Assembly (NCBI GenBank): GCA_963762255.1
Contig: CAVXKA010000001.1
Location: 96,001 to 160,000, forward strand
Source of the DNA: Candidatus Eiseniibacteriota bacterium
Lineage (GTDB): Bacteria > Eisenbacteria > RBG-16-71-46 > JABDJR01
Length of the DNA: 64,000 nucleotides
Direction of reading: 5' to 3'
The notes beneath the pieces were generated by a model. That model had not been told where the DNA came from, searched no databases, and saw only the letters and a list, made by a program, of their open reading frames with translations. This document shows positions 1-64,000 of this stretch, piece after piece (within the stretch, counting starts at the first letter, position 1; every line of letters begins with the position of its first letter). The position numbers and the translations under genes are program-made.

Positions 1-35
1 GGGGGTCCGGCATGCGCTGACGATGACTGCCTGGT

Positions 36-1192
<1,157 letters not shown>

Positions 1193-1196
<4 letters not shown>

Positions 1197-1873
1197 GACA
1201 CCTCCTCGTCAGGAAACTCCATCACCGGAACTTCGCCCTTCACGATGAGCTTGGGCTCGGTGGCTTTCTGGATATCCTCCACGCTGAACTCGGCTGCGCG
1301 CTCCACCAGCACGAGTCCTTCCGGCGTCACGTCGATCACCGCCATCTCGGTGATGATGCGGTCCACGACCTTGACCCCGGTCAGGGGCAGCGAGCAGCGG
1401 TTCACGATCTTGGCTTCGCCGTCCTTGGATGCGTGGGTCATGATGACCACCACGCGCCGAGCGCCCGCCACCAGATCCATGGCGCCGCCCATCCCTTTCA
1501 CCATCTTGCCGGGGATCATCCAGTTCGCCAGCGTTCCCTCTTTGTCCACTTGCAGCGCGCCGAGGATGCTCAGATCCACGTGCCCGCCGCGAATCATGGC
1601 GAAGGAATCGGCGGAGCTGAAGAACGAGGAGCCTGTCGCCGCGGTCACCGTCTGCTTGCCGGCGTTGATGAGGTCGGCGTCTTCTTCGCCGGCGCGCGGG
1701 AACGGACCGATGCCCAGGAGTCCGTTCTCGGACTGGAACGTGATCGTCATCCCCGGCGGGACATGGTTCGCGATCAGCGTGGGCATCCCGATTCCCAGGT
1801 TCACGTAGTACCCGTCGCGCAGCTCCTGCGCCGCCCTAAGGACGGGTCGTTCTTTGCTCGATACGCTTTTCAT
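1193..1873 (-). CDS. scoB: 3-oxoacid CoA-transferase subunit B
   Basis: [14 protein letters not shown] (catalytic Glu), [13 protein letters not shown]; start codon uncertain. Confidence 0.9.
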
Positions 1874-2589
1874 AGTTCGTCCCCTGGAAGAGGTAGTCCA
1901 CGTAGATCCCCGGCGTGGCCACGACGTCGGGATCGATCTCGCCGATCGCGACCAGCATCTCGAGCCTCGGCGAGGGTGCAGCGGCCGGCGGTGGCCATCA
2001 TCGGATTGAAGTTGCGGGCGGTCATGCGATAAACGAGGTTCCCCGCCGCGTCCCCGAGGAACGCCTTCACGAACGCAAAGTCGGCGGTGATGCTCTCCTC
2101 GAGCACGTACATCCGGCCGTCGAATTCGCGCGTGTCCTTCTTCTTCGACGCCTTCACCGCGCTCCCGTCCTTGCCGTAGAGCATCGGGAGCCCGCCCTCG
2201 GAGATCTGGGTGCCGAAACCGGTCGGCGTGTAGAACGCCGGGATGCCCGCGCCGCCGGCCCGAATCTTCTCGGCGAAGGTCCCCTGCGGCACCAGCTCCA
2301 CCTCCAATTCCCCTTGCAGGAACTGGCTCTCGAAGGTCTTGTTCTCGCCCACGTAGGTCGAGACCATCTTCCTGACCTGCCGGGTTTGCAGAAGGAGTCC
2401 GATCCCGAAATCGTCCACTCCGGCGTTGTTGCTGATCATGGTGAGATCCTTCACCCCCAGCTCGCGGGTGGCGAGGATCAGGTTCTCGGGGATCCCGCAG
2501 AGACCGAAACCTCCGAGCAGGACCGTGGCTCCGTCCTTGAGCCCCGCCTTCTGGAGCGCCTCGGCGGCGTCCTTCACGATCTTGTTCAT
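1836..2589 (-). CDS. scoA: 3-oxoacid CoA-transferase subunit A (one apparent frameshift near 1965)
   Basis: [38 protein letters not shown]; removing one base near 1965 restores the C-terminus [24 protein letters not shown]...[11 protein letters not shown] with TAG at 1836. Confidence 0.88.
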
Positions 2590-2603
2590 GCTCGTCTTCC
2601 TCT

Positions 2604-3338
2604 CTAGAACCGCACCCGCACCTCGGTGAACCGCTCCTCGGTGAGCGTCACCGCGCGCTCCACCGAGCCCAGGCCGGGCGCGCTCACGCGCACCAGATAG
2701 GGATTCTCAAACGTAACCGGAACCGCATCCCCGCTCTCGGGATCCACGGTCAGCGCGTCGAAGCCGGTCGGGAACGGCGCGAACTCGGCGCGTTCCCCGT
2801 CACGTGATGGCCTCGCCGTCGCGCTCCACAACAGCCACCGACACGCTCCATCAGCCGACTCGCGCAGGGCGTAGTAGTGCCCGTTGAATACGAAGCCCCC
2901 CGCACTGTCCAGGCACTTCCAGTGGACGGGATAGATACCCTCCGGAACGAGCGCGCCCGAATCGTCGCGCTGATTCCACGCCGGCATCCGCTCCCGCCAC
3001 GGGAGATCCGGCTCGGTGCGCATCACCTCACCGAGAAGATTGCGGATCTCGAGCGACCCGTGCGTGCAAAGCGGCTGAGCGACCGGAGCCCGAAACGGCG
3101 TCGGCTTCGTGGGGCAGGTCGGCGGCGGCACCGCGTTCTCCTGCCACAGCTCCACCTGGATCGAATCGAGATCGGCCGCTGCGCCCTCGAACACGATCCG
3201 CAAGCCCGCCCCTTCCAGCGCGTCGGCTCGCGTCGAATCGTCGCAGGCGACAAGCGCGAGCGCCAAGACGACGACCGACATCGCTGCCGGCACGGCCGCC
3301 AGCGCCGCACCGCCCCATCCCGTTCCTGCTCTCTTCAA
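2604..3338 (-). CDS. Hypothetical lipoprotein, possible FlgD-like Ig domain
   Basis: Hydrophobic stretch ending LALVA-C (lipobox-like); [12 protein letters not shown]...[16 protein letters not shown] resembles FlgD-Ig; TTG start chosen so as not to overlap the upstream gene. Confidence 0.55.
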
Positions 3339-3348
3339 GATCGCCCGC

Positions 3349-3762
3349 TCACGCCCGCGCGCGCGGAGAGGACTGAAACCACTCCTTGATGTAGACCGCG
3401 ATCTCCGGGGTCGGCGTGCCCGGACCGAAGAGCTTGCCAACGCCGATCTCCGCCAAGGCCTGCATGTCCTGCTCGGGGATGATGCCGCCGCCGGTGATGA
3501 GAATGTCGTCGGCGCCTTTCTCCTTGAGCAACTCCACCAGCCGGCGGAACAGCGTCATGTGCGCGCCGGAGAGGATGCTCAGCGCCACCACGTCCACGTC
3601 CTCCTGCACGGCCATGTTCACCAGAGCCTCGGGGGTTTGATGCAGTCCCGAGTAGATGACCTCCATGCCGGCGTCGCGCAACGCCGCCGCCACCACCTTC
3701 GCCCCCCGGTCGTGGCCGTCCAGACCGGGCTTGCCCACCAGGACTCGGATCTTGTGTTCCAT
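3349..3762 (-). CDS. Cobalamin-binding small subunit of acyl-CoA mutase
   Basis: [12 protein letters not shown] (DxHxxG), SILSGAH, GGGIIP. Confidence 0.95.
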
Positions 3763-3811
3763 GCTCCGTCCCCTCGTCTTTCCGTCCCGCGCGCCCTGTT
3801 GCGCGATCTCC

Positions 3812-5473
3812 CTAGAACGAGTACGCCGGCTCGTGGTACTCGCCGAAGACCCCTCTCAACGTTTCGATCATCTCGCCGCCGGTGCACCCGGCGTGCGCGC
3901 AGCGGATGAGGTGCGGGACCACGTTCTCGGTTCCCTCGGCGGCCCCGCGCAGTCCGGCCAGCGCCGCTTTCACCTCGTGCGCGTCGCGCTCCCGGCGCAG
4001 TCGCGCGAGGTGCTCGTTCTGCGCCCGCTCCGACGACTCGTCGATGTAGAGGATCGGGATCTCGATCTTCTCGTTCTCTTCGATGTAGTCGTTCACGCCC
4101 ACGATGATCCGCTGCCGGCGTTCGATCTCGTCCTGATAGCGTCGGCTGGCGCGGGCGATCTCGTTCTGGAACCAGCCCTTCTCGATCCCGGGCACCACGC
4201 CTCCGACCTTCTTGATCTTCTCGAAATAGTCGTAGGCTTCCTTCTCCAAACGGTTGGTCAGCGCCTCCACGTAGTAGGAGCCGCCCAGCGGATCGACGGT
4301 GTTGGTGACGCCGAGCTCGTGGGCGATGATCTGCTGCGTGCGAAGAGCGATCTTCGCCGCCTTCTCGCTGGGCAGCGCCAGCGTCTCGTCCATGGCGTTG
4401 GTGTGGAGCGACTGGGTGCCGCCGAAGACCGCGGCCAGCGCCTCGAAGGCGGTGCGCACGATATTGTTCTCGGGCTGCTGCGCGGTGAGAGAAACCCCCG
4501 CGGTCTGGGTATGGAAGCGCACCAGCCAGGAGCGCGGGTCCTTGGCCTTGTAGCGCCCCCGCATCTCGCGGGCCCAGATCCGCCGCGCGGCGCGCATCTT
4601 GGCGATCTCCTCGAAGAAGTCCTGATGGCAGTCCCAGAAGAACGAGAGACGCGGCGCGAACGTGTCGACGTCCATCCCCGCCTTCATTCCCCGCTCCACG
4701 TACTCGAACCCGTTGGCCAGCGTGAAGGCCAGCTCCTGCGCCGCGGTCGAGCCCGCCTCGCGAATGTGGTAGCCGGAGATCGAGATCGAGTTCCACTGGG
4801 GCACGTGCTCGGCGCAGTGGGCCATGAGGTCGGTGATGAGCCGCAGCGCGGGCTCGGGGGGGAAGCACCACGCGTGCTGCGCGATGTACTCCTTCAAGAT
4901 GTCGTTCTGCAGCGTGCCGCGAAGGTCCTTCGGGCTCACGCCCTGTTTCTCGGCGGCGGCCACGTAGAACGCGAACAGCACGACCGCGGGGCCGTTGATG
5001 GTCATCGAGGTCGAGATCTTGTCGAGAGGGATCCCGTCGAAGAGCCGCTGCATGTCGCGCATGCTGTCGATGGCGACCCCGCACTTGCCCACCTCGCCGC
5101 GCGCGCGCGGATGATCGGAGTCGTAGCCCATCAACGTCGGGAAGTCGAACGCCACCGAGAGACCGGTCTGCCCGTGCTTCAGGAGGTAGTGATAGCGCGC
5201 GTTGGTGTCGGCGGCGGAGCCGTAGCCCGAAAACTGACGGTGCGTCCAGAGCCTGCCGCGGTACATGTTGGGGTGGATGCCGCGCGTGTAGGGGTACTCG
5301 CCGGGAAAGCCGAGATCGCGTTGGTAATCGAGATCGGCCACGTCCGCCGGCGTGTAGAGCGGCTGCACCGGCTCGCCCGAGATCGTCTCGAAGAGGACGT
5401 CGCGATCGGCGCTCCGCTCCGCCGCGCGCGCCTTCCACCGCTCGTAGTCCTGGCGGAGCTGTCCGAGATCCAT
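3812..5473 (-). CDS. Methylmalonyl-CoA mutase family large (substrate-binding) subunit
   Basis: [46 protein letters not shown]. Confidence 0.95.
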
Positions 5474-5489
5474 ACCGCCTCCGTTCCGT

Positions 5490-6464
5490 CTAGTCCATGC
5501 CCGCAGCGGCGCCGGTCCCGCCGAGGCGGCTCAAAACCTCCCGCGCCGCGTCGTGGGGCGTCAGCTCGCGCCGCGTCACGCGATCGAGGATCTCTTCGAG
5601 CCGCGGCCCGCCGTCGGTTTCCATCCGGTTCAAGAGTTCCTGCCGCGCCTCGCTCAGAAGCCGCAGCTTGAGCGTGCGCCGCCGCCGCGCCTCGAACACG
5701 CCGGTCGCGGCGTTGTGAGCGCGATGGCGCCCCACCGCCTCGATCAGTTCGGCCAGCCCCTCGTTGCGCGACGCCGTGGTCTTGAGCACCTCCGGCCGCC
5801 ATCCATCGCGAGTGCGCGCGAGTTCCAGCATCGACACCACTTCGTTCACGAGTTGATCCGCGCCGTCGCGGTCCGCCTTGTTCACCACGATGAGATCCCC
5901 GATCTCCATGAGACCCGCCTTCATCGCCTGAATCGCGTCCCCCGACTCGGGCACCAGCACCACGGCCACCGAATCGGTCGCCGTTGCGATGTCCAGCTCC
6001 ACCTGTCCGACCCCAACGGTCTCCACGAGAATCATGGTGAACCCGGCCGCGTCCAACAGGTCGAGTGCCTCGTCGGTTGCCGCGGCCAGCCCACCGAGGC
6101 TCCCGCGCGTGGCCATGCTCCGCATGTAGATCTGCGGATCCTCGGAAAGCTCGATCATGCGATAGCGATCGCCCAGGAGCGCGCCGCCGGTGAACGGCGA
6201 CGTGGGGTCCACCGCCACCACCGCGACCTTCTCTCCGCGATCGCGCAGGAGAATGGCGAGTCGCGCGATGAGCGTGCTCTTCCCTGCGCCCGGAGGACCG
6301 GTGATCCCCAGTCGATAGGCGTGACCGGTCTTCGGATAGACCCTGCGCAGCACCTCCCCGATGCGCGCGTCCCGGTTCTCAGCCCAACTGATGAGCCGCG
6401 CCAACGCCAGCGTGTCGCGCGTGGCAAGCCCTGCCACCAGGCTATCGATGCTGTTCCTGTTCAC
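5490..6464 (-). CDS. meaB: MeaB/ArgK GTPase chaperone of acyl-CoA mutase
   Basis: [31 protein letters not shown]; adjacent to the mutase genes. Confidence 0.95.
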
Positions 6465-6657
6465 GAGACCTCACGGCTGGGCGATGACGCGGCGGCAACC
6501 GAGGCGGTCTCCTATGGAAGCACTCGCCCCGGTTATGCGGGCAACAGTCGAGGAACCGCGATAAACCCTAACAGGGCTTAGGCTTGAGGTCAATCGATGG
6601 GGAACATGGAGATGCAGATTAGTGCACGCGTGGATAGCAGGGGGAGGCAGCACGGGG

Positions 6658-6699
6658 AAAAAGAAAGCGGGCCCGAGGTGTGTCCGGTTCGGGCCCGCT
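6658..6699 (-). terminator. Rho-independent terminator
   Basis: Perfect 11-bp inverted repeat AGCGGGCCCGA/TCGGGCCCGCT followed on the minus strand by a T-rich tract. Confidence 0.7.
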
Positions 6700-6828
6700 C
6701 AAGAAGTCCAACGAGCTGGTTCGGTAGTACTCTTCCCTGTTCTTTGGAGGTGCAAGAGAGACTCAGAGAAGTCGGGTTTGGCTCGTCGGCCTTCGCGCGT
6801 GTCTTGCAACGACTGCAAGTCCTCATAC

Positions 6829-6844
6829 TGCAAGAAGAAGGCCG
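6829..6844 (-). promoter_or_regulatory. Possible sigma54 -24/-12 element
   Basis: Minus strand CGGCCTTCTTCTTGCA has GG-N10-GC with TTGCA. Confidence 0.35.
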
Positions 6845-6987
6845 TATTCCAGCCAGGGTCAGAATCGCCCGGTCCTATTCGTTAAGTTTATGTCAATCAA
6901 TATGTTCCAACTGGAGAGGCTGCCCCGCAGGCAACTTCCAATGAGGGACTCCCGGCTCAAAACGGTCAGCGGGTGCCCACCTTCTGG

Positions 6988-7254
6988 CTATTCGCTATCC
7001 AGCGGAGGCTTGTCGCTCCCCTTACGATCCGGCCACTGGGGATGGAAACCACCGCCTGCCCGACGCTTGTAGCCAGGTTTCTTGCGGTAATCCCCGGCCC
7101 GAGTCCGGCCCCAGTCGGGCCGGAATCTCTTGGGCCCCTTCCTCCGCTTGATCTCCGCTCGCTCTCTGTTCTGGAGGTAGGTCCCGACGAGGATCACGAG
7201 AAGAAGAATGGACCCGACGACGACGGCAGGGTTGGCGAAGAGGCGGTCAAGCAT
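6988..7254 (-). CDS. Small membrane-anchored hypothetical protein (88 aa)
   Basis: N-terminal hydrophobic helix AVVVGSILLLVILVGTYL followed by a basic tail. Confidence 0.5.
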   Translation of the reverse strand: MLDRLFANPAVVVGSILLLVILVGTYLQNRERAEIKRRKGPKRFRPDWGRTRAGDYRKKPGYKRRAGGGFHPQWPDRKGSDKPPLDSE

Positions 7255-7391
7255 TGTGCAGCTTCCGAATGCAAACTGACCGGTGAGAGGGGGAAGCGCC
7301 GCCGATCGGCCAGGCAAACTCCCCCCCCATTGCAGCCGTATTCGATCATGCCACAACGAACTCGGGACGGCCAGCGCGGTTCGGAGTGCAC

Positions 7392-7408
7392 TTGGCATCA
7401 CCCCTGCA
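7392..7408 (+). promoter_or_regulatory. Sigma54-type -24/-12 promoter
   Basis: TTGGCATCACCCCTGCA, close to the TGGCAC-N5-TTGCW consensus with exact GG-N10-GC spacing, directly upstream of the 6S-like RNA. Confidence 0.55.
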
Positions 7409-7423
7409 ATAGTGATGGGTTGT

Positions 7424-7598
7424 GGCCGGCGGCAGTCTCCCTGCACGGCCCGTGAGGTTTCGCGTCTCTTGAGTCAACAAGCCGATCTTGGGACCTGGCT
7501 GCCTTACCCCAAGTTGGGAAGTCACTGCCGGACCCGCCTTTGAATCGGATTCAAGTGACCCGGATGCCCACGGCTCAGCGGGGAGGCTGGCGCCGGTC
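7424..7598 (+). ncRNA. ssrS: 6S RNA-like non-coding RNA
   Basis: Terminal stem AGTCTCCCTGC (7434) pairs with GCGGGGAGGCT (7588); CCGTG pairs with CACGG; CTTGAGTCAAC and the hairpin TTGAATCGGATTCAAG resemble conserved 6S elements; about 175 nt, intergenic. Confidence 0.72.
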
Positions 7599-7655
7599 GC
7601 TCGTTTATCCCCCGCACTATTGAAGGCGCCGCCGTCGCCGCGTGCCCCCCCCAAC

Positions 7656-8045
7656 TCACATTCTGTACCGGCCGGTGGCATTGAACGCCGCCTGGATGTG
7701 CCGAACCACGAGCGCCGCACTTTCCCCCGGCAACGGCTCCAGGGTCACCACATCGAACCGCACGCGAACGCCGGTCAGACCCGTCACCCTCAGATAGCCG
7801 ACCGTCGCGGTCTCAAGATCGCGCTGCTTCTGCGGGGTCACGGCCAGCGCGGCGCGCTGATGGCCGTACGCCCGGTACTTCACTTCGACGATGGCGAGCA
7901 CCGGGCCGAGGCGCGCGATGAGATCGATTTCGAGACGGCTGAAGCGATAATTCCGCTCGAGGATCTGGTAGCCGCGCAAAGCGAGGAAGGCGGCGGCCAG
8001 GGTTTCGGCGTGGCGGCCGCGATCGACATGGGATGCCGGTTGCAT
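7656..8045 (-). CDS. yraN: YraN (UPF0102) family PD-(D/E)XK nuclease-like protein
   Basis: GYQILERNYR, EIDLIA, VEVKYR, RFDVV; usual neighbour of rplS. Confidence 0.92.
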   Translation of the reverse strand: MQPASHVDRGRHAETLAAAFLALRGYQILERNYRFSRLEIDLIARLGPVLAIVEVKYRAYGHQRAALAVTPQKQRDLETATVGYLRVTGLTGVRVRFDVVTLEPLPGESAALVVRHIQAAFNATGRYRM

Positions 8046-8140
8046 GGTGTGAGCCCCCGGACGGGGGCGTTGAGGAGGCGAGCGGAGCGGCGGGGGCCCT
8101 CATGCTTGATCGCGCGCGCGCGGGCCGTCAAGATCGGGGC

Positions 8141-10124
8141 ATGCGCTCACCCGAAGCCGACGTGCCGCCCCTCGTCTATGTCCCCGAACCCGGCGGGGCC
8201 GAACGCGCCCTCGACCTGGAGTGGATCGAGACCGACGGGCTCGGCGGATTCGCATCCTCCACCGTGGCACTGGCCAATACGCGCTGCTACCACGCCGTCT
8301 TCGCTCCGGCGGTGCATCCCCCGCTCGGCCGCATGGTTCTCTGGGCGGCATCCGAGGAACGGTTGATGCTGGGCGGAGGCGAGATGGTGGCTCTTGGCGC
8401 GCGGCATGGGGCGGACGGCATAGTCTTCCCGCGCGGGTTCGAGCGGCTCGAGCGGTTCGAGGCGCGGCCGTGGCCTCGGTGGACCTACGCCATCGACGGC
8501 GCCCATCTCATTCGCGAGCACTTTCTCGTGCACGGCGCGGGGGATGCGATCCTCGGCTATACGTGGTCGGGCCCGACGGCGGTGGAGCTGCGCGTGCGGC
8601 CGCTCCTGGCGTTTCGCGACTATCACTCGGTGGGACAGCGTGACGGCGCCACCGGGACGATCGAGCGACCGCGCGGCGGCGTGACGGTCTTTCGCTTCCG
8701 CGGTGACTCGCCGACGTTGTTCGTGGAGTCGGATGGAAGCGCGTTCGTCGAGAGCCCGAAGTGGATCGAGGGGATCGCGCTCCCCATCGAGACGGAGCGA
8801 GGTCTCCCCGACCGCGAGGATTGCTGGAGCCCGGGCGAGATCGTGCTGCGCCTCGAGCCAGGCCGCACGGCGTGGCTGCGCGCGGGTCTCGATGCGGATG
8901 CGCCGGGGCACCCCGAGGCTCTGCGCGAGAGCGAGCGAGCGCGCCGCCGCGAGTTGGATGCGCTTGCCGGCCCCGTCCCGCCCGGACTCGAGCCGCTCGT
9001 CATGGCCGCCGACCAATTCCTGGTGAAGCGCGCAGGAAAGAACACGGTGATCGCGGGCTACCCGTGGTTCACCGACTGGGGGCGCGACACCATGATCTCG
9101 CTCCCCGGTCTCACCATCGCCGCCGGGCGCCCGGCGATCGCGCGCGAGCTCATCCTCACCTTTGTCGAGCACATGCGGGACGGGCTCATTCCCAATCGGT
9201 TCCCCGACTCGGGCGAGACCCCCGAGTACAACACGGTGGACGCGACGCTCTGGCTGGCGGTGGCGATGCGCCACACTTGGGAAGCCACCCGGGACACCAG
9301 GTTCGTGCGCGAGATCCTGCCCGCGCTGCGCGAGGCGCGCGACCGTCACATCCACGGTACTCGGCACGGAATTCACGTGGATGCGGACGGCCTTCTGGCC
9401 GCGGGTGAGGCCGGGTGCCAGCTCACATGGATGGACGCCAAGGCGGACGACTGGGTGGTCACCCCGCGGATGGGAAAGCCGGTCGAGATCCAGGCGCTCT
9501 GGTACAACCTGCTTGTGATCGGGGCGGAGCTGGAGATTGTCGTCGGCGGGGATCCCGGTCCCTGGCGCGCGGCGGCGGCACCGGTACCCGATGCGTTCCG
9601 GCGCGCGTTCTGGGATCCCGCGCGCGGCTATCTGGCCGACGTGATCGCCCCCGACGGCGTCGCCGACTGGTCGCTGCGTCCGAACCAACTCTTCGCGCTC
9701 TCGCTGCCGCACGCGCTGGTGGACGCGGAGCAGGCGCGCTCCGTCCTCGCGCTCGTGCGAGCGAAGCTCAACACGCCGCGCGGGCTGCGCTCATTGGATC
9801 CCGCGCATCCCGACTACCATCCGCACTATCTCGGCGATCGACGGACGCGAGACGGCGCGTATCACCAGGGCACGGTGTGGGGTTGGCTGCACGGGCCGTA
9901 CATGGAGGCGCTCTTGCGATACGAGGGCGAGGCGGGGCGCCGCGAAGCGCGCGCGCTTCTCGACGGCTGGGCCGAGCACCTGCACGAGGCCTGCATGGGC
10001 CAGGCGTCCGAGGTCTTCGACGGAGAGTCGCCGCACACGTCGCGAGGGTGTTTCGCGCAGGCGTGGACGGTGGCCGAACTCGTTGAGGATCGCCCGGCTA
10101 CTGGGCGCGCAGTGCGCCGCGTAG
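8141..10124 (+). CDS. Glycogen debranching enzyme (amylo-alpha-1,6-glucosidase), frameshift near C-terminus
   Basis: EWIETDGLGGFASST, IAGYPWFTDWGRDTMISLPG, LTWMDAK, YHQGTVW, AQAWTVAE; removing one base near 10082 gives ELLRIARLLGAQCAA-stop at 10124. Confidence 0.9.
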
Positions 10125-10146
10125 CGAATCGCCCGTCGACCGCAGT

Positions 10147-10177
10147 CCGAAGGGCCGCGAAGCGGGGGCCCCTTCGG
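10147..10177. terminator. GC-rich hairpin between convergent genes
   Basis: CCGAAGGGCC...GGCCCCTTCGG inverted repeat; no U-tract. Confidence 0.35.
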
Positions 10178-10212
10178 CGAGGGCGACCGGCGAGACGCGA
10201 AGCGGCGCGCGA

Positions 10213-10717
10213 TTACTTCTTCTTCTTAGCCGCGGGGGTCGCGGGCTTCACCGTGGCCTTGGCCTTCGGTGCGCCCTTCTTGACGACGGCAGCCTTCGGA
10301 ACGGTCGCTCCCGAGGCCAGGTCGGCGGCCTTCACCGCCTCCAGCACCTCGGCGGCCGACGCGAACTCGGTGCCCAGACGACGTCCGGCGATGCGGGCGG
10401 CCTTGCCCTTGCGATCGCGCATGTAGGTGAGCTGGGCCCGACGCACCTTCCCCACGGTCACGCGCTCGATGAGGATGATGTTGGGCGAGTGGGTCGGAAA
10501 GAGACGCTCGACCGCGATCCCGTTCGAGATCTTGCGGACCTTGAACGTCTCGCGGATTCCGCCGCCCCGCCGGCCGATCACGGTGCCCTGGAACACCTGG
10601 CTACGGACCTTGTCGCCTTCGACGACCTTCACGTGCACGCGGACGGTGTCACCCACCCGAAACTCCGGAATCTCCAGCTTGAGGTTCTGGCGCTCGACTC
10701 GATTGATCGACTTTCAT
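10213..10717 (-). CDS. rplS: 50S ribosomal protein L19 (frameshift near 10708)
   Basis: [35 protein letters not shown]; one-base correction joins ATG 10717 ([13 protein letters not shown]). Confidence 0.95.
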
Positions 10718-10732
10718 GATCGTGTCCTCTAC

Positions 10733-11500
10733 TTACCGAGACCCCGATTCGCGGAGATCCGGTGCCTGTCTTTCCCGGCGCAACCGCTCCAGGAACTTCC
10801 GGTCGCTCTCTGTCAGCTCCGCCTTCTCGAGAAGGTCGGGCCGACGCTGCCACGTCGCCTCGAGCCGCCGCTCCCGCCGCCACCGCGCGATGTTCGCGTG
10901 ATGGCCGGACAAGAGAACCTCGGGCACTCGGCGCCCTTCAAACTCCTCCGGACGGGTGTAGTCGGGATAGCCGAGGAGACCGTCCTCGTGGCTGTCCTCT
11001 TCACCCGACTGCGCGTCGCCCAGCACCCCCGGAAGGAGCCGGGCCACCGCCTCGATCATGACCGCCGCCGCGAGCTCGCCGCCCGCAAGCACGAAGTCGC
11101 CGATCGAGACCTCGTCCGCATCGAGAAGATCGACGACGCGCTCGTCGATCCCCTTGTATCGTCCGCACACGAGGGTGAACGCCTCGAGGCGGCTCCATTC
11201 CCGGGCCAGCGCCTGATCGAAGCGCCGCCCCTTCGCGCTCATGACGATCGCCTTGCCCCGCTCCGCGGGATCGAGGCCTCGCCACGCCGCAACCACCGAA
11301 TCCACCTTCATCACCATCCCGGCGCCGCCCCCGTAGGGAGCATCGTCGGTGGTGCGATGGACGTCGGAGGTGAAGTCCCGTATGTCGATCGCCCGCAGGT
11401 CCAGCGCCTCGCGCTCGCGCGCGATGCGAACCATGCCCTCCGAGAGGGCGGCCTCAACGAGGCCGGGAAACACCGTCAGTACGCGGACGCGGAGGCTCAT
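10733..11500 (-). CDS. trmD: tRNA (guanine37-N1)-methyltransferase
   Basis: DDAPYGGGAGMVM, CGRYKGIDER, SIGDFVLAGGE, YTRP. Confidence 0.97.
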   Translation of the reverse strand: MSLRVRVLTVFPGLVEAALSEGMVRIAREREALDLRAIDIRDFTSDVHRTTDDAPYGGGAGMVMKVDSVVAAWRGLDPAERGKAIVMSAKGRRFDQALAREWSRLEAFTLVCGRYKGIDERVVDLLDADEVSIGDFVLAGGELAAAVMIEAVARLLPGVLGDAQSGEEDSHEDGLLGYPDYTRPEEFEGRRVPEVLLSGHHANIARWRRERRLEATWQRRPDLLEKAELTESDRKFLERLRRERQAPDLRESGSR

Positions 11501-12148
11501 GCCGGTTCGTCTCCGCCGTCTTCGACCGTTCGGGTCTCGTGGGAGCGTGCTCGCGGGCGGGTCCCCCGATTCGCGGCCCGCCCGACTGCGCTCGCTCCCT
11601 CGATCCCCTCCCGTTCGACGGCGGCGGACGGTACCTTCTGCGCCTCTTCGAGGCCAGCCGGCATCTCCACGAGAATCCGCCGGCCCTTCAGATCCACTTC
11701 GCGGATGAAGGGCTCTATCGCGGGGATGAGGATCTCCCCTCTCTCCCCGCGAACCACCAGGAGGTCATGGGCACCGGGCTCCCAGATCTCCTCCACCGTC
11801 CCCAGGGGGACGCCTTCGGTCGTGATCACCTCGAGGCCGATGAGGTCGAACTGGTAGTAGGTCCCCTCGACCAGCGGCGGCAGCCTGTCCTGATCGACGG
11901 ACAGATCCGCACCGGCGAGAGCCTCGGCCTCGTTGCGATCGTCTCAAGTCCTTGAAGGTCACGATCCACCCCTTGGGAGTGGCCCGCACCTTCTCCACCG
12001 TCATGGTGAAGGTCGCGTTCTGGCGCCGGAGCGTGAGCTCCGAACCGGGATCCAGGATCCCGGGCGCATCGCCGTAGCGATCCACCATGACTTCACCGCG
12101 TATGCCGTGGGCGCGTCGCACGCGGCCCACCAGAACGGTCCGGCCCAT
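11497..12148 (-). CDS. rimM: Ribosome maturation factor RimM (frameshift near 11944)
   Basis: VGRVRRAHGIRGEV in one frame; DRNEAEAL...YYQFDLIGLEV...GAHDLLVV...ILIPAI in the next; synteny. Confidence 0.93.
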
Positions 12149-12167
12149 AGTCCCCCGGCCGACGCGG

Positions 12168-12398
<231 letters not shown>

Positions 12399-12404
12399 GG
12401 CCGG

Positions 12405-12847
12405 CTAGGCCTCTTCGCCCTCGGCGGGCGCCGCAGGCTCGGGGGCATCGGCCACTTCGGGCTCCGGCGCCTCCGCGACCGCGGTCGCAGTCTCGGCTTC
12501 GACGGCACGGGCGCCGCTTCGGCCTTGGCCGGCTTGCGTCCCGTCTTCTTGGGCCTCAACTCCTCGGGCGCAGCCGCCTCGAACTCGAGGCTGCCTCGGC
12601 GCGAGATGTGCAAGCTGTTCTCACGCTTCAAGAGCGTGCGCACGGAGTCGGAAAGCTGAGCTCCCCGCTCGGTCCAGTAAGCTACCTTGTCGCGGTCGAC
12701 GTTGACGACCACGGGATCTTCGAGCGGGTTGTAGTAGCCGATCTCCTCCACCGAGCGGCCGTCGCGCTGCTTGCGCGAATCGATGACCACCACGCGGTAG
12801 AAGGGGCGGTTCTTCCCCCCAGCCCGACTCAATCGAATCATGAGCAC
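12405..12847 (-). CDS. rpsP: 30S ribosomal protein S16 with acidic tail (frameshift near 12505)
   Basis: IRLSRAGGKNRPFYRVVVIDSRKQRDG; GGAGGAG RBS before GTG 12847; shifted frame gives an Ala/Glu/Pro tail ending TAG 12405. Confidence 0.95.
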
Positions 12848-13264
12848 GTTAGTTATCTCCTCCAAGGTCCACGACGGATGGCCTTGCGATGCGCTTCGAG
12901 GCCGGGCCGGAGCGGAGTTGATGATGCGCGGTTCCTATGTTTCGCCGGCAAGGCACGGCATGGCCTGCCTCGCCGGGCGCGGTCATCCCCGCGCGCAGAA
13001 GCGGCGAAGGAGAATAACACAGGGGGATCGGGGGAAGGAAGAGGCTTGAGGCGCGATCCCGGGGACGGGACTGAAACTGAACACTAGCCCGGGAGGCGCC
13101 CCGCGTCCATATCTAAGACTCTGGACACCAAAGAGTTATGAGGGGCCCCGGCCACTCGGCGGGAGCCCCTTCGGGTTTCGTGCGAAAGCGCGCCCCATGG
13201 AGTCTGGTGCTTCCCGAGCGAGCATGCGTTAGAGTCCGCCTCATCTCTTGCTCCGGAGGCGCTC

Positions 13265-16200
13265 GTGCCCGGTTCCCGGCTGCTCCTCCTCACGGCGATC
13301 CTGTCCGCGCTCGCGTCGCCCGGATTCGCTGCGATCGCGCCCGCGCTCGCGCTGGGGCTCGCGGCGACCCCACCTGCGGAGATCCTCCCCCCACCGGTCG
13401 TCTCGATGGGTCAGCCCCATCTCATTCAACTGCACTGGAGCCCGCTTGCCGGCTACAACTGGGATGCGGAGCAGCGAGTCAGCCGGCTCACGCTCTCGGT
13501 CGGGGGGGAGCCGCGCATCCCACAGTTCGGCCTCGTGCAGACGAGCTTCGCGGGGTTCGCGGGAGAGCGGGGAGGCGACTTCGACTGCGGGCTCGCCGCC
13601 TATCTCAAGATCCCGTGGGTGCACGCGGGGCTCGAGTTCAGCATCCCCGACGAGGATCTCATCGCCACCTTCGCCGCCGAGTTCGGACTGCGTCGCAGCG
13701 GACTTCTTCACCGCGGCGACGCCGTACGAATCGACTACCGTCCGTGGAAGCGGGAAGTCCTGGTGGGCCTCACCCTGGTCGAGCCACTGCGGCGCTACCG
13801 CCGCACACGCCCGCTCGCCATGCACGTGGCGCTCCCCGAGGGCGAGATCCCCCGCGCGGTGAAGCCGATCCGCAAGGAAGGTCTTCCCCGCGATCTCGAG
13901 GAGTCGCTCCAGCGGCTCGATCACCACATCGTCTGGATCGACCGCCTCCTCACCCCGCATTTCCAACCGGGCGGCGAATTCGCAGAGAGCGCCGAGTTCT
14001 ACCGCGCGCACGTGCGCGACGCCGGCCACTCCTTCGCCGACGAGGACGCCGGCTACCATGAGGAGTTGGAACGAGCGTTCACCATCGCCGCCGGCGCAGA
14101 CACCGCGGCGGGGCGGGAGCTGGCCCTGCGCGCGGAGACGATCCTCCTCGACCGCGTCCTCGTCCCCTTCAACCACTGCTTCGCCCAGATCAAGAAGCCG
14201 GCGAACATCGAGGGCTACGCGCGGCAAGGACTGCAGGAATTCGAGCGTGTTCTGATCGAGCGCTTCGGGGCTGAGCCGATTGGGAACGAGGGGCTCGACC
14301 CTGCCGAGCCCTCCGGCCGCCGCGAACTCTGCCGTGAAGTCTTCCGCCGCACGCTGGACGCGATCGACCGCGTGGCCCGGGCCACGCGCAAGCGGTGGGA
14401 CCAGAAATTCATCTTCATCTTCCCCGAATTCCGGCTGGTCTGGCTGCCGCTCAACTACGGCGTGCGGCCCGGCCAGGTCGACACCCAGGAGGAGTGGGAC
14501 GAGTTGGTCGAGCGCCTCACCGGCCGCGCCTTCACCGACTGCAACACGATCGAGTACCTGGTGAACGAGCAGTTCCACCTGCGTCTCAAGGCCATGGTGC
14601 GCGCCACCGAGACCTACCACGTCCTCCACATCCATGACGTGCGGGGGCTCTATGAGCGGAAACTCACCGACCGGATAGGCTGGGATCTCGTGATGGACGG
14701 CTATCTGCGGGCCTTCACGGACGCCGTGGGCGCCATCGATCGCGGCGAGCGCCGGCGTCTTCCCCAGTTCCTCCTCTTCCTTGACGAGAACTTCTACTCC
14801 GACAACCGCTCGCGCGGGATCGTCACCTTTCTGGAGAACCTGTACGCGCCCGAGGAACCCGAGTCGATAGACGAGCCTACGATGAAGACGGTGCTGCGCG
14901 CCCAACGTACGTTGCGGGCGGCCATCGAGGCGTCCCCCACCTTCGGCAAACTCTCCGAGCGCGAACTGCGGCGCCTCTTCAAAGTCCACGTCAACATCAC
15001 CCACCCGTTCGATCTCACCTTCGGTGGCGACGCGCCCCTGCGCGATCACCGCAAGGTCGCGTTCCGGGACGTGGTCGAGGACGATCCGAGCTCCGGTGAA
15101 GCGATCGCCACCGGCCAGGGCGTGGGTGAGCACTACAACGGCACCGGGTGGGACGACCGTAGCATCGTCGTTCGCGGGCCGGCGTTGGTGGCGTTCAAGA
15201 CCGGCGTGCGGGAGCTGTTCCTGAGCCAAGGATACGAAGAGAAGGACGTTCCCGAGTGCCTACGCGCACTGCCCGTTTCACCGGATTACGAGGAGCGGTG
15301 CGAGGCGCTGCGTGTGGCCGGATGGACGACCCCGGTCTCGGTGGTCATGAACCGGGTCGGTTACGGCGAGAAGATCGCCACCGTGCTCAAGGCCATGCAG
15401 TACAACCTGGCCCCGCCGGGCAGCACGATCCTCACCTTCGATTCCCTCTGGATCAGCGACTACTGGGCGGGAATGCTGACGGCGGCGGCCATGCGCGGGG
15501 TCGGCGTGTATGTCGTGGCGCCGACCGTGGGAAACGCCCCGAGCAGCGCCATCCCCACCATGGTCCTCTTGCGCGAGAACATGAGCCGTCTCTTCGAAGC
15601 GTCGCAGGTCTTCGCCGAGGAGATCGCCGCCGCGGACGGCTCGTTGAACGTCGGGCTCTACGCCACCAGGATCCCGGTGAGCGATCTGCGCGGACGCCTC
15701 GAGAGCGCGGTCGCTTGCTGGGAAGGCGATCCGCGGATGAAGGCGCGCTTCGGCCTGGACGCGGCCGTGCTGGACACGCTGCGCACACTCGCGGCGGCGT
15801 GGCCGCTCGAGCCGGCCCCCGAAGATACTCCGCGGGTGGTCGTCATTCCCATTCGCCAGGACCACAAACCGTTTCTCCACATGAAGACGCAGCTCCTGGC
15901 CGATGCGAGCGCCATGCGGGCGGTCCGGCGGCCGGAGTGGGCACACGTGATGGAGGAGCACCTTCGCATTCGCGCGCGCCAAGTCGCGGGATGTCTGGAT
16001 CCAGGGATCACGCCACGACTGCTTCCCGACAGCGGGCCGAACGCGGGTGTCGCCATGCTCCTGATCGGTTCTCAGAACCAGGACCGGCGCGGCATGATGA
16101 TGGACGGCGAGGTCACGGTGGCGATCTCGGGGCCGCACGCTCTCGTCGCGCTCCCCGACCTCATGCTCATTCTCGGCAACGCCACCTGGCCGCGGGACCG

Positions 16201-16285
16201 GGACGAGTTCACCCGGACGTTCCCCGAGGTCAAGGCTCCGGGGTTCCTCAAACGCGCCTTCCGCTACATCAAGGATCAGATCTGA
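13265..16285 (+). CDS. Large secreted phospholipase D-superfamily protein
   Basis: Signal peptide-like N-terminus; two HKD motifs (HRKVAFRD, HMKTQLLAD) and IGSQNQD. Confidence 0.65.
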   Translation: MPGSRLLLLTAILSALASPGFAAIAPALALGLAATPPAEILPPPVVSMGQPHLIQLHWSPLAGYNWDAEQRVSRLTLSVGGEPRIPQFGLVQTSFAGFAGERGGDFDCGLAAYLKIPWVHAGLEFSIPDEDLIATFAAEFGLRRSGLLHRGDAVRIDYRPWKREVLVGLTLVEPLRRYRRTRPLAMHVALPEGEIPRAVKPIRKEGLPRDLEESLQRLDHHIVWIDRLLTPHFQPGGEFAESAEFYRAHVRDAGHSFADEDAGYHEELERAFTIAAGADTAAGRELALRAETILLDRVLVPFNHCFAQIKKPANIEGYARQGLQEFERVLIERFGAEPIGNEGLDPAEPSGRRELCREVFRRTLDAIDRVARATRKRWDQKFIFIFPEFRLVWLPLNYGVRPGQVDTQEEWDELVERLTGRAFTDCNTIEYLVNEQFHLRLKAMVRATETYHVLHIHDVRGLYERKLTDRIGWDLVMDGYLRAFTDAVGAIDRGERRRLPQFLLFLDENFYSDNRSRGIVTFLENLYAPEEPESIDEPTMKTVLRAQRTLRAAIEASPTFGKLSERELRRLFKVHVNITHPFDLTFGGDAPLRDHRKVAFRDVVEDDPSSGEAIATGQGVGEHYNGTGWDDRSIVVRGPALVAFKTGVRELFLSQGYEEKDVPECLRALPVSPDYEERCEALRVAGWTTPVSVVMNRVGYGEKIATVLKAMQYNLAPPGSTILTFDSLWISDYWAGMLTAAAMRGVGVYVVAPTVGNAPSSAIPTMVLLRENMSRLFEASQVFAEEIAAADGSLNVGLYATRIPVSDLRGRLESAVACWEGDPRMKARFGLDAAVLDTLRTLAAAWPLEPAPEDTPRVVVIPIRQDHKPFLHMKTQLLADASAMRAVRRPEWAHVMEEHLRIRARQVAGCLDPGITPRLLPDSGPNAGVAMLLIGSQNQDRRGMMMDGEVTVAISGPHALVALPDLMLILGNATWPRDRDEFTRTFPEVKAPGFLKRAFRYIKDQI

Positions 16286-16320
16286 GGCGACGGCCGCAGC
16301 GCACGTCCCGCACGGCGGCC

Positions 16321-18024
16321 CTACAGGCTCGGGTTCAGGATGATCTTGCGCATCTCCTCGGCGCACACACGGCAGAACAGCCAGCTGAGGCTCCGCATGC
16401 AACAGCGGGCCTGACCGCGGAAGAAGTCCTTGCCGAGACAGTTTGTGTAGCGGTCTTCGTTGGTCCACTCCAGATTGTCGACGTTGGTGTCCTTCGGCAG
16501 GAACTGAGCGCCCCAGAAGAGACCCAGCCACCCGGGATCCTCGCTGGGGGAGAGGGTTTTCTTGTTGTATCGAATATCACAGTTGCTCGGCCCCTGGCAG
16601 TCGATGATGTGCGCGAACCCACCGGCGGACGTGCGTTCCTCCGTCGTGGTCAGGCCCTTCCACCAGACCTGATCCCTGTTTCCCCGGCTGACTTCGTTCG
16701 CGTGTTCGGTATAGCCGTCCCACGCGATCTTCCCCGTGTACTCCTCCACGATATCCCCGATGACGTGGGCCGACTCGTGGGCGGCGAGCTGTGCCAGCCA
16801 TACCTCGTGCAGGGGCACGAACGCGATCCGCTGTTCGTGGAAGGCGCTTCCCCCATATACGGGCGCGTTGACCAGCACGATGAAGAGCTGGATCTGGTCG
16901 GCGGGCGCGAAGTCCTCTGCCGCCCGGTAGACACGTCCGGGATCGGGGATACCGAGATACCCCGGATAAGACGACCCGCCTCCGCAGGGGGGCCAGCATC
17001 CCTCGACCTCGTAGTACGTCTGCTTGAGCGGCCAGGCGTAGGACGGCTCGCAGCTCCCCACGGCGCCGCATCGATAGACACCGGATGAGTGCGAGACGGC
17101 GCGGATGAGGTGGATGTTGATCTGATCCCGAAGTGCCTCGAACGGGGGCATCGACATGAGCTTATCGGCAACGTACCGAGCCCTCTGGTCGAACTTCTGC
17201 ATCTCACAGTGTTCGAACCCGTCCCCGGTGATGACGATGTTGAAGTGCGTGGCGGGATCCCCGCGATTCTGGATCGTCTCCTGGCTGTCGATCCAGCCGT
17301 TCGCGAGCAAAGGAGGATCATCCCAGCCCAGTTCGGGCAGATCCAGGAGGTGCTCGACGAAGAGAAGGAACGCCTTGAGAAGACCGAAGATCGGCAGCGG
17401 GAAGCCGGTCGGAGGAAATGGAGGAAGCGGCGGGAGCGGAGGCTTGCCCAGGCGGTAGAGCCCCAGCGCCTCGACGGCGAGCCGGACCCTTCCGAACTCG
17501 CCGTCCGTCACCAAGGCGTCCGCGGGCAGCGTGTGCTTCCCTGCGGGGCCGACCGCATCGACGCGCGTCCGCGCGAAGAGAAGGTAGGCGGCGTTCCGAG
17601 GAATGGGAAGGTGTAGCAGGCGATCGTCGAACCGAGGCGGCACCATGCCGCCACCCAGCGCTCCTGTCTTTTCGTCCACGATGACGTCTCCGAAGTAGCG
17701 GGGACGCGATGACCAGGCGTAGACCGCCAAAGGCCGCCGCCGGGCGTCATAGAGGGCGGCGATGACCTCTCCCGTCGAGGGCGGCACCTCGCCGAGGTTA
17801 TTGATCCCGAGCCTCATGGGGCGAAGCTCGCGTTGTGGCGGACGGATCGTGCCGCGGGCGAGCTTCAGGATCGGCGGCCGATTGCCGTCGAAACGCACGA
17901 GCATCGCCATGCTCTTGCCGGACCAAGCCGGTGGCTTCCTGCCGCGACGCGGCGGCCGGATTCGGGAGGGGGCCGACTTCGAGCGGGAACCCGTGGCACG
18001 AGTCGAACGCTTCCGGGCGGTCAT
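16321..18024 (-). CDS. M64 (IgA peptidase-like) zinc metallopeptidase
   Basis: NIVITGDGF, PPFEALRDQINI, YGGS, HESAHVIGDIVEEY (HExxH...EY), CMRSLSWLFCRVC; ATG overlaps the rSAM stop (ATGA). Confidence 0.8.
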   Translation of the reverse strand: MTARKRSTRATGSRSKSAPSRIRPPRRGRKPPAWSGKSMAMLVRFDGNRPPILKLARGTIRPPQRELRPMRLGINNLGEVPPSTGEVIAALYDARRRPLAVYAWSSRPRYFGDVIVDEKTGALGGGMVPPRFDDRLLHLPIPRNAAYLLFARTRVDAVGPAGKHTLPADALVTDGEFGRVRLAVEALGLYRLGKPPLPPLPPFPPTGFPLPIFGLLKAFLLFVEHLLDLPELGWDDPPLLANGWIDSQETIQNRGDPATHFNIVITGDGFEHCEMQKFDQRARYVADKLMSMPPFEALRDQINIHLIRAVSHSSGVYRCGAVGSCEPSYAWPLKQTYYEVEGCWPPCGGGSSYPGYLGIPDPGRVYRAAEDFAPADQIQLFIVLVNAPVYGGSAFHEQRIAFVPLHEVWLAQLAAHESAHVIGDIVEEYTGKIAWDGYTEHANEVSRGNRDQVWWKGLTTTEERTSAGGFAHIIDCQGPSNCDIRYNKKTLSPSEDPGWLGLFWGAQFLPKDTNVDNLEWTNEDRYTNCLGKDFFRGQARCCMRSLSWLFCRVCAEEMRKIILNPSL

Positions 18025-19307
18025 GGCTCTACTCCTTCTCGTCGCGGGCGGCCCGCGCCCGCGACCTGTCGCTGAAATTCCTCGCGGGCCGCGAGCGAGA
18101 TGCGATTGTAGGCGCAGTGGAAATCTGGAATCCGATGAGGATCGCGGTTGCCGGAGATGTGGCCGATCGCGATCGGGCAGACCGAGCAGTCGTGCAGGTA
18201 ACGACACTCGGCGCAAAGACCATAGGAAGAGTGTTTCTTCTCGCGCTGGTTGAACATGTCGATGGCCACGACCGCGTCGGGAAGCGAGGCGAGACGAGCC
18301 ATGAACCCTGCGGAGCCGATATTCCCCAGCCGGAGCGGCCCCAGCCGGGGCTGCAGAAGATCCCCTGGAAATTCCTGAAGTGACTCGAGCCACGTGGGGC
18401 AGCCTGCGACTTCACCGTCGGGGGCCACGGTGATTTCCTCGCCGTGGCCCGCGCCGCACATGGCGCGCCCGTTCGAATCCTGAACCCGCCCAGACCCGTT
18501 GCTTGCGTGGTTGCCGTTCCGCAGGGCCCGCGCCTTCGAGGAAGACCGGAACCCAGCGAAGGGGATTTCTCCGCTCACGCCGTGGAGTCCAACGCTCAGG
18601 TCGACAATCCGCTCGAACTGAACCCCGAGCTTCCGGTACCCCACCGCCGACCAGTCCGGGTTCGCTGCGATGACCGGAGAGACCGTGATCCTGCGCACGC
18701 CCCTGCCGGTGAGGTAGTGGATCGCATCGGCCAGGCCGCCGACCGCACTTGGCGTGAGGGTGATGCCGACGGTGAGACTCCGACGCAGGAACGCCGGCTG
18801 ATCCCGCCTCAACTCCTCGAGCCGGCGATCGAGCACGGCGAACGTGCCTCGGCCGCGAAGGGTCTGCGCGGTCGGCGTTCCATCGAAGCTCAGGAGCACC
18901 TCGAATCCAGCGCCGACAAGATACGAGGCCACTTCGGGACGCAGGAGGGTGCCGTTGGTGATGAGTGCCGGTCGGAACGACTTCCCATTCGATCGCACGC
19001 GTCGCGCGTACTCGACCGCGCGTCGGATCAACGGCAGCTCGAGCAACGGTTCACCGCCGGAGAAGAGCAGCCGCACGTCGTCCGCCCGCGAGGCGGCGGC
19101 CAGGTCCACCGCCTCGCGCAACGTCTCCCAGCTCATGCGGCGCGCCGGTTTGCGGTTCTGATAGCAGTACGAGCACCGCAAGTTGCACCGGCCCGTGAGC
19201 ACCAGATGCACCTTTCGCAGGTCCCTAGCCGGCGCGTTTGAGGACGCGAAACGAGGGCGGCGCTGACCGGCGCGAATGCCGGCTTCCGCTCCGCCGCGGC
19301 CTCTCAT
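18021..19307 (-). CDS. Radical SAM/SPASM-domain maturase
   Basis: CNLRCSYC, FSGGEPLL, TNGTLL, SFDG; SPASM cysteines CGAG...GCP...CAECRYLHDCSVCP...C; GAGGAG RBS. Confidence 0.92.
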   Translation of the reverse strand: MRGRGGAEAGIRAGQRRPRFASSNAPARDLRKVHLVLTGRCNLRCSYCYQNRKPARRMSWETLREAVDLAAASRADDVRLLFSGGEPLLELPLIRRAVEYARRVRSNGKSFRPALITNGTLLRPEVASYLVGAGFEVLLSFDGTPTAQTLRGRGTFAVLDRRLEELRRDQPAFLRRSLTVGITLTPSAVGGLADAIHYLTGRGVRRITVSPVIAANPDWSAVGYRKLGVQFERIVDLSVGLHGVSGEIPFAGFRSSSKARALRNGNHASNGSGRVQDSNGRAMCGAGHGEEITVAPDGEVAGCPTWLESLQEFPGDLLQPRLGPLRLGNIGSAGFMARLASLPDAVVAIDMFNQREKKHSSYGLCAECRYLHDCSVCPIAIGHISGNRDPHRIPDFHCAYNRISLAAREEFQRQVAGAGRPRREGVEP

Positions 19308-19314
19308 GCGCTCC

Positions 19315-19656
19315 TCAGGCCTCGGGCTCAGGCGGCGGACAGCCGTAGTCCAATCCCGGTCCACCGTCAGCAGGAGGAGGCGGTGGTGGACAGCCGTAGT
19401 CGAGAACCTGGGGCACGCCCCCGGGACTCTGCGCCGTGCTCGCGGGCAGCACGATCCTCATGGTGGGGGGGAGGAGCAGCAGGATCTCGCGCAAGGAGCG
19501 GCACCAGTTCTCGATCCCATAGAGCGCGTCCGTGATCTGCTTGATCGTCACCACGCCGCCCAGGGGCTTCAGTCGCTTGACGGCCTTCTTCTTGGTCGCC
19601 TTCTTCTTTGCGGTCTTCTTCACCACCTTCTTCTTTGTCGTCTTCTTCTTCGCCAT
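19315..19656 (-). CDS. Candidate RiPP precursor peptide (113 aa) with duplicated LDYGCPPP core
   Basis: AG-rich RBS; Lys-rich N-terminus, central helix, two LDYGCPPP repeats; ends 7 bp before the rSAM start. Confidence 0.75.
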   Translation of the reverse strand: MAKKKTTKKKVVKKTAKKKATKKKAVKRLKPLGGVVTIKQITDALYGIENWCRSLREILLLLPPTMRIVLPASTAQSPGGVPQVLDYGCPPPPPPADGGPGLDYGCPPPEPEA

Positions 19657-19708
19657 CGTTCTCTCCTCTCGCCGCGATGCGTCGCGGCACGGTTGCGCCG
19701 AAGGGCGC

Positions 19709-22384
19709 CTATCGGCGCTCGCTCGTCGCGTCGAGCACCCAGATATCTCCGTCCTTGGCCTCCCGGCACCAGACGATGAGCCGTCCGTCCCGGGTGACAT
19801 CGAAGAAACCGGCGGGATCCCTTCGCCCAAAGGCGATCTCGGGCTCGATCGATCGGATGGATCCGTCCTCCAGGGAAATCCGCTTCAGCGTCAGAGCCGG
19901 AGAGCCCCAGGTGCCGCTCACGAGGAGGACGCGACCTCCGGGCTCCCAACGAACGCGACTCGCGTGTGCGCCCTTCGTCACGGCGCGTGGAACCGCGTCG
20001 GGGGCGGCGGCAACGATGTAGACGTCGGCCGCCCCCTCAATGCTCTTCGTGTACGCGATCTGCGTACCGTCCGGCGACCAGGAAGGGGCTTGCGCGGCCG
20101 GCCCTGAGGCGGCTATCTCAAACGGGGCTCCCCGCGGTTCACCGTCGGTTACGCGCTCGATCCAGAGGCGAGCGCTTCCACCCCGTTCGGAGGAATATGC
20201 GATCTGCGTCCCGTCCGGGGACCATGCGGGATGGACGTCGGGTCCGGGCTCGCGGGTGAACTGCCGAGGCAACCCGCCCCCGATGGGGAGCATCCAAATG
20301 TCGCGCTCGTCGTCGAGGATCCGGTAGTAGGCGATCCACTTGCCGTCGGGCGAAACGACCGGATGCGATGCGGAGCCGGGGTGTTCTGTGAGCCGGCGCG
20401 GGTCTCCCTGCGGGCGCCCGTCGAGAAGGGGCTGAAGCCACAGGTCGAGCTGCGGTCCCCAGCGGTCGGAAACGAAGACGAGTCCATCTCCTGCAGGCGT
20501 GAATGCCGGCATCCAGTCGTGACGAAAGCCCGGCAAGACCGTATCGCGCCCGCTCGGCACGTCGCGCACGACCATGCGGTACTCGACTTCCTCGGTGCAG
20601 TACGCGAGCCGCGTGCCGGCGCCGGAGAGGCTGGGATGGGTCTCCGACGCGTTGCCCAGCGTGACTCGCTCGGGCTTCCCTCCCGATGCGGCGACTTGCC
20701 ATATAGCAAGATTGCCGCTGCGATAGGACGAAAAGTAGATCGTGCGACCGTCGGTCGACCACACGGGCTCCTGATCCACGTCGCTGCCGGACAGGATCCT
20801 CCGCGGCCGGCCACCGCTCGACGGCACCTGCCACAGCCCGTCAGAGGATGCGTAGCAAATGTGCTTCCCGTCCGGGGACCACGCCGGCTGTCGCTGACCC
20901 CACAGGCCGAAGCCGGGCCCGGTGAGATCAACCGCCTCGGCCGCATCGTCCATCGGAGCCACGAAGACCCGAGTCGATCCCGAGGAGTCCTCGCGCGCGA
21001 ATGCCAACCGCTTGCCGTCCGGCGAAGCAGCGGGATCGCTCGCGTTTTCTGCAACGAGTACGGCGGGACCACCCATCTGCCCGGTCTTCCAAACCCCGTC
21101 CGAGCCGAGACGGTCGGAGACGAACAGCACGGCACTGCCGTCGGGGAGCCACGTCGGGCTGAAGTCGGAGGCTGGATCGTTGGTCAGAGCAATGGGACTC
21201 CCGCCGTTCACCCCGATCGCGTACACCTCCAGGTTGCCCGATATATCCGAGACGTAGGTCACTCTCCCGCCGTCCGGCGAGAGTGCGGGTTCGCTCTCCC
21301 AAGCCTCGGAGCTGGTGACCTGGATGGGCTGCGCGCGTGCGAATGGTGGCAAAGCGGTCCGGCCGGGAATGATGCGCAAGAGGGTGAACGCCGCGACGAC
21401 AAGCAGAATGGCTCCGGCGGCGGCGAGGCCGATGCGCCGCAGTTGGTGCGGCCTCGGCATCGGGAACTGAGGGTGCGTCTCCGAGTACTCCCTGAATTCA
21501 AGCTGCTTGTGAACCGCTCGCAGGTCGGTGAGCAGATCGCGCGCGCTCTGGTAGCGCTCGTCCGGCCGCTTGGCCAGACACTTGCGGATGATCCGCTCCA
21601 ACTCATCCGGAACCTCGTAGGTGTGCTTCCCGATCGGTTCGGGCTCGCGGTTGAGGATCTCCCCCACCAGCTCGCCCTGGCTCGTGGAGTGGAAGGCGGG
21701 CGCCCCCGTGCACATTTCGTAGAGCACCGCACCCAGGGCGAAGATGTCGGTGCGGGCATCCGTCGGGCGGCCCAGAACCTGCTCCGGCGCCATGTAGCGC
21801 GGCGTTCCCACGACCGCTCCAGTCGAGGTCAGGCCAACGCTCTCGGTGGAAGTACTCGCGTCGGCCTCCCCCGTCATCAACGTACGCGCGAGCCCGAAAT
21901 CGGTGAGAAGCGCGCGACCGCTGGCGTCGATCAGGATGTTCTTGGGATTCACGTCGCGATGGATGACGCCGTGCTCGTGGGCGGCGTGCAACGCCGACGC
22001 CAGCTCGACCGCATGCGCCAGCACGGTCGTGCAGAGGAGCTTCCCGCCTTGTGCGAGACGGTCGCGCAGGCTCACTCCCTCGACGAGTTGGAAGACGATC
22101 CAGGGAACGCCGTTCTCTTCGAAGGCCTCGAGGACCGCGACGATGTTCGGGTGGGAGACGCGAGAGGCCGCCTTTCCTTCGCGCAGGAACCGGCGGCGAA
22201 GCTCCATCGAGCCAAGCAACTCCGGGAGAGGGCGCTTGAGAGCAACGTCCCGGCTGAGGTTCAAATCACGCGCCTGAAACACGATGCCCATACCGCCACG
22301 GCCGATTTCGTTCACGATTTCGTAGTGGCGGACGCGCTCGCCTGGGACAGGGCTATGCGGGAGTGCTTCCCGGTCGTCGGGCAT
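19709..22384 (-). CDS. Hanks-type Ser/Thr kinase with TM helix and TolB-like (PD40) beta-propeller
   Basis: GRGGMG, VALKR, HRDVNPKN, DFG, GTPRYMAPE; TM IGLAAAGAILLVVAAF; many P(A/T)WSPDG repeats. Confidence 0.93.
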   Translation of the reverse strand: MPDDREALPHSPVPGERVRHYEIVNEIGRGGMGIVFQARDLNLSRDVALKRPLPELLGSMELRRRFLREGKAASRVSHPNIVAVLEAFEENGVPWIVFQLVEGVSLRDRLAQGGKLLCTTVLAHAVELASALHAAHEHGVIHRDVNPKNILIDASGRALLTDFGLARTLMTGEADASTSTESVGLTSTGAVVGTPRYMAPEQVLGRPTDARTDIFALGAVLYEMCTGAPAFHSTSQGELVGEILNREPEPIGKHTYEVPDELERIIRKCLAKRPDERYQSARDLLTDLRAVHKQLEFREYSETHPQFPMPRPHQLRRIGLAAAGAILLVVAAFTLLRIIPGRTALPPFARAQPIQVTSSEAWESEPALSPDGGRVTYVSDISGNLEVYAIGVNGGSPIALTNDPASDFSPTWLPDGSAVLFVSDRLGSDGVWKTGQMGGPAVLVAENASDPAASPDGKRLAFAREDSSGSTRVFVAPMDDAAEAVDLTGPGFGLWGQRQPAWSPDGKHICYASSDGLWQVPSSGGRPRRILSGSDVDQEPVWSTDGRTIYFSSYRSGNLAIWQVAASGGKPERVTLGNASETHPSLSGAGTRLAYCTEEVEYRMVVRDVPSGRDTVLPGFRHDWMPAFTPAGDGLVFVSDRWGPQLDLWLQPLLDGRPQGDPRRLTEHPGSASHPVVSPDGKWIAYYRILDDERDIWMLPIGGGLPRQFTREPGPDVHPAWSPDGTQIAYSSERGGSARLWIERVTDGEPRGAPFEIAASGPAAQAPSWSPDGTQIAYTKSIEGAADVYIVAAAPDAVPRAVTKGAHASRVRWEPGGRVLLVSGTWGSPALTLKRISLEDGSIRSIEPEIAFGRRDPAGFFDVTRDGRLIVWCREAKDGDIWVLDATSERR

Positions 22385-22434
22385 GGGCGGTAGGCCTCGC
22401 TTGTCCTGGGCCGCTCGTGGGGGACTTGAATCGA

Positions 22435-22463
22435 ATTATATGGCAAGAAATGTGAAAAGACAA
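22435..22463 (-). promoter_or_regulatory. Sigma70 promoter of the kinase-RiPP operon
   Basis: TTGTCT-N17-TATAAT in an AT-rich patch, bracketed by inverted repeat CTTGAAT/ATTCAAG. Confidence 0.75.
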
Positions 22464-22468
22464 TTCAA

Positions 22469-22564
22469 GGGGGGGGCGGGAGGTCGGGCCGGGGGGCGGG
22501 GGCCGAGGGGCGGGTGCACGGGTCCGGGGGCGGAGGCGGGGGTCCGGGGGCGGGGGAGCCTGGG
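22469..22564 (+). repeat. G-rich low-complexity tract (G-quadruplex potential)
   Basis: More than ten runs of 3 or more G built from GGGGGCGG-like units. Confidence 0.6.
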
Positions 22565-22617
22565 AGTTCGCCGGATCCGCTCCAAAGAGCAACGCGGCCT
22601 GCCGCGACCGGCCCGCC

Positions 22618-23934
22618 CTAGAACGGCAGACGCATCCCGCCGAACTTCCGCTGGCCCTTCATGAGCTTGGCCATACGCTGCATGTCGCGGAACTGCTTCA
22701 GGAGGTTGTTGATGTCCTGGACGCTGGTCCCGCTGCCGCGCGCGATGCGCTTGCGCCGGCTGCCGTTGATGAGGCTCGGTTGGTTCCGCTCCTGCAGGGT
22801 CATGGACTGGATGATCGCCTGGATGCGCACGAGCGCGCGGTCGTCGACCTTGAGCCCCTGCATCTGCTTGCCCACGCCGGGGATCATCTTGAGCATGTCC
22901 TCGAGGGGCCCCATCTTCTTGATCTGCTCGAGCTGGGAAAGGAAGTCCTCGAAGGTGAACTCCTCGCGGCGCAGGCGCTCCGCCATGCGCGCCGCTTCGT
23001 GAACGTCCACCGATTCCTGCGCGCGCTCGACCAGCGTGAGCACGTCCCCCATGCCGAGGATGCGCGAGGCCATGCGGTCGGGGTGAAAGTCCTCGAGCGC
23101 CTCCGCCTTCTCGCCGACGCCCACGAACTTGATCGGGACGCCGGTGACGTGCACCACCGAGAGCGCCGCGCCGCCGCGTGCGTCGCCGTCCATCTTCGTG
23201 AGGACAACGCCGGTGAAGGCGATGCGCTTGGCGAAGGTGTCGGCGAGGTTCACCGCATCCTGGCCGGTGAGCCCGTCAAGAACAAGCAGTGTCTCGATGG
23301 GCCCCACCGAGGCCTTGATCTGCGCGAGTTCCTCCATGAGCGGTTCGTCGACATGGAGGCGACCGGCGGTGTCGAGCACGACGAGGTCGAAGTCGCGCTG
23401 GCGGGCTTCGGCGACGCCTTGCTTGCAGATGCTGACGGGGTCCTGGCCGCGGCGGATGAAGACTTCCGCGCCGACCTGCTTTGCGACGACTTCGAGTTGA
23501 TCCATCGCGGCGGGGCGCTGCGTGTCGGCGGCCACGAGGAGCACGCGCTTCTGGCGCTTCAAGAAACGGTGAGCGAGTTTGCCGCAGAAGGTGGTCTTGC
23601 CTGAGCCCTGCAGGCCGCAGACCATGACGATGGTGGGGCCGTTCTGGGCCTGGGCGAGGGGACGATGGTTGGAGCCGAGGAGGTGGACCATCTCGTCGTA
23701 GACGACCTTGACCACCTGCTGGGCGGGGTGAAGACCCTTGAGGGTCTCGAGGCCGACCGCCTTCTCTTCGATGCGGGCGACGAACTCCTTGGCGACCTTG
23801 AAGTTGACGTCGGCTTCGAGGAGGGCGCGGCGGACTTCGCGCAGGCTCTCCTTGATGTTCTCGGGCGTGAGGGAGCCATGCCCGCGGAGCTTGCGGAAGA
23901 CGTCGTCGAATTTGGAGGAGAGGGATTCGAACAT
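22618..23934 (-). CDS. ffh: Signal recognition particle protein Ffh
   Basis: LLEADVN, GLQGSGKTT, DTAGR, TKMDGDARGG, SRRKRIARGSG. Confidence 0.98.
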   Translation of the reverse strand: MFESLSSKFDDVFRKLRGHGSLTPENIKESLREVRRALLEADVNFKVAKEFVARIEEKAVGLETLKGLHPAQQVVKVVYDEMVHLLGSNHRPLAQAQNGPTIVMVCGLQGSGKTTFCGKLAHRFLKRQKRVLLVAADTQRPAAMDQLEVVAKQVGAEVFIRRGQDPVSICKQGVAEARQRDFDLVVLDTAGRLHVDEPLMEELAQIKASVGPIETLLVLDGLTGQDAVNLADTFAKRIAFTGVVLTKMDGDARGGAALSVVHVTGVPIKFVGVGEKAEALEDFHPDRMASRILGMGDVLTLVERAQESVDVHEAARMAERLRREEFTFEDFLSQLEQIKKMGPLEDMLKMIPGVGKQMQGLKVDDRALVRIQAIIQSMTLQERNQPSLINGSRRKRIARGSGTSVQDINNLLKQFRDMQRMAKLMKGQRKFGGMRLPF

Positions 23935-23979
23935 GGGGGAGAGGATACATGATCTGCTGGCCGGCGGACCGAGTCGCCG

Positions 23980-25797
23980 TCACCCCATGCGAGTCCACTC
24001 CGCAAAGCCGACCTCTACGACACCACGCCACACCCGGGGGAGAAATTCTCGGGCTTGATCTTCCCCAGCCCACATGAACTCGACGTGCTCCGAGGACAGG
24101 ATGACTTGCCTCGATACACTGGTCCCCCAGAACAAGTGAACGTGATCTTCGACGAGCGGGACCCCCTCGATCGCGACGCCCGTTCGAAAAGAGCCGAGAA
24201 CCCTGATGCCCTCGTGCGGAATCCTGAGAGCGGTCTCTTCCTCAAGCTCCCTCTCTGCGGCCTCGATCGGGGCTTCGCCGGTCTCGAGTCCCCCACCGGG
24301 TAGCACCCACTTCCTGGTCTTGGCGCTTCTCAGGATGAGCACCTCGCGCTGCCCTGGGGCGTACAGAGTCCACTTCGCGCTCTCCCGCCTCCGCGATGGC
24401 GGTGAGGGCGGGCACCCACAGGCATTCAGTAGTTGTTGCAGAGCGGCCGCGGTGGCATGCCCGAGGTTCACATACCCCGTCTTCGAGTCGACGCTTGAAT
24501 CAGATGTGTCAACGATCAGGCTCGCGGTTGCAGATAGCTCCGCTAAGCCGTGCAACTGCTGCCGCCGTTCGGTGTCCCGCCCGTCGTCGAAATCGGCTCG
24601 CTCGCGCACTGCGTCCTCGCGCAGCTCTGCGTCGCGCCTGACCCAGAGCAGTTGGGCCGGGCGACCGAGGAAACGGACCAGAGTGTCGAGACCCCGCTGC
24701 GACTTCACCCCGTCAATCACCACCGGAGCATGTGCCGGCAAGTCCATGAACTCGGGCGACCGCAAGATTTCGCGGACCACGAACTCTGGATCCCTTGCTT
24801 CCGCCTTTTCCAACTGCGTCACCGCTTCCCACGTTACGCCGCCCATATCATCCAGACAGCTGCGCACAGCCCGCGACCAGGAGACGATGGGCCACCCGGT
24901 CAGTGCTTGGAGTCCCTTTCGGACCATGGTCTTTCCCGCCCCAGGCTTGCCGGCTAGAACTATCAGCGGTGCGGGGCGCTCCCTAGGTTGGAATAGGTCT
25001 CGATGAGAGCGGCTGGCCTGAGTGGGCCGGAGCACTAATGGACCCCGGAGTGGCCCCGCTACCAATTCTTCGAGCCCAAGGATCCCCTGCGGGGACCCCT
25101 CGTAGTCTGTTACCAGGGCAGCGACAACCCGATGTCCCAGCGACGCGAGAAGACCCCGGCATGCTCGCAGCGTTTCACCAGAGGCTGAATGCGCGTCGAC
25201 GAGGAGGACCCTCTGGCCACTCCTTCCCGTCCACCACGCATCCTCGATGGGTAGAGCCGAGTCCATGCCCAGTCTGGCCCTCGAGAAGACGAGGAAGCGC
25301 ATCGGCAACCGGAGGATCCGAGAGAGAAGAGCCCCCTCCGTGAGCCCGCGGGCCAGAATCACCCCGAGCACGTCCGCCGCAGGCGCCGCCTCGCGGCCGA
25401 TCCAAGCCGCCCACATGGCTAGGTCCACAGAGGAGAATCCAATGACGCCGCGTTTCTGAACCGTCGCGGGACCGGAGTGTAGATCCGAGGCACATGTCCA
25501 GTCGGATTGGAGTCGGTCAGCCAACCCCTGTACCCGCTTGCCCACTTCATCGGGCCCGCTCCACCGATCTTGTAGCGAAACGGTGAGCCTCATCTCCGCC
25601 TCCTGGCTGTGAGAGCCCGTCAAGAGAGATTGACCCAAGAGGTCGGCATAGATGCGAATCAGATGAAACAGCGCGGCCTCATCCGTACCGCCGTCACGGC
25701 AGCAACGAACCGACGCTCGGGTGAGCTTGATCAACCGCTCGAATCGGAGGCAGGCGTAGCGATGAAGAACGTCCCCCTCGTCCTCTCGTTCGGTCAC
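23980..25797 (-). CDS. Fusion of PRTase-like, P-loop nucleotide kinase and NUDIX hydrolase domains
   Basis: VLLVDAHSASGETL (degenerate PRPP loop), IVLAGKPGAGKT...VVIDGVK, GGGLETGEAPIEAAERELEEET (Nudix box); GTG overlaps the upstream stop. Confidence 0.75.
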   Translation of the reverse strand: MTEREDEGDVLHRYACLRFERLIKLTRASVRCCRDGGTDEAALFHLIRIYADLLGQSLLTGSHSQEAEMRLTVSLQDRWSGPDEVGKRVQGLADRLQSDWTCASDLHSGPATVQKRGVIGFSSVDLAMWAAWIGREAAPAADVLGVILARGLTEGALLSRILRLPMRFLVFSRARLGMDSALPIEDAWWTGRSGQRVLLVDAHSASGETLRACRGLLASLGHRVVAALVTDYEGSPQGILGLEELVAGPLRGPLVLRPTQASRSHRDLFQPRERPAPLIVLAGKPGAGKTMVRKGLQALTGWPIVSWSRAVRSCLDDMGGVTWEAVTQLEKAEARDPEFVVREILRSPEFMDLPAHAPVVIDGVKSQRGLDTLVRFLGRPAQLLWVRRDAELREDAVRERADFDDGRDTERRQQLHGLAELSATASLIVDTSDSSVDSKTGYVNLGHATAAALQQLLNACGCPPSPPSRRRESAKWTLYAPGQREVLILRSAKTRKWVLPGGGLETGEAPIEAAERELEEETALRIPHEGIRVLGSFRTGVAIEGVPLVEDHVHLFWGTSVSRQVILSSEHVEFMWAGEDQAREFLPRVWRGVVEVGFAEWTRMG

Positions 25798-27008
25798 TTT
25801 CCTGGTCCTCCGTCCCGTTCAAGAACCCGGGAAAAGAGGGAGAGATAGGCGTCGGTCTCCCGCTCGGGAGCGCAGGCGGATCGGAGGTGCCGCTCAGCGC
25901 GCTCGACCAGCCGCTGCGCCCTCTCCCGATCGTCAAGAAGGCTCCCGATAGCCGCGGCCAGCGCCATGGAGTCGTATCGAGGCACGATGAGCGCCGTTTC
26001 GCCGTGAAGGAGGATGTCGGAGAACACATCGGTCGCCACGACCGGCGTCGTGCTGGCCAGGGCCTCGAGGACCGCGTTGGCCATTCCGTCATCCAATGAA
26101 GGATACGCGAACACGTCCATTGCATGGTAGAAGTCGTAGACGTCCGAGTTCATCTCGAGGAGCCCGACCGTTCGTGTTTTCCGCTGGTACTCCGGGTGGT
26201 CTAACACCGGGCATAGGCTGCGATCGCTCAGGCTCCGCGGCCCTCCAACAACCAGCAGGTAGACATCGTCCCGCTCCCGCGCAAGGGACTGGAAAGCGTC
26301 GCTTAGGTACTGAAGTCCCTTCTTCGGGCGAAAGGTTCCTGTCCAACCCACGACCGCAGCGTTTTCAGGGATTCCGAGTTGATCGCGCACCTCCCGTCTG
26401 AGCGCCTTGCGCCGCAGTGCATCGTGGAGCGGAACTTCTCCAACTGCATTGCGGATGACGAGGAATCGCGAATCTGCCCCAAAGACCCACCTGGCGATCT
26501 CCCTTAGGTATTCGTTGACGAATGTGACGGAAGCAGACCGCTCCACCACCCATTGGGCGAGGGAGAAGGTCGGACCGAGGAAGAGCTCCGTCCCAACGTC
26601 TGCCCCACGGCCGCTGACCACATGAGGGACGCCAAGCCCATGGGCGATAGCGAGACCCGGGAATCCAGCGTCGACCAGGCCGAGCGAGAGGACGATGTCC
26701 CAGTCTCCTTGAGAACGGAGATACCCCAGCGATGTATCGACGAATTGCCGCTTTAGGAATGCCCGGGTCTCTGGTCCGGCCGAAGCGACGCCGGAAGCAA
26801 TAGGGCCGATGCGCACGACCTTGACCCCACTGCCATTGCCCCCCTCCTCCATCACCGCGGGAGGTTGGGTGAGTTGTTCCATCCTGTGGTAAGTGACGAC
26901 AATGGTAGGATGCCCGGCCCGAGTCAGATTGCCGGACAGGCGCGCAGCCGAGCGACCCACGCCCCCGATCTTCGGTGCGTACTCAGGCGTTACCAAGACG
27001 ATGCGCAT
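25794..27008 (-). CDS. GT4 (GT-B) glycosyltransferase
   Basis: EYAPKIGGV, FRPKKG, DVFAYPSLDDGMANAVLEALA. Confidence 0.9.
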   Translation of the reverse strand: MRIVLVTPEYAPKIGGVGRSAARLSGNLTRAGHPTIVVTYHRMEQLTQPPAVMEEGGNGSGVKVVRIGPIASGVASAGPETRAFLKRQFVDTSLGYLRSQGDWDIVLSLGLVDAGFPGLAIAHGLGVPHVVSGRGADVGTELFLGPTFSLAQWVVERSASVTFVNEYLREIARWVFGADSRFLVIRNAVGEVPLHDALRRKALRREVRDQLGIPENAAVVGWTGTFRPKKGLQYLSDAFQSLARERDDVYLLVVGGPRSLSDRSLCPVLDHPEYQRKTRTVGLLEMNSDVYDFYHAMDVFAYPSLDDGMANAVLEALASTTPVVATDVFSDILLHGETALIVPRYDSMALAAAIGSLLDDRERAQRLVERAERHLRSACAPERETDAYLSLFSRVLERDGGPGK

Positions 27009-27900
27009 TCGCTTCCCTCTCCAGCAGGTCGGCCGTCATGTTCAAGTCCATCGGCCGTTTCTCCAGGGCAGGTGCTATAAGGCACAAGAGATGATCGACA
27101 AGGGTCTTCGAGACACAAATGCCCGAGAGCCTTCGGTCGAGATCACACCATTGCGACCGGTATGCGCTCCAGGCTTCCGTCGACTTGCTGACCTGGTTGT
27201 CGAAAGCATCGCTGCCGGTCAGCAGCCAAAAGAGGGTGGTCCCCAGTCCAAACGCGTCTGTGCCGACACCAAACCTCGTGCCCAAGGTCATGAGCTGCTC
27301 CGGCGCCTTGAAACGGTACTTGCCGCTGCCCAGCTTTCCTTCGGCTATTGTCCCTGCTTGGATGGGCTTGGCAAGGGGTCGAGAACTCCCAAAATCAATC
27401 AGGACTGGGGCCTCGAGATTGCCACCACGCAGGAGAACGTTGTGAGGCTTCACATCGAGGTGTAAGAAGCCGCTTGCATGAATGTGGGCAACCGCACGGG
27501 CGATCGCCGCCGCGCACCGTAACGTTGCACCAATCGGGAGGTCCCTCGCCGCTCCCTGCACCTTCAATGAAGACTCCGGGAGCAGCTCGAGGAGAAGGAA
27601 CTCCCCCCCAGGGTCAGCGTCAAGAAGCCGCACTACTCCTGGATGCCCCAGGTGCCGAAGCAGTTTCGCCTCCGCACGAAGGAGCTTTCGCAGAACGAAA
27701 CTGGAGAGATCACCACTCGACTGCCGGGGCAGCTTGACGGCCACCGCCGACTCCTGGCGATCCCGTGCTTCCACAACGATAGAACGACCACCCTTGCCGA
27801 GGACTCGCACCGGGCGGTAGCGCTCACTGAGGCTTGCCGGCCAGACGTGAGGAGAGAAGCTCTTGAGTTCGTCCGTAGATCCGACCTGCCAATCTCGCAT
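26983..27900 (-). CDS. Stand-alone cytoplasmic Ser/Thr protein kinase
   Basis: GKGGRS, VAVK, HLDVKPHN, DFG, APE; GGAG RBS. Confidence 0.88.
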   Translation of the reverse strand: MRDWQVGSTDELKSFSPHVWPASLSERYRPVRVLGKGGRSIVVEARDRQESAVAVKLPRQSSGDLSSFVLRKLLRAEAKLLRHLGHPGVVRLLDADPGGEFLLLELLPESSLKVQGAARDLPIGATLRCAAAIARAVAHIHASGFLHLDVKPHNVLLRGGNLEAPVLIDFGSSRPLAKPIQAGTIAEGKLGSGKYRFKAPEQLMTLGTRFGVGTDAFGLGTTLFWLLTGSDAFDNQVSKSTEAWSAYRSQWCDLDRRLSGICVSKTLVDHLLCLIAPALEKRPMDLNMTADLLEREANAHRLGNA

Positions 27901-28386
27901 GGAGGTATCTCACTCTTCCTTGGAATCAAAGTCACGGTCATTATCACATTCGTATTGTGACGCCCTCGAAAGATTTCTGGACAGGTCATGAGCGGCGTAC
28001 GGTCTTCCTCCGAGACCCAAAGGGGGACGCTGTGACGTATGAAGCGGTCGAAGTTCAGTTAGGGGCAGGCGGCCTACGCCTTGCGCCAAGCGGAGGCGGC
28101 CGAATTCCGGATCAGGCCCGTCGGAAGATCGGGGAATGTTCACCGGGGCTAGATTAGTTGACGTCGGTGTTTCCGTATGCACGTTAAGCGTGGCACTGGC
28201 CGGATCAAACGTCCATCCCCAAAGGGGGAGATATCTACGAACGGGAGAGAACTTCGACTCAGTCTACGTTTCATAGTTGACATCACGGAGGTTCGGAAGT
28301 ATTGATGTATTGTGCGGTTAGGATGTCTTCCCCAGGCTCGACCGCCCGAGCCTCGATCGCTCCTTCGCCGCTGACCGGAGGCCGCC

Positions 28387-29850
28387 ATGCGGATCTTTGC
28401 GTTCACACGAGCCGCGCTGCCCGCGACTCTCGCCCTCTGGCTTGTCGCCACTCTGATGATTGCCAGCGTGGTGTCCGGCATCGCCCTCGCCCAGACCACC
28501 CAGGGCCCTCTCGACATGGTCCTCATCATCGACACGTCGAAGACCATGAGGGGCGCCGGCGGTGCGGCGAACATCTTTCCCCGGGTTCAGGACGTCTCGC
28601 GGGGCTTTCTCTCCGACCTGCGCCTTGAGGACACTTTCACTCTCATAGCCTTCGACAGCGACAGCCGGGTGGAGCCCACGGTCCTCCTCGCTTCCGAGGA
28701 CGAGCGACAGAAGCTCTCGGACAAGATCACCGCGCTCCGGCCGGAGGGCGACTGGACCTACACGGCGGACGCGCTGCTCAACGGACTCGCGGAGGCTGAC
28801 CGCCTGGCGAAGCAGTACCCGACCCACACCCAGGTCGTGCTCATCCTCACCGATGGCCTCAATGATCCCCCAAAGGGCGCCCGGGCTAGCGCCCCATCTT
28901 TGAAGGCAGTCACCGAGCCGTATGCCGGCAGGCCTTGGTACGTATACCAGGTTCAGCTCGGACCCGAAGTGGATGAGGCGCTGAGCAAAGCGCTCAAGTC
29001 CTTCACCAACGGCATAACAATTCACGATCGTGGCGGCGCAAACTTGGATGCACTCCGGAAACAGATCCAAGAGAGGCGGCCGCCAAGCAATCCGGTGGAG
29101 CTGCGGCTGGAACCCGACAAGCTCAAGATCAAGGTTCGCGAGATCGGCAAGTCCGAGAGCCAGATTGCGAAGCTCATCCTCCCAGAGGGACTCCCTGCAG
29201 GAGCCTTAAGTGTCACGATCGCCGATCCCAGTGCATTTCCGATGGATATCGACATCACTCCCGAGATCGTGGCTCTGCTGGACGGCGCCGTGAGCTTGCG
29301 CGTCAACGCCACCGCCCGTTCCAAGACCGCCAACGGCACTCATTCCGGGGCGCTTCGTCTCGAAGCCGCACCCGTCCAGGGAATCGCGCTCGCTCCAACC
29401 GAGGTGCCGCTCGATATCGAGACGAGCCTCATTCCCCCGCTCTGGCCGAAGATCCTCGCCGCCATCCTTGCCGCTGCCGTCTTGGCTAGCGTGGTCTTCT
29501 TCGCCATCAAGCGCCTCCGCGAGCGCTGCCTCGACGGCCAGCTCGAGTACTGGCCGCAGGGGCGGCCGCAGGAGCGCAAGAGCATCTCCGATCTTCGCCC
29601 CTTCAAGGGACGCGCCGTTCTCGGTTCGACACAGATCCCCCTATCAGCGGAGCTGGTTGGGGCGGCGACGCTCACCCCGCGCAAGGTCGCGGGGCAATAC
29701 CATGTGGTCGTGACCGCAGCCGAGGGGAAGAACCTGACCACGGGCGGCCGCCGCCAGACCGAGATCGTTCTCTACGACCGGGACACCTTCCTTCTAGAGG
29801 GATGGGAGTTCCACTACCGAGGCGCGGTAGGTGTGCGCCCCCGCGCCTGA
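28387..29850 (+). CDS. Membrane-anchored vWA-domain protein with C-terminal FHA-like cytoplasmic region
   Basis: Signal peptide; MIDAS-like DTSKT...T...LTDG; TM ILAAILAAAVLASVVFFAI; LYDRDTFLLEGWEFHY resembles an FHA C-terminus (inference). Confidence 0.8.
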   Translation: MRIFAFTRAALPATLALWLVATLMIASVVSGIALAQTTQGPLDMVLIIDTSKTMRGAGGAANIFPRVQDVSRGFLSDLRLEDTFTLIAFDSDSRVEPTVLLASEDERQKLSDKITALRPEGDWTYTADALLNGLAEADRLAKQYPTHTQVVLILTDGLNDPPKGARASAPSLKAVTEPYAGRPWYVYQVQLGPEVDEALSKALKSFTNGITIHDRGGANLDALRKQIQERRPPSNPVELRLEPDKLKIKVREIGKSESQIAKLILPEGLPAGALSVTIADPSAFPMDIDITPEIVALLDGAVSLRVNATARSKTANGTHSGALRLEAAPVQGIALAPTEVPLDIETSLIPPLWPKILAAILAAAVLASVVFFAIKRLRERCLDGQLEYWPQGRPQERKSISDLRPFKGRAVLGSTQIPLSAELVGAATLTPRKVAGQYHVVVTAAEGKNLTTGGRRQTEIVLYDRDTFLLEGWEFHYRGAVGVRPRA

Positions 29851-29947
29851 CGACTGCAACCGGGCAACCGAAGCACATCGGATCGATCCGCACATAGCCT
29901 GAGGGCCGCCCAACGAAGCTGCCCCGCAGCACGGGAGAGAAACCACC

Positions 29948-32900
29948 ATGTCCGAATCCCGAATCGACTTGGCCGAAAACATGATGCCGAGCGGCGAAGC
30001 GACCGAACTCCTCCCCGACCTCCAGTTGTTCGCGGGCGATGTGGAGGTAGGCGAGGGGGCGAGCTTCAGCCCCACTCTGCTGATCGGTCTAGGAGGGACC
30101 GGCGCCGAGGTGTTGCTGCGGGTCAAGCGCATGCTCAGGGAGCGAGGCGCCTCGGGGCACCTGAGCCGCTTCGTCTTCATCGACGCCGACCAGCGCACCT
30201 TCAGCAAGATGCCCGGCTTGCCCCCCGTTGAGCGGGACGAGGCCTGCTTGATCGGGATGAACCAAGCGGTCCGGCTGCTCAACAACCCCGAATTGCACCC
30301 TCACGTCTGGTCCCGATTCCCGAAGTCGGAGCTCAAGGAGGGGTACATCCGCCAGCTCGCACTCGGAGAAGGAGCGGGCCAGATCCGGGCCGCCGGGGCG
30401 CTCGCGCTGCTCCTCGACTACGCGAACGTGCGCACCAGGGTCGAGGCCGCCTACAACAGCCTCGTCCAGCTCTCCAGCCGGCTGCAGGCGAAGATGGCGG
30501 AGGCTCACGGAGCGGCGGTGAGCAGCGATGTCGTCATCTACGTGGTCGGCTCCCTCGCCGGCGGCACCGGGTCGGGATGCGCAATGGACGTCAGCCTCAT
30601 GGCCCGCGACATCTGCCGGGCGCACTACCCTCGCCTCGTGGGAGTCTTCGCCCTGCCCGACGCGTTCGATGAGAAGGTGCAGAACGACGCCACCCAGAAG
30701 GACCGAATCCGCGCCAACTGCTACGCCGCGCTCAAGGAACTTCAGTTCGTCCTCGACGCGGACGCGGACGGCCGCAAGGACATGGTCTTCGATTACGGGA
30801 ACGGCACGACGCTGACTTTGCCCGCCGGAGACAAGGTCTTCTCCCTCGCCTACCTCATCGACAACAGCAACGCCGCCGGAGGGCTGAGCAAGATCGAAGA
30901 CCTCTACGAGCTGATGGCCCGGACCGTGTATCAGGACGTGGGCTCGCGCCTCGGCGCGCACCGCCGCTCCTTTGACCGCAATTGCGGCGTCATCACCGGG
31001 GTGGATTTGTGCCCGAAGAGCGGGCTCCCCCGTCCGTTCAGCTCGGCCGCGACGTCGGCGCTGGTCTACCCCAGCCTGCGTGTCGGCCTCTACTGCACCT
31101 ATCGCACCCTGCACTCCGTGATCCAAGACACGTTCCTGGTCGATCGCCTTCCCGCGGAGAAGGTCGGCGATCTTGTGAACGGGTTCCTCGCCCGGGCGAA
31201 TCTGGACGACCGTGGGTCGAACAACCAACTCATCGAGAGCCTGCTCACCGATCCGACCCGCAACGAGGTCACATCCGCCGCCACCCACGGGCTTCCCCTC
31301 ACGTGGGGCGCGAACTTCAATACCGGCGCATTCGCCGCCAAGATCGAAGCGACCCGGCAGTCCTTCGCCAGCGTGGATCTGCCAAAGATCTCCCACGACA
31401 TCGTCAACAATAACCTCCAGGTGCGCCTCGGCTACGCAAGCGATCCGCCCTCCGATCCGCTGCGCAAGGCGGTCGAGGAACTGGCGGTGACCACTGCCAC
31501 CGATCATGGCGTACCCACCACGCTCGCCGTATTGCAGGATCTCGAAGAGGTCTGCAAGGCGATGAAGACCGAGTTGGAGGCGGAAACCACCAACTGGGCG
31601 TCAGTGGCGCGTCAGAACACACTGCAGCGGTTCAATGAGCGACGCAGCCAACTCGCCGGTCTCAAAGTCTGGCAGCGGGCGGCCAAGACCGACCAAAAGC
31701 TCAAGCGCCTACTTATCGAGGAGTTCAATTACTACGTGGACCAGGAGGCGTGGGCGCTGGCCCGCCCTGCCTGCATCCGGATCCTCGACACCGTGATCGG
31801 CCGGGTGCGCGACGTCGCGGGTGCATGGTCCGCGCTGGGTGGCGAATTGCGAGAGGTGGACCGCGAACTGATTGCGGGGGCGCGCCGGTTGGAGGCTCAG
31901 GGGGGGCGGCCGATGCGCGACTTCGTGGTCGAAATCGAAGTCACGCGCCCCAATTACGAGATCCGCTACTACCAGGCCAACGCCATCAAGCAGACCGACG
32001 CCCTCAAGCTCCTCCACGACAGGATGGGGGGAGCCCGTGCCCTCTATCTTGGGATCCTCGGCCTCAAGCGCGCGGAGATCACCCAGCGGCTCGGCCACGT
32101 CATCCACGACCACTACGCCGCCCCGCTGTCCCGCGTGAACCTGATCGAGTTCGTGCGGGACAAGGCCAACAAGGGCGAGGTAGAGGAAGGCCTCGACACG
32201 AAGCTGGAGAGCTTGTTCGAGATGTGCCAGCCGTTCTGGCATGCTCAACCGTTGATGGCCGGTATGTCATTCCCCGAGTTCGTGGCCGCCAGTGTCCATC
32301 CGGTGCTCAAGGAGGACAACTCCCTCGCCTGGCCGCCGGAGATGGATAAGTGGATCAAGAAGCACGGCGGCGATCAGGGGCGAAAGTTCAGCCTCATCCC
32401 AAGCGACGTTCCCTACGAGATCGTGCTCAGCCGCCGCACCCACGGCGCCCGGGCGTTCTATCTTGCCCAGGCGGCGGATTGGAAGAAACTCCATGAGCGG
32501 CAGCGGGAGACGGCACGCGGCAAGTACCCGCTGGAGATCGGGGCCCAGTTCAAGGACGCCCCCGATCTGTTTCCCGACGACCAGGGGCTGCGATGGATGT
32601 TCACGCTCGGGATCGCGTTTGGGTTCATCGTGGTGAGGGGAGACTATTACTACTTCAATCTGGAAGAAGGCGCCGACGGCTCGCTCATCGCGCTGTACGA
32701 GGCGCGAGGGCAGGTGCTCGACACGCTGGAGGGAGTGGGGCCACTCCCCGCCAAGGTGGGCGTACTCAACTATCGCCGGGGCAAGGGAAGGCCGAAGGCT
32801 AGCCTGCTGCTCGGGCAGGGCCGGGAGAAGGCATTCAAGGGATTCGTCAAGGACGAGCACTTCCAGGATCTTCTCAACCGGGCCTGGAGGGAGTACCACC

Positions 32901-33052
32901 AGGACGCGGGCACGGCCGCGGTCAAGGCTATGCTCACCGAATACGTGGCGCGGGTGCTCACCCCGGAATCGGAAGGGAATACTCCGCTGGCGGTGCTGAT
33001 CACGAAGGAGAAGCAGGCACTGGAGCGCTCCCTGCTTGCGCTCGGCGCCTGA
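29948..33052 (+). CDS. Tubulin/FtsZ-like (Tubulin_2-type) GTPase domain protein
   Basis: LLIGLGGTG, GAGQIRAAG, VVGSLAGGTGSG, ANCYAALKEL; long helical C-terminus. Confidence 0.85.
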   Translation: MSESRIDLAENMMPSGEATELLPDLQLFAGDVEVGEGASFSPTLLIGLGGTGAEVLLRVKRMLRERGASGHLSRFVFIDADQRTFSKMPGLPPVERDEACLIGMNQAVRLLNNPELHPHVWSRFPKSELKEGYIRQLALGEGAGQIRAAGALALLLDYANVRTRVEAAYNSLVQLSSRLQAKMAEAHGAAVSSDVVIYVVGSLAGGTGSGCAMDVSLMARDICRAHYPRLVGVFALPDAFDEKVQNDATQKDRIRANCYAALKELQFVLDADADGRKDMVFDYGNGTTLTLPAGDKVFSLAYLIDNSNAAGGLSKIEDLYELMARTVYQDVGSRLGAHRRSFDRNCGVITGVDLCPKSGLPRPFSSAATSALVYPSLRVGLYCTYRTLHSVIQDTFLVDRLPAEKVGDLVNGFLARANLDDRGSNNQLIESLLTDPTRNEVTSAATHGLPLTWGANFNTGAFAAKIEATRQSFASVDLPKISHDIVNNNLQVRLGYASDPPSDPLRKAVEELAVTTATDHGVPTTLAVLQDLEEVCKAMKTELEAETTNWASVARQNTLQRFNERRSQLAGLKVWQRAAKTDQKLKRLLIEEFNYYVDQEAWALARPACIRILDTVIGRVRDVAGAWSALGGELREVDRELIAGARRLEAQGGRPMRDFVVEIEVTRPNYEIRYYQANAIKQTDALKLLHDRMGGARALYLGILGLKRAEITQRLGHVIHDHYAAPLSRVNLIEFVRDKANKGEVEEGLDTKLESLFEMCQPFWHAQPLMAGMSFPEFVAASVHPVLKEDNSLAWPPEMDKWIKKHGGDQGRKFSLIPSDVPYEIVLSRRTHGARAFYLAQAADWKKLHERQRETARGKYPLEIGAQFKDAPDLFPDDQGLRWMFTLGIAFGFIVVRGDYYYFNLEEGADGSLIALYEARGQVLDTLEGVGPLPAKVGVLNYRRGKGRPKASLLLGQGREKAFKGFVKDEHFQDLLNRAWREYHQDAGTAAVKAMLTEYVARVLTPESEGNTPLAVLITKEKQALERSLLALGA

Positions 33053-33063
33053 GCTGAGTCGGC

Positions 33064-35163
33064 ATGGAAACCTACCCCGGCGCGGATACCCCTTCGGTCA
33101 CCTTGAGCGTGCTCGCGGGCGTGGGGGCCCGCGGCGAGCGGATCACTCACTTGCTCGAGGATCTTGTCGCTTCGCTCCCTGAGCCGCTGAAGGCGGCCAT
33201 CCGGGTCGTCCACGGCGCGGACGCCGCAGCGCTGCTGCAGCAGGTGCGAGCGGCGCGCGCGTCCCTTACCGATCAGGTGAACACCGAGCGCATCCTCGCC
33301 GGGAAGTGGCAGGTGGAGGGACGCGATACCGGCGGGGTGCGCGTCCAGCTCTGCATCGCCGCCGCCGAAGGAGAGGACGCGGGGCTCGATCAGACGGTTC
33401 GCACTCTGCAGAACGACAACGGCTCCGACACAATCCGCACGATCACAATCGCGACGAATCCGGTGGACGTCACGCCGGCGGGCGAGGCGAGAGGCGTGCG
33501 CCGCTACTTCGTCGGCCCGCGCAACGCCGCCGGTGAGACAACCGGGGATGATGCGATCATCGGAAGTGTCGCGGGAGCGCTGCTGCTGTTCGCGTTGCCT
33601 GGATCACGACCCGGGCCGGACCCCACCGAGGACCGCGCGGCCACGTTCGGCCTCTCCGCTTTTCATGGGGTGATCGGAGCCTCCCGCCGCCAGCTTGCGC
33701 GCCATCTGGCCGCCGCCCTACTCGCGATCCACGGTCGCCCCGCCTCGGAAGTGGACCAGCAGCGGTTTCAGGGGCAGGACCTTGCGGAGTTCGTGCAAGA
33801 TCATTCGCTGGAGACCTTGCTGCCGCGGCTCTTCGATCCTCGGCTGTTCGACACAGGCCGCACGGAGCCGATCCCGGCGGTGCCCCAGATCGACGACAAC
33901 CGCTTAGTGGAAATCACCCTCGATCGTGGGGCGGTGGCGCTCAAGCTCGCGCCGGGAGAGGAGACGCTCTGGTCCGAGCAGCTCGTGCGGTACTCGCGCA
34001 CGCTGGAAATGACGGTGGCGGTGCGGTGGCGGCGCCAGATGGAGTCTGCGTTCCGCAACCTCGCGAGGACGGTGCCGGACGCGTTGGTTGAGCGCGTCAG
34101 GACGTACGTTGCGCGGACGGTGAACGGCCACGCCCTCATGCGAGACGCCCTCGAGCGCGTCCGAACCGATCACGAGCACGAATTGCTGTCCTTGCCCGAT
34201 CCATCCGCCCGGCTGGAGCCGGCGTTGCGCGAACTGGACCACGCTGTGGCCGCGCGCCCAGGGGCGCTCGACCTGTGGCTGCGGACCGCGCTGTGGGTGC
34301 TGCCGGCGGCGGGAGCGGCGGCACTCGTCCTGACCCGGTTAATGGATGATGACCGGGAGAAATGGTTCGCTCTGGGGGTGGCGGTACTCGTGGCGGCGGC
34401 AGGTGTACTTGGAGTCGTCCAGCGGCTGGACGCGGCACGCCAGCGCATCCTCAAGAGCCGCGACCGCGCGGTGGCCATCATCCTCGACCGTCAGGAGGCG
34501 ATTCTCTCGCAGAATGCGGTCGGGTACGTGCAGGACTTGGTCGCCCTCCTGCGTCGCGGTCGGGAGAGTGCCCTGGAGTTCCTCGCCAAGGACGAGGAGG
34601 CGATCACGGTGGCGCGCAGGACTCTAGATGAGGCGCTGGCCCGCCCGGTAGAGGGGCCGGTGACTTTCGAGCCTGTCCTTCGCACTCGCAAGGAGTATGA
34701 GGAGGCGCACCGCCTGCTGAACGCGAACACAGATCAGTTGCTGGAGGGGCTTGGAGGAGAGGATGGACTCTCCCCGCAAGCGGTGCAGATCGCACACAAC
34801 ATGGCGCTGCCGGAGTGGCTGACGACATGGTGCGACGCGCGAATCGTCGAGGGCAGGGCTGTCCGCCCAATCCCGTTCTCGTCGGCCTGGGAGATCCGCT
34901 TGAAGGGTCGCCCCGAGGGCAACGTGCACGACGAGCTCGCCGCCTTGCAGCGGCGGGCGGAGCCACTGGGAAGCGTGGAGATGTCCTGCAAGCAGATGGC
35001 GATGCGGGTGGTTCCTGCGGGCGTACCGACGGAGGGGATGGAACCGGCCACTGAAGAGGTGGGCGGATTGCAGGAAGTGGTCGAGGTGCCATCCCCGCAC
35101 GCACTCCCCCTCTTTGTCTGCTGGAAAGGCGCGCTCCTGCGCCCGCATGAGGGGACGCGATGA
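33064..35163 (+). CDS. Hypothetical membrane protein, possibly degenerate tubulin-like partner
   Basis: 699 aa; LAGVGARG at the N-terminus, no GGTGSG; two adjacent hydrophobic helices flanked by coiled-coil-like segments. Confidence 0.6.
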   Translation: METYPGADTPSVTLSVLAGVGARGERITHLLEDLVASLPEPLKAAIRVVHGADAAALLQQVRAARASLTDQVNTERILAGKWQVEGRDTGGVRVQLCIAAAEGEDAGLDQTVRTLQNDNGSDTIRTITIATNPVDVTPAGEARGVRRYFVGPRNAAGETTGDDAIIGSVAGALLLFALPGSRPGPDPTEDRAATFGLSAFHGVIGASRRQLARHLAAALLAIHGRPASEVDQQRFQGQDLAEFVQDHSLETLLPRLFDPRLFDTGRTEPIPAVPQIDDNRLVEITLDRGAVALKLAPGEETLWSEQLVRYSRTLEMTVAVRWRRQMESAFRNLARTVPDALVERVRTYVARTVNGHALMRDALERVRTDHEHELLSLPDPSARLEPALRELDHAVAARPGALDLWLRTALWVLPAAGAAALVLTRLMDDDREKWFALGVAVLVAAAGVLGVVQRLDAARQRILKSRDRAVAIILDRQEAILSQNAVGYVQDLVALLRRGRESALEFLAKDEEAITVARRTLDEALARPVEGPVTFEPVLRTRKEYEEAHRLLNANTDQLLEGLGGEDGLSPQAVQIAHNMALPEWLTTWCDARIVEGRAVRPIPFSSAWEIRLKGRPEGNVHDELAALQRRAEPLGSVEMSCKQMAMRVVPAGVPTEGMEPATEEVGGLQEVVEVPSPHALPLFVCWKGALLRPHEGTR

Positions 35164-36356
35164 ACCCGCGCCGCCTGAACGCCCGCACGCTGAGTTCGCT
35201 GCTGTGGATGGTACTCGTTCTCGTCCCGCCGCTGCGCGCCGGGGTGGAGCGGGTGGCGCAGGCGTTATGGCCGGACGGCGGGATCTTCGCCCGGCTGGCT
35301 TCGGGGAGCCCGCGATGGGTGCCGTTCCTCGCTCTGGTGGCGATGGGTTACGCCGCCGTGTGGGCGCTCCTCAAGTTCGTGGTCCTCCCCTACATCCAGG
35401 AGGTCGATCGGGATCCCGCAGCGCCGCCGGGGCCGGGGCAGGGATTCTTCATTCCCACCGGCCGGCCAGACGGGGCATCCGTGCTCGCGCTATTGGTCAC
35501 AGCGATGTGGCTGGTGTTCCTGGCAGCGCTCACGGTGGTGACGCTGCCGTGGGTTGTGGGTGCGGTGCTCATTGTGGTCGGCGTGGTGAGGCAGGGGTAT
35601 CTCCCGAGACCCCGGCCGGAACCCTCGCCGGTGCCTGTGCCTCCGTCGCCGTTGCCTGCACCCCCGTCACCGCCGCGCAGTACCGAGGAAGAGGATGCCG
35701 TCAACTACTATCGGACCTATCAGTGGTGGTTCGATGAGACCCCGTACCTGCGCTCCTCGAATCCCACAAAACAGGAGATGCGACTAGCAATTCCAAAGGC
35801 CAAGTATCAGGAGTTCAAGGCCCGCTCCCATGCGGTCTCCGCACCGGGGGACATCGTCGCGTTCGCGAACGCAGACCTGGATGGGGACTGGGTTCGGGAG
35901 ACCGCGGCCAAGCTAAGAAGCATTACCGGGGCCAGCGAATTGGATGAGCTCGGTGAGATTCACCTTGCGATGGCCTTCACGCTCAGCATGGCCTACGCAG
36001 ACGACACGGTCGAACATGGAGGCGAGTACCCCAAGTTCCCCATCGAATCCCTGGTGGACAAGCGGGGCGACTGCGAGGACCACGCGATCCTGTGCGGGGC
36101 GGTTCTCCATGTACTCGGGCATCGGACGTCGCTTGTCTTGATGGAGGTGGATACCGGCGGCGGCCATGCAGCGCTCGCGGTGAAAGCGGATGTTCCGATA
36201 GGAGGCAAGTTCTTCGATGCCGCCGGCGAGAGGCTCTACTACTGTGAAGTGACGCCGGCGAGCGTAACCACCGAGACATCGCCGAGCGTTCAGTGGTGGT
36301 TGGGGATGGAGCCGCCGGCTGGGGCGCGGGGGTTCAGACTCTTTCCGATCGGGTAG
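35160..36356 (+). CDS. Membrane protein with transglutaminase-like cysteine protease domain
   Basis: Several TM helices, Pro-rich linker, YPKFPIESLVDKRGDCEDHAIL...HAAL...YYCEVT. Confidence 0.8.
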   Translation: MNPRRLNARTLSSLLWMVLVLVPPLRAGVERVAQALWPDGGIFARLASGSPRWVPFLALVAMGYAAVWALLKFVVLPYIQEVDRDPAAPPGPGQGFFIPTGRPDGASVLALLVTAMWLVFLAALTVVTLPWVVGAVLIVVGVVRQGYLPRPRPEPSPVPVPPSPLPAPPSPPRSTEEEDAVNYYRTYQWWFDETPYLRSSNPTKQEMRLAIPKAKYQEFKARSHAVSAPGDIVAFANADLDGDWVRETAAKLRSITGASELDELGEIHLAMAFTLSMAYADDTVEHGGEYPKFPIESLVDKRGDCEDHAILCGAVLHVLGHRTSLVLMEVDTGGGHAALAVKADVPIGGKFFDAAGERLYYCEVTPASVTTETSPSVQWWLGMEPPAGARGFRLFPIG

Positions 36357-36389
36357 CCGGCCATCAGCTTCGCTGCCTATCCCCAATCA

Positions 36390-37283
36390 TCACACAGGTG
36401 GAATCTGCGGCCTCTCGTAGGCGATATCGTAGACAAGAGCGGCCGGTTCCTTCCCGGCCGGGGCCGGAAGTGTTGTGATGTACTGGAACTTGACACCGTT
36501 GGTCAATGTGACGGCGGCAGCGGCTATGCTCGCGGTCTTGAGACCACCCGTGACGTTGATCAAGATACCGGAATCATGAGTGCCATACTTTGAACGTTCG
36601 TGCTGAATCAGATCCTCGATCGCGCTCTTCACCTCCCCAAACAGTTCGAACTCGACCGCGCGTGTGGCTTTGATGAGCTCGACCCCCGGAAGAAATCGCC
36701 CGAGCAGCTTCACGCAGAGATCCAATTCGCCCCAAGATCCCGGATCCCCACCAAGACGATCGGCTGACCCCACGAGGTAGATTCGCCGGACGACTCCCTG
36801 GTGATGACTGACGGCTCTCAGAAGCTGGAGCCAGTTCCATCTCTTGTCGGCAGATTCCAGAGCAACCCTGGGGATTGACGCATCCAGCGAACGGAATTCC
36901 AGCGGGATGCGGCGCGATCCATCGATGAGGAGTTCTCCGTCGCCGCTCTCCGGCACATCCTTGAGCAAGAGAGGCTTCTGCGGGGACACCAGGAGGATAA
37001 GCACCTTGTGGGGCCATACGTGAAGCGGGGACAGACTCTTCGGCAGCACAAAGGAACTCCGCATCAGGTACAGCATCACAATGAATGCAAGAAACACCAG
37101 GCAGAGCGCGATAGCTAGCAGTACGCGCACCGCGGGGCTGTCCAGGAATGGCCACCATGTGGCGAAGGGGATGTTCCCAATGGCATTTGCTGCCAAGCTT
37201 CCCGAGAGGACGACGCCCACGGCGAGCAGAATCGCCCTCTTGGGGATTACCCTCAATTCGCGGAATCTGGCCCCTACTTCCAT
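36390..37283 (-). CDS. Transmembrane CARF-domain effector (Cam1-like architecture)
   Basis: Two N-terminal hydrophobic helices; KVLILLVS and INVTGGLKTASIAA CARF motifs; no nuclease domain; last gene of the type III operon. Confidence 0.72.
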   Translation of the reverse strand: MEVGARFRELRVIPKRAILLAVGVVLSGSLAANAIGNIPFATWWPFLDSPAVRVLLAIALCLVFLAFIVMLYLMRSSFVLPKSLSPLHVWPHKVLILLVSPQKPLLLKDVPESGDGELLIDGSRRIPLEFRSLDASIPRVALESADKRWNWLQLLRAVSHHQGVVRRIYLVGSADRLGGDPGSWGELDLCVKLLGRFLPGVELIKATRAVEFELFGEVKSAIEDLIQHERSKYGTHDSGILINVTGGLKTASIAAAAVTLTNGVKFQYITTLPAPAGKEPAALVYDIAYERPQIPPV

Positions 37284-37446
37284 GCTGGTTTTCCCCCGAC
37301 CGGATCCTACCAACACTCCTCCACGAGCGGTAATTCTGTCACGACCTTACGGGCATTCAGGCTTTCATCTTCGCGGTGCCGCGACTGCGACACATCTATG
37401 GCGGGAGCGAGATCATCACCTCACTCACGTCCGGTCTCGAGTGCCC

Positions 37447-39858
37447 TTAGCCGTGCCAGGAAATCGGCCGCCTCTCTTGCGCTCCGGTCGACCCCACCGA
37501 ACGTCCCTGTCTCTTCTGGGCTACCCGGCGAAGCAGGGCGTCCCGATCACGCGCCCATTTCTTCAGGGCCTTGGAGTCGGATTCCTGCGGCTTCCGTGCC
37601 TCGTGGCCCGCAAGCTCTGCTTCGGCCGCAGTGACCTCGGAACCGCCACTCTTGGCCGCCCTTGTCTCGAGCAGTTTGACCGGCTCCGGGAAGAGGGCCA
37701 GCACGGCGCTCGCCCATTCCTTGGGCCTGGAAGCCATGGACGGAGGGACCTCCCGACAGTTGCGAAGAAGGTAGTTGGCCTGTTCTGCAACCGGCCGATC
37801 GAGAACGGCCCCGAGAATCCCCCTGACGATGTCGAGTGGATCCTGTGGAGGAGGTGGGGGCGGTGGCGGCGGCGGTGACCCACCTCGGGCTTGCGGACCT
37901 GTCCCCACACCAGATACGGGCCGCGAGACCAGCGGCCCCCCGGGCCTTGAGGGTGCCCCTGCAGCGCGGATCCTGCGACCGGGCATCCGGGTGATGTATC
38001 GAGGAAGCACCGCAAGGTCCCTCTTGGCTTCCGTGAATTCCTTATGTTGCAACACCATGTACGTGAGGCGATCCGCAACCGCGTTCGAGGGGTCGGCCAT
38101 GCCAAGAAGTTGGACGAGTTGCTCCGACTCCGCCCAGCCTGGCACGCGATTCTCCATGTATGCCTCAAAACCCTTGCGAGCGTCCTGTAGAGATATTGAC
38201 TTTCCGTCCGCAAGTCGGACCAACCTACATCCTTGCTCGTGCAGCTTCACTGCGCCGAAGCCGAACGGCTTGGCCAACCCTAGCGCATGACAACAGGCTT
38301 CACGGCCACCGAAATCCAGCGCCCAAGCTAGCGCGCCGAACTCGACCTCTCTCAAGTTGTGGACACGGATGCGGCCCCGGAACCGCGTCCCTGCCGGCAG
38401 TGCTCTCCACTGAGTCGCCACGCTGGCATTGCCCTGGACGGGAGACTCATTGCTAGGCCTCACGGGATAGCGCTTCCAGCCGCGCAAACGGACGTTTTCA
38501 TCCATGAGCGTGGCGTAGCCTCTATCCTTCCGGACCTTCGGGTTCTCCCCCCCCGCCTGGGGATCTAACCGGTCGGATTGCTCGATGTAGGCCGGATAAA
38601 ATGTCGGTTTGGGGCCGTTCAGGATCGCCCCGCTGTCCCGCAACTGGTACTGACCCTCGGCGGCAGTGAACAACCCGATGTGGACCCGCCCCCGTGCCGA
38701 CATGGCCCCCGCGGCATGGGACCGCGAGTAGCCGAAGATTGCGTCCGCCAAGTCCATCACCGGGCTTCCTGCTTCAGGAGACCCCGTGGCCGGATCAGGA
38801 TTGTGCAATAGGCAGGAGTTGTCGATCGCATCACCGAGAGTGTGTCGGTAAGCAAGACGGAACATCTGGGTGAGCCCGATGCAATCAATCACCCTCGGAT
38901 CTCGCTCTGACCTCAGGAAGAAGATCGGAACCCTGTCACCACCTTCCAGGCGGGCCCTCCAGAACCCCCACTCGTCGTTGGGCCGCGCCTCGCCTCCATG
39001 ACGTTCACCTTGCTCCAGACTATGATTGAGTTCAAAATCGTGCCGCACCCGATCATCGATAGCCACGGCGGCACCCTTGGATCCATAGAACACGAACTCC
39101 CTGTGCTTCCCCTTGTTCTCTCCCCCGGGGAGGAGCCGCGCGTTTGGACTCGGTTGTCCAGTGAATACCAGGGTTCCATCGACATCGCCCGCTCGAAGGT
39201 CGGCAAGGCTGAAGCGGAGATGCCCCCGGCCGTTGCTCATCCGGTGGTCGATCACTGCGCCGGGACAAAACTGGATTTCCAGGGGTTGCCCGCTCTGCGC
39301 CCAGGCGCCGTACTTGTCTTGGAGTGACGACCGATTGATGAAGCACCTGCGGAGGGCCGCGGCATCCTCGCCCAGATACCCGAGCAGGTCGGCCTGCTCG
39401 ACGCGACTCACCTCGCACGGTTGAATGAACCAATCCCCATTACGTTCCTGGAGCCACCCGGGCTCTGCCCGTGGCTCATAGACTTCATTACCCACGGTCT
39501 TCGTCATGCGCGAGATGTAGAGTTGCCTGTTCTGCAGATCCCGCACGGCGTAGCGGCGGGAACGATCCACGAACTGGAACTTGCTGAACGTAATGATTTC
39601 AAGCACGTTCCGAAGCATCCCCTTGACCGAACTCCCCGGAATGGCGTACCTGCCATCTGGAGTTCTGAAGGGCGTGACGCGATCCCCTTCCCGCCCTCCG
39701 CCAACACAAATGGCCGTGGTCGCCTCCAGATCGATCTCGATCTCGCCGCAGATTCCGTCGGAGAAGGGAACGTCCTGGCTGATCAGGGGTGCCCATTCCG
39801 GGGTTACGACAACCTCGTTGAGAGGCACGAAGTTGTAGGGAGCGTGAACCTGACTCAT
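37447..39858 (-). CDS. cas7: Type III-D Cas7 with large insertion (TIGR03986-like RAMP) plus C-terminal extension
   Basis: APYNFVPL, IPGSSVKGMLR, PKPTFYPAY, LRGWKRY, LGLAKPFGFG. Confidence 0.88.
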   Translation of the reverse strand: MSQVHAPYNFVPLNEVVVTPEWAPLISQDVPFSDGICGEIEIDLEATTAICVGGGREGDRVTPFRTPDGRYAIPGSSVKGMLRNVLEIITFSKFQFVDRSRRYAVRDLQNRQLYISRMTKTVGNEVYEPRAEPGWLQERNGDWFIQPCEVSRVEQADLLGYLGEDAAALRRCFINRSSLQDKYGAWAQSGQPLEIQFCPGAVIDHRMSNGRGHLRFSLADLRAGDVDGTLVFTGQPSPNARLLPGGENKGKHREFVFYGSKGAAVAIDDRVRHDFELNHSLEQGERHGGEARPNDEWGFWRARLEGGDRVPIFFLRSERDPRVIDCIGLTQMFRLAYRHTLGDAIDNSCLLHNPDPATGSPEAGSPVMDLADAIFGYSRSHAAGAMSARGRVHIGLFTAAEGQYQLRDSGAILNGPKPTFYPAYIEQSDRLDPQAGGENPKVRKDRGYATLMDENVRLRGWKRYPVRPSNESPVQGNASVATQWRALPAGTRFRGRIRVHNLREVEFGALAWALDFGGREACCHALGLAKPFGFGAVKLHEQGCRLVRLADGKSISLQDARKGFEAYMENRVPGWAESEQLVQLLGMADPSNAVADRLTYMVLQHKEFTEAKRDLAVLPRYITRMPGRRIRAAGAPSRPGGPLVSRPVSGVGTGPQARGGSPPPPPPPPPPQDPLDIVRGILGAVLDRPVAEQANYLLRNCREVPPSMASRPKEWASAVLALFPEPVKLLETRAAKSGGSEVTAAEAELAGHEARKPQESDSKALKKWARDRDALLRRVAQKRQGRSVGSTGAQERRPISWHG

Positions 39859-40338
39859 CGCGACTCTCCCGCGTTGACAAAACCGGCGAAACGGGCGACA
39901 GCAGGCCACAGCACCGTGCGACCTGGTGGGTCCTGCTGTGGCAGCCAACCCACTTCGTACTTGGCTTTCACCTGTGGCTCGCCCTGAACGAACATCTCGC
40001 GGAATGTCCCGATGGAGACTGGGTCCTCGGAACGCGCTAGCCGCCGCAGGATCCACTGGAAGCCACCAAGATGACGAAGATGGAGGGAACTCCCGTCGCT
40101 GCAGAGCCATTCCCCTGCCAGTGGGGTTCCAGCGCGCCTACTGATGACTGTCGGGGTCCTCATTGTCACCAACTCATCCGAGACGCATAGCCACCCGACC
40201 ACGGCGGGGAGTTTCTCCAGTTTCTTCCATACATCATCGACGGTCGCCAATCTCTCGACTCCGGTTTCGTCGATGCGAAAGCGAGCGCCCCCCCCCCGCC
40301 AGTATCAGCACCTGACCAACCTGCGCCTCACTTAGCAT
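39855..40338 (-). CDS. csx19: Csx19 (type III-D); 5' end shifted in a 10-G tract
   Basis: Position between Cas7-Cas7 and Cas7-insert; C-terminal ARFAGF; ORF track starts at 40250, and G9 instead of G10 at 40288-40297 would join ATG 40338. Confidence 0.75.
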
Positions 40339-41791
40339 TGCCGTCTGCCCCCATTGAACTCCGCCAGAGCGCCTCGAAAGAGGACGACCCGACAAGATGG
40401 AATACCCCGTGTCCCCGACCATACCCGGCTCCGATCTGGACCCTGCCTTCGCAGAGATCTCGGAGTGCCTCGCGAAAGGCGTCTCGGGCAATCGAGTCGA
40501 CCCTGTCGAGATCCTCGACAAGGAGTCGAAGGACCACCTGCGGTCCCTTGAAGAGCACGCGTTCCGAGAACAGGACGCCGGCCCGCGCTCCGCCAGTGAA
40601 GCGGTCGATGCTCACGTGGTCGAGCCGTGCCGTTGGACGCGGACCATCCATATCCAGCCACGCATCGTCAATAAAGACTTTGCCAGCACAGCCCTCTCCG
40701 GCCCCCTCGTCTGCCTGTCCGTGCAGAGTCCCGAAGAGAGCCTGGACCGAAGGGTTCCTGCTCCCCGTCCATTGCTCCAGGTCCTGCACGCTCTCTGCCT
40801 GATCGGCGTACCGTCCGCGCAAGCGGTTGTCGTGGAAGGCCACCCGGTGCGCCAGGGCCCCCTTGACCGACGACCCTGGAATGAACATCGCCTGCTCACA
40901 CACCACGGCGATGTCGGCGTCCCAGCGGATCCGCTCCTCCCGGACCGGGTTGAAGTCCGGGCTCCTTTCGTCCTCGTGTTCGACCCAAGGCTCGGTTCCG
41001 TTGAAGCCCCAGAACCCTTCTGCCTCAAGCGACAGAGCCAGTGCCCGAAGGGCCGCTGGGGGTGGGCCCAGGGACAATTCCAGTGGCTCAAGGTAGCGGG
41101 CTTCGACATCCAGTCTGGCGCTGTGGCCCATGTACGCGTTTGGAGCATGGCCCGAGGCATGGTCAAACTTGCCGTATAGGCACTTCACGACCGCAAAGCT
41201 ACCCAACCCTCTTCGGCCGGCGCCTCCCACACGCATCCACCCCCCAGCGAGATGCCGCAAGATCCACAGAAAATCCGACTCGTCTTCGGGTCGGTCATCA
41301 CCGGCTTCCAGATGAAGCTCAAAGGTGAACCGGTGGCCCGCAGGCACGAGAGCCTGATCGAACTTTCCCCTACTGTCCGCGGCACCCCGGTGCGAGATTC
41401 GGACATGATCCCGAACGGTCATCCCCATGGCGTTAGCGAGGACAGGATCAGCGTTCCACACTCCAACCCGCAAGCCATCAACAGGGCGGTTTCTGGAATC
41501 GTGGATATGTGCCCAGGTGACCCACAGCCTGGAACCCTCCCCCAGCCCGTTCTCTGCATCATCTGATCCGCCGAACAACTGGGTGGTCCTGGCGGACCCA
41601 TGCTCACGCTCAAAGGCATGACGGATCATGCCAGTCAGGGATGTGCCCGGTATCACTGGCAGGTCGTTAGCATCGAGCACTGGGCCAGTGTCGGCGAGGA
41701 GCAGTCGCCCTGAGGATCCTACGAGAAACGGCGTCCGGAACTCGATGGTCACTCGGGCTATTCGACGGAACAGGATGGTCCCTGTGCTCAT
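40328..41791 (-). CDS. cas7: Cas7-Cas7 double RAMP fusion
   Basis: Two RAMP units: IPGTSLTGMIR...GGAGRRGLG and IPGSSVKGALAHR...IDRFTGG...GAGYGRGHG. Confidence 0.9.
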   Translation of the reverse strand: MSTGTILFRRIARVTIEFRTPFLVGSSGRLLLADTGPVLDANDLPVIPGTSLTGMIRHAFEREHGSARTTQLFGGSDDAENGLGEGSRLWVTWAHIHDSRNRPVDGLRVGVWNADPVLANAMGMTVRDHVRISHRGAADSRGKFDQALVPAGHRFTFELHLEAGDDRPEDESDFLWILRHLAGGWMRVGGAGRRGLGSFAVVKCLYGKFDHASGHAPNAYMGHSARLDVEARYLEPLELSLGPPPAALRALALSLEAEGFWGFNGTEPWVEHEDERSPDFNPVREERIRWDADIAVVCEQAMFIPGSSVKGALAHRVAFHDNRLRGRYADQAESVQDLEQWTGSRNPSVQALFGTLHGQADEGAGEGCAGKVFIDDAWLDMDGPRPTARLDHVSIDRFTGGARAGVLFSERVLFKGPQVVLRLLVEDLDRVDSIARDAFREALRDLCEGRVQIGAGYGRGHGVFHLVGSSSFEALWRSSMGADGNAK

Positions 41792-43314
41792 GCCTGCACT
41801 CCTTCCCTGAGCCTGGACTGTCGCCGGGCGACCAAGTGCGCCGTCAGATGCAGGCAGAGCTTCTTCTCAGCTTCGCCGACCTCCTGGGGCGTGGCTTCAA
41901 GGAACCACTCATAGAGTGGTTTGCCAGATATCGCCGTTCTCCACGTGTTGGCACCCACCCCACCTGTTCCCGCCTCGACCCCGAAGTGCTCTTGGCGTAG
42001 GGTCTGCTCAAGCTCTGCAAACGAGACCGCTCCGCTTCGGCACGCCAAGGCGCATGCCTGGGCCACGGCATTCCACTGTGACCGGGATGGCACCGGGTCC
42101 CGCTTCCGCCGCGCGCGCCCCAGTCGGGTCGACAACTCTCGTGCCGATACCTCCGCTTGGAGAACGACCCTTTCCTCCGCGACAACTTGACGACTTTGCT
42201 CCAGGATCCAGTCTGCGAGAGGGGATTCTGGTTTCTGGCCAACGGGCACCTGCTGCTCGGCAGAGTACTCTCTGAACTCTGGATGCAGGGTGGCCAGGAA
42301 CCAGGGTTCGACTACCACTTGGCCGAGACCCTCCTGCCGGAAGAGCCCCACTCCGGATTCCAGTGCCACCTCAAGCGCCTGAACGTCCACCTTCGTCGCT
42401 CCCGCGAAAGTCAGCGTGCTACCCCGTTCCAGAACGCGTCGCTCAAGGTCTCTCGAGCGCCTCTTCCCGTTGTAGGGCACGAATCGCCGGACGGACCATG
42501 CCGATTTCGGGACAACCAATTTCCAGTCCTCAGGGAATCCGAAATGTGCCGGGTGCGGTATCTGAGCCGGTTCCCCGGACAACGGGTCGGCAAGCGCGGT
42601 GTCGGAGTTCAGCACGAGGGTCACGGTGGTTGCGGAGTGCGACCGCGAGGGCTTCACAGCCGCGGTATCCACAAGCATGGTGCGAATCCTGCCGTACTCT
42701 GCCGATCGGGAACGTCCAATCCAGAAGGTCCCACGGGCCAACTCCTCCTGAAGGCGTGCGTCGACATCCGGGCTCACGTCATCGTCTAACTGAATGTGCG
42801 AACGCCAGGACGAACCTGCCGCGAGAGACTCGTATCCAAAAAGGCTGCCTTCTGCCGGTGCACCGCGCCGATCGCGGGACACCGCTGTCTTGAGGCGATA
42901 CTCCCGATCAACGCCAATCACCCTGCCGTCCGCCCTGAAATATCCCTCTTCCATCCGGCGACAGCGCTGCTGCCTTCGCAGGTCATCTTCCAGGTGATTC
43001 AGGCAGTAAATGTTGGCGGAGACATACCTCGAGTCCTGCACGACGGAGGTGTTCGCCACCCGCAACCAGCCCAGGGGAACCAGGTGGGCGCCCCCCGCAG
43101 GCGATATGGGCAGCGCGTCGAGAAAGCGCACCTGGCCACTGTGGAACGTCACAAATGCGTGAAGCCCCAGCTTCTGGTAGAGCCTTGCCGCGAATGCCCC
43201 CAGGAAGTTGGAGCCGCGCAGATACGTGAGGCTTTGGTGCACGCCGAGAGATGCTGCGTTCACGGTCTGGATGACACCCGATTCGAGAAAGACGTCATAG
43301 GCGATGATTCTCAT
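41788..43314 (-). CDS. csx10: Csx10/Cas5-family RAMP with probable C-terminal Cas11-like region
   Basis: YLRGSNFLGA, IGRSRSAEYG, GVGLFRQEGLGQV; helical tail with PSRSQW. Confidence 0.8.
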   Translation of the reverse strand: MRIIAYDVFLESGVIQTVNAASLGVHQSLTYLRGSNFLGAFAARLYQKLGLHAFVTFHSGQVRFLDALPISPAGGAHLVPLGWLRVANTSVVQDSRYVSANIYCLNHLEDDLRRQQRCRRMEEGYFRADGRVIGVDREYRLKTAVSRDRRGAPAEGSLFGYESLAAGSSWRSHIQLDDDVSPDVDARLQEELARGTFWIGRSRSAEYGRIRTMLVDTAAVKPSRSHSATTVTLVLNSDTALADPLSGEPAQIPHPAHFGFPEDWKLVVPKSAWSVRRFVPYNGKRRSRDLERRVLERGSTLTFAGATKVDVQALEVALESGVGLFRQEGLGQVVVEPWFLATLHPEFREYSAEQQVPVGQKPESPLADWILEQSRQVVAEERVVLQAEVSARELSTRLGRARRKRDPVPSRSQWNAVAQACALACRSGAVSFAELEQTLRQEHFGVEAGTGGVGANTWRTAISGKPLYEWFLEATPQEVGEAEKKLCLHLTAHLVARRQSRLREGVQA

Positions 43315-43874
43315 ACCTCCACCTCCCCGAGCTTCATCGCTACCCTTCCAAGCCCCCGACGCCGTCCGCTACCCAGACCTCGAACGAAGCACAGACCCGC
43401 GCGTAGCGCCTCTTCAGCTCCACCGGGATCCCCCAGGGCGTGAACGCGAGCAGTGAGCGTGACCGGGATCGAGACCTCCACGAAACGCAGTGTCTCGTCT
43501 GCCGCCTGTCCAGTACGGCCTTCTATCGCGGTCATTCCTAGGCGCCTGAACAGCACCTCGCAGCGCGCCTCCGGATCGGTGGCGACCCACGCCTCCAACT
43601 CCTTACCCAGTGTCGCGTCCGAGAAGCGAAGGCTTCCCTCCTGCTGGGGCTTGCCAAACAACCGGGCGACCGTTCCCGCGGGCACGGCATGGTGTCCGGC
43701 TTCCTCAGCCTGGTGCACTCCCTCTCGCACGAGTCCCCGGAGTGTCTTCCCAGGCAGATATGGCAACCCGGCCGGCGTCTTTACCGGTTCCGAGTCAACG
43801 ACAGGACCTCGGCTCCGGCCGCTTCCCGCGTGCCAGTACTCAAGAATCTCGACCGTCAGGCTCCATTCCCTCAT
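43311..43874 (-). CDS. cas7: Cas7 (Csm3-like) RAMP
   Basis: WHAGSG...VVD, LPYLPGKTLRGL, GLGSGRRRGLG. Confidence 0.9.
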   Translation of the reverse strand: MREWSLTVEILEYWHAGSGRSRGPVVDSEPVKTPAGLPYLPGKTLRGLVREGVHQAEEAGHHAVPAGTVARLFGKPQQEGSLRFSDATLGKELEAWVATDPEARCEVLFRRLGMTAIEGRTGQAADETLRFVEVSIPVTLTARVHALGDPGGAEEALRAGLCFVRGLGSGRRRGLGRVAMKLGEVEV

Positions 43875-45508
43875 GCCTTACCCCCACGCTTAGGGCGCTC
43901 CATCAGGCGCACTACATAGGCATCCGCAAGAGGACTACGGATCACACCGTCCGCACCCGGGGCAGTCCAGATTGCTCTCCTGGCATTGGTCAGAGTCTCC
44001 AGAGCTTCCTCGAATTCCTGAAGGCCGGGACCGGCTTTGGGAGACTCAGTTTCCGCGCGCCCCTGCGTCACCTCGAGGATCCGAGCGAAGTCCTCGGTTG
44101 CGGCGACCGGGGAGTCGTGCATGACTTGTAGCAGGGTGCGAACCCGGCCCAATAGTTCAGTCGGAACTGCGTGCGCAAGAGTCCTCAGCGCGGCCAAGCT
44201 GGGCAATCGGTCGGCAGCCGGCCGGGCACCCACCCCGTAGGCCTCCATCGTGAGACGGTAGCCATCCCGGCTCAATTCGCGCCCGACCACTGACTCGGCG
44301 TCGATGGGCAGACTACCGGTGATTCTGAGGAAGGACAGGCCGGAGGGCGGCAACCCTGGATCCACCGACTTGACGTGACGCTTGGCCAGTTCGCACAGTG
44401 AGAAGGCAAGGTCATGGGCACGATCGAACGGGAACCCCGGCTTGACAAAGGCAACGCCGGCACAGGCGCTCAGACCCTCACGAATGCCCAGTTCCGGTTG
44501 TGCGAATCGCTCGGCTGTGAACCTTTCGAAATGAGTCAGAAAGGTTTCTGCGTAGCGCAGCCCAAGACGGCAATTGAGGAGGATCGTCAGATCATCACCG
44601 CCAAGGACAATGGGTCGGGCCGGGAAGACAAGTCGCTCATCATCCCCTCTGGGGTGAGAAATCGCAGCGGGGACCAGCACTTCCCTCGCTGCCTCTTCCG
44701 CCGCACGACGGGTGGCCTCTGTCAGCGCATCTGAAAACGCTGCGAATCGTCCCGCTGAGGCCGCTCCGTCCGTTGCTCCAAGAAGGGCTTGAATCGTCTT
44801 TCCGACATCGTTGCCATCGGCGTGAACAAGCGCGATATAGGGTTCATCCTGATCTGCAAGGAGTCCTTCTTCCGTCTCGGCACCGCTAGCGAAACGGTAC
44901 TTCGAGGTCAGTTCGCCCAGGAACCGGCGATCCAGGGAACTGGTGTCCCGAATCCCGGCACGGGCGAGCTCGTCCCTTGCTCTCTCTTTGGCCCAACTTG
45001 TCCGGTCTATTCGGAGGCGCTCCCCCGCTATCGAGATCTCGAATTCGACCGGCATCGAGGTCTGCGGATCGCGCTCCACAATGGGAGAGGGAACCGGCAG
45101 ATCCTCTACTGCCCATGCCCGCGACGCCTGCAACTCCTCTGCGAGGCGCCGCATGGCCTCGCCAAGTCCCCGCTCGTCCACCACCACGAGCGCCTGTTCG
45201 AGGAGGGCGCCCGGAGCGCGAGCTTCCACGATGAACGGCCAGACCTCATACAGGAATGCAAGCGCGTCCGCGTTCCTGGTCATGAGACGCACACCGGCGG
45301 CTGCGTGACTCAGGATGGTCACCTCGGAATCACGCATCCCCGAGGCGGCCAGGGCCCTCTTGAACGTGGCATCACAGAGATCCTCGAGAAGCTGGGATCC
45401 GCCTTGGACCTCGCGGAGGCGGGGACGGGTCAGGAGGTAGCGTTGAACTCTAGCGATCGAAAATCCGTAGAGCCACTGCCCCTGGGAAACAACCGATGCA
45501 GGTTCCAT
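43871..45508 (-). CDS. cas10: Cas10 (type III-D), no HD domain, intact Palm
   Basis: VQRYL...GGSQLL, IALVHADGNDVG, RPIVLGGDDL; 545 aa. Confidence 0.92.
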   Translation of the reverse strand: MEPASVVSQGQWLYGFSIARVQRYLLTRPRLREVQGGSQLLEDLCDATFKRALAASGMRDSEVTILSHAAAGVRLMTRNADALAFLYEVWPFIVEARAPGALLEQALVVVDERGLGEAMRRLAEELQASRAWAVEDLPVPSPIVERDPQTSMPVEFEISIAGERLRIDRTSWAKERARDELARAGIRDTSSLDRRFLGELTSKYRFASGAETEEGLLADQDEPYIALVHADGNDVGKTIQALLGATDGAASAGRFAAFSDALTEATRRAAEEAAREVLVPAAISHPRGDDERLVFPARPIVLGGDDLTILLNCRLGLRYAETFLTHFERFTAERFAQPELGIREGLSACAGVAFVKPGFPFDRAHDLAFSLCELAKRHVKSVDPGLPPSGLSFLRITGSLPIDAESVVGRELSRDGYRLTMEAYGVGARPAADRLPSLAALRTLAHAVPTELLGRVRTLLQVMHDSPVAATEDFARILEVTQGRAETESPKAGPGLQEFEEALETLTNARRAIWTAPGADGVIRSPLADAYVVRLMERPKRGGKA

Positions 45509-45762
45509 GACATGCCCTCGACCCCCGGGATTTCCCCAGGGAATGGACGTTCTGCTTCCTGGAACTCCTTGACCGAGGGCCGAGGGAAGCGGAATGGTCG
45601 GTTGGGGGGGGCCGACAGGTGCAGAGCGCAGTCTAGGTCAGAGAGCGATCGAGTCCAATACCGAATTTCTGCGGGCGCACGGCACAGATACGAATACGAA
45701 TCATCCATAATATGGACTTGCATACATGGCCCATTTGTGTCTCGTCACGAGAGGAAGTGATG

Positions 45763-48700
45763 GAAGCAATCCCCGCGGATTGGGGCAGTAATCGGAACTC
45801 AAACCAATCTTGTCGTTGAGACGCGCATGGGCGCTGAGTCTCAATCCCCACGGCTCGGGGCAGTAATCGGAACCTGGTGGACGGCTATATCACCTGGCGC
45901 TTGGCGATCGTGCCTCAATCCCCACGGCTCGGGGCAGTAATCGGAACGAAAGTCTTTGTCGGCTGTTCCGCAGGAACGGCCATCAAGTCTCAATCCCCAC
46001 GGCTCGGGGCAGTAATCGGGACGGTCGCATCCTAGAGGAGATCGACCGATGACCGCGCGTCTCAATCCCCACGGCTCGGGGCAGTAATCGGAACGCGACT
46101 TAGTCCGTCGGGACCAGGAGGCGAGGTACCCGTCTCAATCCCCACGGCTCGGGGCAGTAATCGGAACCTGCTGGCGCATCCGGCGAACCACCTGCTCGGC
46201 GTTTTGTCTCAATCCCCACGGCTCGGGGCAGTAATCGGAACTTTCGAGCAAACGGCATGCCCTTTCCAAGGGCTGAGAGTCTCAATCCCCACGGCTCGGG
46301 GCAGTAATCGGAACAGACCGCAACCCCGGAGGAAGGTGCGCGGCGCCACCTGTCTCAATCCCTACGGCTCGGGGCAGTAATCGGAACGCAGAGGAATTCA
46401 AGCTGGGCGTCCCCGAGGATATGCTCGTCTCAATCCCCACGGCTCGGGGCAGTAATCGGAACCGGACGGTCGCCGCCGCTCTCGTCCTCGCGGGACTCGA
46501 GTCTCAATCCCCACGGCTCGGGGCAGTAATAGGAACGTGTGGGGTGGCATACATCAAGAAGGACGAGAAGGACCCGTCTCAATCCCCACGGCTCGGGGCA
46601 GTAATCGGAACAAGAAGTATAGTGTAGCTCTTGAGTACCTTAAGGTCAGACTGTCTCAATCCCCACGGCTCGGGGCAGTAATCGGAACTCTACAACGTGG
46701 GGGCGGACAACGCTCGCACGACCAGTCTCAATCCCCACGGCTCGGGGCAGTAATCGGAACGGTCCTGCTGCAGGTCCACGAGATCGGCGACCCGAGGTCT
46801 CAATCCCCATGGCTCGGGGCAGTAATCAGAACCCAGGGACTTCGAGTGCGACGACTGCGGCGCAATCGTGTCTCAATCCCCACGGCTCGGGGCAGTAATC
46901 AGAACTGACTCGCGAGTGGACCAAGGATGCGACTACCGGTACGTCTCAATCCCCACGGCTCGGGGCAGTAATCGGAACGTGTGGCATACGTGAAGGAGTG
47001 CTCGCAGAGGTTTGAGTCTCAATCCCCACGGCTCGGGGCAGTAATCGGAACGCACGCCCCGGTTCCCGACCCCCGCCGGGCCGCCGAAGTCTCAATCCCC
47101 ACGGCTCGGGGCAGTAATCGGAACTTGCGTGAACAACGCTACCCACAAACGTGGGGGCAAAGTCTCAATCCCCACGGCTCGGGGCGGTAATCGGAACGAA
47201 AGAAGCCGAAACCCTGGAGGTGAAATGAGCGAGGTCTCAATCCCCACGGCTCGGGGCAGTAATCGGAACGCCACACACAAGGCGCGAAACGAAAGGAACG
47301 GAACGTGGTCTCAATCCCCACGGCTCGGGGCAGTAATCGGAACACCCATACACGCATGCACAGGGGGAGGACAAGTAGCATAGGTCTCAATCCCCACGGC
47401 TCGGGGCAGTAATCGGAACAAGACCCCGGCCGAGGGTGCGAAGGCCTTCTTCGAGTCTCAATCCCCACGGCTCGGGGCAGTAATCGGAACCTCGTTATCG
47501 ACGGCATGGTGAACCTTTACACGGTGAACGTCTCAATCCCCACGGCTCGGGGCAGTAATCGGAACAACGCGGGGAGCTGGGGAAACGCCGTCGACGTTCT
47601 CGTCTCAATCCCCACGGCTCGGGGCAGTAATCGGAACGTACGACAAGTTTCCCAGCGAAGACCACAAGTACATGTCTCAATCCCCACGGCTCGGGGCAGT
47701 AATCGGAACTGAACTGTGTTACTGGATTGGTGGTAGTGTCGTGAATGTCTCAATCCCCACGGCTCGGGGCAGTAATCGGAACGAAGGAGTTTCCGGTCCT
47801 GCGATGGTCCTTGAAAAGTCTCAATCCCCACGGCTCGGGGCAGTAATCGGAACCATCGCCTGCGCCATCTTCTAGCCCACCCCGCACCTTCTTGTCTCAA
47901 TCCCCACGGCTCGGGGCAGTAATCGGAACCGGCGACCGGGTCATCGTCAAGGCGGCCATTCTGGCGTCTCAATCCCCACGGCTCGGGGCAGTAATCGGAA
48001 CAAATTCTAAATAGAAGACGCACCGAAGGCTTTCCGCCATGTCTCAATCCCCACGGCTCGGGGCAGTAATCGGAACCAGCGGCCCTGCTGGTGTGGAAGT
48101 GGCGAAAAAACGAGAGTCTCAATCCCCACGGCTCGGGGCAGTAATTGGAACGATTACTGTGGTCGCACTACTCACCTACGGCACAACTGGTCTCAATCCC
48201 CACGGCTCGGGGCAGTAATCGGAACTGGTTTCCTATGATGCCTTAAGCATCATCGGTGCCGGGTCTCAATCCCCACGGCTCGGGGCAGTAATCGGAACTG
48301 AACTGTGTTACTGGATTGGTGGTAGTGTCGTGAATGTCTCAATCCCCACGGCTCGGGGCAGTAATCGGAACGAAGGAGTTTCCGGTCCTGCGATGGTCCT
48401 TGAAAAGTCTCAATCCCCACGGCTCGGGGCAGTAATCGGAACAGAACACCAGCGGTCCCGCTGGCGTGGAAGTCGCGAAGGTCTCAATCCCCACGGCTCG
48501 GGGCAGTAATCGGAACACGTGTCCTGGCAGTGCTACACTCGGTGTCGGAACGATGCGTCTCAATCCCCACGGCTCGGGGCAGTAATCGGAACGTGCTCAC
48601 GAGTGATATGCGCCATACCTTTGATCTTGCGTCTCAATCCCCACGGCTCGGGGCAGTAATCGGAACGAGACTGACTCTCGTTTTGTTGGTCGCTTGTGCG

Positions 48701-49178
48701 GCCAGTCTCAATCCCCACGGCTCGGGGCAGTAATCGGAACAGATGGTGAGGCGTTCGGTAGTCGCCTCGCTTCTCAGTCTCAATCCCCACGGCTCGGGGC
48801 AGTAATCGGAACTAAACAACGTATTAGGATTACTAGATTGTTCTTGCGGAAGTCTCAATCCCCACGGCTCGGGGCAGTAATCGGAACCGGCCAACCTCCT
48901 CCCCGACGGCAGGCCCGGATCCGGTCTCAATCCCCACGGCTCGGGGCAGTAATCGGAACGATCGTGATCTGGTTCGGATTGGGGCTCATCGTTCTGTCTC
49001 AATCCCCACGGCTCGGGGCAGTAATCGGAACGTGGAGATTCCCATCACGATTGGCGCGTGGGAGATCGGTCTCAATCCCCACGGCTCGGGGCAGTAATCG
49101 GAACCAGCTGCTGTTCGGTCTGTCCCTGGGTGCGTCCGATCTGTCTCAATCCCCACGGCTCGGGGCAGTAATCGGAAC
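45763..49178 (-). CRISPR. CRISPR array 1: 47 repeats (one degenerate, terminal), 46 spacers
   Basis: 36-nt repeat GTCTCAATCCCCACGGCTCGGGGCAGTAATCGGAAC; minus strand ends ATTGAGAC; degenerate copy at 45763, leader on the right; counted by eye. Confidence 0.99.
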
Positions 49179-49300
49179 GGTACGCCCGTAACCCCTTGTC
49201 TGACAAGGGCTCTGATGGTGGTTTCCGCCGACCTCGGTCGAACCACCCCGAAACTTCGCGTGGCGCAAGAAACGCATTCGATAACCTCTTGTCTCACAAC
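49179..49300 (-). promoter_or_regulatory. CRISPR leader 1
   Basis: Homologous to leader 2; direct repeats at 49189 and 49282. Confidence 0.8.
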
Positions 49301-49483
49301 ATCCGCCGGCCGCGACCGACGCCCGGCGACCGAATCGCCACGGAGCTATGCAGTTGTGCCAGTCCATCGCGTCCCCCGCCTCCACCTCACCCGACCGGCG
49401 GAGGCCCCTGCACGGCCTTCCGACAGCCCCACCGCCGCCTTCCCCGCTCGCAGAAGTATGTGGCCATCCGTCATCGAATTCTG

Positions 49484-49512
49484 TTGCCATGGAAAGTTCA
49501 AGGGTCTATAGA
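49484..49512 (+). promoter_or_regulatory. Possible sigma70 promoter of the RT-cas1 operon
   Basis: TTGCCA-N17-TATAGA. Confidence 0.4.
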
Positions 49513-49622
49513 AAGAACTGTTCGATCATCTTCCGGCCCTATCCCCTGTGGCATCCCGAAGATGGTAGCGCAATCCGCGTCTGAAAGACGTGCTGCAAAC
49601 TGTCCCCACTGGAGGATCGGCG

Positions 49623-51731
49623 ATGGGAGAACTCTTCGAGAAGGTCACCTCACCCCTGATTCTCGCAGAGGGGTTCGATCGAGTCGAGGAGAACCACGGT
49701 TCTCCGGGAACCGACGGGCAGACGATCGAGGTGTTCGCCGCGAACCTCGACTTGAACCTCTCGCTGCTGCAATCAGAGTTGCGCTCGGAGCAGTACCGCC
49801 CGCGACCTCTCCTGCGCGTCGGCATTCCCAAGGAGACCGGCGGCACGCGATACCTCTCGATCCCCACCGTGCGGGATCGCGTGGCACAGAGCGCCGTCTA
49901 TCTCGTTCTGGCCCCCCTGCTCGAACCTGAATTCGAGGATGCGAGCTTTGCCTACCGTCCCGGACGGTCGGTCGATCAGGCCATCCAGCGCGTCCTCTCC
50001 TTGCGGAACGCGGGATTCACGTGGCTCCTCGACGCCGACATCTTTCACTTCTTCGACGAGATCCCGCACGATCGGCTATTCGCACTCCTGGAGCGGTTCG
50101 TGCCCGACGAGAAGATCACGGATCTACTGAAGCAATGGACCGCATGCGAGATCTGGTTCGAGGGCAAGACCTACCGCATGGTCAAGGGCATTCCCCAGGG
50201 TTCGCCGCTGTCCCCTGTCATGGCTAACCTCTATCTCGATCGACTGGACGAGGCTTTTCTCGAGACCCAGCATCGGATCGTTCGCTTCGCGGATGACTTC
50301 ATCGTGCTGTGCCGGAACCGGTCGGACGCGGAGGGAGCACAGGCGCTCTCGACCCGAATCCTCTCGGAGCTTGGCCTTCAACTCCACCCCGAGAAGACAC
50401 GGGTCACGAGCTTCGAGCAGGGGTTTCGTTATCTTGGCGTTCAGTTCCTTCGCTCGTTCGCCTTCAGGCCGATCGAGGCCCCCGAACCTAGCGAGGGCTC
50501 CACCGCGGCGGCGATAAGGTCGACCGAGCCTCTCGTGCCGGCGCTCCCCCCACCCAAGTCGAAGACAACGGTAGGGGGGGCATTTCGCGCGGCCCTGGAG
50601 GGACTCCCCCCGGGTGAGGCGGCGCACCGCTGGTCGGACCTGCATGTGTCCACGGGGTCGGCGCCTTCTGATGAGTCGGCCGTCTCGCCAGATCTTCCAA
50701 CACCGACAGCCGGTCATGACCCGACGCTTCGGACTCTCTACCTCATGGAACAGGGGGCCGAACTCGGCAAGGAAGACGAGCGATTCGTGGTCCGCAAGGA
50801 GGGCCGAATTCTCGCCAAGGTCCCCGCACTCAAGGTGAATCAGATCCTGGTATTCGGCAACATCCGCCTATCCACGCCGTCGGTCCAGTTCTGCCTTGTG
50901 CGGGACATCCCGATCTACCTGCTTTCGAGCCGCGGACGCTACTACGGCGTCATCGAATCGACTCAGGGGAACCGCGTCATGCTTCATGGGGCCCAATTCA
51001 ATCGGGCCGGCGACGACGGATTCCGATTGACGGTTTCCAGAGGGTTCGTGAAGGGGAAGATCGCGAATTGTCGAACCGTCCTGCAGCGACACGCTCGTTC
51101 CCGCAGCGAAACCGGGCTCCAGGAGTCCCTGGGCCGGATGAAGGAGATGCTCGACGGCCTGGACAGGGCGGAGACGCTGGATCAGCTTCGCGGAATGGAA
51201 GGGGCTGCGGCGGCATCCTACTTCTCGGCGCTCTCCGGACTGCTAGGGCCGGAATGGGGATTTTCGCGGCGAGAGCGCCAGCCGCCGACCGATCCCGTCA
51301 ATAGCATGTTGTCCTTCGGTTACACGCTCCTCTTCTACAACGTCTATTCGCTCTTGCGCGCCGCCGGGCTTCATCCCTATGTCGGCATCTATCACTCCCT
51401 GAGGGATAACCACCCCGCCCTGGTTTCGGACCTGATGGAGGAGTTTCGGGCACCTCTGGTCGACCGAACCGTGCTCAGTCTCATCGATCGCAAACAGGTG
51501 AAGCCCGGCGATTTCACGATCGGCACGGAGAAGGAGCCGGGGTGCTTTCTCTCCGAAGACGCTCGTCGCATCGTGGGAGCTGCCTTCGAAGAGGCGTTCA
51601 ACCGCTTGGTGACTCATCCGGACGCCGGGGAGAAATGTGACTACCGAAGGGTGATCTTCCTGCAGGCTTTGCGCGTCCAGGGAGCCATCGAAGCTCGAGA
51701 GCCGGCCTACGAGCCCTTCATCTTGAAGTGA
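49623..51731 (+). CDS. cas1: Reverse transcriptase-Cas1 fusion
   Basis: RT: IPTVRDRVAQ, SFAYRPGRS, GIPQGSPLSP, RFADD; Cas1: LRGMEGAAAASYF, DPVNSMLSFGY, LVSDLMEEFR; GGAGG RBS. Confidence 0.97.
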   Translation: MGELFEKVTSPLILAEGFDRVEENHGSPGTDGQTIEVFAANLDLNLSLLQSELRSEQYRPRPLLRVGIPKETGGTRYLSIPTVRDRVAQSAVYLVLAPLLEPEFEDASFAYRPGRSVDQAIQRVLSLRNAGFTWLLDADIFHFFDEIPHDRLFALLERFVPDEKITDLLKQWTACEIWFEGKTYRMVKGIPQGSPLSPVMANLYLDRLDEAFLETQHRIVRFADDFIVLCRNRSDAEGAQALSTRILSELGLQLHPEKTRVTSFEQGFRYLGVQFLRSFAFRPIEAPEPSEGSTAAAIRSTEPLVPALPPPKSKTTVGGAFRAALEGLPPGEAAHRWSDLHVSTGSAPSDESAVSPDLPTPTAGHDPTLRTLYLMEQGAELGKEDERFVVRKEGRILAKVPALKVNQILVFGNIRLSTPSVQFCLVRDIPIYLLSSRGRYYGVIESTQGNRVMLHGAQFNRAGDDGFRLTVSRGFVKGKIANCRTVLQRHARSRSETGLQESLGRMKEMLDGLDRAETLDQLRGMEGAAAASYFSALSGLLGPEWGFSRRERQPPTDPVNSMLSFGYTLLFYNVYSLLRAAGLHPYVGIYHSLRDNHPALVSDLMEEFRAPLVDRTVLSLIDRKQVKPGDFTIGTEKEPGCFLSEDARRIVGAAFEEAFNRLVTHPDAGEKCDYRRVIFLQALRVQGAIEAREPAYEPFILK

Positions 51732-51741
51732 GGACGCAAGG

Positions 51742-52053
51742 GTGTGCACTCTGCCCCAACCAGCCGCTTCGCCGCGACACGTGTGGGTCATCGCGTACGA
51801 CATCCGGGATGACAAGCGACGTGTTCGTGTGGCGAAGCATCTCTGTAGCTACGGGGAACGTGTTCAGCACAGCGTGTTCGAGAGCCGTCTGACTTCCGGG
51901 GAGGTTGCCTTGCTCCGCTCCGAACTCCGAGAGATCGTGGATCTCAAGGAGGACCAGCTTCGGTTCTACCCGCTGTGTCTGACCTGCGAGGCTCGGATCC
52001 GCCGGCAGGGCACCGCCACCACACTGGATGCGGATGGATACTCGATCATCTGA
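51742..52053 (+). CDS. cas2: Cas2
   Basis: VIAYDIRDDKRR, ERVQHSVFE. Confidence 0.93.
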   Translation: MCTLPQPAASPRHVWVIAYDIRDDKRRVRVAKHLCSYGERVQHSVFESRLTSGEVALLRSELREIVDLKEDQLRFYPLCLTCEARIRRQGTATTLDADGYSII

Positions 52054-52054
52054 C

Positions 52055-52331
52055 ATGTTCATCGTCGTCTCGTACGATGTCGCCGGCAGCAAGGCGCGCC
52101 GACGTGTGGCGTCCGAGTTGGAGAATTTCGGTATCAGGACCCAGTACAGCATCTTCGAGTGCCACCTGGACGATAAGCGGCTGGAGGACTTGGAAGGACG
52201 TTCTCGCTGAGCTGATTGACTGGGAGACCGATCGGGTGGCTTACTACAGTCTCTGCGCGGACGATGCCGGGCAAATCCTCACCGATGGGCCGGGCGCGGT
52301 GGCGGCGGACTCGGACTACCACATCATCTAA
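52055..52331 (+). CDS. cas2: Second Cas2 (frameshift near 52193)
   Basis: VVSYDV, RTQYSIFEC, then DVLAELIDWETDRVAYYSLC in the next frame. Confidence 0.88.
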
Positions 52332-52343
52332 GGACGCTCGGAC

Positions 52344-53282
52344 ATGCGCCTCGCTGACAGGATCCGGCTCAACCTCGCGGACCTGGCGGTGCTTCCACGC
52401 CGGCTGGAGCTGAAGCTCGCTGAACCCTGCCCCGTTTCTGTTGCGTTGCTGCGCGGTGTCTGGGGAGCCGCGCTCCACGAATCAGCGGGAGAGGTCTATC
52501 GCGAAGTATTCGAGGGCGAAGGATCCGCGCATCTTCGGACCCCCCAGTACGTGCTCAGGCTGGCCCAGCCCCCGGGAACCTCCACGGTTACCCTTGAATG
52601 GGTGACCTTCGGATCTGCTTTGCGTTGCGGCGAGGCTCTAATTCAGGCTTGGCGGCTCGCGGGCGTCATGGGCCTGGGGTCTGAGCGCATTCCATTCCAG
52701 GTGCGTGAAGTCTTGGAATTGGGCCCGGGGGGCGCGCCGGCACCGGTGGGGACATGGCCGGAGGGTTGGCCCGTCTCACTTGACCGGAGCCCCGTGTCCG
52801 GTGTCGACGGGACGCTGCCTGTTCGCGTCGCCTTTCCGTCGGGGGTTCGCGTGATGAGGCGCCTAGCGGGAACTTCGCGCGCGGTTCTCACCGAGTCCCC
52901 TGGCCCCGCTGAGATCGCACTGGGAGCGCTCCGCAGGTTAGCCGCATGCATGCCCGAGGGCTCGGGCATCAACGATGGCCGCGGGCTGCTTGGCTTGCAC
53001 GACGATGTCCGCGACTACGCCCAGGGCGTGCCTCACCTTGGGTGGCAGGGACAGCGATCCGACTACTCCCGCTATTCCGCCCGTCAGCGCGACGAATACG
53101 AGATTCGCGCCGTGACTGGACATCTGGACCTGCCGAAGGGGAGCGGGGAAATCTGGCCGCTCATCGCCGCGGCGCAGTGGCTCCACATCGGCAAGGGTAC
53201 GACGCTCGGGCTGGGACAGCTTGTGATCCTGCCGCTTCCGGATCCGAGCACCTCGGACACAGGGGAGATCCCACAGCTATGA
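52344..53282 (+). CDS. cas6: Cas6 endoribonuclease
   Basis: LRGVWGAAL, RYSARQ, HIGKGTTLGLG glycine loop. Confidence 0.92.
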   Translation: MRLADRIRLNLADLAVLPRRLELKLAEPCPVSVALLRGVWGAALHESAGEVYREVFEGEGSAHLRTPQYVLRLAQPPGTSTVTLEWVTFGSALRCGEALIQAWRLAGVMGLGSERIPFQVREVLELGPGGAPAPVGTWPEGWPVSLDRSPVSGVDGTLPVRVAFPSGVRVMRRLAGTSRAVLTESPGPAEIALGALRRLAACMPEGSGINDGRGLLGLHDDVRDYAQGVPHLGWQGQRSDYSRYSARQRDEYEIRAVTGHLDLPKGSGEIWPLIAAAQWLHIGKGTTLGLGQLVILPLPDPSTSDTGEIPQL

Positions 53283-54745
53283 AGACGGCTACGCTGGACG
53301 CAGAACTTACGGCCATCGTCGAGAGATGGCGGACCGCAGACCGAAGAGAACAGGACATCATATATGCGAAAGAATTCGCTCCGGGATTCGTGCCTCTCTT
53401 CGCCCAACTTCCTCTGGCGGGAGCCCCGGAATCACTTGGGCGGCCAAAGGGCTTGGTCAGCGTACTTGGTCTATCGTGGCAGCCGGCAGCCTTGATGTCG
53501 GCATGGGCGCATCCAGAGCGGCTATTGGTCCTGGGGACCAAGGAGTCGTTCGCGGTCGAGGTCGCCGGGCGCCACGTCTTGGAGCTGATCCTTCAGTTCT
53601 CCGGTCTGTCGGCCGCAATGGTGGAGCATCGTGCGTTGGAGAGCGACGACGAGGCCGGAATCTACCGTGAAGTTCGCCAGTTCCTGGATCGCCACGGATA
53701 CCGGCCGCGCGAGGTATTCATCGACCCAACCGGTGGAAAGAAGTCGATGTCCGCCGCCGCCAGCCTCGCCGGGTACCTCAGCGGTTCCCCTCTGGTCTAC
53801 GTGGACTACGCCCAATACCAGGAACGAAATCGCATCCCGCTCGCGGGGTCGGAGTTCCCGCGACTGCTGGCGAACCCACTCGATGTCTTCGGCGACATTG
53901 AGAAGGGCCGAGTGTTCGACGCGTTCGATTCCGGTCACTTCGATGAGGCAGAGATCCGCGCCACCGAGTTGGCGGGGCACCTGTACGAACCTCGTCCTGC
54001 GGAGACGCTAGCCCGCGCGGCTGCGGGCTACGGCGCATGGGATGCGTTTCGTTTTCGCGATGCCCTGGCAACACTCAGAGAGGTGCAGGCATTGCTGTCG
54101 AAGCACGACCCCCAAGACCGATGGCACGAAGTCCAGGATATCCGGGAATTACTGCCCGCTCATCTCCAGCACCTGGAGGCGGTCTGTGCCGGCGGCGATA
54201 CGCCGGAGACTTGGCAGGCAGGACGGTGCGTTCTATTGAATCATCTTGCCGCGGCACGCCGCGCCCTGGCCTGGAAGCGGACGAGCGTCGCCGTACTCCT
54301 GCTCTACGCCACCATTGAACGGATGTTGAACCTCTACCTGCGAGCACACTTCGGGATGCGGATGGAGCAGCCGGACTTCACGGCGGTAGACGCGCTCATA
54401 GATCGCGCCGAGTATGAGAAGGCCGGAGCGCTTCTGGGGGAGTCATCTGCATGGCCTCCCCATGAGGGGCCTTTGATGTTCGCGAGTGGGTTGCGCCTTC
54501 TTGCCGGGTTGCGACCCGGCTTGCTGAGCGATAGCGACTTGAAGACGCTCCGGGATCTTGGCAATGTTCGCAATACCTGTGAGTTCGAACACGGTTTCAT
54601 GCCCCGGCCGCCTGACCGCAAACGTGTGGATGATCTCGCGAAGCGGGTTACTCGAATTCTGGAGCACGTCGACGACGCGTGGGGCGGTGAGGATGAACTG
54701 GCAAGATTGCGATTTCCGAGGCTTGTGCCCGGAGGGGCTTCGTAA
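53279..54745 (+). CDS. CARF-HEPN ribonuclease (Csm6/Csx1, TIGR02710-like)
   Basis: LVSVLGLS, IDPTGGKKSMS, RNTCEFEHG (R-X6-H); ATG overlaps the cas6 stop. Confidence 0.85.
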   Translation: MKTATLDAELTAIVERWRTADRREQDIIYAKEFAPGFVPLFAQLPLAGAPESLGRPKGLVSVLGLSWQPAALMSAWAHPERLLVLGTKESFAVEVAGRHVLELILQFSGLSAAMVEHRALESDDEAGIYREVRQFLDRHGYRPREVFIDPTGGKKSMSAAASLAGYLSGSPLVYVDYAQYQERNRIPLAGSEFPRLLANPLDVFGDIEKGRVFDAFDSGHFDEAEIRATELAGHLYEPRPAETLARAAAGYGAWDAFRFRDALATLREVQALLSKHDPQDRWHEVQDIRELLPAHLQHLEAVCAGGDTPETWQAGRCVLLNHLAAARRALAWKRTSVAVLLLYATIERMLNLYLRAHFGMRMEQPDFTAVDALIDRAEYEKAGALLGESSAWPPHEGPLMFASGLRLLAGLRPGLLSDSDLKTLRDLGNVRNTCEFEHGFMPRPPDRKRVDDLAKRVTRILEHVDDAWGGEDELARLRFPRLVPGGAS

Positions 54746-54918
54746 CAAGGCTTTCAGGAAAGCGCGCCTTCCTTCTGTCCGGCGTGTACCCCGGCGCGGC
54801 AGAACACCACGGGTGCGTAATCCCAGGTCTGCCGTCCGGCACACCATGACCCCACGCTAACGTCCCCACGCGGCAGCCGCGAGCCAGGATCCGAGAGAGG
54901 GGGAAGGCGTGATCAAGA

Positions 54919-55917
54919 GCCTCAATCCCCACTTCTTGGGGCGGTAATAGCAAGGACCGATCAAGTCGGGCGCTACCAGCTCGCATCTCAACCGTTCTCA
55001 ATCCCCACGTCTCGGGGCAGTAATCGCAAGGCTCGACCTCTGCATTACCGCCGAGTACTACCGAGAGTCTCAATCCCCACGGCTCGGGGCAGTAATCCCA
55101 AGTCGTCGTCACCTCAGTGGCGAAGACTTGTTTCCGGGTGTCTTAATCCCCACGTCTCGGGGCAGTTATCGCAAGTTGAAACCGGGGCACATCATCCAGG
55201 TCTCGAATGACATGTCTCAATCCCCACGTCTCGGGGCAGCTATCGCAAGCAGCGCGACGCTCGGCTTCATGGACAACACGCCGCGGGCGTCTCAATCCCC
55301 ACGCCTCGGGGCAGTAATCGCAAGGCCGCCGCGATGGTCGCCATCCAGTTCGCGGAGTCGATGTCTCAATCCCCACGTCTCCGGGCAGTAATCGCAAGTC
55401 TCCAGCGGTGACACGACCGATGGGACGCTTCGCTTGTCTCAATCCCCACGTCTCGGGGCAGTAATCGCGAGTCTGATTTCCATCGGCCTGTGCGCCTGCG
55501 CCGACAAGGTCTCAATCCCCACGTCTCGGGGCAGTAATCGCAAGTGGTTCCCCCTTCCGGGTTGGGACCGAATCCTAGCCCATCAAATGCAAGTCCCACC
55601 GGACTAAGAATCGGGGGGCATGTCAGCTTCGCCGAAGCGGCCTAATCCCACCCTGGGGATCAAGTCTCAATCCCCACGTCTCGGGGCAGTAATCGCAAGT
55701 ACATCAAGCAGAGAGTGTGTATCAAGTGGTAGGTGGTCTCAATCCCCACGTCTCGGGGCAGTAATCGCAAGCCTTTGTCACGTGGAAGACTGGGAACTCG
55801 CTCGTTAGGTCTCAATCCCCACGTCTCGGGGCAGGAATCGCAAGTCGCGCGGCCATCCGCGCCAAGATGGAGGGGGAATGAGTCTCAATCCCCACGTCTC
55901 GGGGCAGTAATCGCAAG
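54919..55917 (-). CRISPR. CRISPR array 2: 13 repeats, 12 spacers
   Basis: Repeat GTCTCAATCCCCACGTCTCGGGGCAGTAATCGCAAG with many single-base variants; one 119-nt spacer. Confidence 0.98.
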
Positions 55918-56040
55918 TCTACCGCTGTAACCTCTTATCCTGCAAGGACTCTGGGGCTGATTTCCGCCGACTTCGACGGTGCGAGCCCCACCTCCATGGC
56001 GCACTTGAAGTGGCAAGCCATGACCTCTTCTTTCACAAGC
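55918..56040 (-). promoter_or_regulatory. CRISPR leader 2
   Basis: Aligns with leader 1 (GTAACC-CTT, CAAGG-CTCTG, TTTCCGCCGAC-TCG, TGGCGCA, ACCTCTT-T-TCACAA). Confidence 0.8.
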
Positions 56041-56599
56041 CCCGCCAGCCGCGGCCCGTCTGACGCGCCGTAACGTTGGACTTCCCCATCCATTCCGATG
56101 ATTGACAACTCCACGCCCTCGCGACACCGGCGGGCGGCGGGTGGGCTTGCAGAACCTCTCCACGTCCGATTCTGTCTGGGGGAGGTCACACTGAGAATAG
56201 GAGCCGATCATCGCGAAACCGTCTGGGCGCATGCGGAGCCTGTCGGCAAGAGCATGACACATGGCGGTTCGCCGCCAACACGATCCACGCGCAGCTCAAC
56301 CGACTCCGGGCCGCGGACCCGGCGATGGGGCCGCTGATCACGGACCTGTGGCGCATGGTCAAGCGAGGCATGGATGCCGCTTGGCGCGAGAAGCTGGGAC
56401 GCTACGTCTCATTCCTGAGCCCCCCGCAAAGATCTTGTCATGCTCGCAGCGCTGTCCTATGGTCGGGCTCGACCCTCACAGGAGGTTATGTGGTGAGCAC
56501 ACCCCTCGCCCCTGTCCTGGATCGCGAGCGCGCCCTTGCCTCGGCGACCGCGCCACTCGTCGCGCTCGCAGTGTTCATCGGAACGCTCTCCTCCCCTTC

Positions 56600-57070
56600 G
56601 AAGCCGGGGACACGCTCACCATCGTGCAGCGATCGAGAATCGAGCCGACCGAGTGCCGCAAGGGAAGCAAGATCATCTGGACTTGGCGTGCCGGACCCGT
56701 TGTCCCCCCGGAGCCGGAGGACCTGGCGCCTCCTCCCGAGGATTTGATCCCGACCATCAGCGTCGGGCTGAACCGCATTGCGTGGGGCCCCTCGGCGACG
56801 TGGGAGGAGCCTGCGACCAGCTATTGGAGCAAACTTGCCGAGACCACATTCGAGGGTGTCGATGAGACGATCACTTCGGATCGTGACGAGAGCGGGCTGC
56901 CGGCGTTCGAGCGCGTCTTGGCCCGCGTGCAGGCCAACGTCCGGTACGTGGCCGTCGAGCTCGGCAAGGGAGGCAAGATCCCGCACGCCGCCGACGACCG
57001 ATTGCGTGATCTGCTGGCCCTCTGCAAGGCATGGCAGGAGTCCCGGAACAGCGCAGCGATCGTGGAGTAG
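56600..57070 (+). pseudogene. Fragment of a DUF3857/transglutaminase-type protein
   Basis: VQANVRYVAVELGKGGKIPHAAD matches the pre-catalytic segment, but GDCKD is absent and there is no clean start; left boundary approximate. Confidence 0.5.
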
Positions 57071-57089
57071 GGCCGGCGAGCCGGTCTGC

Positions 57090-58271
57090 TCAGTCGGTCC
57101 GAACTCGCTGGTAGGCTTCGCGAAACGGAATCCCCTCTTCCTGCACCAGGCGGTACGCGCATTCCGCCGCGCGCAGCGAGGGATCCATAGCTTCACTCAG
57201 GCGCGCCGCCTCGAACCGGATGCCGGGGATCGCATGCGCGAACATGTGCGCGGTCGCGCTCACCGAGTCGAAACCCCGGAATAGCGGCTTCTTGATGAGC
57301 TGGAGATCGCGATGGTAGCCCGACGGCATCTTGGCGGTGATGTCGAGCACCTCGTGGAGCGCGGCGAACGCTTCCGCGGTACGCCCGCGCGCGAGCTCGA
57401 AGAGGTCCGGGTTTCGCTTCTGCGGGAGCATGGATGACCCCGTGGTGAATTCGTGAGGCAACACGACGAATCCGAACTCCGCCGTGGCGAAGAGACAGAG
57501 ATCCGCGGCGAGCCTTCCGAAATCCTGCGCGAGCAACGCGGCTTCGAAGAGCGCGGATGCCTCCGCTTTTCCCCGCGAAAGCTGAACGGCGGTCACAGGC
57601 TCGTGCGTCTCCGCGAAACCGAGGCCGTGAGTCGTGTGTTCGCGATCGAGCGCGAGCACCGGCACGCCATAACCCGCCGCAGAGCCGAGCGGGTTCTTGT
57701 CCGCGCGCCGCCGCGCGGCGCGCAGGCCTTCGGCGTCGTCTTCGATTTCGGACGCGAATGCATCGGCCCACAGCGCGACGGTAGAAGGCATGGCGCGCTG
57801 CAGGTGCGTGTAGCCGGGCATGGCAAGATGCCCCTCGCGCGCGGCGAGATCGTGGAGCGCCGCGGTCACGGCGTCGGCTTCCTCCGCGAGTGCGTCGAGC
57901 GCGTCCTTGAGCCAGAGCCGTAGCGCCGCCAGTACCTGATCGTTGCGCGAGCGCCCGAGATGAATGCGCTGTCCCGCTTCGCCGACCGCCGCCACCAGAC
58001 GATTCTCGATTGCGGTGTGGCAATCCTCTTCTTCGAGCGAGACCCGCCACGCGCCGCGCACGTGGGATTCGGCGACGGCGGTGAGCGCAACGTCGAGCGC
58101 GGTGAAATCCTCCGCGGAGAGATAACCGCACGCGCGCAGCATCGCCGCATGAGCGCGGGACGCGCGCACATCGTAGCCGACGAGCCGGTCATCGAGCACA
58201 TGATCCTCGCCCGCGGTGTAGTTGAGCACGAACCGGTCGAGCGGCTCGCCGCGGTCCCAGAGACGGGTCAT
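57090..58271 (-). CDS. argH: Argininosuccinate lyase (short form)
   Basis: HLGRSRNDQV, MPGYTHLQRA, TTGSSMLPQKRNPD. Confidence 0.95.
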   Translation of the reverse strand: MTRLWDRGEPLDRFVLNYTAGEDHVLDDRLVGYDVRASRAHAAMLRACGYLSAEDFTALDVALTAVAESHVRGAWRVSLEEEDCHTAIENRLVAAVGEAGQRIHLGRSRNDQVLAALRLWLKDALDALAEEADAVTAALHDLAAREGHLAMPGYTHLQRAMPSTVALWADAFASEIEDDAEGLRAARRRADKNPLGSAAGYGVPVLALDREHTTHGLGFAETHEPVTAVQLSRGKAEASALFEAALLAQDFGRLAADLCLFATAEFGFVVLPHEFTTGSSMLPQKRNPDLFELARGRTAEAFAALHEVLDITAKMPSGYHRDLQLIKKPLFRGFDSVSATAHMFAHAIPGIRFEAARLSEAMDPSLRAAECAYRLVQEEGIPFREAYQRVRTD

Positions 58272-59455
58272 GACGGGGCTCCTTTGCTCACCGGAGAAGC
58301 GGCATTGATCAGGGCGTCGGGCGCTGCGGCGGAAATCCGCCCGGCGCATTCGCGCACCGCGCGCTCGTAGAAGCGCGCGCCCTCCACGATCTCGCTTTCG
58401 AGAACATACTCGTCCGGCGTGTGGGAGCGCTCGGTGCGGCCCGGCCCGACCTTGATGCCGGGAATGCCGCGGAAGAACACCAGGTCGGAGAGGCCTCGCG
58501 ATCCGAAGAGCTTTGCTTGAGGGCGGGCCACGCGCGCCGCCTCCACCAACGGATGCCCGGCGTCTATCGCGCAGGGGTGAAGGCGGTCGCTCAAGACGCG
58601 CAGCTCGCCTTCAATGACAGTGCGCAACACGGCGAGCACCTCCGCCACGCCGGGCTCTGGGTTCACCCGCACGTCGAGCACGCAGCTCGCCTCGCCCGGC
58701 ACCATGTTGCGCGCCGCACCGCCCTGAATCACGGTCGGCTCCACGGTAACGGGGCCGAGATCGGGATGCGCGGGGCCCAGGTCGACCGCGCTTAACGCAA
58801 CCAGATCCCGCGCCAGCGCGTGGATCGCGCTCGTGGCGCCCAACGCGCGGCCGTGCGCTGCGTGGCAGCCTTGTCCGTGAGCGACCAGTTCCAACACGAG
58901 AAGCCCCTTTTGAGCGATGGCGATGTCGAGGCCGGTCGGCTCGCCCACGATCACCGCGTCGGGCGTGAGGCCGCGACGCGCGAGTTCGGCGACGAGAGCC
59001 TCGGCGCCCTTGCCGCCGGTTTCTTCCTCGGAGGTCAACGCGAGCAGGAGCCGCAGACCGGGAGCGGCCTCGCGCGCACCGGCTGCGCGCCCGCCGCTCA
59101 CGCGATCGCGTAGTCTCAGGAACGCGGCGATCATGGTCGCTACGGAAGCCTTGGCATCGTTGCTCCCGAGCCCGTAGACGCGCCCCTCCTCGACCGTTAC
59201 GTCGTGCGGTGCGCGCGTCCACGCCGGGGTCGGCGGCACCGTGTCGAGGTGCGAGCAGAGGCAGACGGTCGGGCCGCTGCTATGCGTCGTCATGCCGTCC
59301 CACACCGCGAAGAGGCTGTTGCCGTATCGCTCCGCTACCACCCCACGCGCGCTCAACCACTCGACGAGGTACGCGCACAGCGCATCCTCGTCGCGCGACA
59401 CCGACGGGATCGCGACGATCTTGCGATGGAGCGCGAGCAGCTCGGCGTCGGTCAC
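58268..59455 (-). CDS. argE: M20 acetylornithine/acetylcitrulline deacetylase
   Basis: SHLDTV, GLGSNDAK, SEEETGG, GEPT, SHTPDE; arg operon context. Confidence 0.88.
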   Translation of the reverse strand: MTDAELLALHRKIVAIPSVSRDEDALCAYLVEWLSARGVVAERYGNSLFAVWDGMTTHSSGPTVCLCSHLDTVPPTPAWTRAPHDVTVEEGRVYGLGSNDAKASVATMIAAFLRLRDRVSGGRAAGAREAAPGLRLLLALTSEEETGGKGAEALVAELARRGLTPDAVIVGEPTGLDIAIAQKGLLVLELVAHGQGCHAAHGRALGATSAIHALARDLVALSAVDLGPAHPDLGPVTVEPTVIQGGAARNMVPGEASCVLDVRVNPEPGVAEVLAVLRTVIEGELRVLSDRLHPCAIDAGHPLVEAARVARPQAKLFGSRGLSDLVFFRGIPGIKVGPGRTERSHTPDEYVLESEIVEGARFYERAVRECAGRISAAAPDALINAASPVSKGAPS

Positions 59456-60438
59456 CGCACCGCACTCCTCGCGCCCGTCGCATCGACCGGCGCGGTCGTC
59501 TCCGTCACCGCCCCCTGCTCCGACGGCGCAAGATCGGCCATGTCCCGCACGATCAACGTGCCGGATCCCTCGTTGGTGAACACCTCCAGAAGGAGACTTC
59601 CCCGCTGCTTGTGTCCCACCACATGCACGCGACGGACGCCGCCCGAAAGCGCCGAGCGCGCGGCGTCGGTCTTGGGAAGCATGCCGCCGTCGAGCGTGCC
59701 TCGCGCCTCCATCGCCGCGAGCGTCTCGAAATCCAGAATGCTCACGAGCGACATCGGCACGCTCTTGTCCTCGAGGATCCCCGGCGTGTCGGTGAGGAAG
59801 ATGAGCTTCTCGGCGGCAAGCGCCGAGGCCACCGCGGCCGCCACCGTGTCCGCGTTGATGTTGAGCACGCGTCCCGTGTCGTCGGCGGCCAACGGGCTCA
59901 TCACGGGAACGAAACCGGCGTCGAGCAGGCGGTCCAGGGCCCCGCGATCCACCGACACGATGTCCCCCACCTCACCGTAGTCGATCGCCACCGGGCCGTG
60001 TCCGAGGTCCTTCATGACCGGCGGACGAATCCGCGCGCGCACGATCCCCGCGTCCACCCCGGACACCCCCACCGCGGCAATGTGCGCCGCGCGGCAGGCT
60101 GCGAGGATCGCGGTGTTGACGGTGCCGTTCAAGGTCATCACCGCGGCCTGCAAGGTTGCCGGATCGGTGACGCGCCGCCCGTCGACCTTGCGCGTCTCGA
60201 TGCCCAACCGTTCGGCCAGGGCCGTGATTTGCGGACCGCCGCCGTGAACGAGCGCCACCCGGATGCCGAACTCGGTCAAGACCGAGACCTGCTCGGCGAT
60301 CCGCGCGAGCGCGGCGGCATCCGTGCAGGTCGAACCCCCGAGCTTGATCACGAACGTCTTACCCTTGTAGAGGCGCACGTACGGAAGCGCGCCGGTCAGC
60401 GCGGCAAGCGTGGCCTCGCGATCGTGAGCGCCCGTCAT
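59452..60438 (-). CDS. argB: Acetylglutamate kinase
   Basis: VIKLGG, VHGGGPQ, GRRVTD, NINAD, GGMLPK. Confidence 0.95.
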   Translation of the reverse strand: MTGAHDREATLAALTGALPYVRLYKGKTFVIKLGGSTCTDAAALARIAEQVSVLTEFGIRVALVHGGGPQITALAERLGIETRKVDGRRVTDPATLQAAVMTLNGTVNTAILAACRAAHIAAVGVSGVDAGIVRARIRPPVMKDLGHGPVAIDYGEVGDIVSVDRGALDRLLDAGFVPVMSPLAADDTGRVLNINADTVAAAVASALAAEKLIFLTDTPGILEDKSVPMSLVSILDFETLAAMEARGTLDGGMLPKTDAARSALSGGVRRVHVVGHKQRGSLLLEVFTNEGSGTLIVRDMADLAPSEQGAVTETTAPVDATGARSAVR

Positions 60439-61484
60439 CGTCCCGCCTCCGCAAGCGCGCTCTTGAAGACCCGCACGCCTACCGGACCCGAGAGCATCTC
60501 CTCGAGCAACGCCTTCTGTCCGTGAAGCCGGTTGCCGGCCTGGCGCACGACGACGCTGCGCGGGCCGTCGAGCACCTCGTCGGAGACCTTGACGTTGCGT
60601 CGCACGGGAAGGCAGTGCATGAACTTCGCGTTCGGCCGCGCGGAGGCGAACCACGACTCGCTTACGCACCAATCGCGGAGAGTTGCGCGCATCGGTGCCT
60701 CATCCGCGGGACGCCCGTAGTGCTCGCGAGCCGCCCACGACTTTGCATAGATCACATGCGCGCCGTCCATGGCGGCGGCGCGATCGGAGGTCTCGGCGAT
60801 CGAGCCTCCCGAACGCGCGGCCAACCCACGCGCCTTGGCCATGATCGGCTCGGGCAGCGCATAGCCCTCGGGGCGCAGCACCGTCACCTGCATACCGCGC
60901 CGCGCCGCCATGGCCAGGGCCGAAGCGGGCACCGCGTAAGGCAGCGGCTTCGGGTGGTACGCCCACGAGAGAACGAACTTCCCCCCTGAGCGCGGAATAT
61001 CGAGATCCTCGAGCGTCTTCCAGTCGGCCAGCGCCTGACACGGATGCGAGACCGCAGATTCGAGGTTGATGAACGGCACCGGCGAGAGATCGGCCATGAG
61101 CTTGATGAGGCCGTCGGCGAGATCCTCCTCCAGGTCCTTCCCCTTGGCGAAGCAGCGCACGCCGAGCGCGCTTGCATACTCGGCCAGCACCGGGATCGCC
61201 TCGCGCACGTGCTCCACCGCGTCTCCGTCCATGACCGTGCCGTCGCGCGTCTCCAACGTCCACGATCCCTGGCCGGGGATGATGGTGAAGCTCGTGCCGC
61301 CTAGCTGCGCGATCCCCGCTTCCATCGAAGCCAGCGTTCGCAGCGACGGGTTCATGAAGAGAAGCCCGACCGTGTTGCCGCGAAGGGAGTGGTTGTAGGG
61401 GGCGTGTTCCAGCTCGCGCGCGCGTCGCAGCACCGCTTCGAGGCGGTCGTCGGAAAGGTCGTCGAGTTCGAGAAAACGGTTCAT
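60435..61484 (-). CDS. argF: N-acetylornithine carbamoyltransferase (ArgF')
   Basis: NPSLRT, HPCQALAD, WAYHPKPL, HCLPVRRN. Confidence 0.9.
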   Translation of the reverse strand: MNRFLELDDLSDDRLEAVLRRARELEHAPYNHSLRGNTVGLLFMNPSLRTLASMEAGIAQLGGTSFTIIPGQGSWTLETRDGTVMDGDAVEHVREAIPVLAEYASALGVRCFAKGKDLEEDLADGLIKLMADLSPVPFINLESAVSHPCQALADWKTLEDLDIPRSGGKFVLSWAYHPKPLPYAVPASALAMAARRGMQVTVLRPEGYALPEPIMAKARGLAARSGGSIAETSDRAAAMDGAHVIYAKSWAAREHYGRPADEAPMRATLRDWCVSESWFASARPNAKFMHCLPVRRNVKVSDEVLDGPRSVVVRQAGNRLHGQKALLEEMLSGPVGVRVFKSALAEAGR

Positions 61485-61531
61485 ATTGAAAGTCTCCTTG
61501 AGAACGGTGGCGGCCGGGATGCGACCGCGAC

Positions 61532-62698
61532 TCAGGCTTCGATGTCTCGAAGCGCGGCGACGAGAAGGTCTACGTGTTGGTCTTCGAGCACGAGCGGCGG
61601 AAGCAGGCGCACGACATGCGGGTCCGCGCTTCCCCCGGCGAGGATCCCATGGTCGAGAAGCGCCGCGAGCACCGTCCTGGCCGGTGGTAGCGTGCGGAGC
61701 CCGAGAAGGAAACCCATGCCTTGCACGTCGGTGACCGCCCCGATCACGCACTCCTCGCGGAGCCGGGCCGAGAGCCGCCGCACGTTCGCAAGCAACCCGT
61801 CCTCTTCGATCGCGTCGATGACCGCGGTCACCATGGCCATCGCAAGCGGGCCGCCGCCGAAGGTCGTGCCGAGCGCTCCGCGCGGCACGCTCGAGGCGAG
61901 TTCCTCGCCGAGGAGCACCGCGCCCACCGGGAACCCGCCGCCCAACCCCTTGGCGGTGGTGAGAAGGTCGGGTGTGATCCCGTGCGCCTGTGCCGCGAAC
62001 GGGTGTCCTGTGCGCCCCATGCCGCACTGCACCTCGTCGAAGATGAGTAGAGCCCCGGAAGCGCGCGTGACGGCGCGGGCGTGCTCCAGAAACGCAAGCG
62101 ACAATGCCCGCGCGCCGGCCACACCCTGCACCGGCTCCACGATCACCGCGGCTACATCGGAACCCATTGCGCGCTCGAGCGCGTCCGCGTCGTCGAACGG
62201 AACGAAGGTGACCGGAAACGGCGTCTGCGGAAACCCATACCAGCCCGCGCTTCCCGTGGTGAGCGCCGCGGCCGCGGCCGTGCGGCCGTGAAAGGCGCCC
62301 TCCACAGCGACCACGCGAGTTCGGCGCGTGGCCAGGAATGCGATGCGCAACGCGTTTTCGTTGGCTTCCGCCCCCGAGTTCACGAAGAAGGCGCGGGTGA
62401 ATCCCGCCGGACCGAATCCCACCAACCGCGCCGCCGCGCGCTCGCGCACCGCCAACGGCACCGCGTTGCTCTGGAAGAAGAGCGTTCTCGCCTGTTCGTG
62501 GAGCGCATGCACCAGTCGGGGATGCCCATAGCCGAGGAGCGCCACCGCGTGGCCACCGTAGAAGTCGAGCACGCGCGTGCCGTCTTCTGTGACGAGGAAG
62601 ACGCCCTCGCCGCGCGCCGCGCGGAGATCGACAGGCGCATAGACATCGAGCAAGGCGGTTGCGGGCGCGGTCGCGTTGGAGAAACGGGTGGCGGCCAC
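61532..62698 (-). CDS. argD: Acetylornithine aminotransferase
   Basis: NSGAEANE, FHGRT, DEVQCGMGRTG, AKGLGGG. Confidence 0.92.
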   Translation of the reverse strand: MAATRFSNATAPATALLDVYAPVDLRAARGEGVFLVTEDGTRVLDFYGGHAVALLGYGHPRLVHALHEQARTLFFQSNAVPLAVRERAAARLVGFGPAGFTRAFFVNSGAEANENALRIAFLATRRTRVVAVEGAFHGRTAAAAALTTGSAGWYGFPQTPFPVTFVPFDDADALERAMGSDVAAVIVEPVQGVAGARALSLAFLEHARAVTRASGALLIFDEVQCGMGRTGHPFAAQAHGITPDLLTTAKGLGGGFPVGAVLLGEELASSVPRGALGTTFGGGPLAMAMVTAVIDAIEEDGLLANVRRLSARLREECVIGAVTDVQGMGFLLGLRTLPPARTVLAALLDHGILAGGSADPHVVRLLPPLVLEDQHVDLLVAALRDIEA

Positions 62699-62700
62699 GA

Positions 62701-63876
62701 TCAGAACACCCCCAGGCCCGGAAGCCGGAGGCCGGTGTCGTCGGAGAGATCGAAGAGACGGTTCATCCACTGCACGGCGCCGCCGGCAGCGCCTTTGACC
62801 AGATTGTCGATGACGGAGGTCACGACCAGCGTCCGACCGCGCGTCGCTATGCCGAGGCGGCAGCGATTGGTGCCCACGACCTCGGTGAGCCTGGGCGGGG
62901 TTTCCGTGGCATGCACGAAGGGAGCGCCCGCATAGAACACGTTGAGAATCGCGACCGCCTCCGCGGCGGGCATCGGCTGCTTCAACGTGAGCCGCAGCGT
63001 GGCGTGAATGCCGCGCACGAAGGGCCCCGAGTGCGGCACGAACTCCACCTCGGGCTCGCGCCCGCCGCGGGCCGCACTCAAGAGCATACGCATCTCCGCT
63101 TCATGGCGGTGCACGAGCGGCGCGTACGCGTACATTGCACTTCGCCGCTCCGGATGATGCGTGTTGGCGGTGGGCGCGCGGCCACTCCCCGAGCTTCCCG
63201 TCACCGCCGAGACGAACACGTCGTCCTCGACGAGGCCCGCGGCGAAGAACGGATAGGCGGCGAGCACCGCCGCGGTGGTGAAGCAGCCGGGCTGCGTCGC
63301 ATGCAACGGCGCGGGTCCGGCATGATGCTCCGGCACCGCGCAGGTGAAGGAGGCGGCGCGGTGCGGCGCACGGTGCTCCCGGCCGTAGATCGCCTCGTAC
63401 CGACCGGTGTCGGTGAAGCGGAAATCGGCCGAGAGGTCCACCGCGCGCGGCATCACGCCGCGCTCCTCGAACGCACCAAGAAGCGAGTCGAGCAGCGCCG
63501 CGGTCTCGCCGTGAGGCGTGGCCGCGAATACAGCAATAGGTGCGCCGGGCAGGACCTGATTCAGAGGCTCGGCCGCCCGAGCCGATGACTCGGCGCCGTC
63601 AGCCTGCGCGCTCGACGCAAGCGCATCTACCCCGGAGAAGCGCAACCCCTCGGGAAGCGTCCCCGCCAGGTGCGGGAACGCGTCCGCCACGAACGTGCCG
63701 GCGTGGGTACTCGACGTCACCGCCGCCACGCGAAAGACCGGATGCCCGGCCAGGAGCCGCAGCAATTCACCGGCCACGTACCCCGTGCCGCCGAGCACGA
63801 TCGCAGGCACGGTGGCCCGCGCGGACAGCGACGTCTCCGGCGGCAAGAACGCTGACGCGACCGCGCGGTTAGACAT
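62701..63876 (-). CDS. argC: N-acetyl-gamma-glutamyl-phosphate reductase
   Basis: GGTGYVAGEL, DLSADFR, PGCF, DNLVKGAAG. Confidence 0.95.
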   Translation of the reverse strand: MSNRAVASAFLPPETSLSARATVPAIVLGGTGYVAGELLRLLAGHPVFRVAAVTSSTHAGTFVADAFPHLAGTLPEGLRFSGVDALASSAQADGAESSARAAEPLNQVLPGAPIAVFAATPHGETAALLDSLLGAFEERGVMPRAVDLSADFRFTDTGRYEAIYGREHRAPHRAASFTCAVPEHHAGPAPLHATQPGCFTTAAVLAAYPFFAAGLVEDDVFVSAVTGSSGSGRAPTANTHHPERRSAMYAYAPLVHRHEAEMRMLLSAARGGREPEVEFVPHSGPFVRGIHATLRLTLKQPMPAAEAVAILNVFYAGAPFVHATETPPRLTEVVGTNRCRLGIATRGRTLVVTSVIDNLVKGAAGGAVQWMNRLFDLSDDTGLRLPGLGVF

Positions 63877-64000
63877 CGGTATCTCCCACGATGACAGGCA
63901 TCGCCATGCTCCGCAGCACGAGATCGGCGAGCGCCGGGCCGTTCGAGCGCGCGTTCACCGCGCTCACGCTCGTCTCGCGCTCCACGAGCCGCGTTCCCGC
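63869..64000 (-). CDS. 3' end of an upstream gene cut by the window edge
   Basis: Open frame ...ALADLVLRSMAMPVIVGDTDV-TAA overlapping the argC start; identity not determinable. Confidence 0.45.
   Translation of the reverse strand, partial: AGTRLVERETSVSAVNARSNGPALADLVLRSMAMPVIVGDTDV

Follow-up and report, generated by a model that had tools for sequence, protein, structure and literature searches.

An unnamed module of a PD40-propeller receptor kinase, small cysteine-bearing proteins, and a radical SAM/SPASM enzyme in several soil-bacterial phyla

The window, by which we mean the whole stretch of 64,000 nucleotides of DNA analyzed here, encodes on its minus strand one instance of an unnamed gene module that spans several soil-bacterial phyla and is patchily distributed in genomes labeled Acidobacteriota, Candidatus Eisenbacteria, and Krumholzibacteriota and in allied uncultured phyla. 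An earlier note had recognized in this locus a radical SAM/SPASM enzyme (rSAM) with an adjacent precursor-like peptide, which our analysis supports, along with an M64 peptidase. The module is wider than these three genes, as the receptor-type Ser/Thr kinase encoded upstream also belongs to it. The best explanation, and one that we regard as reasonably probable, is a module of kinase, small protein, and rSAM, joined in some loci by M64, in which a Cys of the small protein is modified and the product acts with the kinase. The modification is probably Cys centered and a thioether, and the most likely reading is that it is tied to receptor-kinase signaling. We found no published description of a kinase/small-protein/rSAM module and no paper joining M64, RiPPs, and radical SAM chemistry.

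Translation confirmed three minus-strand genes, coding for a small protein, the rSAM, and an M64-like protein, with the tight coupling reported in the earlier note: 7 bases separate the small-protein stop codon from the ATG of the rSAM gene, whose stop codon overlaps the M64 start in an ATGA. The small protein, P0001 (113 aa; positions 19315 to 19656, minus strand), is a family member by helix profile (see below), and its gene is preceded by a GGAGAG-type ribosome-binding site. It begins with a Lys-rich tail (residues 2 to 29; 19570 to 19653, minus strand) encoded by imperfect 12- to 15-nt direct repeats, which is followed by a conserved amphipathic helix (residues 38 to 60; 19477 to 19545, minus strand) defined by an AF2 model and the family logo. 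This helix is the only secondary structure in the model, which has a pLDDT of 95 to 98 over residues 41 to 70, and is presumed to be the recognition element. Near the C terminus lie the two LDYGCPPP core cassettes of the earlier note, which indeed start 17 residues apart. The first spans residues 85 to 92 (19381 to 19404, minus strand) and contains Cys89, which is nearly invariant in a 70-sequence alignment of the family, and the second spans residues 102 to 109 (19330 to 19353, minus strand) and contains Cys106. The DNA repeat behind them, GGACAGCCGTAGTC, is likewise where it had been placed, and the window contains it exactly twice (19337 and 19388); 100 shuffles produced no match, and the repeat can be extended to 20 nt at 90% identity. 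P0001 matched no Pfam or NCBIfam family. Its recurrence excludes a chance ORF: homologous small proteins occupy the same place, between the kinase and rSAM genes, in dozens of genomes.

A search with a 37-position profile of the helix against 1.84 billion representative sequences retrieved 108 proteins, 107 of which are small proteins of 55 to 156 aa (representatives at 50% identity). They share an architecture of one conserved amphipathic helix, with L (94%), W (93%), and R (89%) standing out in the logo, and a variable tail; some members have two helices, and K/R-rich tails at either end occur in 25 of the 107. Of 62 members that could be classified, 7 have the core ahead of the helix, indicating that the helix can occur on either side of it. 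Cys, found in 105 of the 107 representatives, is the sole constant residue of the tail and is often part of a φxφx[G/N]CPPP[D/E] motif, in which a Gly or Asn before and Pro-Pro(-Pro) after the Cys are the other conserved elements of the cores. CPP occurs in 57 and CPPP in 47 of the 107, which leaves half of the family without CPP. The Cys is the terminal residue in 11 representatives and falls within the last 8 residues in 41. The D and Y of DYGC are not conserved: YG(G)C is found in 4/107 and [DE]xxCP in 6/107, with DYGC or YGGC cores recurring in the closest relatives (P0124, P0125, P0130, and P0136), and the cores show no conserved x-Tyr-Gly of the kind expected of Tyr-Gly splicease substrates. 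Tandem paralogous genes and multicopy cores are present in the family, and no signal peptide was seen on the small proteins. The family thus has the general organization of RiPP precursors, i.e., a conserved recognition segment and a variable core beside a modifying enzyme, and is real and apparently undescribed.

The rSAM, P0002 (428 aa; 18021 to 19307, minus strand), has a radical SAM core that begins near residue 30 and matches the Pfam Radical_SAM model (PF04055) at 65.2 bits (cut-off, 29.5). The CX3CX2C motif for the SAM-binding 4Fe-4S cluster (C41, C45, and C48; 19164 to 19187, minus strand) is nearly invariant among its homologs. The Pfam SPASM model (PF13186) misses the protein (14.9 bits; E of 0.034; cut-off, 21.5) despite the Cys pattern of the SPASM region (18114 to 18458, minus strand) and a fold like those of CteB and anSME, and it is on this pattern and fold that the SPASM identity given in the earlier note holds. 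The region contains seven Cys (C284-x13-G298-x4-C303, C365-x2-C368-x5-C374-x2-C377, and C398) that are invariant in a 61-sequence alignment (A5), from which an eighth conserved Cys is absent. The seven-Cys SPASM motif that binds two auxiliary clusters has been given as CX9-15GX4C ... CX2CX5CX3C ... C (PMC6231123); P0002 conforms to it, but with a last spacing of x2 instead of x3.

None of the curated NCBIfam cut-offs was reached by P0002 among the best 25 of 76 matching families. The best match was to the PapB family (NF047865; 117.9 bits, over residues 32 to 240 only; cut-off, 340), and other scores were 96.1 for CcpM (cut-off, 500), 91.3 for QhpD (453), 64.1 for the SCIFF maturase (TIGR03974; 425), and 55.7 to 56.8 for anSME (TIGR03942; 349). 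Judged by these scores, the nearest families are thioether formers, with PapB, CcpM, and QhpD above anSME. All similarity to characterized rSAMs is remote and far under the cut-offs, so homology is no guide to the chemistry. We found no Pfam or NCBIfam model that covers either the peptide or P0002 as a specific family, in agreement with the statement in the earlier note that the precursor family was unfamiliar. The AF2 model of P0002 (pLDDT, 86.1) is closest to CteB (5wgg), anSME (4k37), ChlB (9gm3), and TigE (8vpo), with less than 20% identity to solved structures; CteB is the top PDB match by both sequence and Foldseek, and anSME structures are the best covered by the model (TMt, 0.73 to 0.76). 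The earlier note had seen neither a transporter nor an RRE, and we found neither: no transporter is present in the rSAM neighborhoods across the compared loci, no PqqD-like Pfam match was obtained for P0002, and no RRE recurs in the neighborhoods. An N-terminal RRE is lacking in P0002, since the CteB alignment begins only at CteB residue 98. JGI pipelines label this rSAM family AslB, which is probably a misnomer.

The gene upstream of the pair, overlooked in the earlier note, encodes its tightest partner, a receptor-type Ser/Thr kinase of 891 aa (19709 to 22384, minus strand). A promoter-like site, which is a match to consensus only, lies ahead of it (22435 to 22463, minus strand), and a terminator-like hairpin (22593 to 22610) follows the gene that precedes it. 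The protein has a kinase domain (residues ~21 to 279; Pkinase, PF00069, 160.7 bits; cut-off, 31.7), one transmembrane helix (~318 to 336), and a TolB-like PD40 β-propeller (~357 to 891; 207.1 bits in 8 stretches). The Hanks-type signature is present (GRGGMGIV, VALK, HRD, and DFG), and the catalytic loop reads HRDVNPKN, without the Lys of HRDxKxxN; 19 of 32 kinase orthologs retain this Lys, and the other 13 have Asn, Ser, or Thr in its place. Our comparison of rSAM neighborhoods, the check that the earlier note had proposed, showed no more than three recurring gene families, and homologous rSAMs do carry such small Cys peptides: in orthologous loci, small Cys-bearing ORFs occupy a gap of 239 to 866 bp between the kinase and rSAM genes. 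In 40 of the 43 assessable loci (those with at least 1.5 kb upstream of the rSAM), a propeller gene on the same strand immediately precedes the rSAM, and where 3.5 kb or more of upstream sequence is available, kinase plus propeller is present in 36 of 39 loci; the adjacent kinase is missing from three assessable loci (L035, L045, and L057). Within the phylum of the window, an rSAM ortholog (E ≤ 1e-50) is present in 12 of 206 genomes, and a propeller ortholog (E ≤ 1e-115) in exactly the same 12, adjoining the rSAM on the same contig; with the unpublished genome G081 left out, the count is 11 of 205. Propeller paralogs within the same genome are weakly similar (best, 86.8 bits), and kinase orthologs beside the rSAM elsewhere are 35 to 49% identical over the full length, with 74% in a same-genus relative. 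The kinase is therefore the most constant partner of the peptide/rSAM pair, far more so than M64. Conservation of the propeller matches that of the rSAM, and the cores are hypervariable, a pattern unlike that usual for co-diversifying signal-receptor pairs.

The M64-like zinc metallopeptidase, P0003 (567 aa; 16321 to 18024, minus strand), is the sole M64 copy in the genome. Its identity, proposed previously, is borne out by its match to Peptidase_M64 (PF09471), which scored 67.7 bits for the protein and 60 bits in a genome scan (cut-off, 26) and covers the first half of the profile only (positions 3 to 165 of 302). The catalytic part extends over residues ~251 to 432, with HESAH...EEY at 416 to 429; this zinc motif is kept in 12 homologs, and the PDB relatives are 3p1v and 4df9. 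No signal peptide was seen in the window's copy. Lipoprotein-like signals, judged by eye, are found on the homologs of four loci and on none of those of the window, L016, L018, and L024; their presence varies among homologs, and the compartment is therefore not consistent. M64 occurs in 12 of 41 assessable loci, mostly together with Cys-Pro-Pro peptides, and is absent from the same-genus relative, so it is an accessory part of the module. The sister locus of the window has neither M64 nor CPP. Across the 41 assessable rows, both are present in 11, neither in 27, M64 only in 2 (L061 and L038), and CPP only in 1 (L037), an association that is phylogenetically clustered, that L037, L061, and L038 contradict, and for which the test was underpowered (median p of 0.5 from just 3 independent contrasts on supported branches).

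Putting these elements together, we propose a module consisting of a receptor-type Ser/Thr kinase whose extracytoplasmic portion would be the PD40 β-propeller, at least one small protein with a helix and a disordered hypervariable tail bearing at least one Cys, an RRE-less radical SAM/SPASM enzyme, and, in a subset, the M64 zinc peptidase. The small protein is probably modified by the rSAM, which would dock on the conserved helix (L, W, and R being near invariant), whichever side of the core it occupies, and act on the conserved Cys. The likeliest product would be a thioether joining the Cys sulfur to a carbon atom of some neighboring residue; the thiol would sit on the open iron of auxiliary cluster I, in the manner of CteB and PapB. 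In CteB, an open site on this cluster is described as binding the substrate Cys (PMC6231123), and for PapB and Tte1186, the chalcogen of the substrate is reported to bind to an auxiliary cluster (PMC10177961). With Cys-Pro-Pro(-Pro) cores, the M64 peptidase might trim at the proline-rich follower. The modified product would work with the kinase, most simply as a ligand of the propeller; its export to the propeller is unexplained, because the small proteins have no signal peptide and no transporter lies nearby. The synteny with the kinase hints at a peptide-signaling system. A bolder version, which we offer tentatively as possible but doubtful, is that the Cys peptide, once modified by the rSAM, serves the PD40-propeller kinase as its cognate ligand in a Hanks-type pheromone or autocrine module that spread horizontally among Acidobacteriota, Eisenbacteria, and Krumholzibacteriota, with M64 as the extracytoplasmic activating protease for cores ending in Pro-Pro-Pro.

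The earlier note had instead read the locus as a self-contained three-gene RiPP cluster, in which DYGC would undergo either cross-linking via Asp or Tyr or Tyr-Gly splicing, with M64 as the dedicated protease for release. The translational coupling of the three genes, the DYGC/YGGC cores of the closest relatives, and the Cys-to-Asp cross-link made by PapB, the top family match, are in keeping with that reading. It is nevertheless improbable given the rarity of YG(G)C and [DE]xxCP in a family whose cores conserve Cys alone, the low occupancy of M64, down to its absence from the same-genus relative, and the much greater constancy of the kinase; neither the DYGC chemistry nor M64 as a general release protease is supported by the comparison. 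We likewise consider it quite unlikely that the rSAM is anSME-like and oxidizes the conserved Cys at C-β to formylglycine, yielding a reactive aldehyde instead of a cross-link. The anSME-type architecture (core plus SPASM, no RRE), the superior coverage of anSME structures, the AslB name, and a conserved Cys with Pro at +2, resembling the C-x-P of sulfatases, all speak for such an activity. However, the sulfatase motif is C/S-x-P/A-x-R, and the place of its Arg, which in CPP cores lies four residues past the Cys ("+4"), holds Arg at only 6 of 69 positions. The TIGR03942 score falls far short of its cut-off, and anSME is described as having eight cluster-ligating Cys and fully ligated clusters (PMC6231123), against the seven Cys conserved here.

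A further alternative, which strikes us as unlikely, keeps the small protein inside the cell as a kinase partner (a substrate, adaptor, or nucleic acid- or membrane-binding regulator) that is modified by the rSAM at Cys and left uncleaved, with M64 as a late addition in another role. The lack of a signal peptide and transporter, the poly-Lys/Arg tails, and the variable order and number of helices would suit such a partner, and the SPASM enzyme CrpC is reported to put thioethers on a whole protein, CrpA (PMC13692751). Against it, hypervariable tails, multicopy cores, and tandem paralogous genes are typical RiPP precursor traits, the extracytoplasmic propeller is the part that marks the kinase subfamily, and four M64 homologs resemble exported lipoproteins. 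Ribosome stalling at polyproline, relieved by EF-P, is established, and the CPPP[DE] runs near the stop codon, with the rSAM start 7 bases on, could be taken to mean that the small ORF serves chiefly as a regulatory leader whose Pro-Pro-Pro-Asp/Glu run stalls ribosomes to tune rSAM translation. This is extremely improbable: a helix with near-invariant L, W, and R, together with an invariant Cys, speaks for a protein that is itself functional, CPP is missing from half of the family, and in seven members the core precedes the helix, far from the stop.

Peptide maturation by radical SAM/SPASM enzymes is an already known kind of system. What is new in the module favored here is a precursor family without a Pfam or NCBIfam model, an RRE-less enzyme clade that falls under every curated cut-off seen, a presumed recognition helix on either side of the core, and a strict genomic linkage with a single orthologous family of receptor Ser/Thr kinases. 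PD40-propeller kinases are very numerous in soil Acidobacteria and allied bacteria, and to our knowledge no ligands are known for them; the module provides a concrete, testable candidate ligand/receptor pair. It also puts forward a first class of candidate physiological substrates for an M64 peptidase besides IgA cleavage, and its size of only three or four genes makes heterologous reconstitution practical.

Among known systems, PapB/PapA (freyrasin; NF047865) and CteB/CteA (SCIFF, thermocellin; 5wgg) likewise combine radical SAM and SPASM domains, two auxiliary clusters, and a Cys of an adjacent ribosomal peptide. They supply the best family (PapB) and structural (CteB) matches of P0002, and its seven-Cys SPASM region would allow auxiliary cluster I to have an open site, as in CteB. 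In contrast, P0002 scores far under the PapB and SCIFF cut-offs and has no N-terminal RRE, its precursor family is unrelated to PapA and CteA, usually has one Cys per core, and places the helix on either side, and the receptor kinase is an obligate partner. anSME (TIGR03942; 4k37) resembles P0002 in its RRE-less domain layout, in having the highest target coverage in the fold search, and in a target Cys followed by x-Pro, but it conserves eight rather than seven cluster Cys and acts on a sulfatase rather than a dedicated small protein. CrpC/CrpA of Methanococcus voltae, compared by its description, also pairs a SPASM radical SAM enzyme with a protein-sized substrate encoded alongside, on which CrpC installs ranthionine cross-links; there, CrpC has a predicted RRE, CrpA is Cys rich, and no kinase is described (PMC13692751). 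The M64 IgA peptidase of Clostridium ramosum (PF09471; 3p1v and 4df9) shares the HExxH...EEY zinc site with P0003, whose N-terminal 230 residues differ and which is tied to an rSAM/peptide pair. The type enzyme of M64 cleaves inside a proline-rich hinge, which would fit a Cys-Pro-Pro-Pro substrate. Finally, Agr and ComX/ComP are peptide-signal/sensor-kinase pairs, and class III/IV lanthipeptide synthetases contain kinase domains, so that all of these genetically couple a modified ribosomal peptide with either a membrane kinase or a Ser/Thr kinase domain. The kinase of the window differs from that of the synthetases in being a separate membrane protein, with lyase and cyclase absent, and from those of Agr and ComX/ComP in being not a histidine kinase but a Hanks-type receptor with a PD40 propeller.

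This locus belongs to a sizeable family, as yet unnamed, that couples a radical SAM (rSAM)/SPASM enzyme to small precursor-like proteins. What defines the family, unexpectedly, is an obligate partner, a receptor-type Ser/Thr kinase with a transmembrane helix and a PD40 β-propeller. In the window, four genes follow one another on the minus strand: the 891-aa kinase gene (19709-22384); a 113-aa ORF (19315-19656) preceded by a GGAGAG-type ribosome-binding site; the 428-aa rSAM gene (18021-19307), which starts 7 bases past the stop of the small ORF; and a 567-aa M64 metallopeptidase gene (16321-18024), the ATG of which overlaps the rSAM stop as ATGA. The small protein comprises a Lys-rich tail (residues 2 to 29), a middle segment, and two LDYGCPPP motifs (85 to 92 and 102 to 109). 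An earlier note had described these three latter genes as a candidate RiPP system, and all parts of its description are borne out, namely, the ORFs, the 7-base gap, the ATGA overlap, the two LDYGCPPP motifs, and the underlying 14-mer, which is found at exactly two sites in the window and had no match in 100 shuffles. Its interpretation stands as far as the pairing of an rSAM/SPASM enzyme with a precursor family is concerned; the DYGC-based chemistry is not supported, M64 proves to be accessory, and the kinase emerges as the defining partner.

Four imperfect direct repeats, overlapping and spaced 12 to 15 nt apart, encode the Lys-rich tail (19576-19659). At the other end of the ORF, a CPPP[E/D] run finishes 4 codons short of the stop codon (19315-19353), with the rSAM start 7 bases beyond (19300-19310). 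Polyproline runs are EF-P-dependent ribosome stall sites; hence, such stalling and rSAM translation might be coupled. The sole promoter-like site of the region (22435-22463) lies ahead of the kinase gene. A search of sequencing runs for this DNA listed none of RNA, and the highest share for a DNA run was 0.21. Farther upstream are a terminator-like hairpin (22593-22610) and, 5′ of it, a 438-aa ORF (22618-23934, minus strand) that by eye resembles the signal recognition particle GTPase Ffh and is a putative member of that family. Convergent with the M64 gene is a 1,006-aa ORF (13265-16285, plus strand) that matches no Pfam family at an E value of ≤0.01; its counterpart in a same-genus relative (68% identity; locus L015, 4958-7885) directly adjoins the rSAM gene there.

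Full-length orthologs of the rSAM were recovered from 5 of 40 related genomes, and a one-genome-per-species collection yielded 48 loci (L015 to L062) at 30 to 63% identity, 4 of which have small proteins identical to those of loci already obtained from the 40 genomes. We set aside the remaining 32 of the 80 returned loci (L063 to L094); these rSAMs, from Bacillota and elsewhere, either are covered only in part or do not exceed 29% identity over long stretches. The records name Acidobacteriota (Vicinamibacteria, Thermoanaerobaculia, and Holophagae), Candidatus Eisenbacteria, Krumholzibacteriota, "Fibrobacteraceae," and one "Microthrixaceae" (Actinomycetota); the rSAM of this last locus (L044) groups with a Vicinamibacteria locus (L017; SH-aLRT, 87), which suggests transfer or a binning error. 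Some genomes carry parts of the module in multiple copies (L007, 859-3766; L052, 2232-2909; L042 and L048), and since L042 and L048 are recorded under the same assembly, two modules reside in one genome. Clustering of all neighboring ORFs yielded only three recurrent families, including the kinase/propeller and M64, and no transporter among them; an ORF cluster seemingly shared by 10 loci was rejected, since its coordinates led us to regard its members as shadow ORFs antisense to the kinase and rSAM genes.

The kinase is part of one unit with the rSAM and the small protein. Of the 43 loci with 1.5 kb or more of upstream sequence, a tblastn search placed the propeller gene immediately upstream of the rSAM, in the same orientation, in 40 (all except L035, L045, and L057); of the 39 with 3.5 kb or more, 36 have kinase and propeller together. 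Pfam recognizes a Pkinase domain and eight PD40 repeats in the window's protein, with one hydrophobic helix; the hydrophobic segment between kinase domain and propeller has a mean Kyte-Doolittle value of at least 1.57 in 31 of 32 orthologs examined. The best paralog of the propeller in its own genome scores 86.8 bits over 216 residues; rSAM-adjacent propellers elsewhere align over all 536 residues at 35 to 49% identity, and that of the same-genus relative does so at 74%. Across 206 genomes of the window's phylum, an rSAM ortholog (E ≤ 1e-50) is present in 12, and a propeller ortholog (E ≤ 1e-115) is present in the identical 12 and no others, always adjacent to the rSAM on the same contig; one additional genome has a weak propeller match (5e-47). 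We give this as a plain count without a statistic, because kin are not independent; one of the 12 genomes (G081) is unpublished, and its exclusion leaves 11 of 205. The 12 genomes represent 10 of 83 genera, which marks the module as accessory and patchily distributed. The catalytic loop of the window's kinase reads HRDVNPKN (21938-21961, minus strand), and the canonical Lys of this loop is retained in 19 of 32 orthologs, the other 13 having Asn, Ser, or Thr in its place. The Gly loop, VAIK, HRD, and DFG motifs are kept, and the Lys-replaced proteins may form a subgroup of atypical kinases or pseudokinases. In the full-text literature, we found no published description of the module, nothing on M64 in connection with RiPPs, and no CPPP precursor family; supplements and subscription journals lay outside this search, and a prior description there is possible.

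At nearly every locus, the interval from the kinase gene to the rSAM holds one to three small ORFs. A profile of their conserved amphipathic helix, built from 13 small ORFs and searched at an E value of ≤1e-3 among 1.84 billion representatives, matched 108 proteins, 107 of which are 55 to 156 aa long; the remaining match (P0219, 407 aa) was discarded as false. The helix follows the pattern φ-T-V-x-[DH]-L-x-x-[AST]-L-x-x-I-E-x-W-x-x-x-V-R-x-A-L-x-x-L-[DP]-P, with L, W, and R conserved at 94%, 93%, and 89%; the Thr, considered as a conserved phosphosite, was rejected at just 63%. An AF2 model of the window's protein (70 relatives) contains one confident helix (residues 38 to 60) and no other structure. 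Cysteine is present in 105 of the 107 members, among the last eight residues in 41 and as the exact C-terminal end in 11. CPP occurs in 57 members (two or more times in 9) and CPPP in 47, and a K/R-rich stretch at either terminus occurs in 25. The residue preceding the Cys of CPP cores is mostly Gly (33/69) or Asn (12/69), the consensus being about P-φ-x-φ-x-[G/N]-C-P-P-P-[D/E], with hydrophobic residues alternating further upstream. In 7 of the 62 members that could be classified, the core lies N-terminal to the helix, and some members have helix-core-helix or tandem helix-core architectures. One locus has three small genes ahead of the rSAM and a fourth behind it, which encodes three PQVIGDQC[AG]P repeats. 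None of 16 members scanned matched a Pfam or NCBIfam family, a protein atlas search with residues 28 to 113 of the window's protein gave no usable match, and the helix profile retrieved nothing below an E value of 0.01 from PDB sequences. The single other match of the window's small protein within its own genome (E = 0.18) was put down to chance.

The 567-aa protein matches the first half of the Peptidase_M64 profile (67.7 bits), retains HESAH...EEY, and is the sole M64 in its genome. Its proposed role as the general release protease is not supported, because M64 lies downstream of the rSAM in just 12 of the 41 loci that extend 1.7 kb or more on that side and is absent from the same-genus sister. 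M64 is an accessory component that tracks Cys-Pro-Pro cores. With core types assigned by hand and 9 of 50 rows dropped as not assessable, both are present in 11 of 41 rows and neither in 27, with M64 alone in 2 (L061 and L038) and CPP alone in 1 (L037). Most M64/CPP loci fall within one weakly supported group of the rSAM tree, and the three independent contrasts on supported branches, an underpowered set too small to reach significance, run in the same direction in about two cases and in the opposite direction in none. The sharpest contrast is offered by the same-genus sister, which lacks M64 and has the core LEWGCFH, where the window has M64 and CPPP twice. The type M64 enzyme cleaves within a proline-rich hinge, and many family members at M64-less loci terminate exactly at Cys; from this, we infer that M64 would trim the Pro-rich follower of the small protein. 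By eye, four M64 homologs (L019, L021, L039, and L061) have lipoprotein-type N termini, which are absent from the window's M64 and several others.

The analysis directly shows which genes the module contains, how they co-occur, and which motifs and fold class they have. Beyond that, the helix-bearing small protein is probably the substrate of the rSAM, with its Cys as the modification site. The modified product would then be sensed by the propeller of the kinase, a step that we regard as rather unlikely and that leaves the export route unexplained; structure prediction of a propeller and small-protein complex, run without control pairs, scored 0.00 and weighs neither way on binding.

The 428-aa enzyme is a radical SAM protein (PF04055, 65.2 bits), for which the Pfam SPASM model scores 14.9 bits, under the cutoff. 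Across a 61-sequence alignment, the pattern C284-x13-G-x4-C303...C365-x2-C368-x5-C374-x2-C377...C398 is invariant, with no eighth conserved SPASM Cys, and it matches the seven-Cys SPASM motif as defined in PMC6231123. None of its 25 best NCBIfam matches reaches the curated cutoff, the best being PapB (117.9 versus 340), CcpM (96.1 versus 500), and QhpD (91.3 versus 453). Two chemistries raised by the DYGC motif were rejected for the family, splicease activity because YG(G)C occurs in just 4 of 107 members and a Cys-Asp linkage because [DE]xxCP occurs in just 6; the Asp and Tyr of this supposed core are not conserved. The main chemical rival is an anSME-like oxidation of Cys to formylglycine. 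The AF2 model of the rSAM (pLDDT, 86.1) is close to anSME (TMt up to 0.76), as it is to ChlB and TigE, all after CteB; against membership in that family, the curated anSME model scores only 55.7 to 56.8 bits versus a cutoff of 349. On the same score (55.7 bits for the window's enzyme), the JGI pipeline name "sulfatase maturation enzyme AslB," carried by many family members (among P0006 to P0122), is probably wrong.

We tentatively favor a thioether cross-link as a possible product, because the enzyme's closest families and structures are thioether formers and because, with seven conserved SPASM Cys residues and not eight, one iron of auxiliary cluster I would be left open. In CteB, as described in PMC6231123, this open iron is where the substrate Cys binds, and PMC10177961 describes PapB and Tte1186 as likewise binding the substrate Cys at an auxiliary cluster. 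CteB is also the structure nearest to our model (E = 6e-16); the two differ in that the rSAM has no RRE, since its sequence alignment starts only at CteB residue 98, and, as with the other structural neighbors, identity is below 20%.

Follow-up and report, generated by a model that had tools for sequence, protein, structure and literature searches.

Described relatives and layout of the locus

In the account of tubercidin biosynthesis (PMC6112128), the scaffold involves a phosphoribosyltransferase (PRTase) and a Nudix hydrolase: TubE, a PRPP-dependent phosphoribosyltransferase, and TubG. The three-gene cassette described here resembles that pathway, going by the description of TubE and TubG rather than by sequence, in that both bring an enzyme of PRTase fold, along with a Nudix hydrolase, to one phosphoribosyl scaffold and are encoded by patchy accessory genes. 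Unlike the tubercidin type, our cassette has lost the second acidic residue of its PRTase-like domain and has no base-synthesis genes, and a kinase is fused to its domains, with a GT4 glycosyltransferase and a protein kinase encoded alongside. A PRTase fold behind an unrelated N-terminal domain is also found in Bacillus subtilis PurR and other non-catalytic PRTase-fold sensors (7rmw, 1p4a, 1o57). In PurR the PRPP site serves ligand sensing and the DD pair is retained; the likeness to our fusion protein consists of fold matches, and where PurR carries a DNA-binding winged helix, the fusion has an N-terminal four-helix bundle and C-terminal enzyme partners. The UPF0200/AdkA-like proteins (Sulfolobus SSO1041; 3h0k, 3lw7), for which a literature search under the names UPF0200, SSO1041 and AdkA-like returned nothing, are stand-alone archaeal proteins of ~180 aa, whereas the fusion holds such a domain between its PRTase-like and NUDIX parts. 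Finally, sucrose-phosphate synthase (6kih), MshA (3c4q), BshA (5d00, 2jjm) and TreT (2x6q) are, like our glycosyltransferase, soluble and of GT-B fold, and are its best profile matches.

The window analysed, a stretch of 64,000 nucleotides, comes from an uncultured soil bacterium. The trio consists of three tightly packed, co-oriented minus-strand ORFs, which encode a Hanks-type Ser/Thr protein kinase (26983..27900; 305 aa, kinase domain only), a probable GT-B, retaining GT4 glycosyltransferase (25794..27008; 404 aa) and the fusion protein (23980-25797; 605 aa). As an earlier note on this DNA had described, the genes overlap, the kinase and GT4 by 26 nt and the GT4 and fusion by 4 nt (GTGA). 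The GT4 start is confirmed by an N-terminus, MRI[VL]LVTPE, common to six homologues, and an RBS-like AAGGAAGAG precedes the kinase ATG. All three proteins lack hydrophobic segments of the membrane type. Between the trio and a divergent VWA gene lies a 486-bp intergenic region of lower GC (27901..28386; 0.42-0.68 in 50-nt windows), the presumed promoter region, in which a pattern search gave no sigma-54-like match, no sigma-70-like site was reported and Rfam placed no family at E<=1. On the other side, 45 nt (23935..23979) separate the fusion stop from the start of ffh, an essential gene on the same strand. A site scan of this gap reported no minus-strand terminator-like site, and transcription of the trio could possibly read through into ffh.

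The trio is also less GC-biased than ffh, with GC3 of 0.667 (kinase), 0.709 (GT4) and 0.715 (fusion) against 0.907, and against 0.80-0.93 in flanking host genes. It is part of a variable region of 33 kb with lower GC3 that runs from ffh to a conserved gene and also holds a VWA/Tubulin_2 module and, beyond that module, a type III CRISPR-Cas locus at ~36.4-56 kb (RT-Cas1, Cas10, RAMPs, Csm6), whose two arrays comprise 47 and 13 repeats. Thus, its placement at the edge of a defence island was correct. Three genomes of the same family carry other high-GC3 genes upstream of ffh. Together with the low GC3 and the lack of close GT4 and fusion matches in relatives, this points to a foreign origin.

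A four-part fusion protein with a degenerate PRPP loop

The fusion is made up of a four-helix bundle, a PRTase fold, a UPF0200/AdkA-like P-loop kinase and a NUDIX domain. The bundle (residues 1-105; 25483..25797) was modelled by AlphaFold with pLDDT 87-96 across most of its length; R18, E20 and R27 are nearly invariant, and its structural matches are to generic helical bundles only (VIA Z 8-9.6). The PRTase fold (residues ~120-260; 25018..25440) is not visible to Pfam, as PF00156 gave no match on the fusion at E<=0.01 and the gathering threshold was missed, and it was recovered by fold and profile comparison. Foldseek matched APRT (6fsp, E 3.2e-5; also 1vch), PurR and HGXPRT, and VIA gave Z of 10-12.3 over residues ~109-256 (12.3 for 4paw, 11.9 for 4z1o, 11.5 for 2dy0). 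Proteins consisting of the bundle and the PRTase-like domain alone also exist; one stand-alone homologue, P0012, reached Pfam Pribosyltran with 29.0 bits (cut-off 26.3), and another, P0013, fell below it with 24.0.

The PRPP loop of the fusion reads L199-V-D201-A-H203-S-A-S-G207-E-T209, retaining the phosphate part and lacking the second of the two adjacent acidic residues of a type I PRTase loop. The profile aligned the family motif vLlVDAHratGEtl to VVVVDDVATTGTS and VLVVDDVADTGETL, and D-A-H to D-D-V of OPRT, GpT-2 and APRT. Because VDAH aligns to the canonical VDDV, it is the second ribose-binding Asp that is missing, and the 5-phosphate loop is preserved. This degeneracy, already remarked upon from the single sequence, is genuine and shows no variation among the aligned homologues: D201, H203, G207 and T209 are unchanged in nine of nine family members, and in a second alignment, made with stand-alone N-domain homologues, VDAH is identical in all five sequences. 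The wider superfamily reads VD[RKG], where the second Asp is likewise absent. Since degeneracy is a trait across the PRTase-like/kinase superfamily, the loop argues for ligand or substrate binding over classical PRPP chemistry. The domain may be non-catalytic, which counts against a biosynthetic pathway, though the conserved His after the lost Asp suggests, from the alignments, altered chemistry rather than mere decay.

The middle domain (residues ~275-460; 24418..24975) has the Walker A motif G283-K-P-G-A-G-K289-T290. Searched against the PDB, the family profile matched 3lw7 and 3h0k (E 3.7e-12 and 3.9e-12) over query columns 275-435 and chain residues 2-162 of ~179, which places the domain among UPF0200/AdkA-like kinases; the likeness (~160 residues, E 4e-12) includes Walker A, D-G-V-[KR]-S and an Arg-rich lid. 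Motifs D-G-x-K and R-x-x-F-D-D-x-x-D-x-x-R are invariant in the fusion family, homologues are labelled 'dephospho-CoA kinase' by JGI/IMG, and weak Pfam P-loop matches fall at residues 265-381. The NUDIX domain (residues ~470-605; 23980..24390) matched PF00293 at residues 480-582 (2.7e-13; 50.5 bits, cut-off 21.1). Its Nudix box, G502-x5-E508-x7-R516-E517-L-E-E520-E521-T-A523-L, has all catalytic R-E..E-E residues, and deviates only in A523, which replaces a penultimate G that is present in three of four NUDIX-bearing aligned homologues and is R in P0004. Top Foldseek matches were Ap4A and Ap6A hydrolases, NudI, RppH and MutT. Four of the eight homologues aligned with the query have no NUDIX domain, which is optional in the family.

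The fusion also has undescribed relatives of ~345 aa (P0019 = PIR21930.1 and others) that are homologous in both the PRTase-like and the kinase domain (hhalign probability 100%, E 6.9e-43, 411 columns). These proteins share the single-Asp loop (IVD[RK]..TGLT), D-G-[IV]-K and R-x-D-F-D-D; they lack NUDIX throughout and the bundle in all except P0018. A sample of 401 genomes from one candidate phylum yielded none of them. PRTase/adenylate-kinase and UPRTase/uridine-kinase fusions came up as Atlas leads only, with scores of 0.76-0.84.

The glycosyltransferase, the kinase and an apparent GT4-fusion pairing

Both halves of the GT4 scored above Pfam cut-offs, the N-terminal half with PF13579 (Glyco_trans_4_4, 41.5 bits) and the C-terminal half with PF00534 (Glycos_transf_1, 92 bits), and the protein also matched Glyco_trans_1_4. 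Six homologues at 47-53% identity, all metagenomic, place it in a rare subfamily of its own. All seven members carry D307-x7-E315, in which Asp takes the place of the first Glu of the E-x7-E motif of GT4 enzymes. The nearest solved chains are sucrose-phosphate synthase Tll1590, MshA, BshA, PimB', TarM and TreT, and profile E-values to small-molecule GT4s run from 4e-19 to 9e-11; the likeness is mostly in the donor-binding C-terminal half, which counts against a small-molecule pathway, as does the fact that no NCBIfam cut-off was reached. The BshA (TIGR03999) and MshA (TIGR03449) equivalogs, for example, gave 77.5 against 273.7 and 56.8 against 462.5.

The kinase matched Pkinase (PF00069) at 8.7e-25 (88 bits; cut-off 31.7), and its translation carries the Hanks motifs K56 (VAVK), E77, H147-L-D149...K151-P-H-N154, D169-F-G and A199-P-E. 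It is a non-RD kinase, because the Arg of HRD is replaced by Leu. Its best solved relatives are PknB, PknA and StkP (PknB alignment). The kinase, GT4 and NUDIX assignments made in the earlier note are thus upheld by Pfam.

The fusion family is tiny: a search of 1.84 billion proteins gave only seven further representatives at E<=1e-30. No member turned up in 205 other genomes of the phylum, nor in the species-genome, plasmid, phage or viral collections; 40 relatives and the 205 phylum genomes gave only NUDIX-box matches to the fusion, and the 40 relatives no GT4 match above 34% identity. Two further metagenome contigs appear to carry both families: GT4 homologue P0154 (51% identity) and fusion homologue P0009 are assigned to a Logan contig of 8,396 bp, and GT4 P0174 and full-length fusion P0003 to a JGI/Logan contig of 14,834 bp, in each case by identical contig size and source rather than from the contig DNA. 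On that basis the GT4 and fusion appear to form a conserved pair. Seven other GT4-subfamily entries of at least 350 aa, on contigs of 2,350 to 69,889 bp, had no size match to fusion contigs. The homologue search recorded no near homologue of the kinase, and support for placing it in the module is limited to this genome. Co-occurrence of the genes, on which the earlier note had staked its reading, thus appears to hold for two of the three.

A proposed pathway and its alternatives

The trio has the look of a small-molecule pathway that is foreign and undescribed. The kinase, the P-loop and the Nudix box have their catalytic motifs intact, and the GT4 has D-x7-E. We tentatively favour a horizontally acquired, fully cytoplasmic cassette for making and trimming a glycosylated small molecule of phosphoribosyl or nucleotide type, the conserved core of which, judging from sequence, is the GT4 and the multidomain protein (bundle, PRTase-like domain, P-loop kinase and optional NUDIX). 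First, the PRTase-like domain, with its S/T-G-E-T loop intact, would bind a ligand bearing a 5-phosphoribosyl group; classical PRPP transfer is doubtful because the ribose-binding acidic pair has become D-A-H. Second, the UPF0200/CoaE-like kinase would phosphorylate that ligand, either from NMP to NDP or on a ribose hydroxyl. Third, the GT4 would transfer a hexose from an NDP-sugar; most of its nearest solved relatives glycosylate small acceptors that are phosphorylated or acidic. The NUDIX domain, if present, would then cut a diphosphate link, so that the product is released or recycled, and the non-RD Hanks kinase, whose gene comes first and overlaps that of the GT4, would phosphorylate and regulate one of the enzymes. 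Chemistry of this kind would be in keeping with the nearest solved GT4s (sucrose-phosphate synthase, MshA, BshA and TreT), with the tubercidin scaffold and with the leads on PRTase-kinase fusions. The cassette contains no nucleotidyltransferase or sugar-nucleotide gene, which counts against such a pathway.

A role in defence is possible. The trio could act in anti-phage abortive infection, with the kinase sensing infection and switching on the GT4 and fusion, which would deplete or modify a nucleotide pool or make a toxic glycosylated nucleotide; we consider this unlikely, though the trio's rare and patchy distribution and its position in the variable region beside the VWA/Tubulin_2 module and type III CRISPR-Cas would fit. 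In one survey, the effectors listed for vWA-centred conflict systems include kinases, glycosyltransferases and Nudix domains (PMC7159879), and another account predicts PRTases to be signal-making enzymes of the Ter system (PMC7824862). In PADLOC, the kinase matched many kinase-domain models, among them mad6 (5.7e-36), PD-T4-6 (2.6e-30) and MkoA. However, these matches are to the generic Hanks catalytic domain, and no other MADS component is present; the MAD6 equivalog (NF047741) gave 72 bits against a cut-off of 460, and such kinases are abundant in the phylum, 37 of 41 genomes matching at E<=1e-15 with identity of at most 38%. PADLOC gave no match for the GT4 and a single weak one for the fusion (PDC-S07, 4e-6), over 38 residues of the Nudix box, and the GT4-conflict Pfam family scored 17.6 bits, below its cut-off of 26. 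No homologue turned up in phage, plasmid or viral collections, and another genome, G043, keeps the VWA-tubulin module without the trio. That the locus could not be matched to a named system therefore stands: PADLOC-DB v2 gave no specific match of each component to one anti-phage system. Overall, the observation in the earlier note is confirmed and its interpretation is partly supported, in the domain calls, the degenerate loop, the operon structure and the lack of a named counterpart; a phosphorylation gate and an anti-phage role are conjectural.

The loss of the second catalytic Asp throughout the family and superfamily, with the phosphate loop retained, would also suit a PurR-like sensor of PRPP or (p)ppGpp that allosterically controls the fused kinase and NUDIX, making the cassette a regulator of nucleotide pools or the stress response. 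The fold matches include PurR-ppGpp (7rmw), PurR-cPRPP (1p4a), a ppGpp-bound Neisseria protein (5vog) and PRPP-synthetase-associated PAP39, and the stand-alone bundle and PRTase-like proteins point the same way. We regard such a sensor as improbable, since it leaves unexplained that a dedicated subfamily of GT4 is a conserved partner, the conserved His suggests altered chemistry, and a DNA-binding domain is absent.

It is more doubtful still that the GT4 modifies a lipid, protein or polymer in an envelope-glycan, glycolipid or protein-glycosylation locus, supplied or regulated by the other two genes. A GT4 paired with a kinase fold is reminiscent of WaaG and WaaP in LPS core synthesis, the solved relatives include PimB' and TarM, GT4 homologues carry the JGI/IMG label 'glycosyltransferase involved in cell wall biosynthesis', and weak best NCBIfam matches include TuaC, EpsE and PEP-CTERM-associated GT4s. 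Yet every NCBIfam score is far under its cut-off, the kinase scores 19.9 bits with Kdo/WaaP against 88 with Pkinase, the cassette has no flippase, polymerase, polyprenyl-phosphate transferase, sugar-nucleotide gene or membrane protein, and its neighbours are ffh, the VWA-tubulin module and CRISPR-Cas.

Most improbable is a single seven-gene conflict system with the trio as effectors of the divergent VWA, Tubulin_2, 699-aa and transglutaminase-like genes: the two units do share the 486-bp region, and kinase, glycosyltransferase and Nudix effectors are described for vWA-centred systems in PMC7159879, but GC3 is unequal (0.79-0.86 in the VWA module, 0.67-0.72 in the trio), and in G043, where 20 kb was examined, all four module genes are conserved (Tubulin_2 at 34% identity) but none of the trio was matched at E<=1e-5.

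Arrangement and composition of the three genes

Upstream of ffh, three minus-strand ORFs run head to tail and encode a Hanks-type kinase (26983-27900, 305 aa), a GT4 glycosyltransferase (25794-27008, 404 aa), and a multidomain fusion protein (23980-25797, 605 aa). The kinase and GT4 genes overlap by 26 nt and the GT4 and fusion genes by 4 nt (GTGA); the start of the GT4 gene is fixed by the N-terminus MRI[VL]LVTPE..., which is common to six homologues. The ATG of ffh lies on the same strand, 45 nt past the end of the fusion gene, and since no minus-strand terminator-like site was reported in this gap, transcriptional read-through into ffh is possible. Between the kinase gene and a divergent VWA gene is a 486-bp region of lower GC. 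The stretch 27850-28450 contains no match to the sigma-54-like promoter pattern used, and no Rfam family was found at gathering scores in the window or at E<=1 in 27700-28500, so there is no riboswitch clue to a ligand. An ORF at 28149-28574 (minus strand, 141 aa) was considered as a fourth gene, but it has no family match, covers the beginning of the VWA gene, and is probably not a gene.

Third-position GC is 0.667 for the kinase gene, 0.709 for the GT4 gene and 0.715 for the fusion gene, as against 0.907 for ffh; the genes on the VWA side have 0.79-0.86. None of the three proteins contains a membrane-type hydrophobic segment. Three same-family genomes have a conserved ffh, at 73-81% identity, whose upstream side carries other genes with host-like GC3. 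We conclude that the trio is a foreign, cytoplasmic and tightly coupled three-gene unit. No tRNA was found in the window, nor do direct repeats flank the region as they would an integrated element. The genus has one other genome (G001), in which contig C24 (locus L048) ends within ffh, so the upstream side is unassembled there. In one soil-metagenome run (X1), 0.08 of the words were present, and at 80% likeness 151-nt contigs fell on the GT4 and kinase genes with 4-5 differences each at a depth of 2-3; these contigs represent a low-abundance near relative. No RNA run was listed, which says nothing for or against expression of the operon.

Domain architecture and the altered PRPP loop

The kinase (Pfam Pkinase, 88 bits) has PknB, PknA and StkP as its closest solved structures and carries all of K56, E77, D149/K151/N154, DFG and APE, while its catalytic loop reads H-L-D, making it a non-RD kinase. 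The second protein is a soluble GT4 enzyme; profile comparison places it closest, among solved structures, to sucrose-phosphate synthase, MshA, BshA, PimB', TarM and TreT, and it scores far under the cut-off of every NCBIfam equivalog. Its D307-x7-E315 replaces the usual E-x7-E and is invariant across the GT4 subfamily. A predicted complex of the GT4 protein with fusion residues 1-460 scored 0.00 and 0.29 (mark 0.32), which counts neither for nor against an interaction.

The structure of the fusion protein is predicted with good confidence (pLDDT 82.7, pTM 0.78) and has four regions: residues 1-105 form a four-helix bundle, followed by a type I PRTase fold (~120-260; Foldseek matches to APRT, PurR and HGXPRT; VIA Z 10-12.3); a P-loop kinase related to the UPF0200/AdkA-like structures 3h0k and 3lw7 (~275-460; E 4e-12); and a NUDIX domain (~470-605; Pfam 50.5 bits) with nearest folds among Ap4A and Ap6A hydrolases, NudI, RppH and MutT. 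The Nudix box keeps all of its catalytic residues, the penultimate Gly alone being changed, to Ala. The catalytic motifs of the trio are intact, the PRPP loop excepted. PRTase/NMP-kinase fusions in salvage were among the best ESM Atlas matches (scores 0.84-0.76), which serve as leads only, and we found no literature on UPF0200, SSO1041 or AdkA-like proteins. The combination of a four-helix bundle, a PRTase-like domain whose D-A-H loop is invariant, a UPF0200-like kinase and an optional NUDIX domain defines an undescribed and very rare architecture.

The PRPP loop of the PRTase-like domain had been described in the earlier note as VDAH instead of VDD. This is correct, and the change goes beyond local decay, as VDAH is kept family-wide: D201, H203, G207 and T209 are invariant in nine of nine fusion-family members, and V-D-A-H is identical in all five sequences of a set that includes stand-alone homologues of the N-terminal domains. 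The family profile vLlVDAHratGEtl aligns to VVVVDDVATTGTS of OPRT and VLVVDDVADTGETL of GpT-2, which indicates that the family retains the first Asp and the 5-phosphate loop, has Ala for the second Asp, and has a His fixed one position on. A wider set of two-domain proteins of ~345 aa, homologous in the PRTase-like as well as the kinase domain (hhalign probability 100%, E 6.9e-43), likewise has a single Asp (IVD[RK]..TGLT), and thus the altered loop is an old, conserved trait. Such a loop may serve to bind a phosphoribosyl ligand on which the fused kinase then acts, or it may support changed chemistry, and it is at odds with ordinary PRPP transfer.

The fusion belongs to a wider superfamily of PRTase-like/kinase proteins that itself seems to be undescribed. 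Five of the ~345-aa proteins (P0019, P0069, P0135, P0016 and P0018) combine the single-Asp PRTase-like loop with a UPF0200-like kinase bearing the motifs D-G-[IV]-K and R-x-D-F-D-D, and represent this superfamily. One member is recorded as a hypothetical protein (PIR21930.1) from an NCBI metagenome-assembled genome and was seen on 23 contigs.

Distribution and co-occurrence of the genes

A HMMER search with the fusion over 1.84 billion representatives returned 19 proteins at E<=1e-10; at E<=1e-30 there were 8, the query among them. All relatives are metagenomic, found on contigs of 0.9-14.8 kb in JGI/IMG, Logan and ENA assemblies. The NUDIX domain is present in four of the eight aligned relatives (P0003, P0005, P0006 and the N-truncated P0004) and absent from the other four (P0007, P0008, P0009 and P0011); proteins consisting of the bundle and PRTase-like domain also exist stand-alone. 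A shared-word protein search, which scored the 8,000 candidates with most words in common, returned the fusion itself as its sole match, tblastn against plasmid and phage collections returned none, and 40 relatives and 205 other genomes of the phylum gave Nudix-box matches only. With the fusion-family alignment (A1), there were 19 pattern matches in species-genome contigs, 10 in JGI metagenome contigs and 15 in viral contigs, of which none was confirmed.

For the GT4 protein, six homologues at 47-53% identity were found, in metagenomes only; the next are at 31-34%, and no match above 34% occurs in the 40 relatives. The GT4 alignment (A3) led to six loci in metagenome contigs, where tblastn found either GT4s of ~25-34% identity over longer segments or N-terminal matches of 38-41 aa at 45-54% (the 54% match, at L033, is 41 residues long), and no fusion or kinase match. 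In species-genome contigs it led to only two distant loci (23-25% identity). Neither A3 nor the alignment for the two-domain proteins (A5) gave a confirmed match in viral contigs, and A5 had no match in the two genomes reached via loci L037 and L038 or in 401 sampled genomes of the phylum of G206. Kinase relatives are generic (<=38% identity), and the phylum has many kinases of this type; among 8,000 candidates scored by shared words, the kinase itself was the only near homologue at E<=1e-25, which is a weak result.

The earlier note had grouped all three genes in one operon. Since the protein tables give the longest contig for each protein, GT4 and fusion loci could be matched by comparing the sizes of 13 fusion-family and 12 GT4-subfamily contigs, which spread over ~0.9-94 kb. 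The GT4 homologue P0154 and the fusion homologue P0009, both from Logan, are each on an 8,396-bp contig, and the GT4 P0174 (a member of P0158's 90% cluster) and the full-length fusion P0003, both from JGI/IMG and Logan, are each on a contig of 14,834 bp. Two exact size coincidences with matching sources are very unlikely to arise by chance (well under 1% by our estimate). We therefore infer that the GT4 and fusion genes are neighbours in at least three loci, this one counted, and form a conserved pair in which the fusion has a GT4 subfamily of its own as partner. The match covers two of the nine GT4-subfamily entries of >=350 aa; the fusion search lists only one representative per 50% cluster, so the remaining seven cannot be judged. 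Among the recorded contigs, those of 69,889, 42,850, 35,725, 18,444, 9,907 and 7,903 bp have a GT4-subfamily match alone, and those of 8,736, 8,634, 11,638 and 9,493 bp a fusion-family match alone. The proposed co-occurrence extends to two further contigs for the GT4 and fusion genes, and the evidence that the kinase belongs to the same module comes only from this genome, in its 26-nt overlap and shared low GC3.

Candidate functions and neighbouring modules

The most economical reading of the domain logic, to which we give somewhat less than an even chance, is a sequence of ligand binding, phosphorylation, glycosylation and diphosphate cleavage under kinase regulation. The PRTase-like domain would hold a 5-phosphoribosyl-bearing ligand, the fused kinase would phosphorylate it, and the GT4 enzyme would glycosylate the product; the NUDIX domain, where present, would cleave a diphosphate link, with the Hanks kinase as regulator. 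A PRTase and a Nudix enzyme that act on one scaffold are known from tubercidin biosynthesis (PMC6112128). If the PRTase-like domain is catalytic, the replacement of the second Asp by a conserved His points to new chemistry on a phosphoribosyl substrate. The cassette, with three compact genes from a soil bacterium, would be tractable for expression and assay.

Alternatively, the trio could be an anti-phage defence system, as first proposed, which we regard as doubtful. Its rarity and its island context speak for this. A conserved gene at 57090-58349 lies 33 kb from ffh here versus 12 kb in the comparison genome G004, and the 33-kb region contains the trio, a four-gene VWA unit (28387-36356, plus strand) and a type III CRISPR-Cas locus (36390-56000). 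The VWA unit encodes a membrane-anchored VWA protein (487 aa), a Tubulin_2 (PF13809) protein (1,034 aa), a 699-aa protein with no family match and a protein of 398 aa with a weak transglutaminase-like match, and it resembles the vWA/tubulin conflict-system themes in PMC7159879. The same paper lists kinases, glycosyltransferases and Nudix domains as effectors of vWA-centred conflict systems, and PRTases are listed among Ter-system signal makers in PMC7824862. However, the VWA unit recurs in the same order in one of 205 other genomes of the phylum (G043, locus L054; Tub2 34% identity over ~980 residues), and in the 20 kb examined around it none of the kinase, GT4 and fusion had a match; the VWA unit is thus a separate module, independent of the adjacent trio. 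Further against defence, PADLOC matches are generic and no relative was found in phage and plasmid collections. Literature searches gave no relevant paper on defence systems that combine these domains.

It is improbable, in our view, that the PRTase-like domain is a sensor on the model of PurR, which would mean that PRPP or alarmone levels are coupled in a new way to nucleotide enzymes. It is also a long shot that the trio is a conflict system of a new kind, in which the non-RD Hanks kinase gates both the dedicated GT4 and the fusion, whose PRTase-derived VDAH active site contains a His and is joined to a CoaE/UPF0200-like kinase and a NUDIX domain; the product would be a glycosylated, extra-phosphorylated ribonucleotide, as toxin or alarm signal in phage infection. 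If true, the VDAH domain would add a new type of reaction to the PRTase fold. As it stands, the trio is an annotated puzzle rather than a demonstrated defence system.

The CRISPR-Cas locus includes an RT-Cas1 fusion (49590-51731), a Cas10-like protein (43871-45508), several RAMP proteins, and Cas6-like and Csm6-like proteins. One array (45763-49200) has 47 repeats of ~36 nt with a period of ~73; a second (54919-55929) has 13 repeats, with a repeat variant ending CGCAAG and one double-length gap (55556-55664). No Rfam CRISPR repeat family was reported for either.

On the other side of ffh, the minus-strand stretch 16321-22384 encodes a Ser/Thr kinase of 891 aa that has eight PD40 beta-propeller repeats, together with a radical-SAM protein (18021-19364) and an M64-like peptidase (16321-18393) with overlapping ORFs; these genes had no match at E<=1e-10 in 20-kb stretches of three same-family genomes. 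The short gap between the start of the kinase-PD40 gene (22384) and the ffh stop (22618) contains, at 22472-22556, a G-rich unit of 31 nt (GGGGGCGGG...) in three copies.
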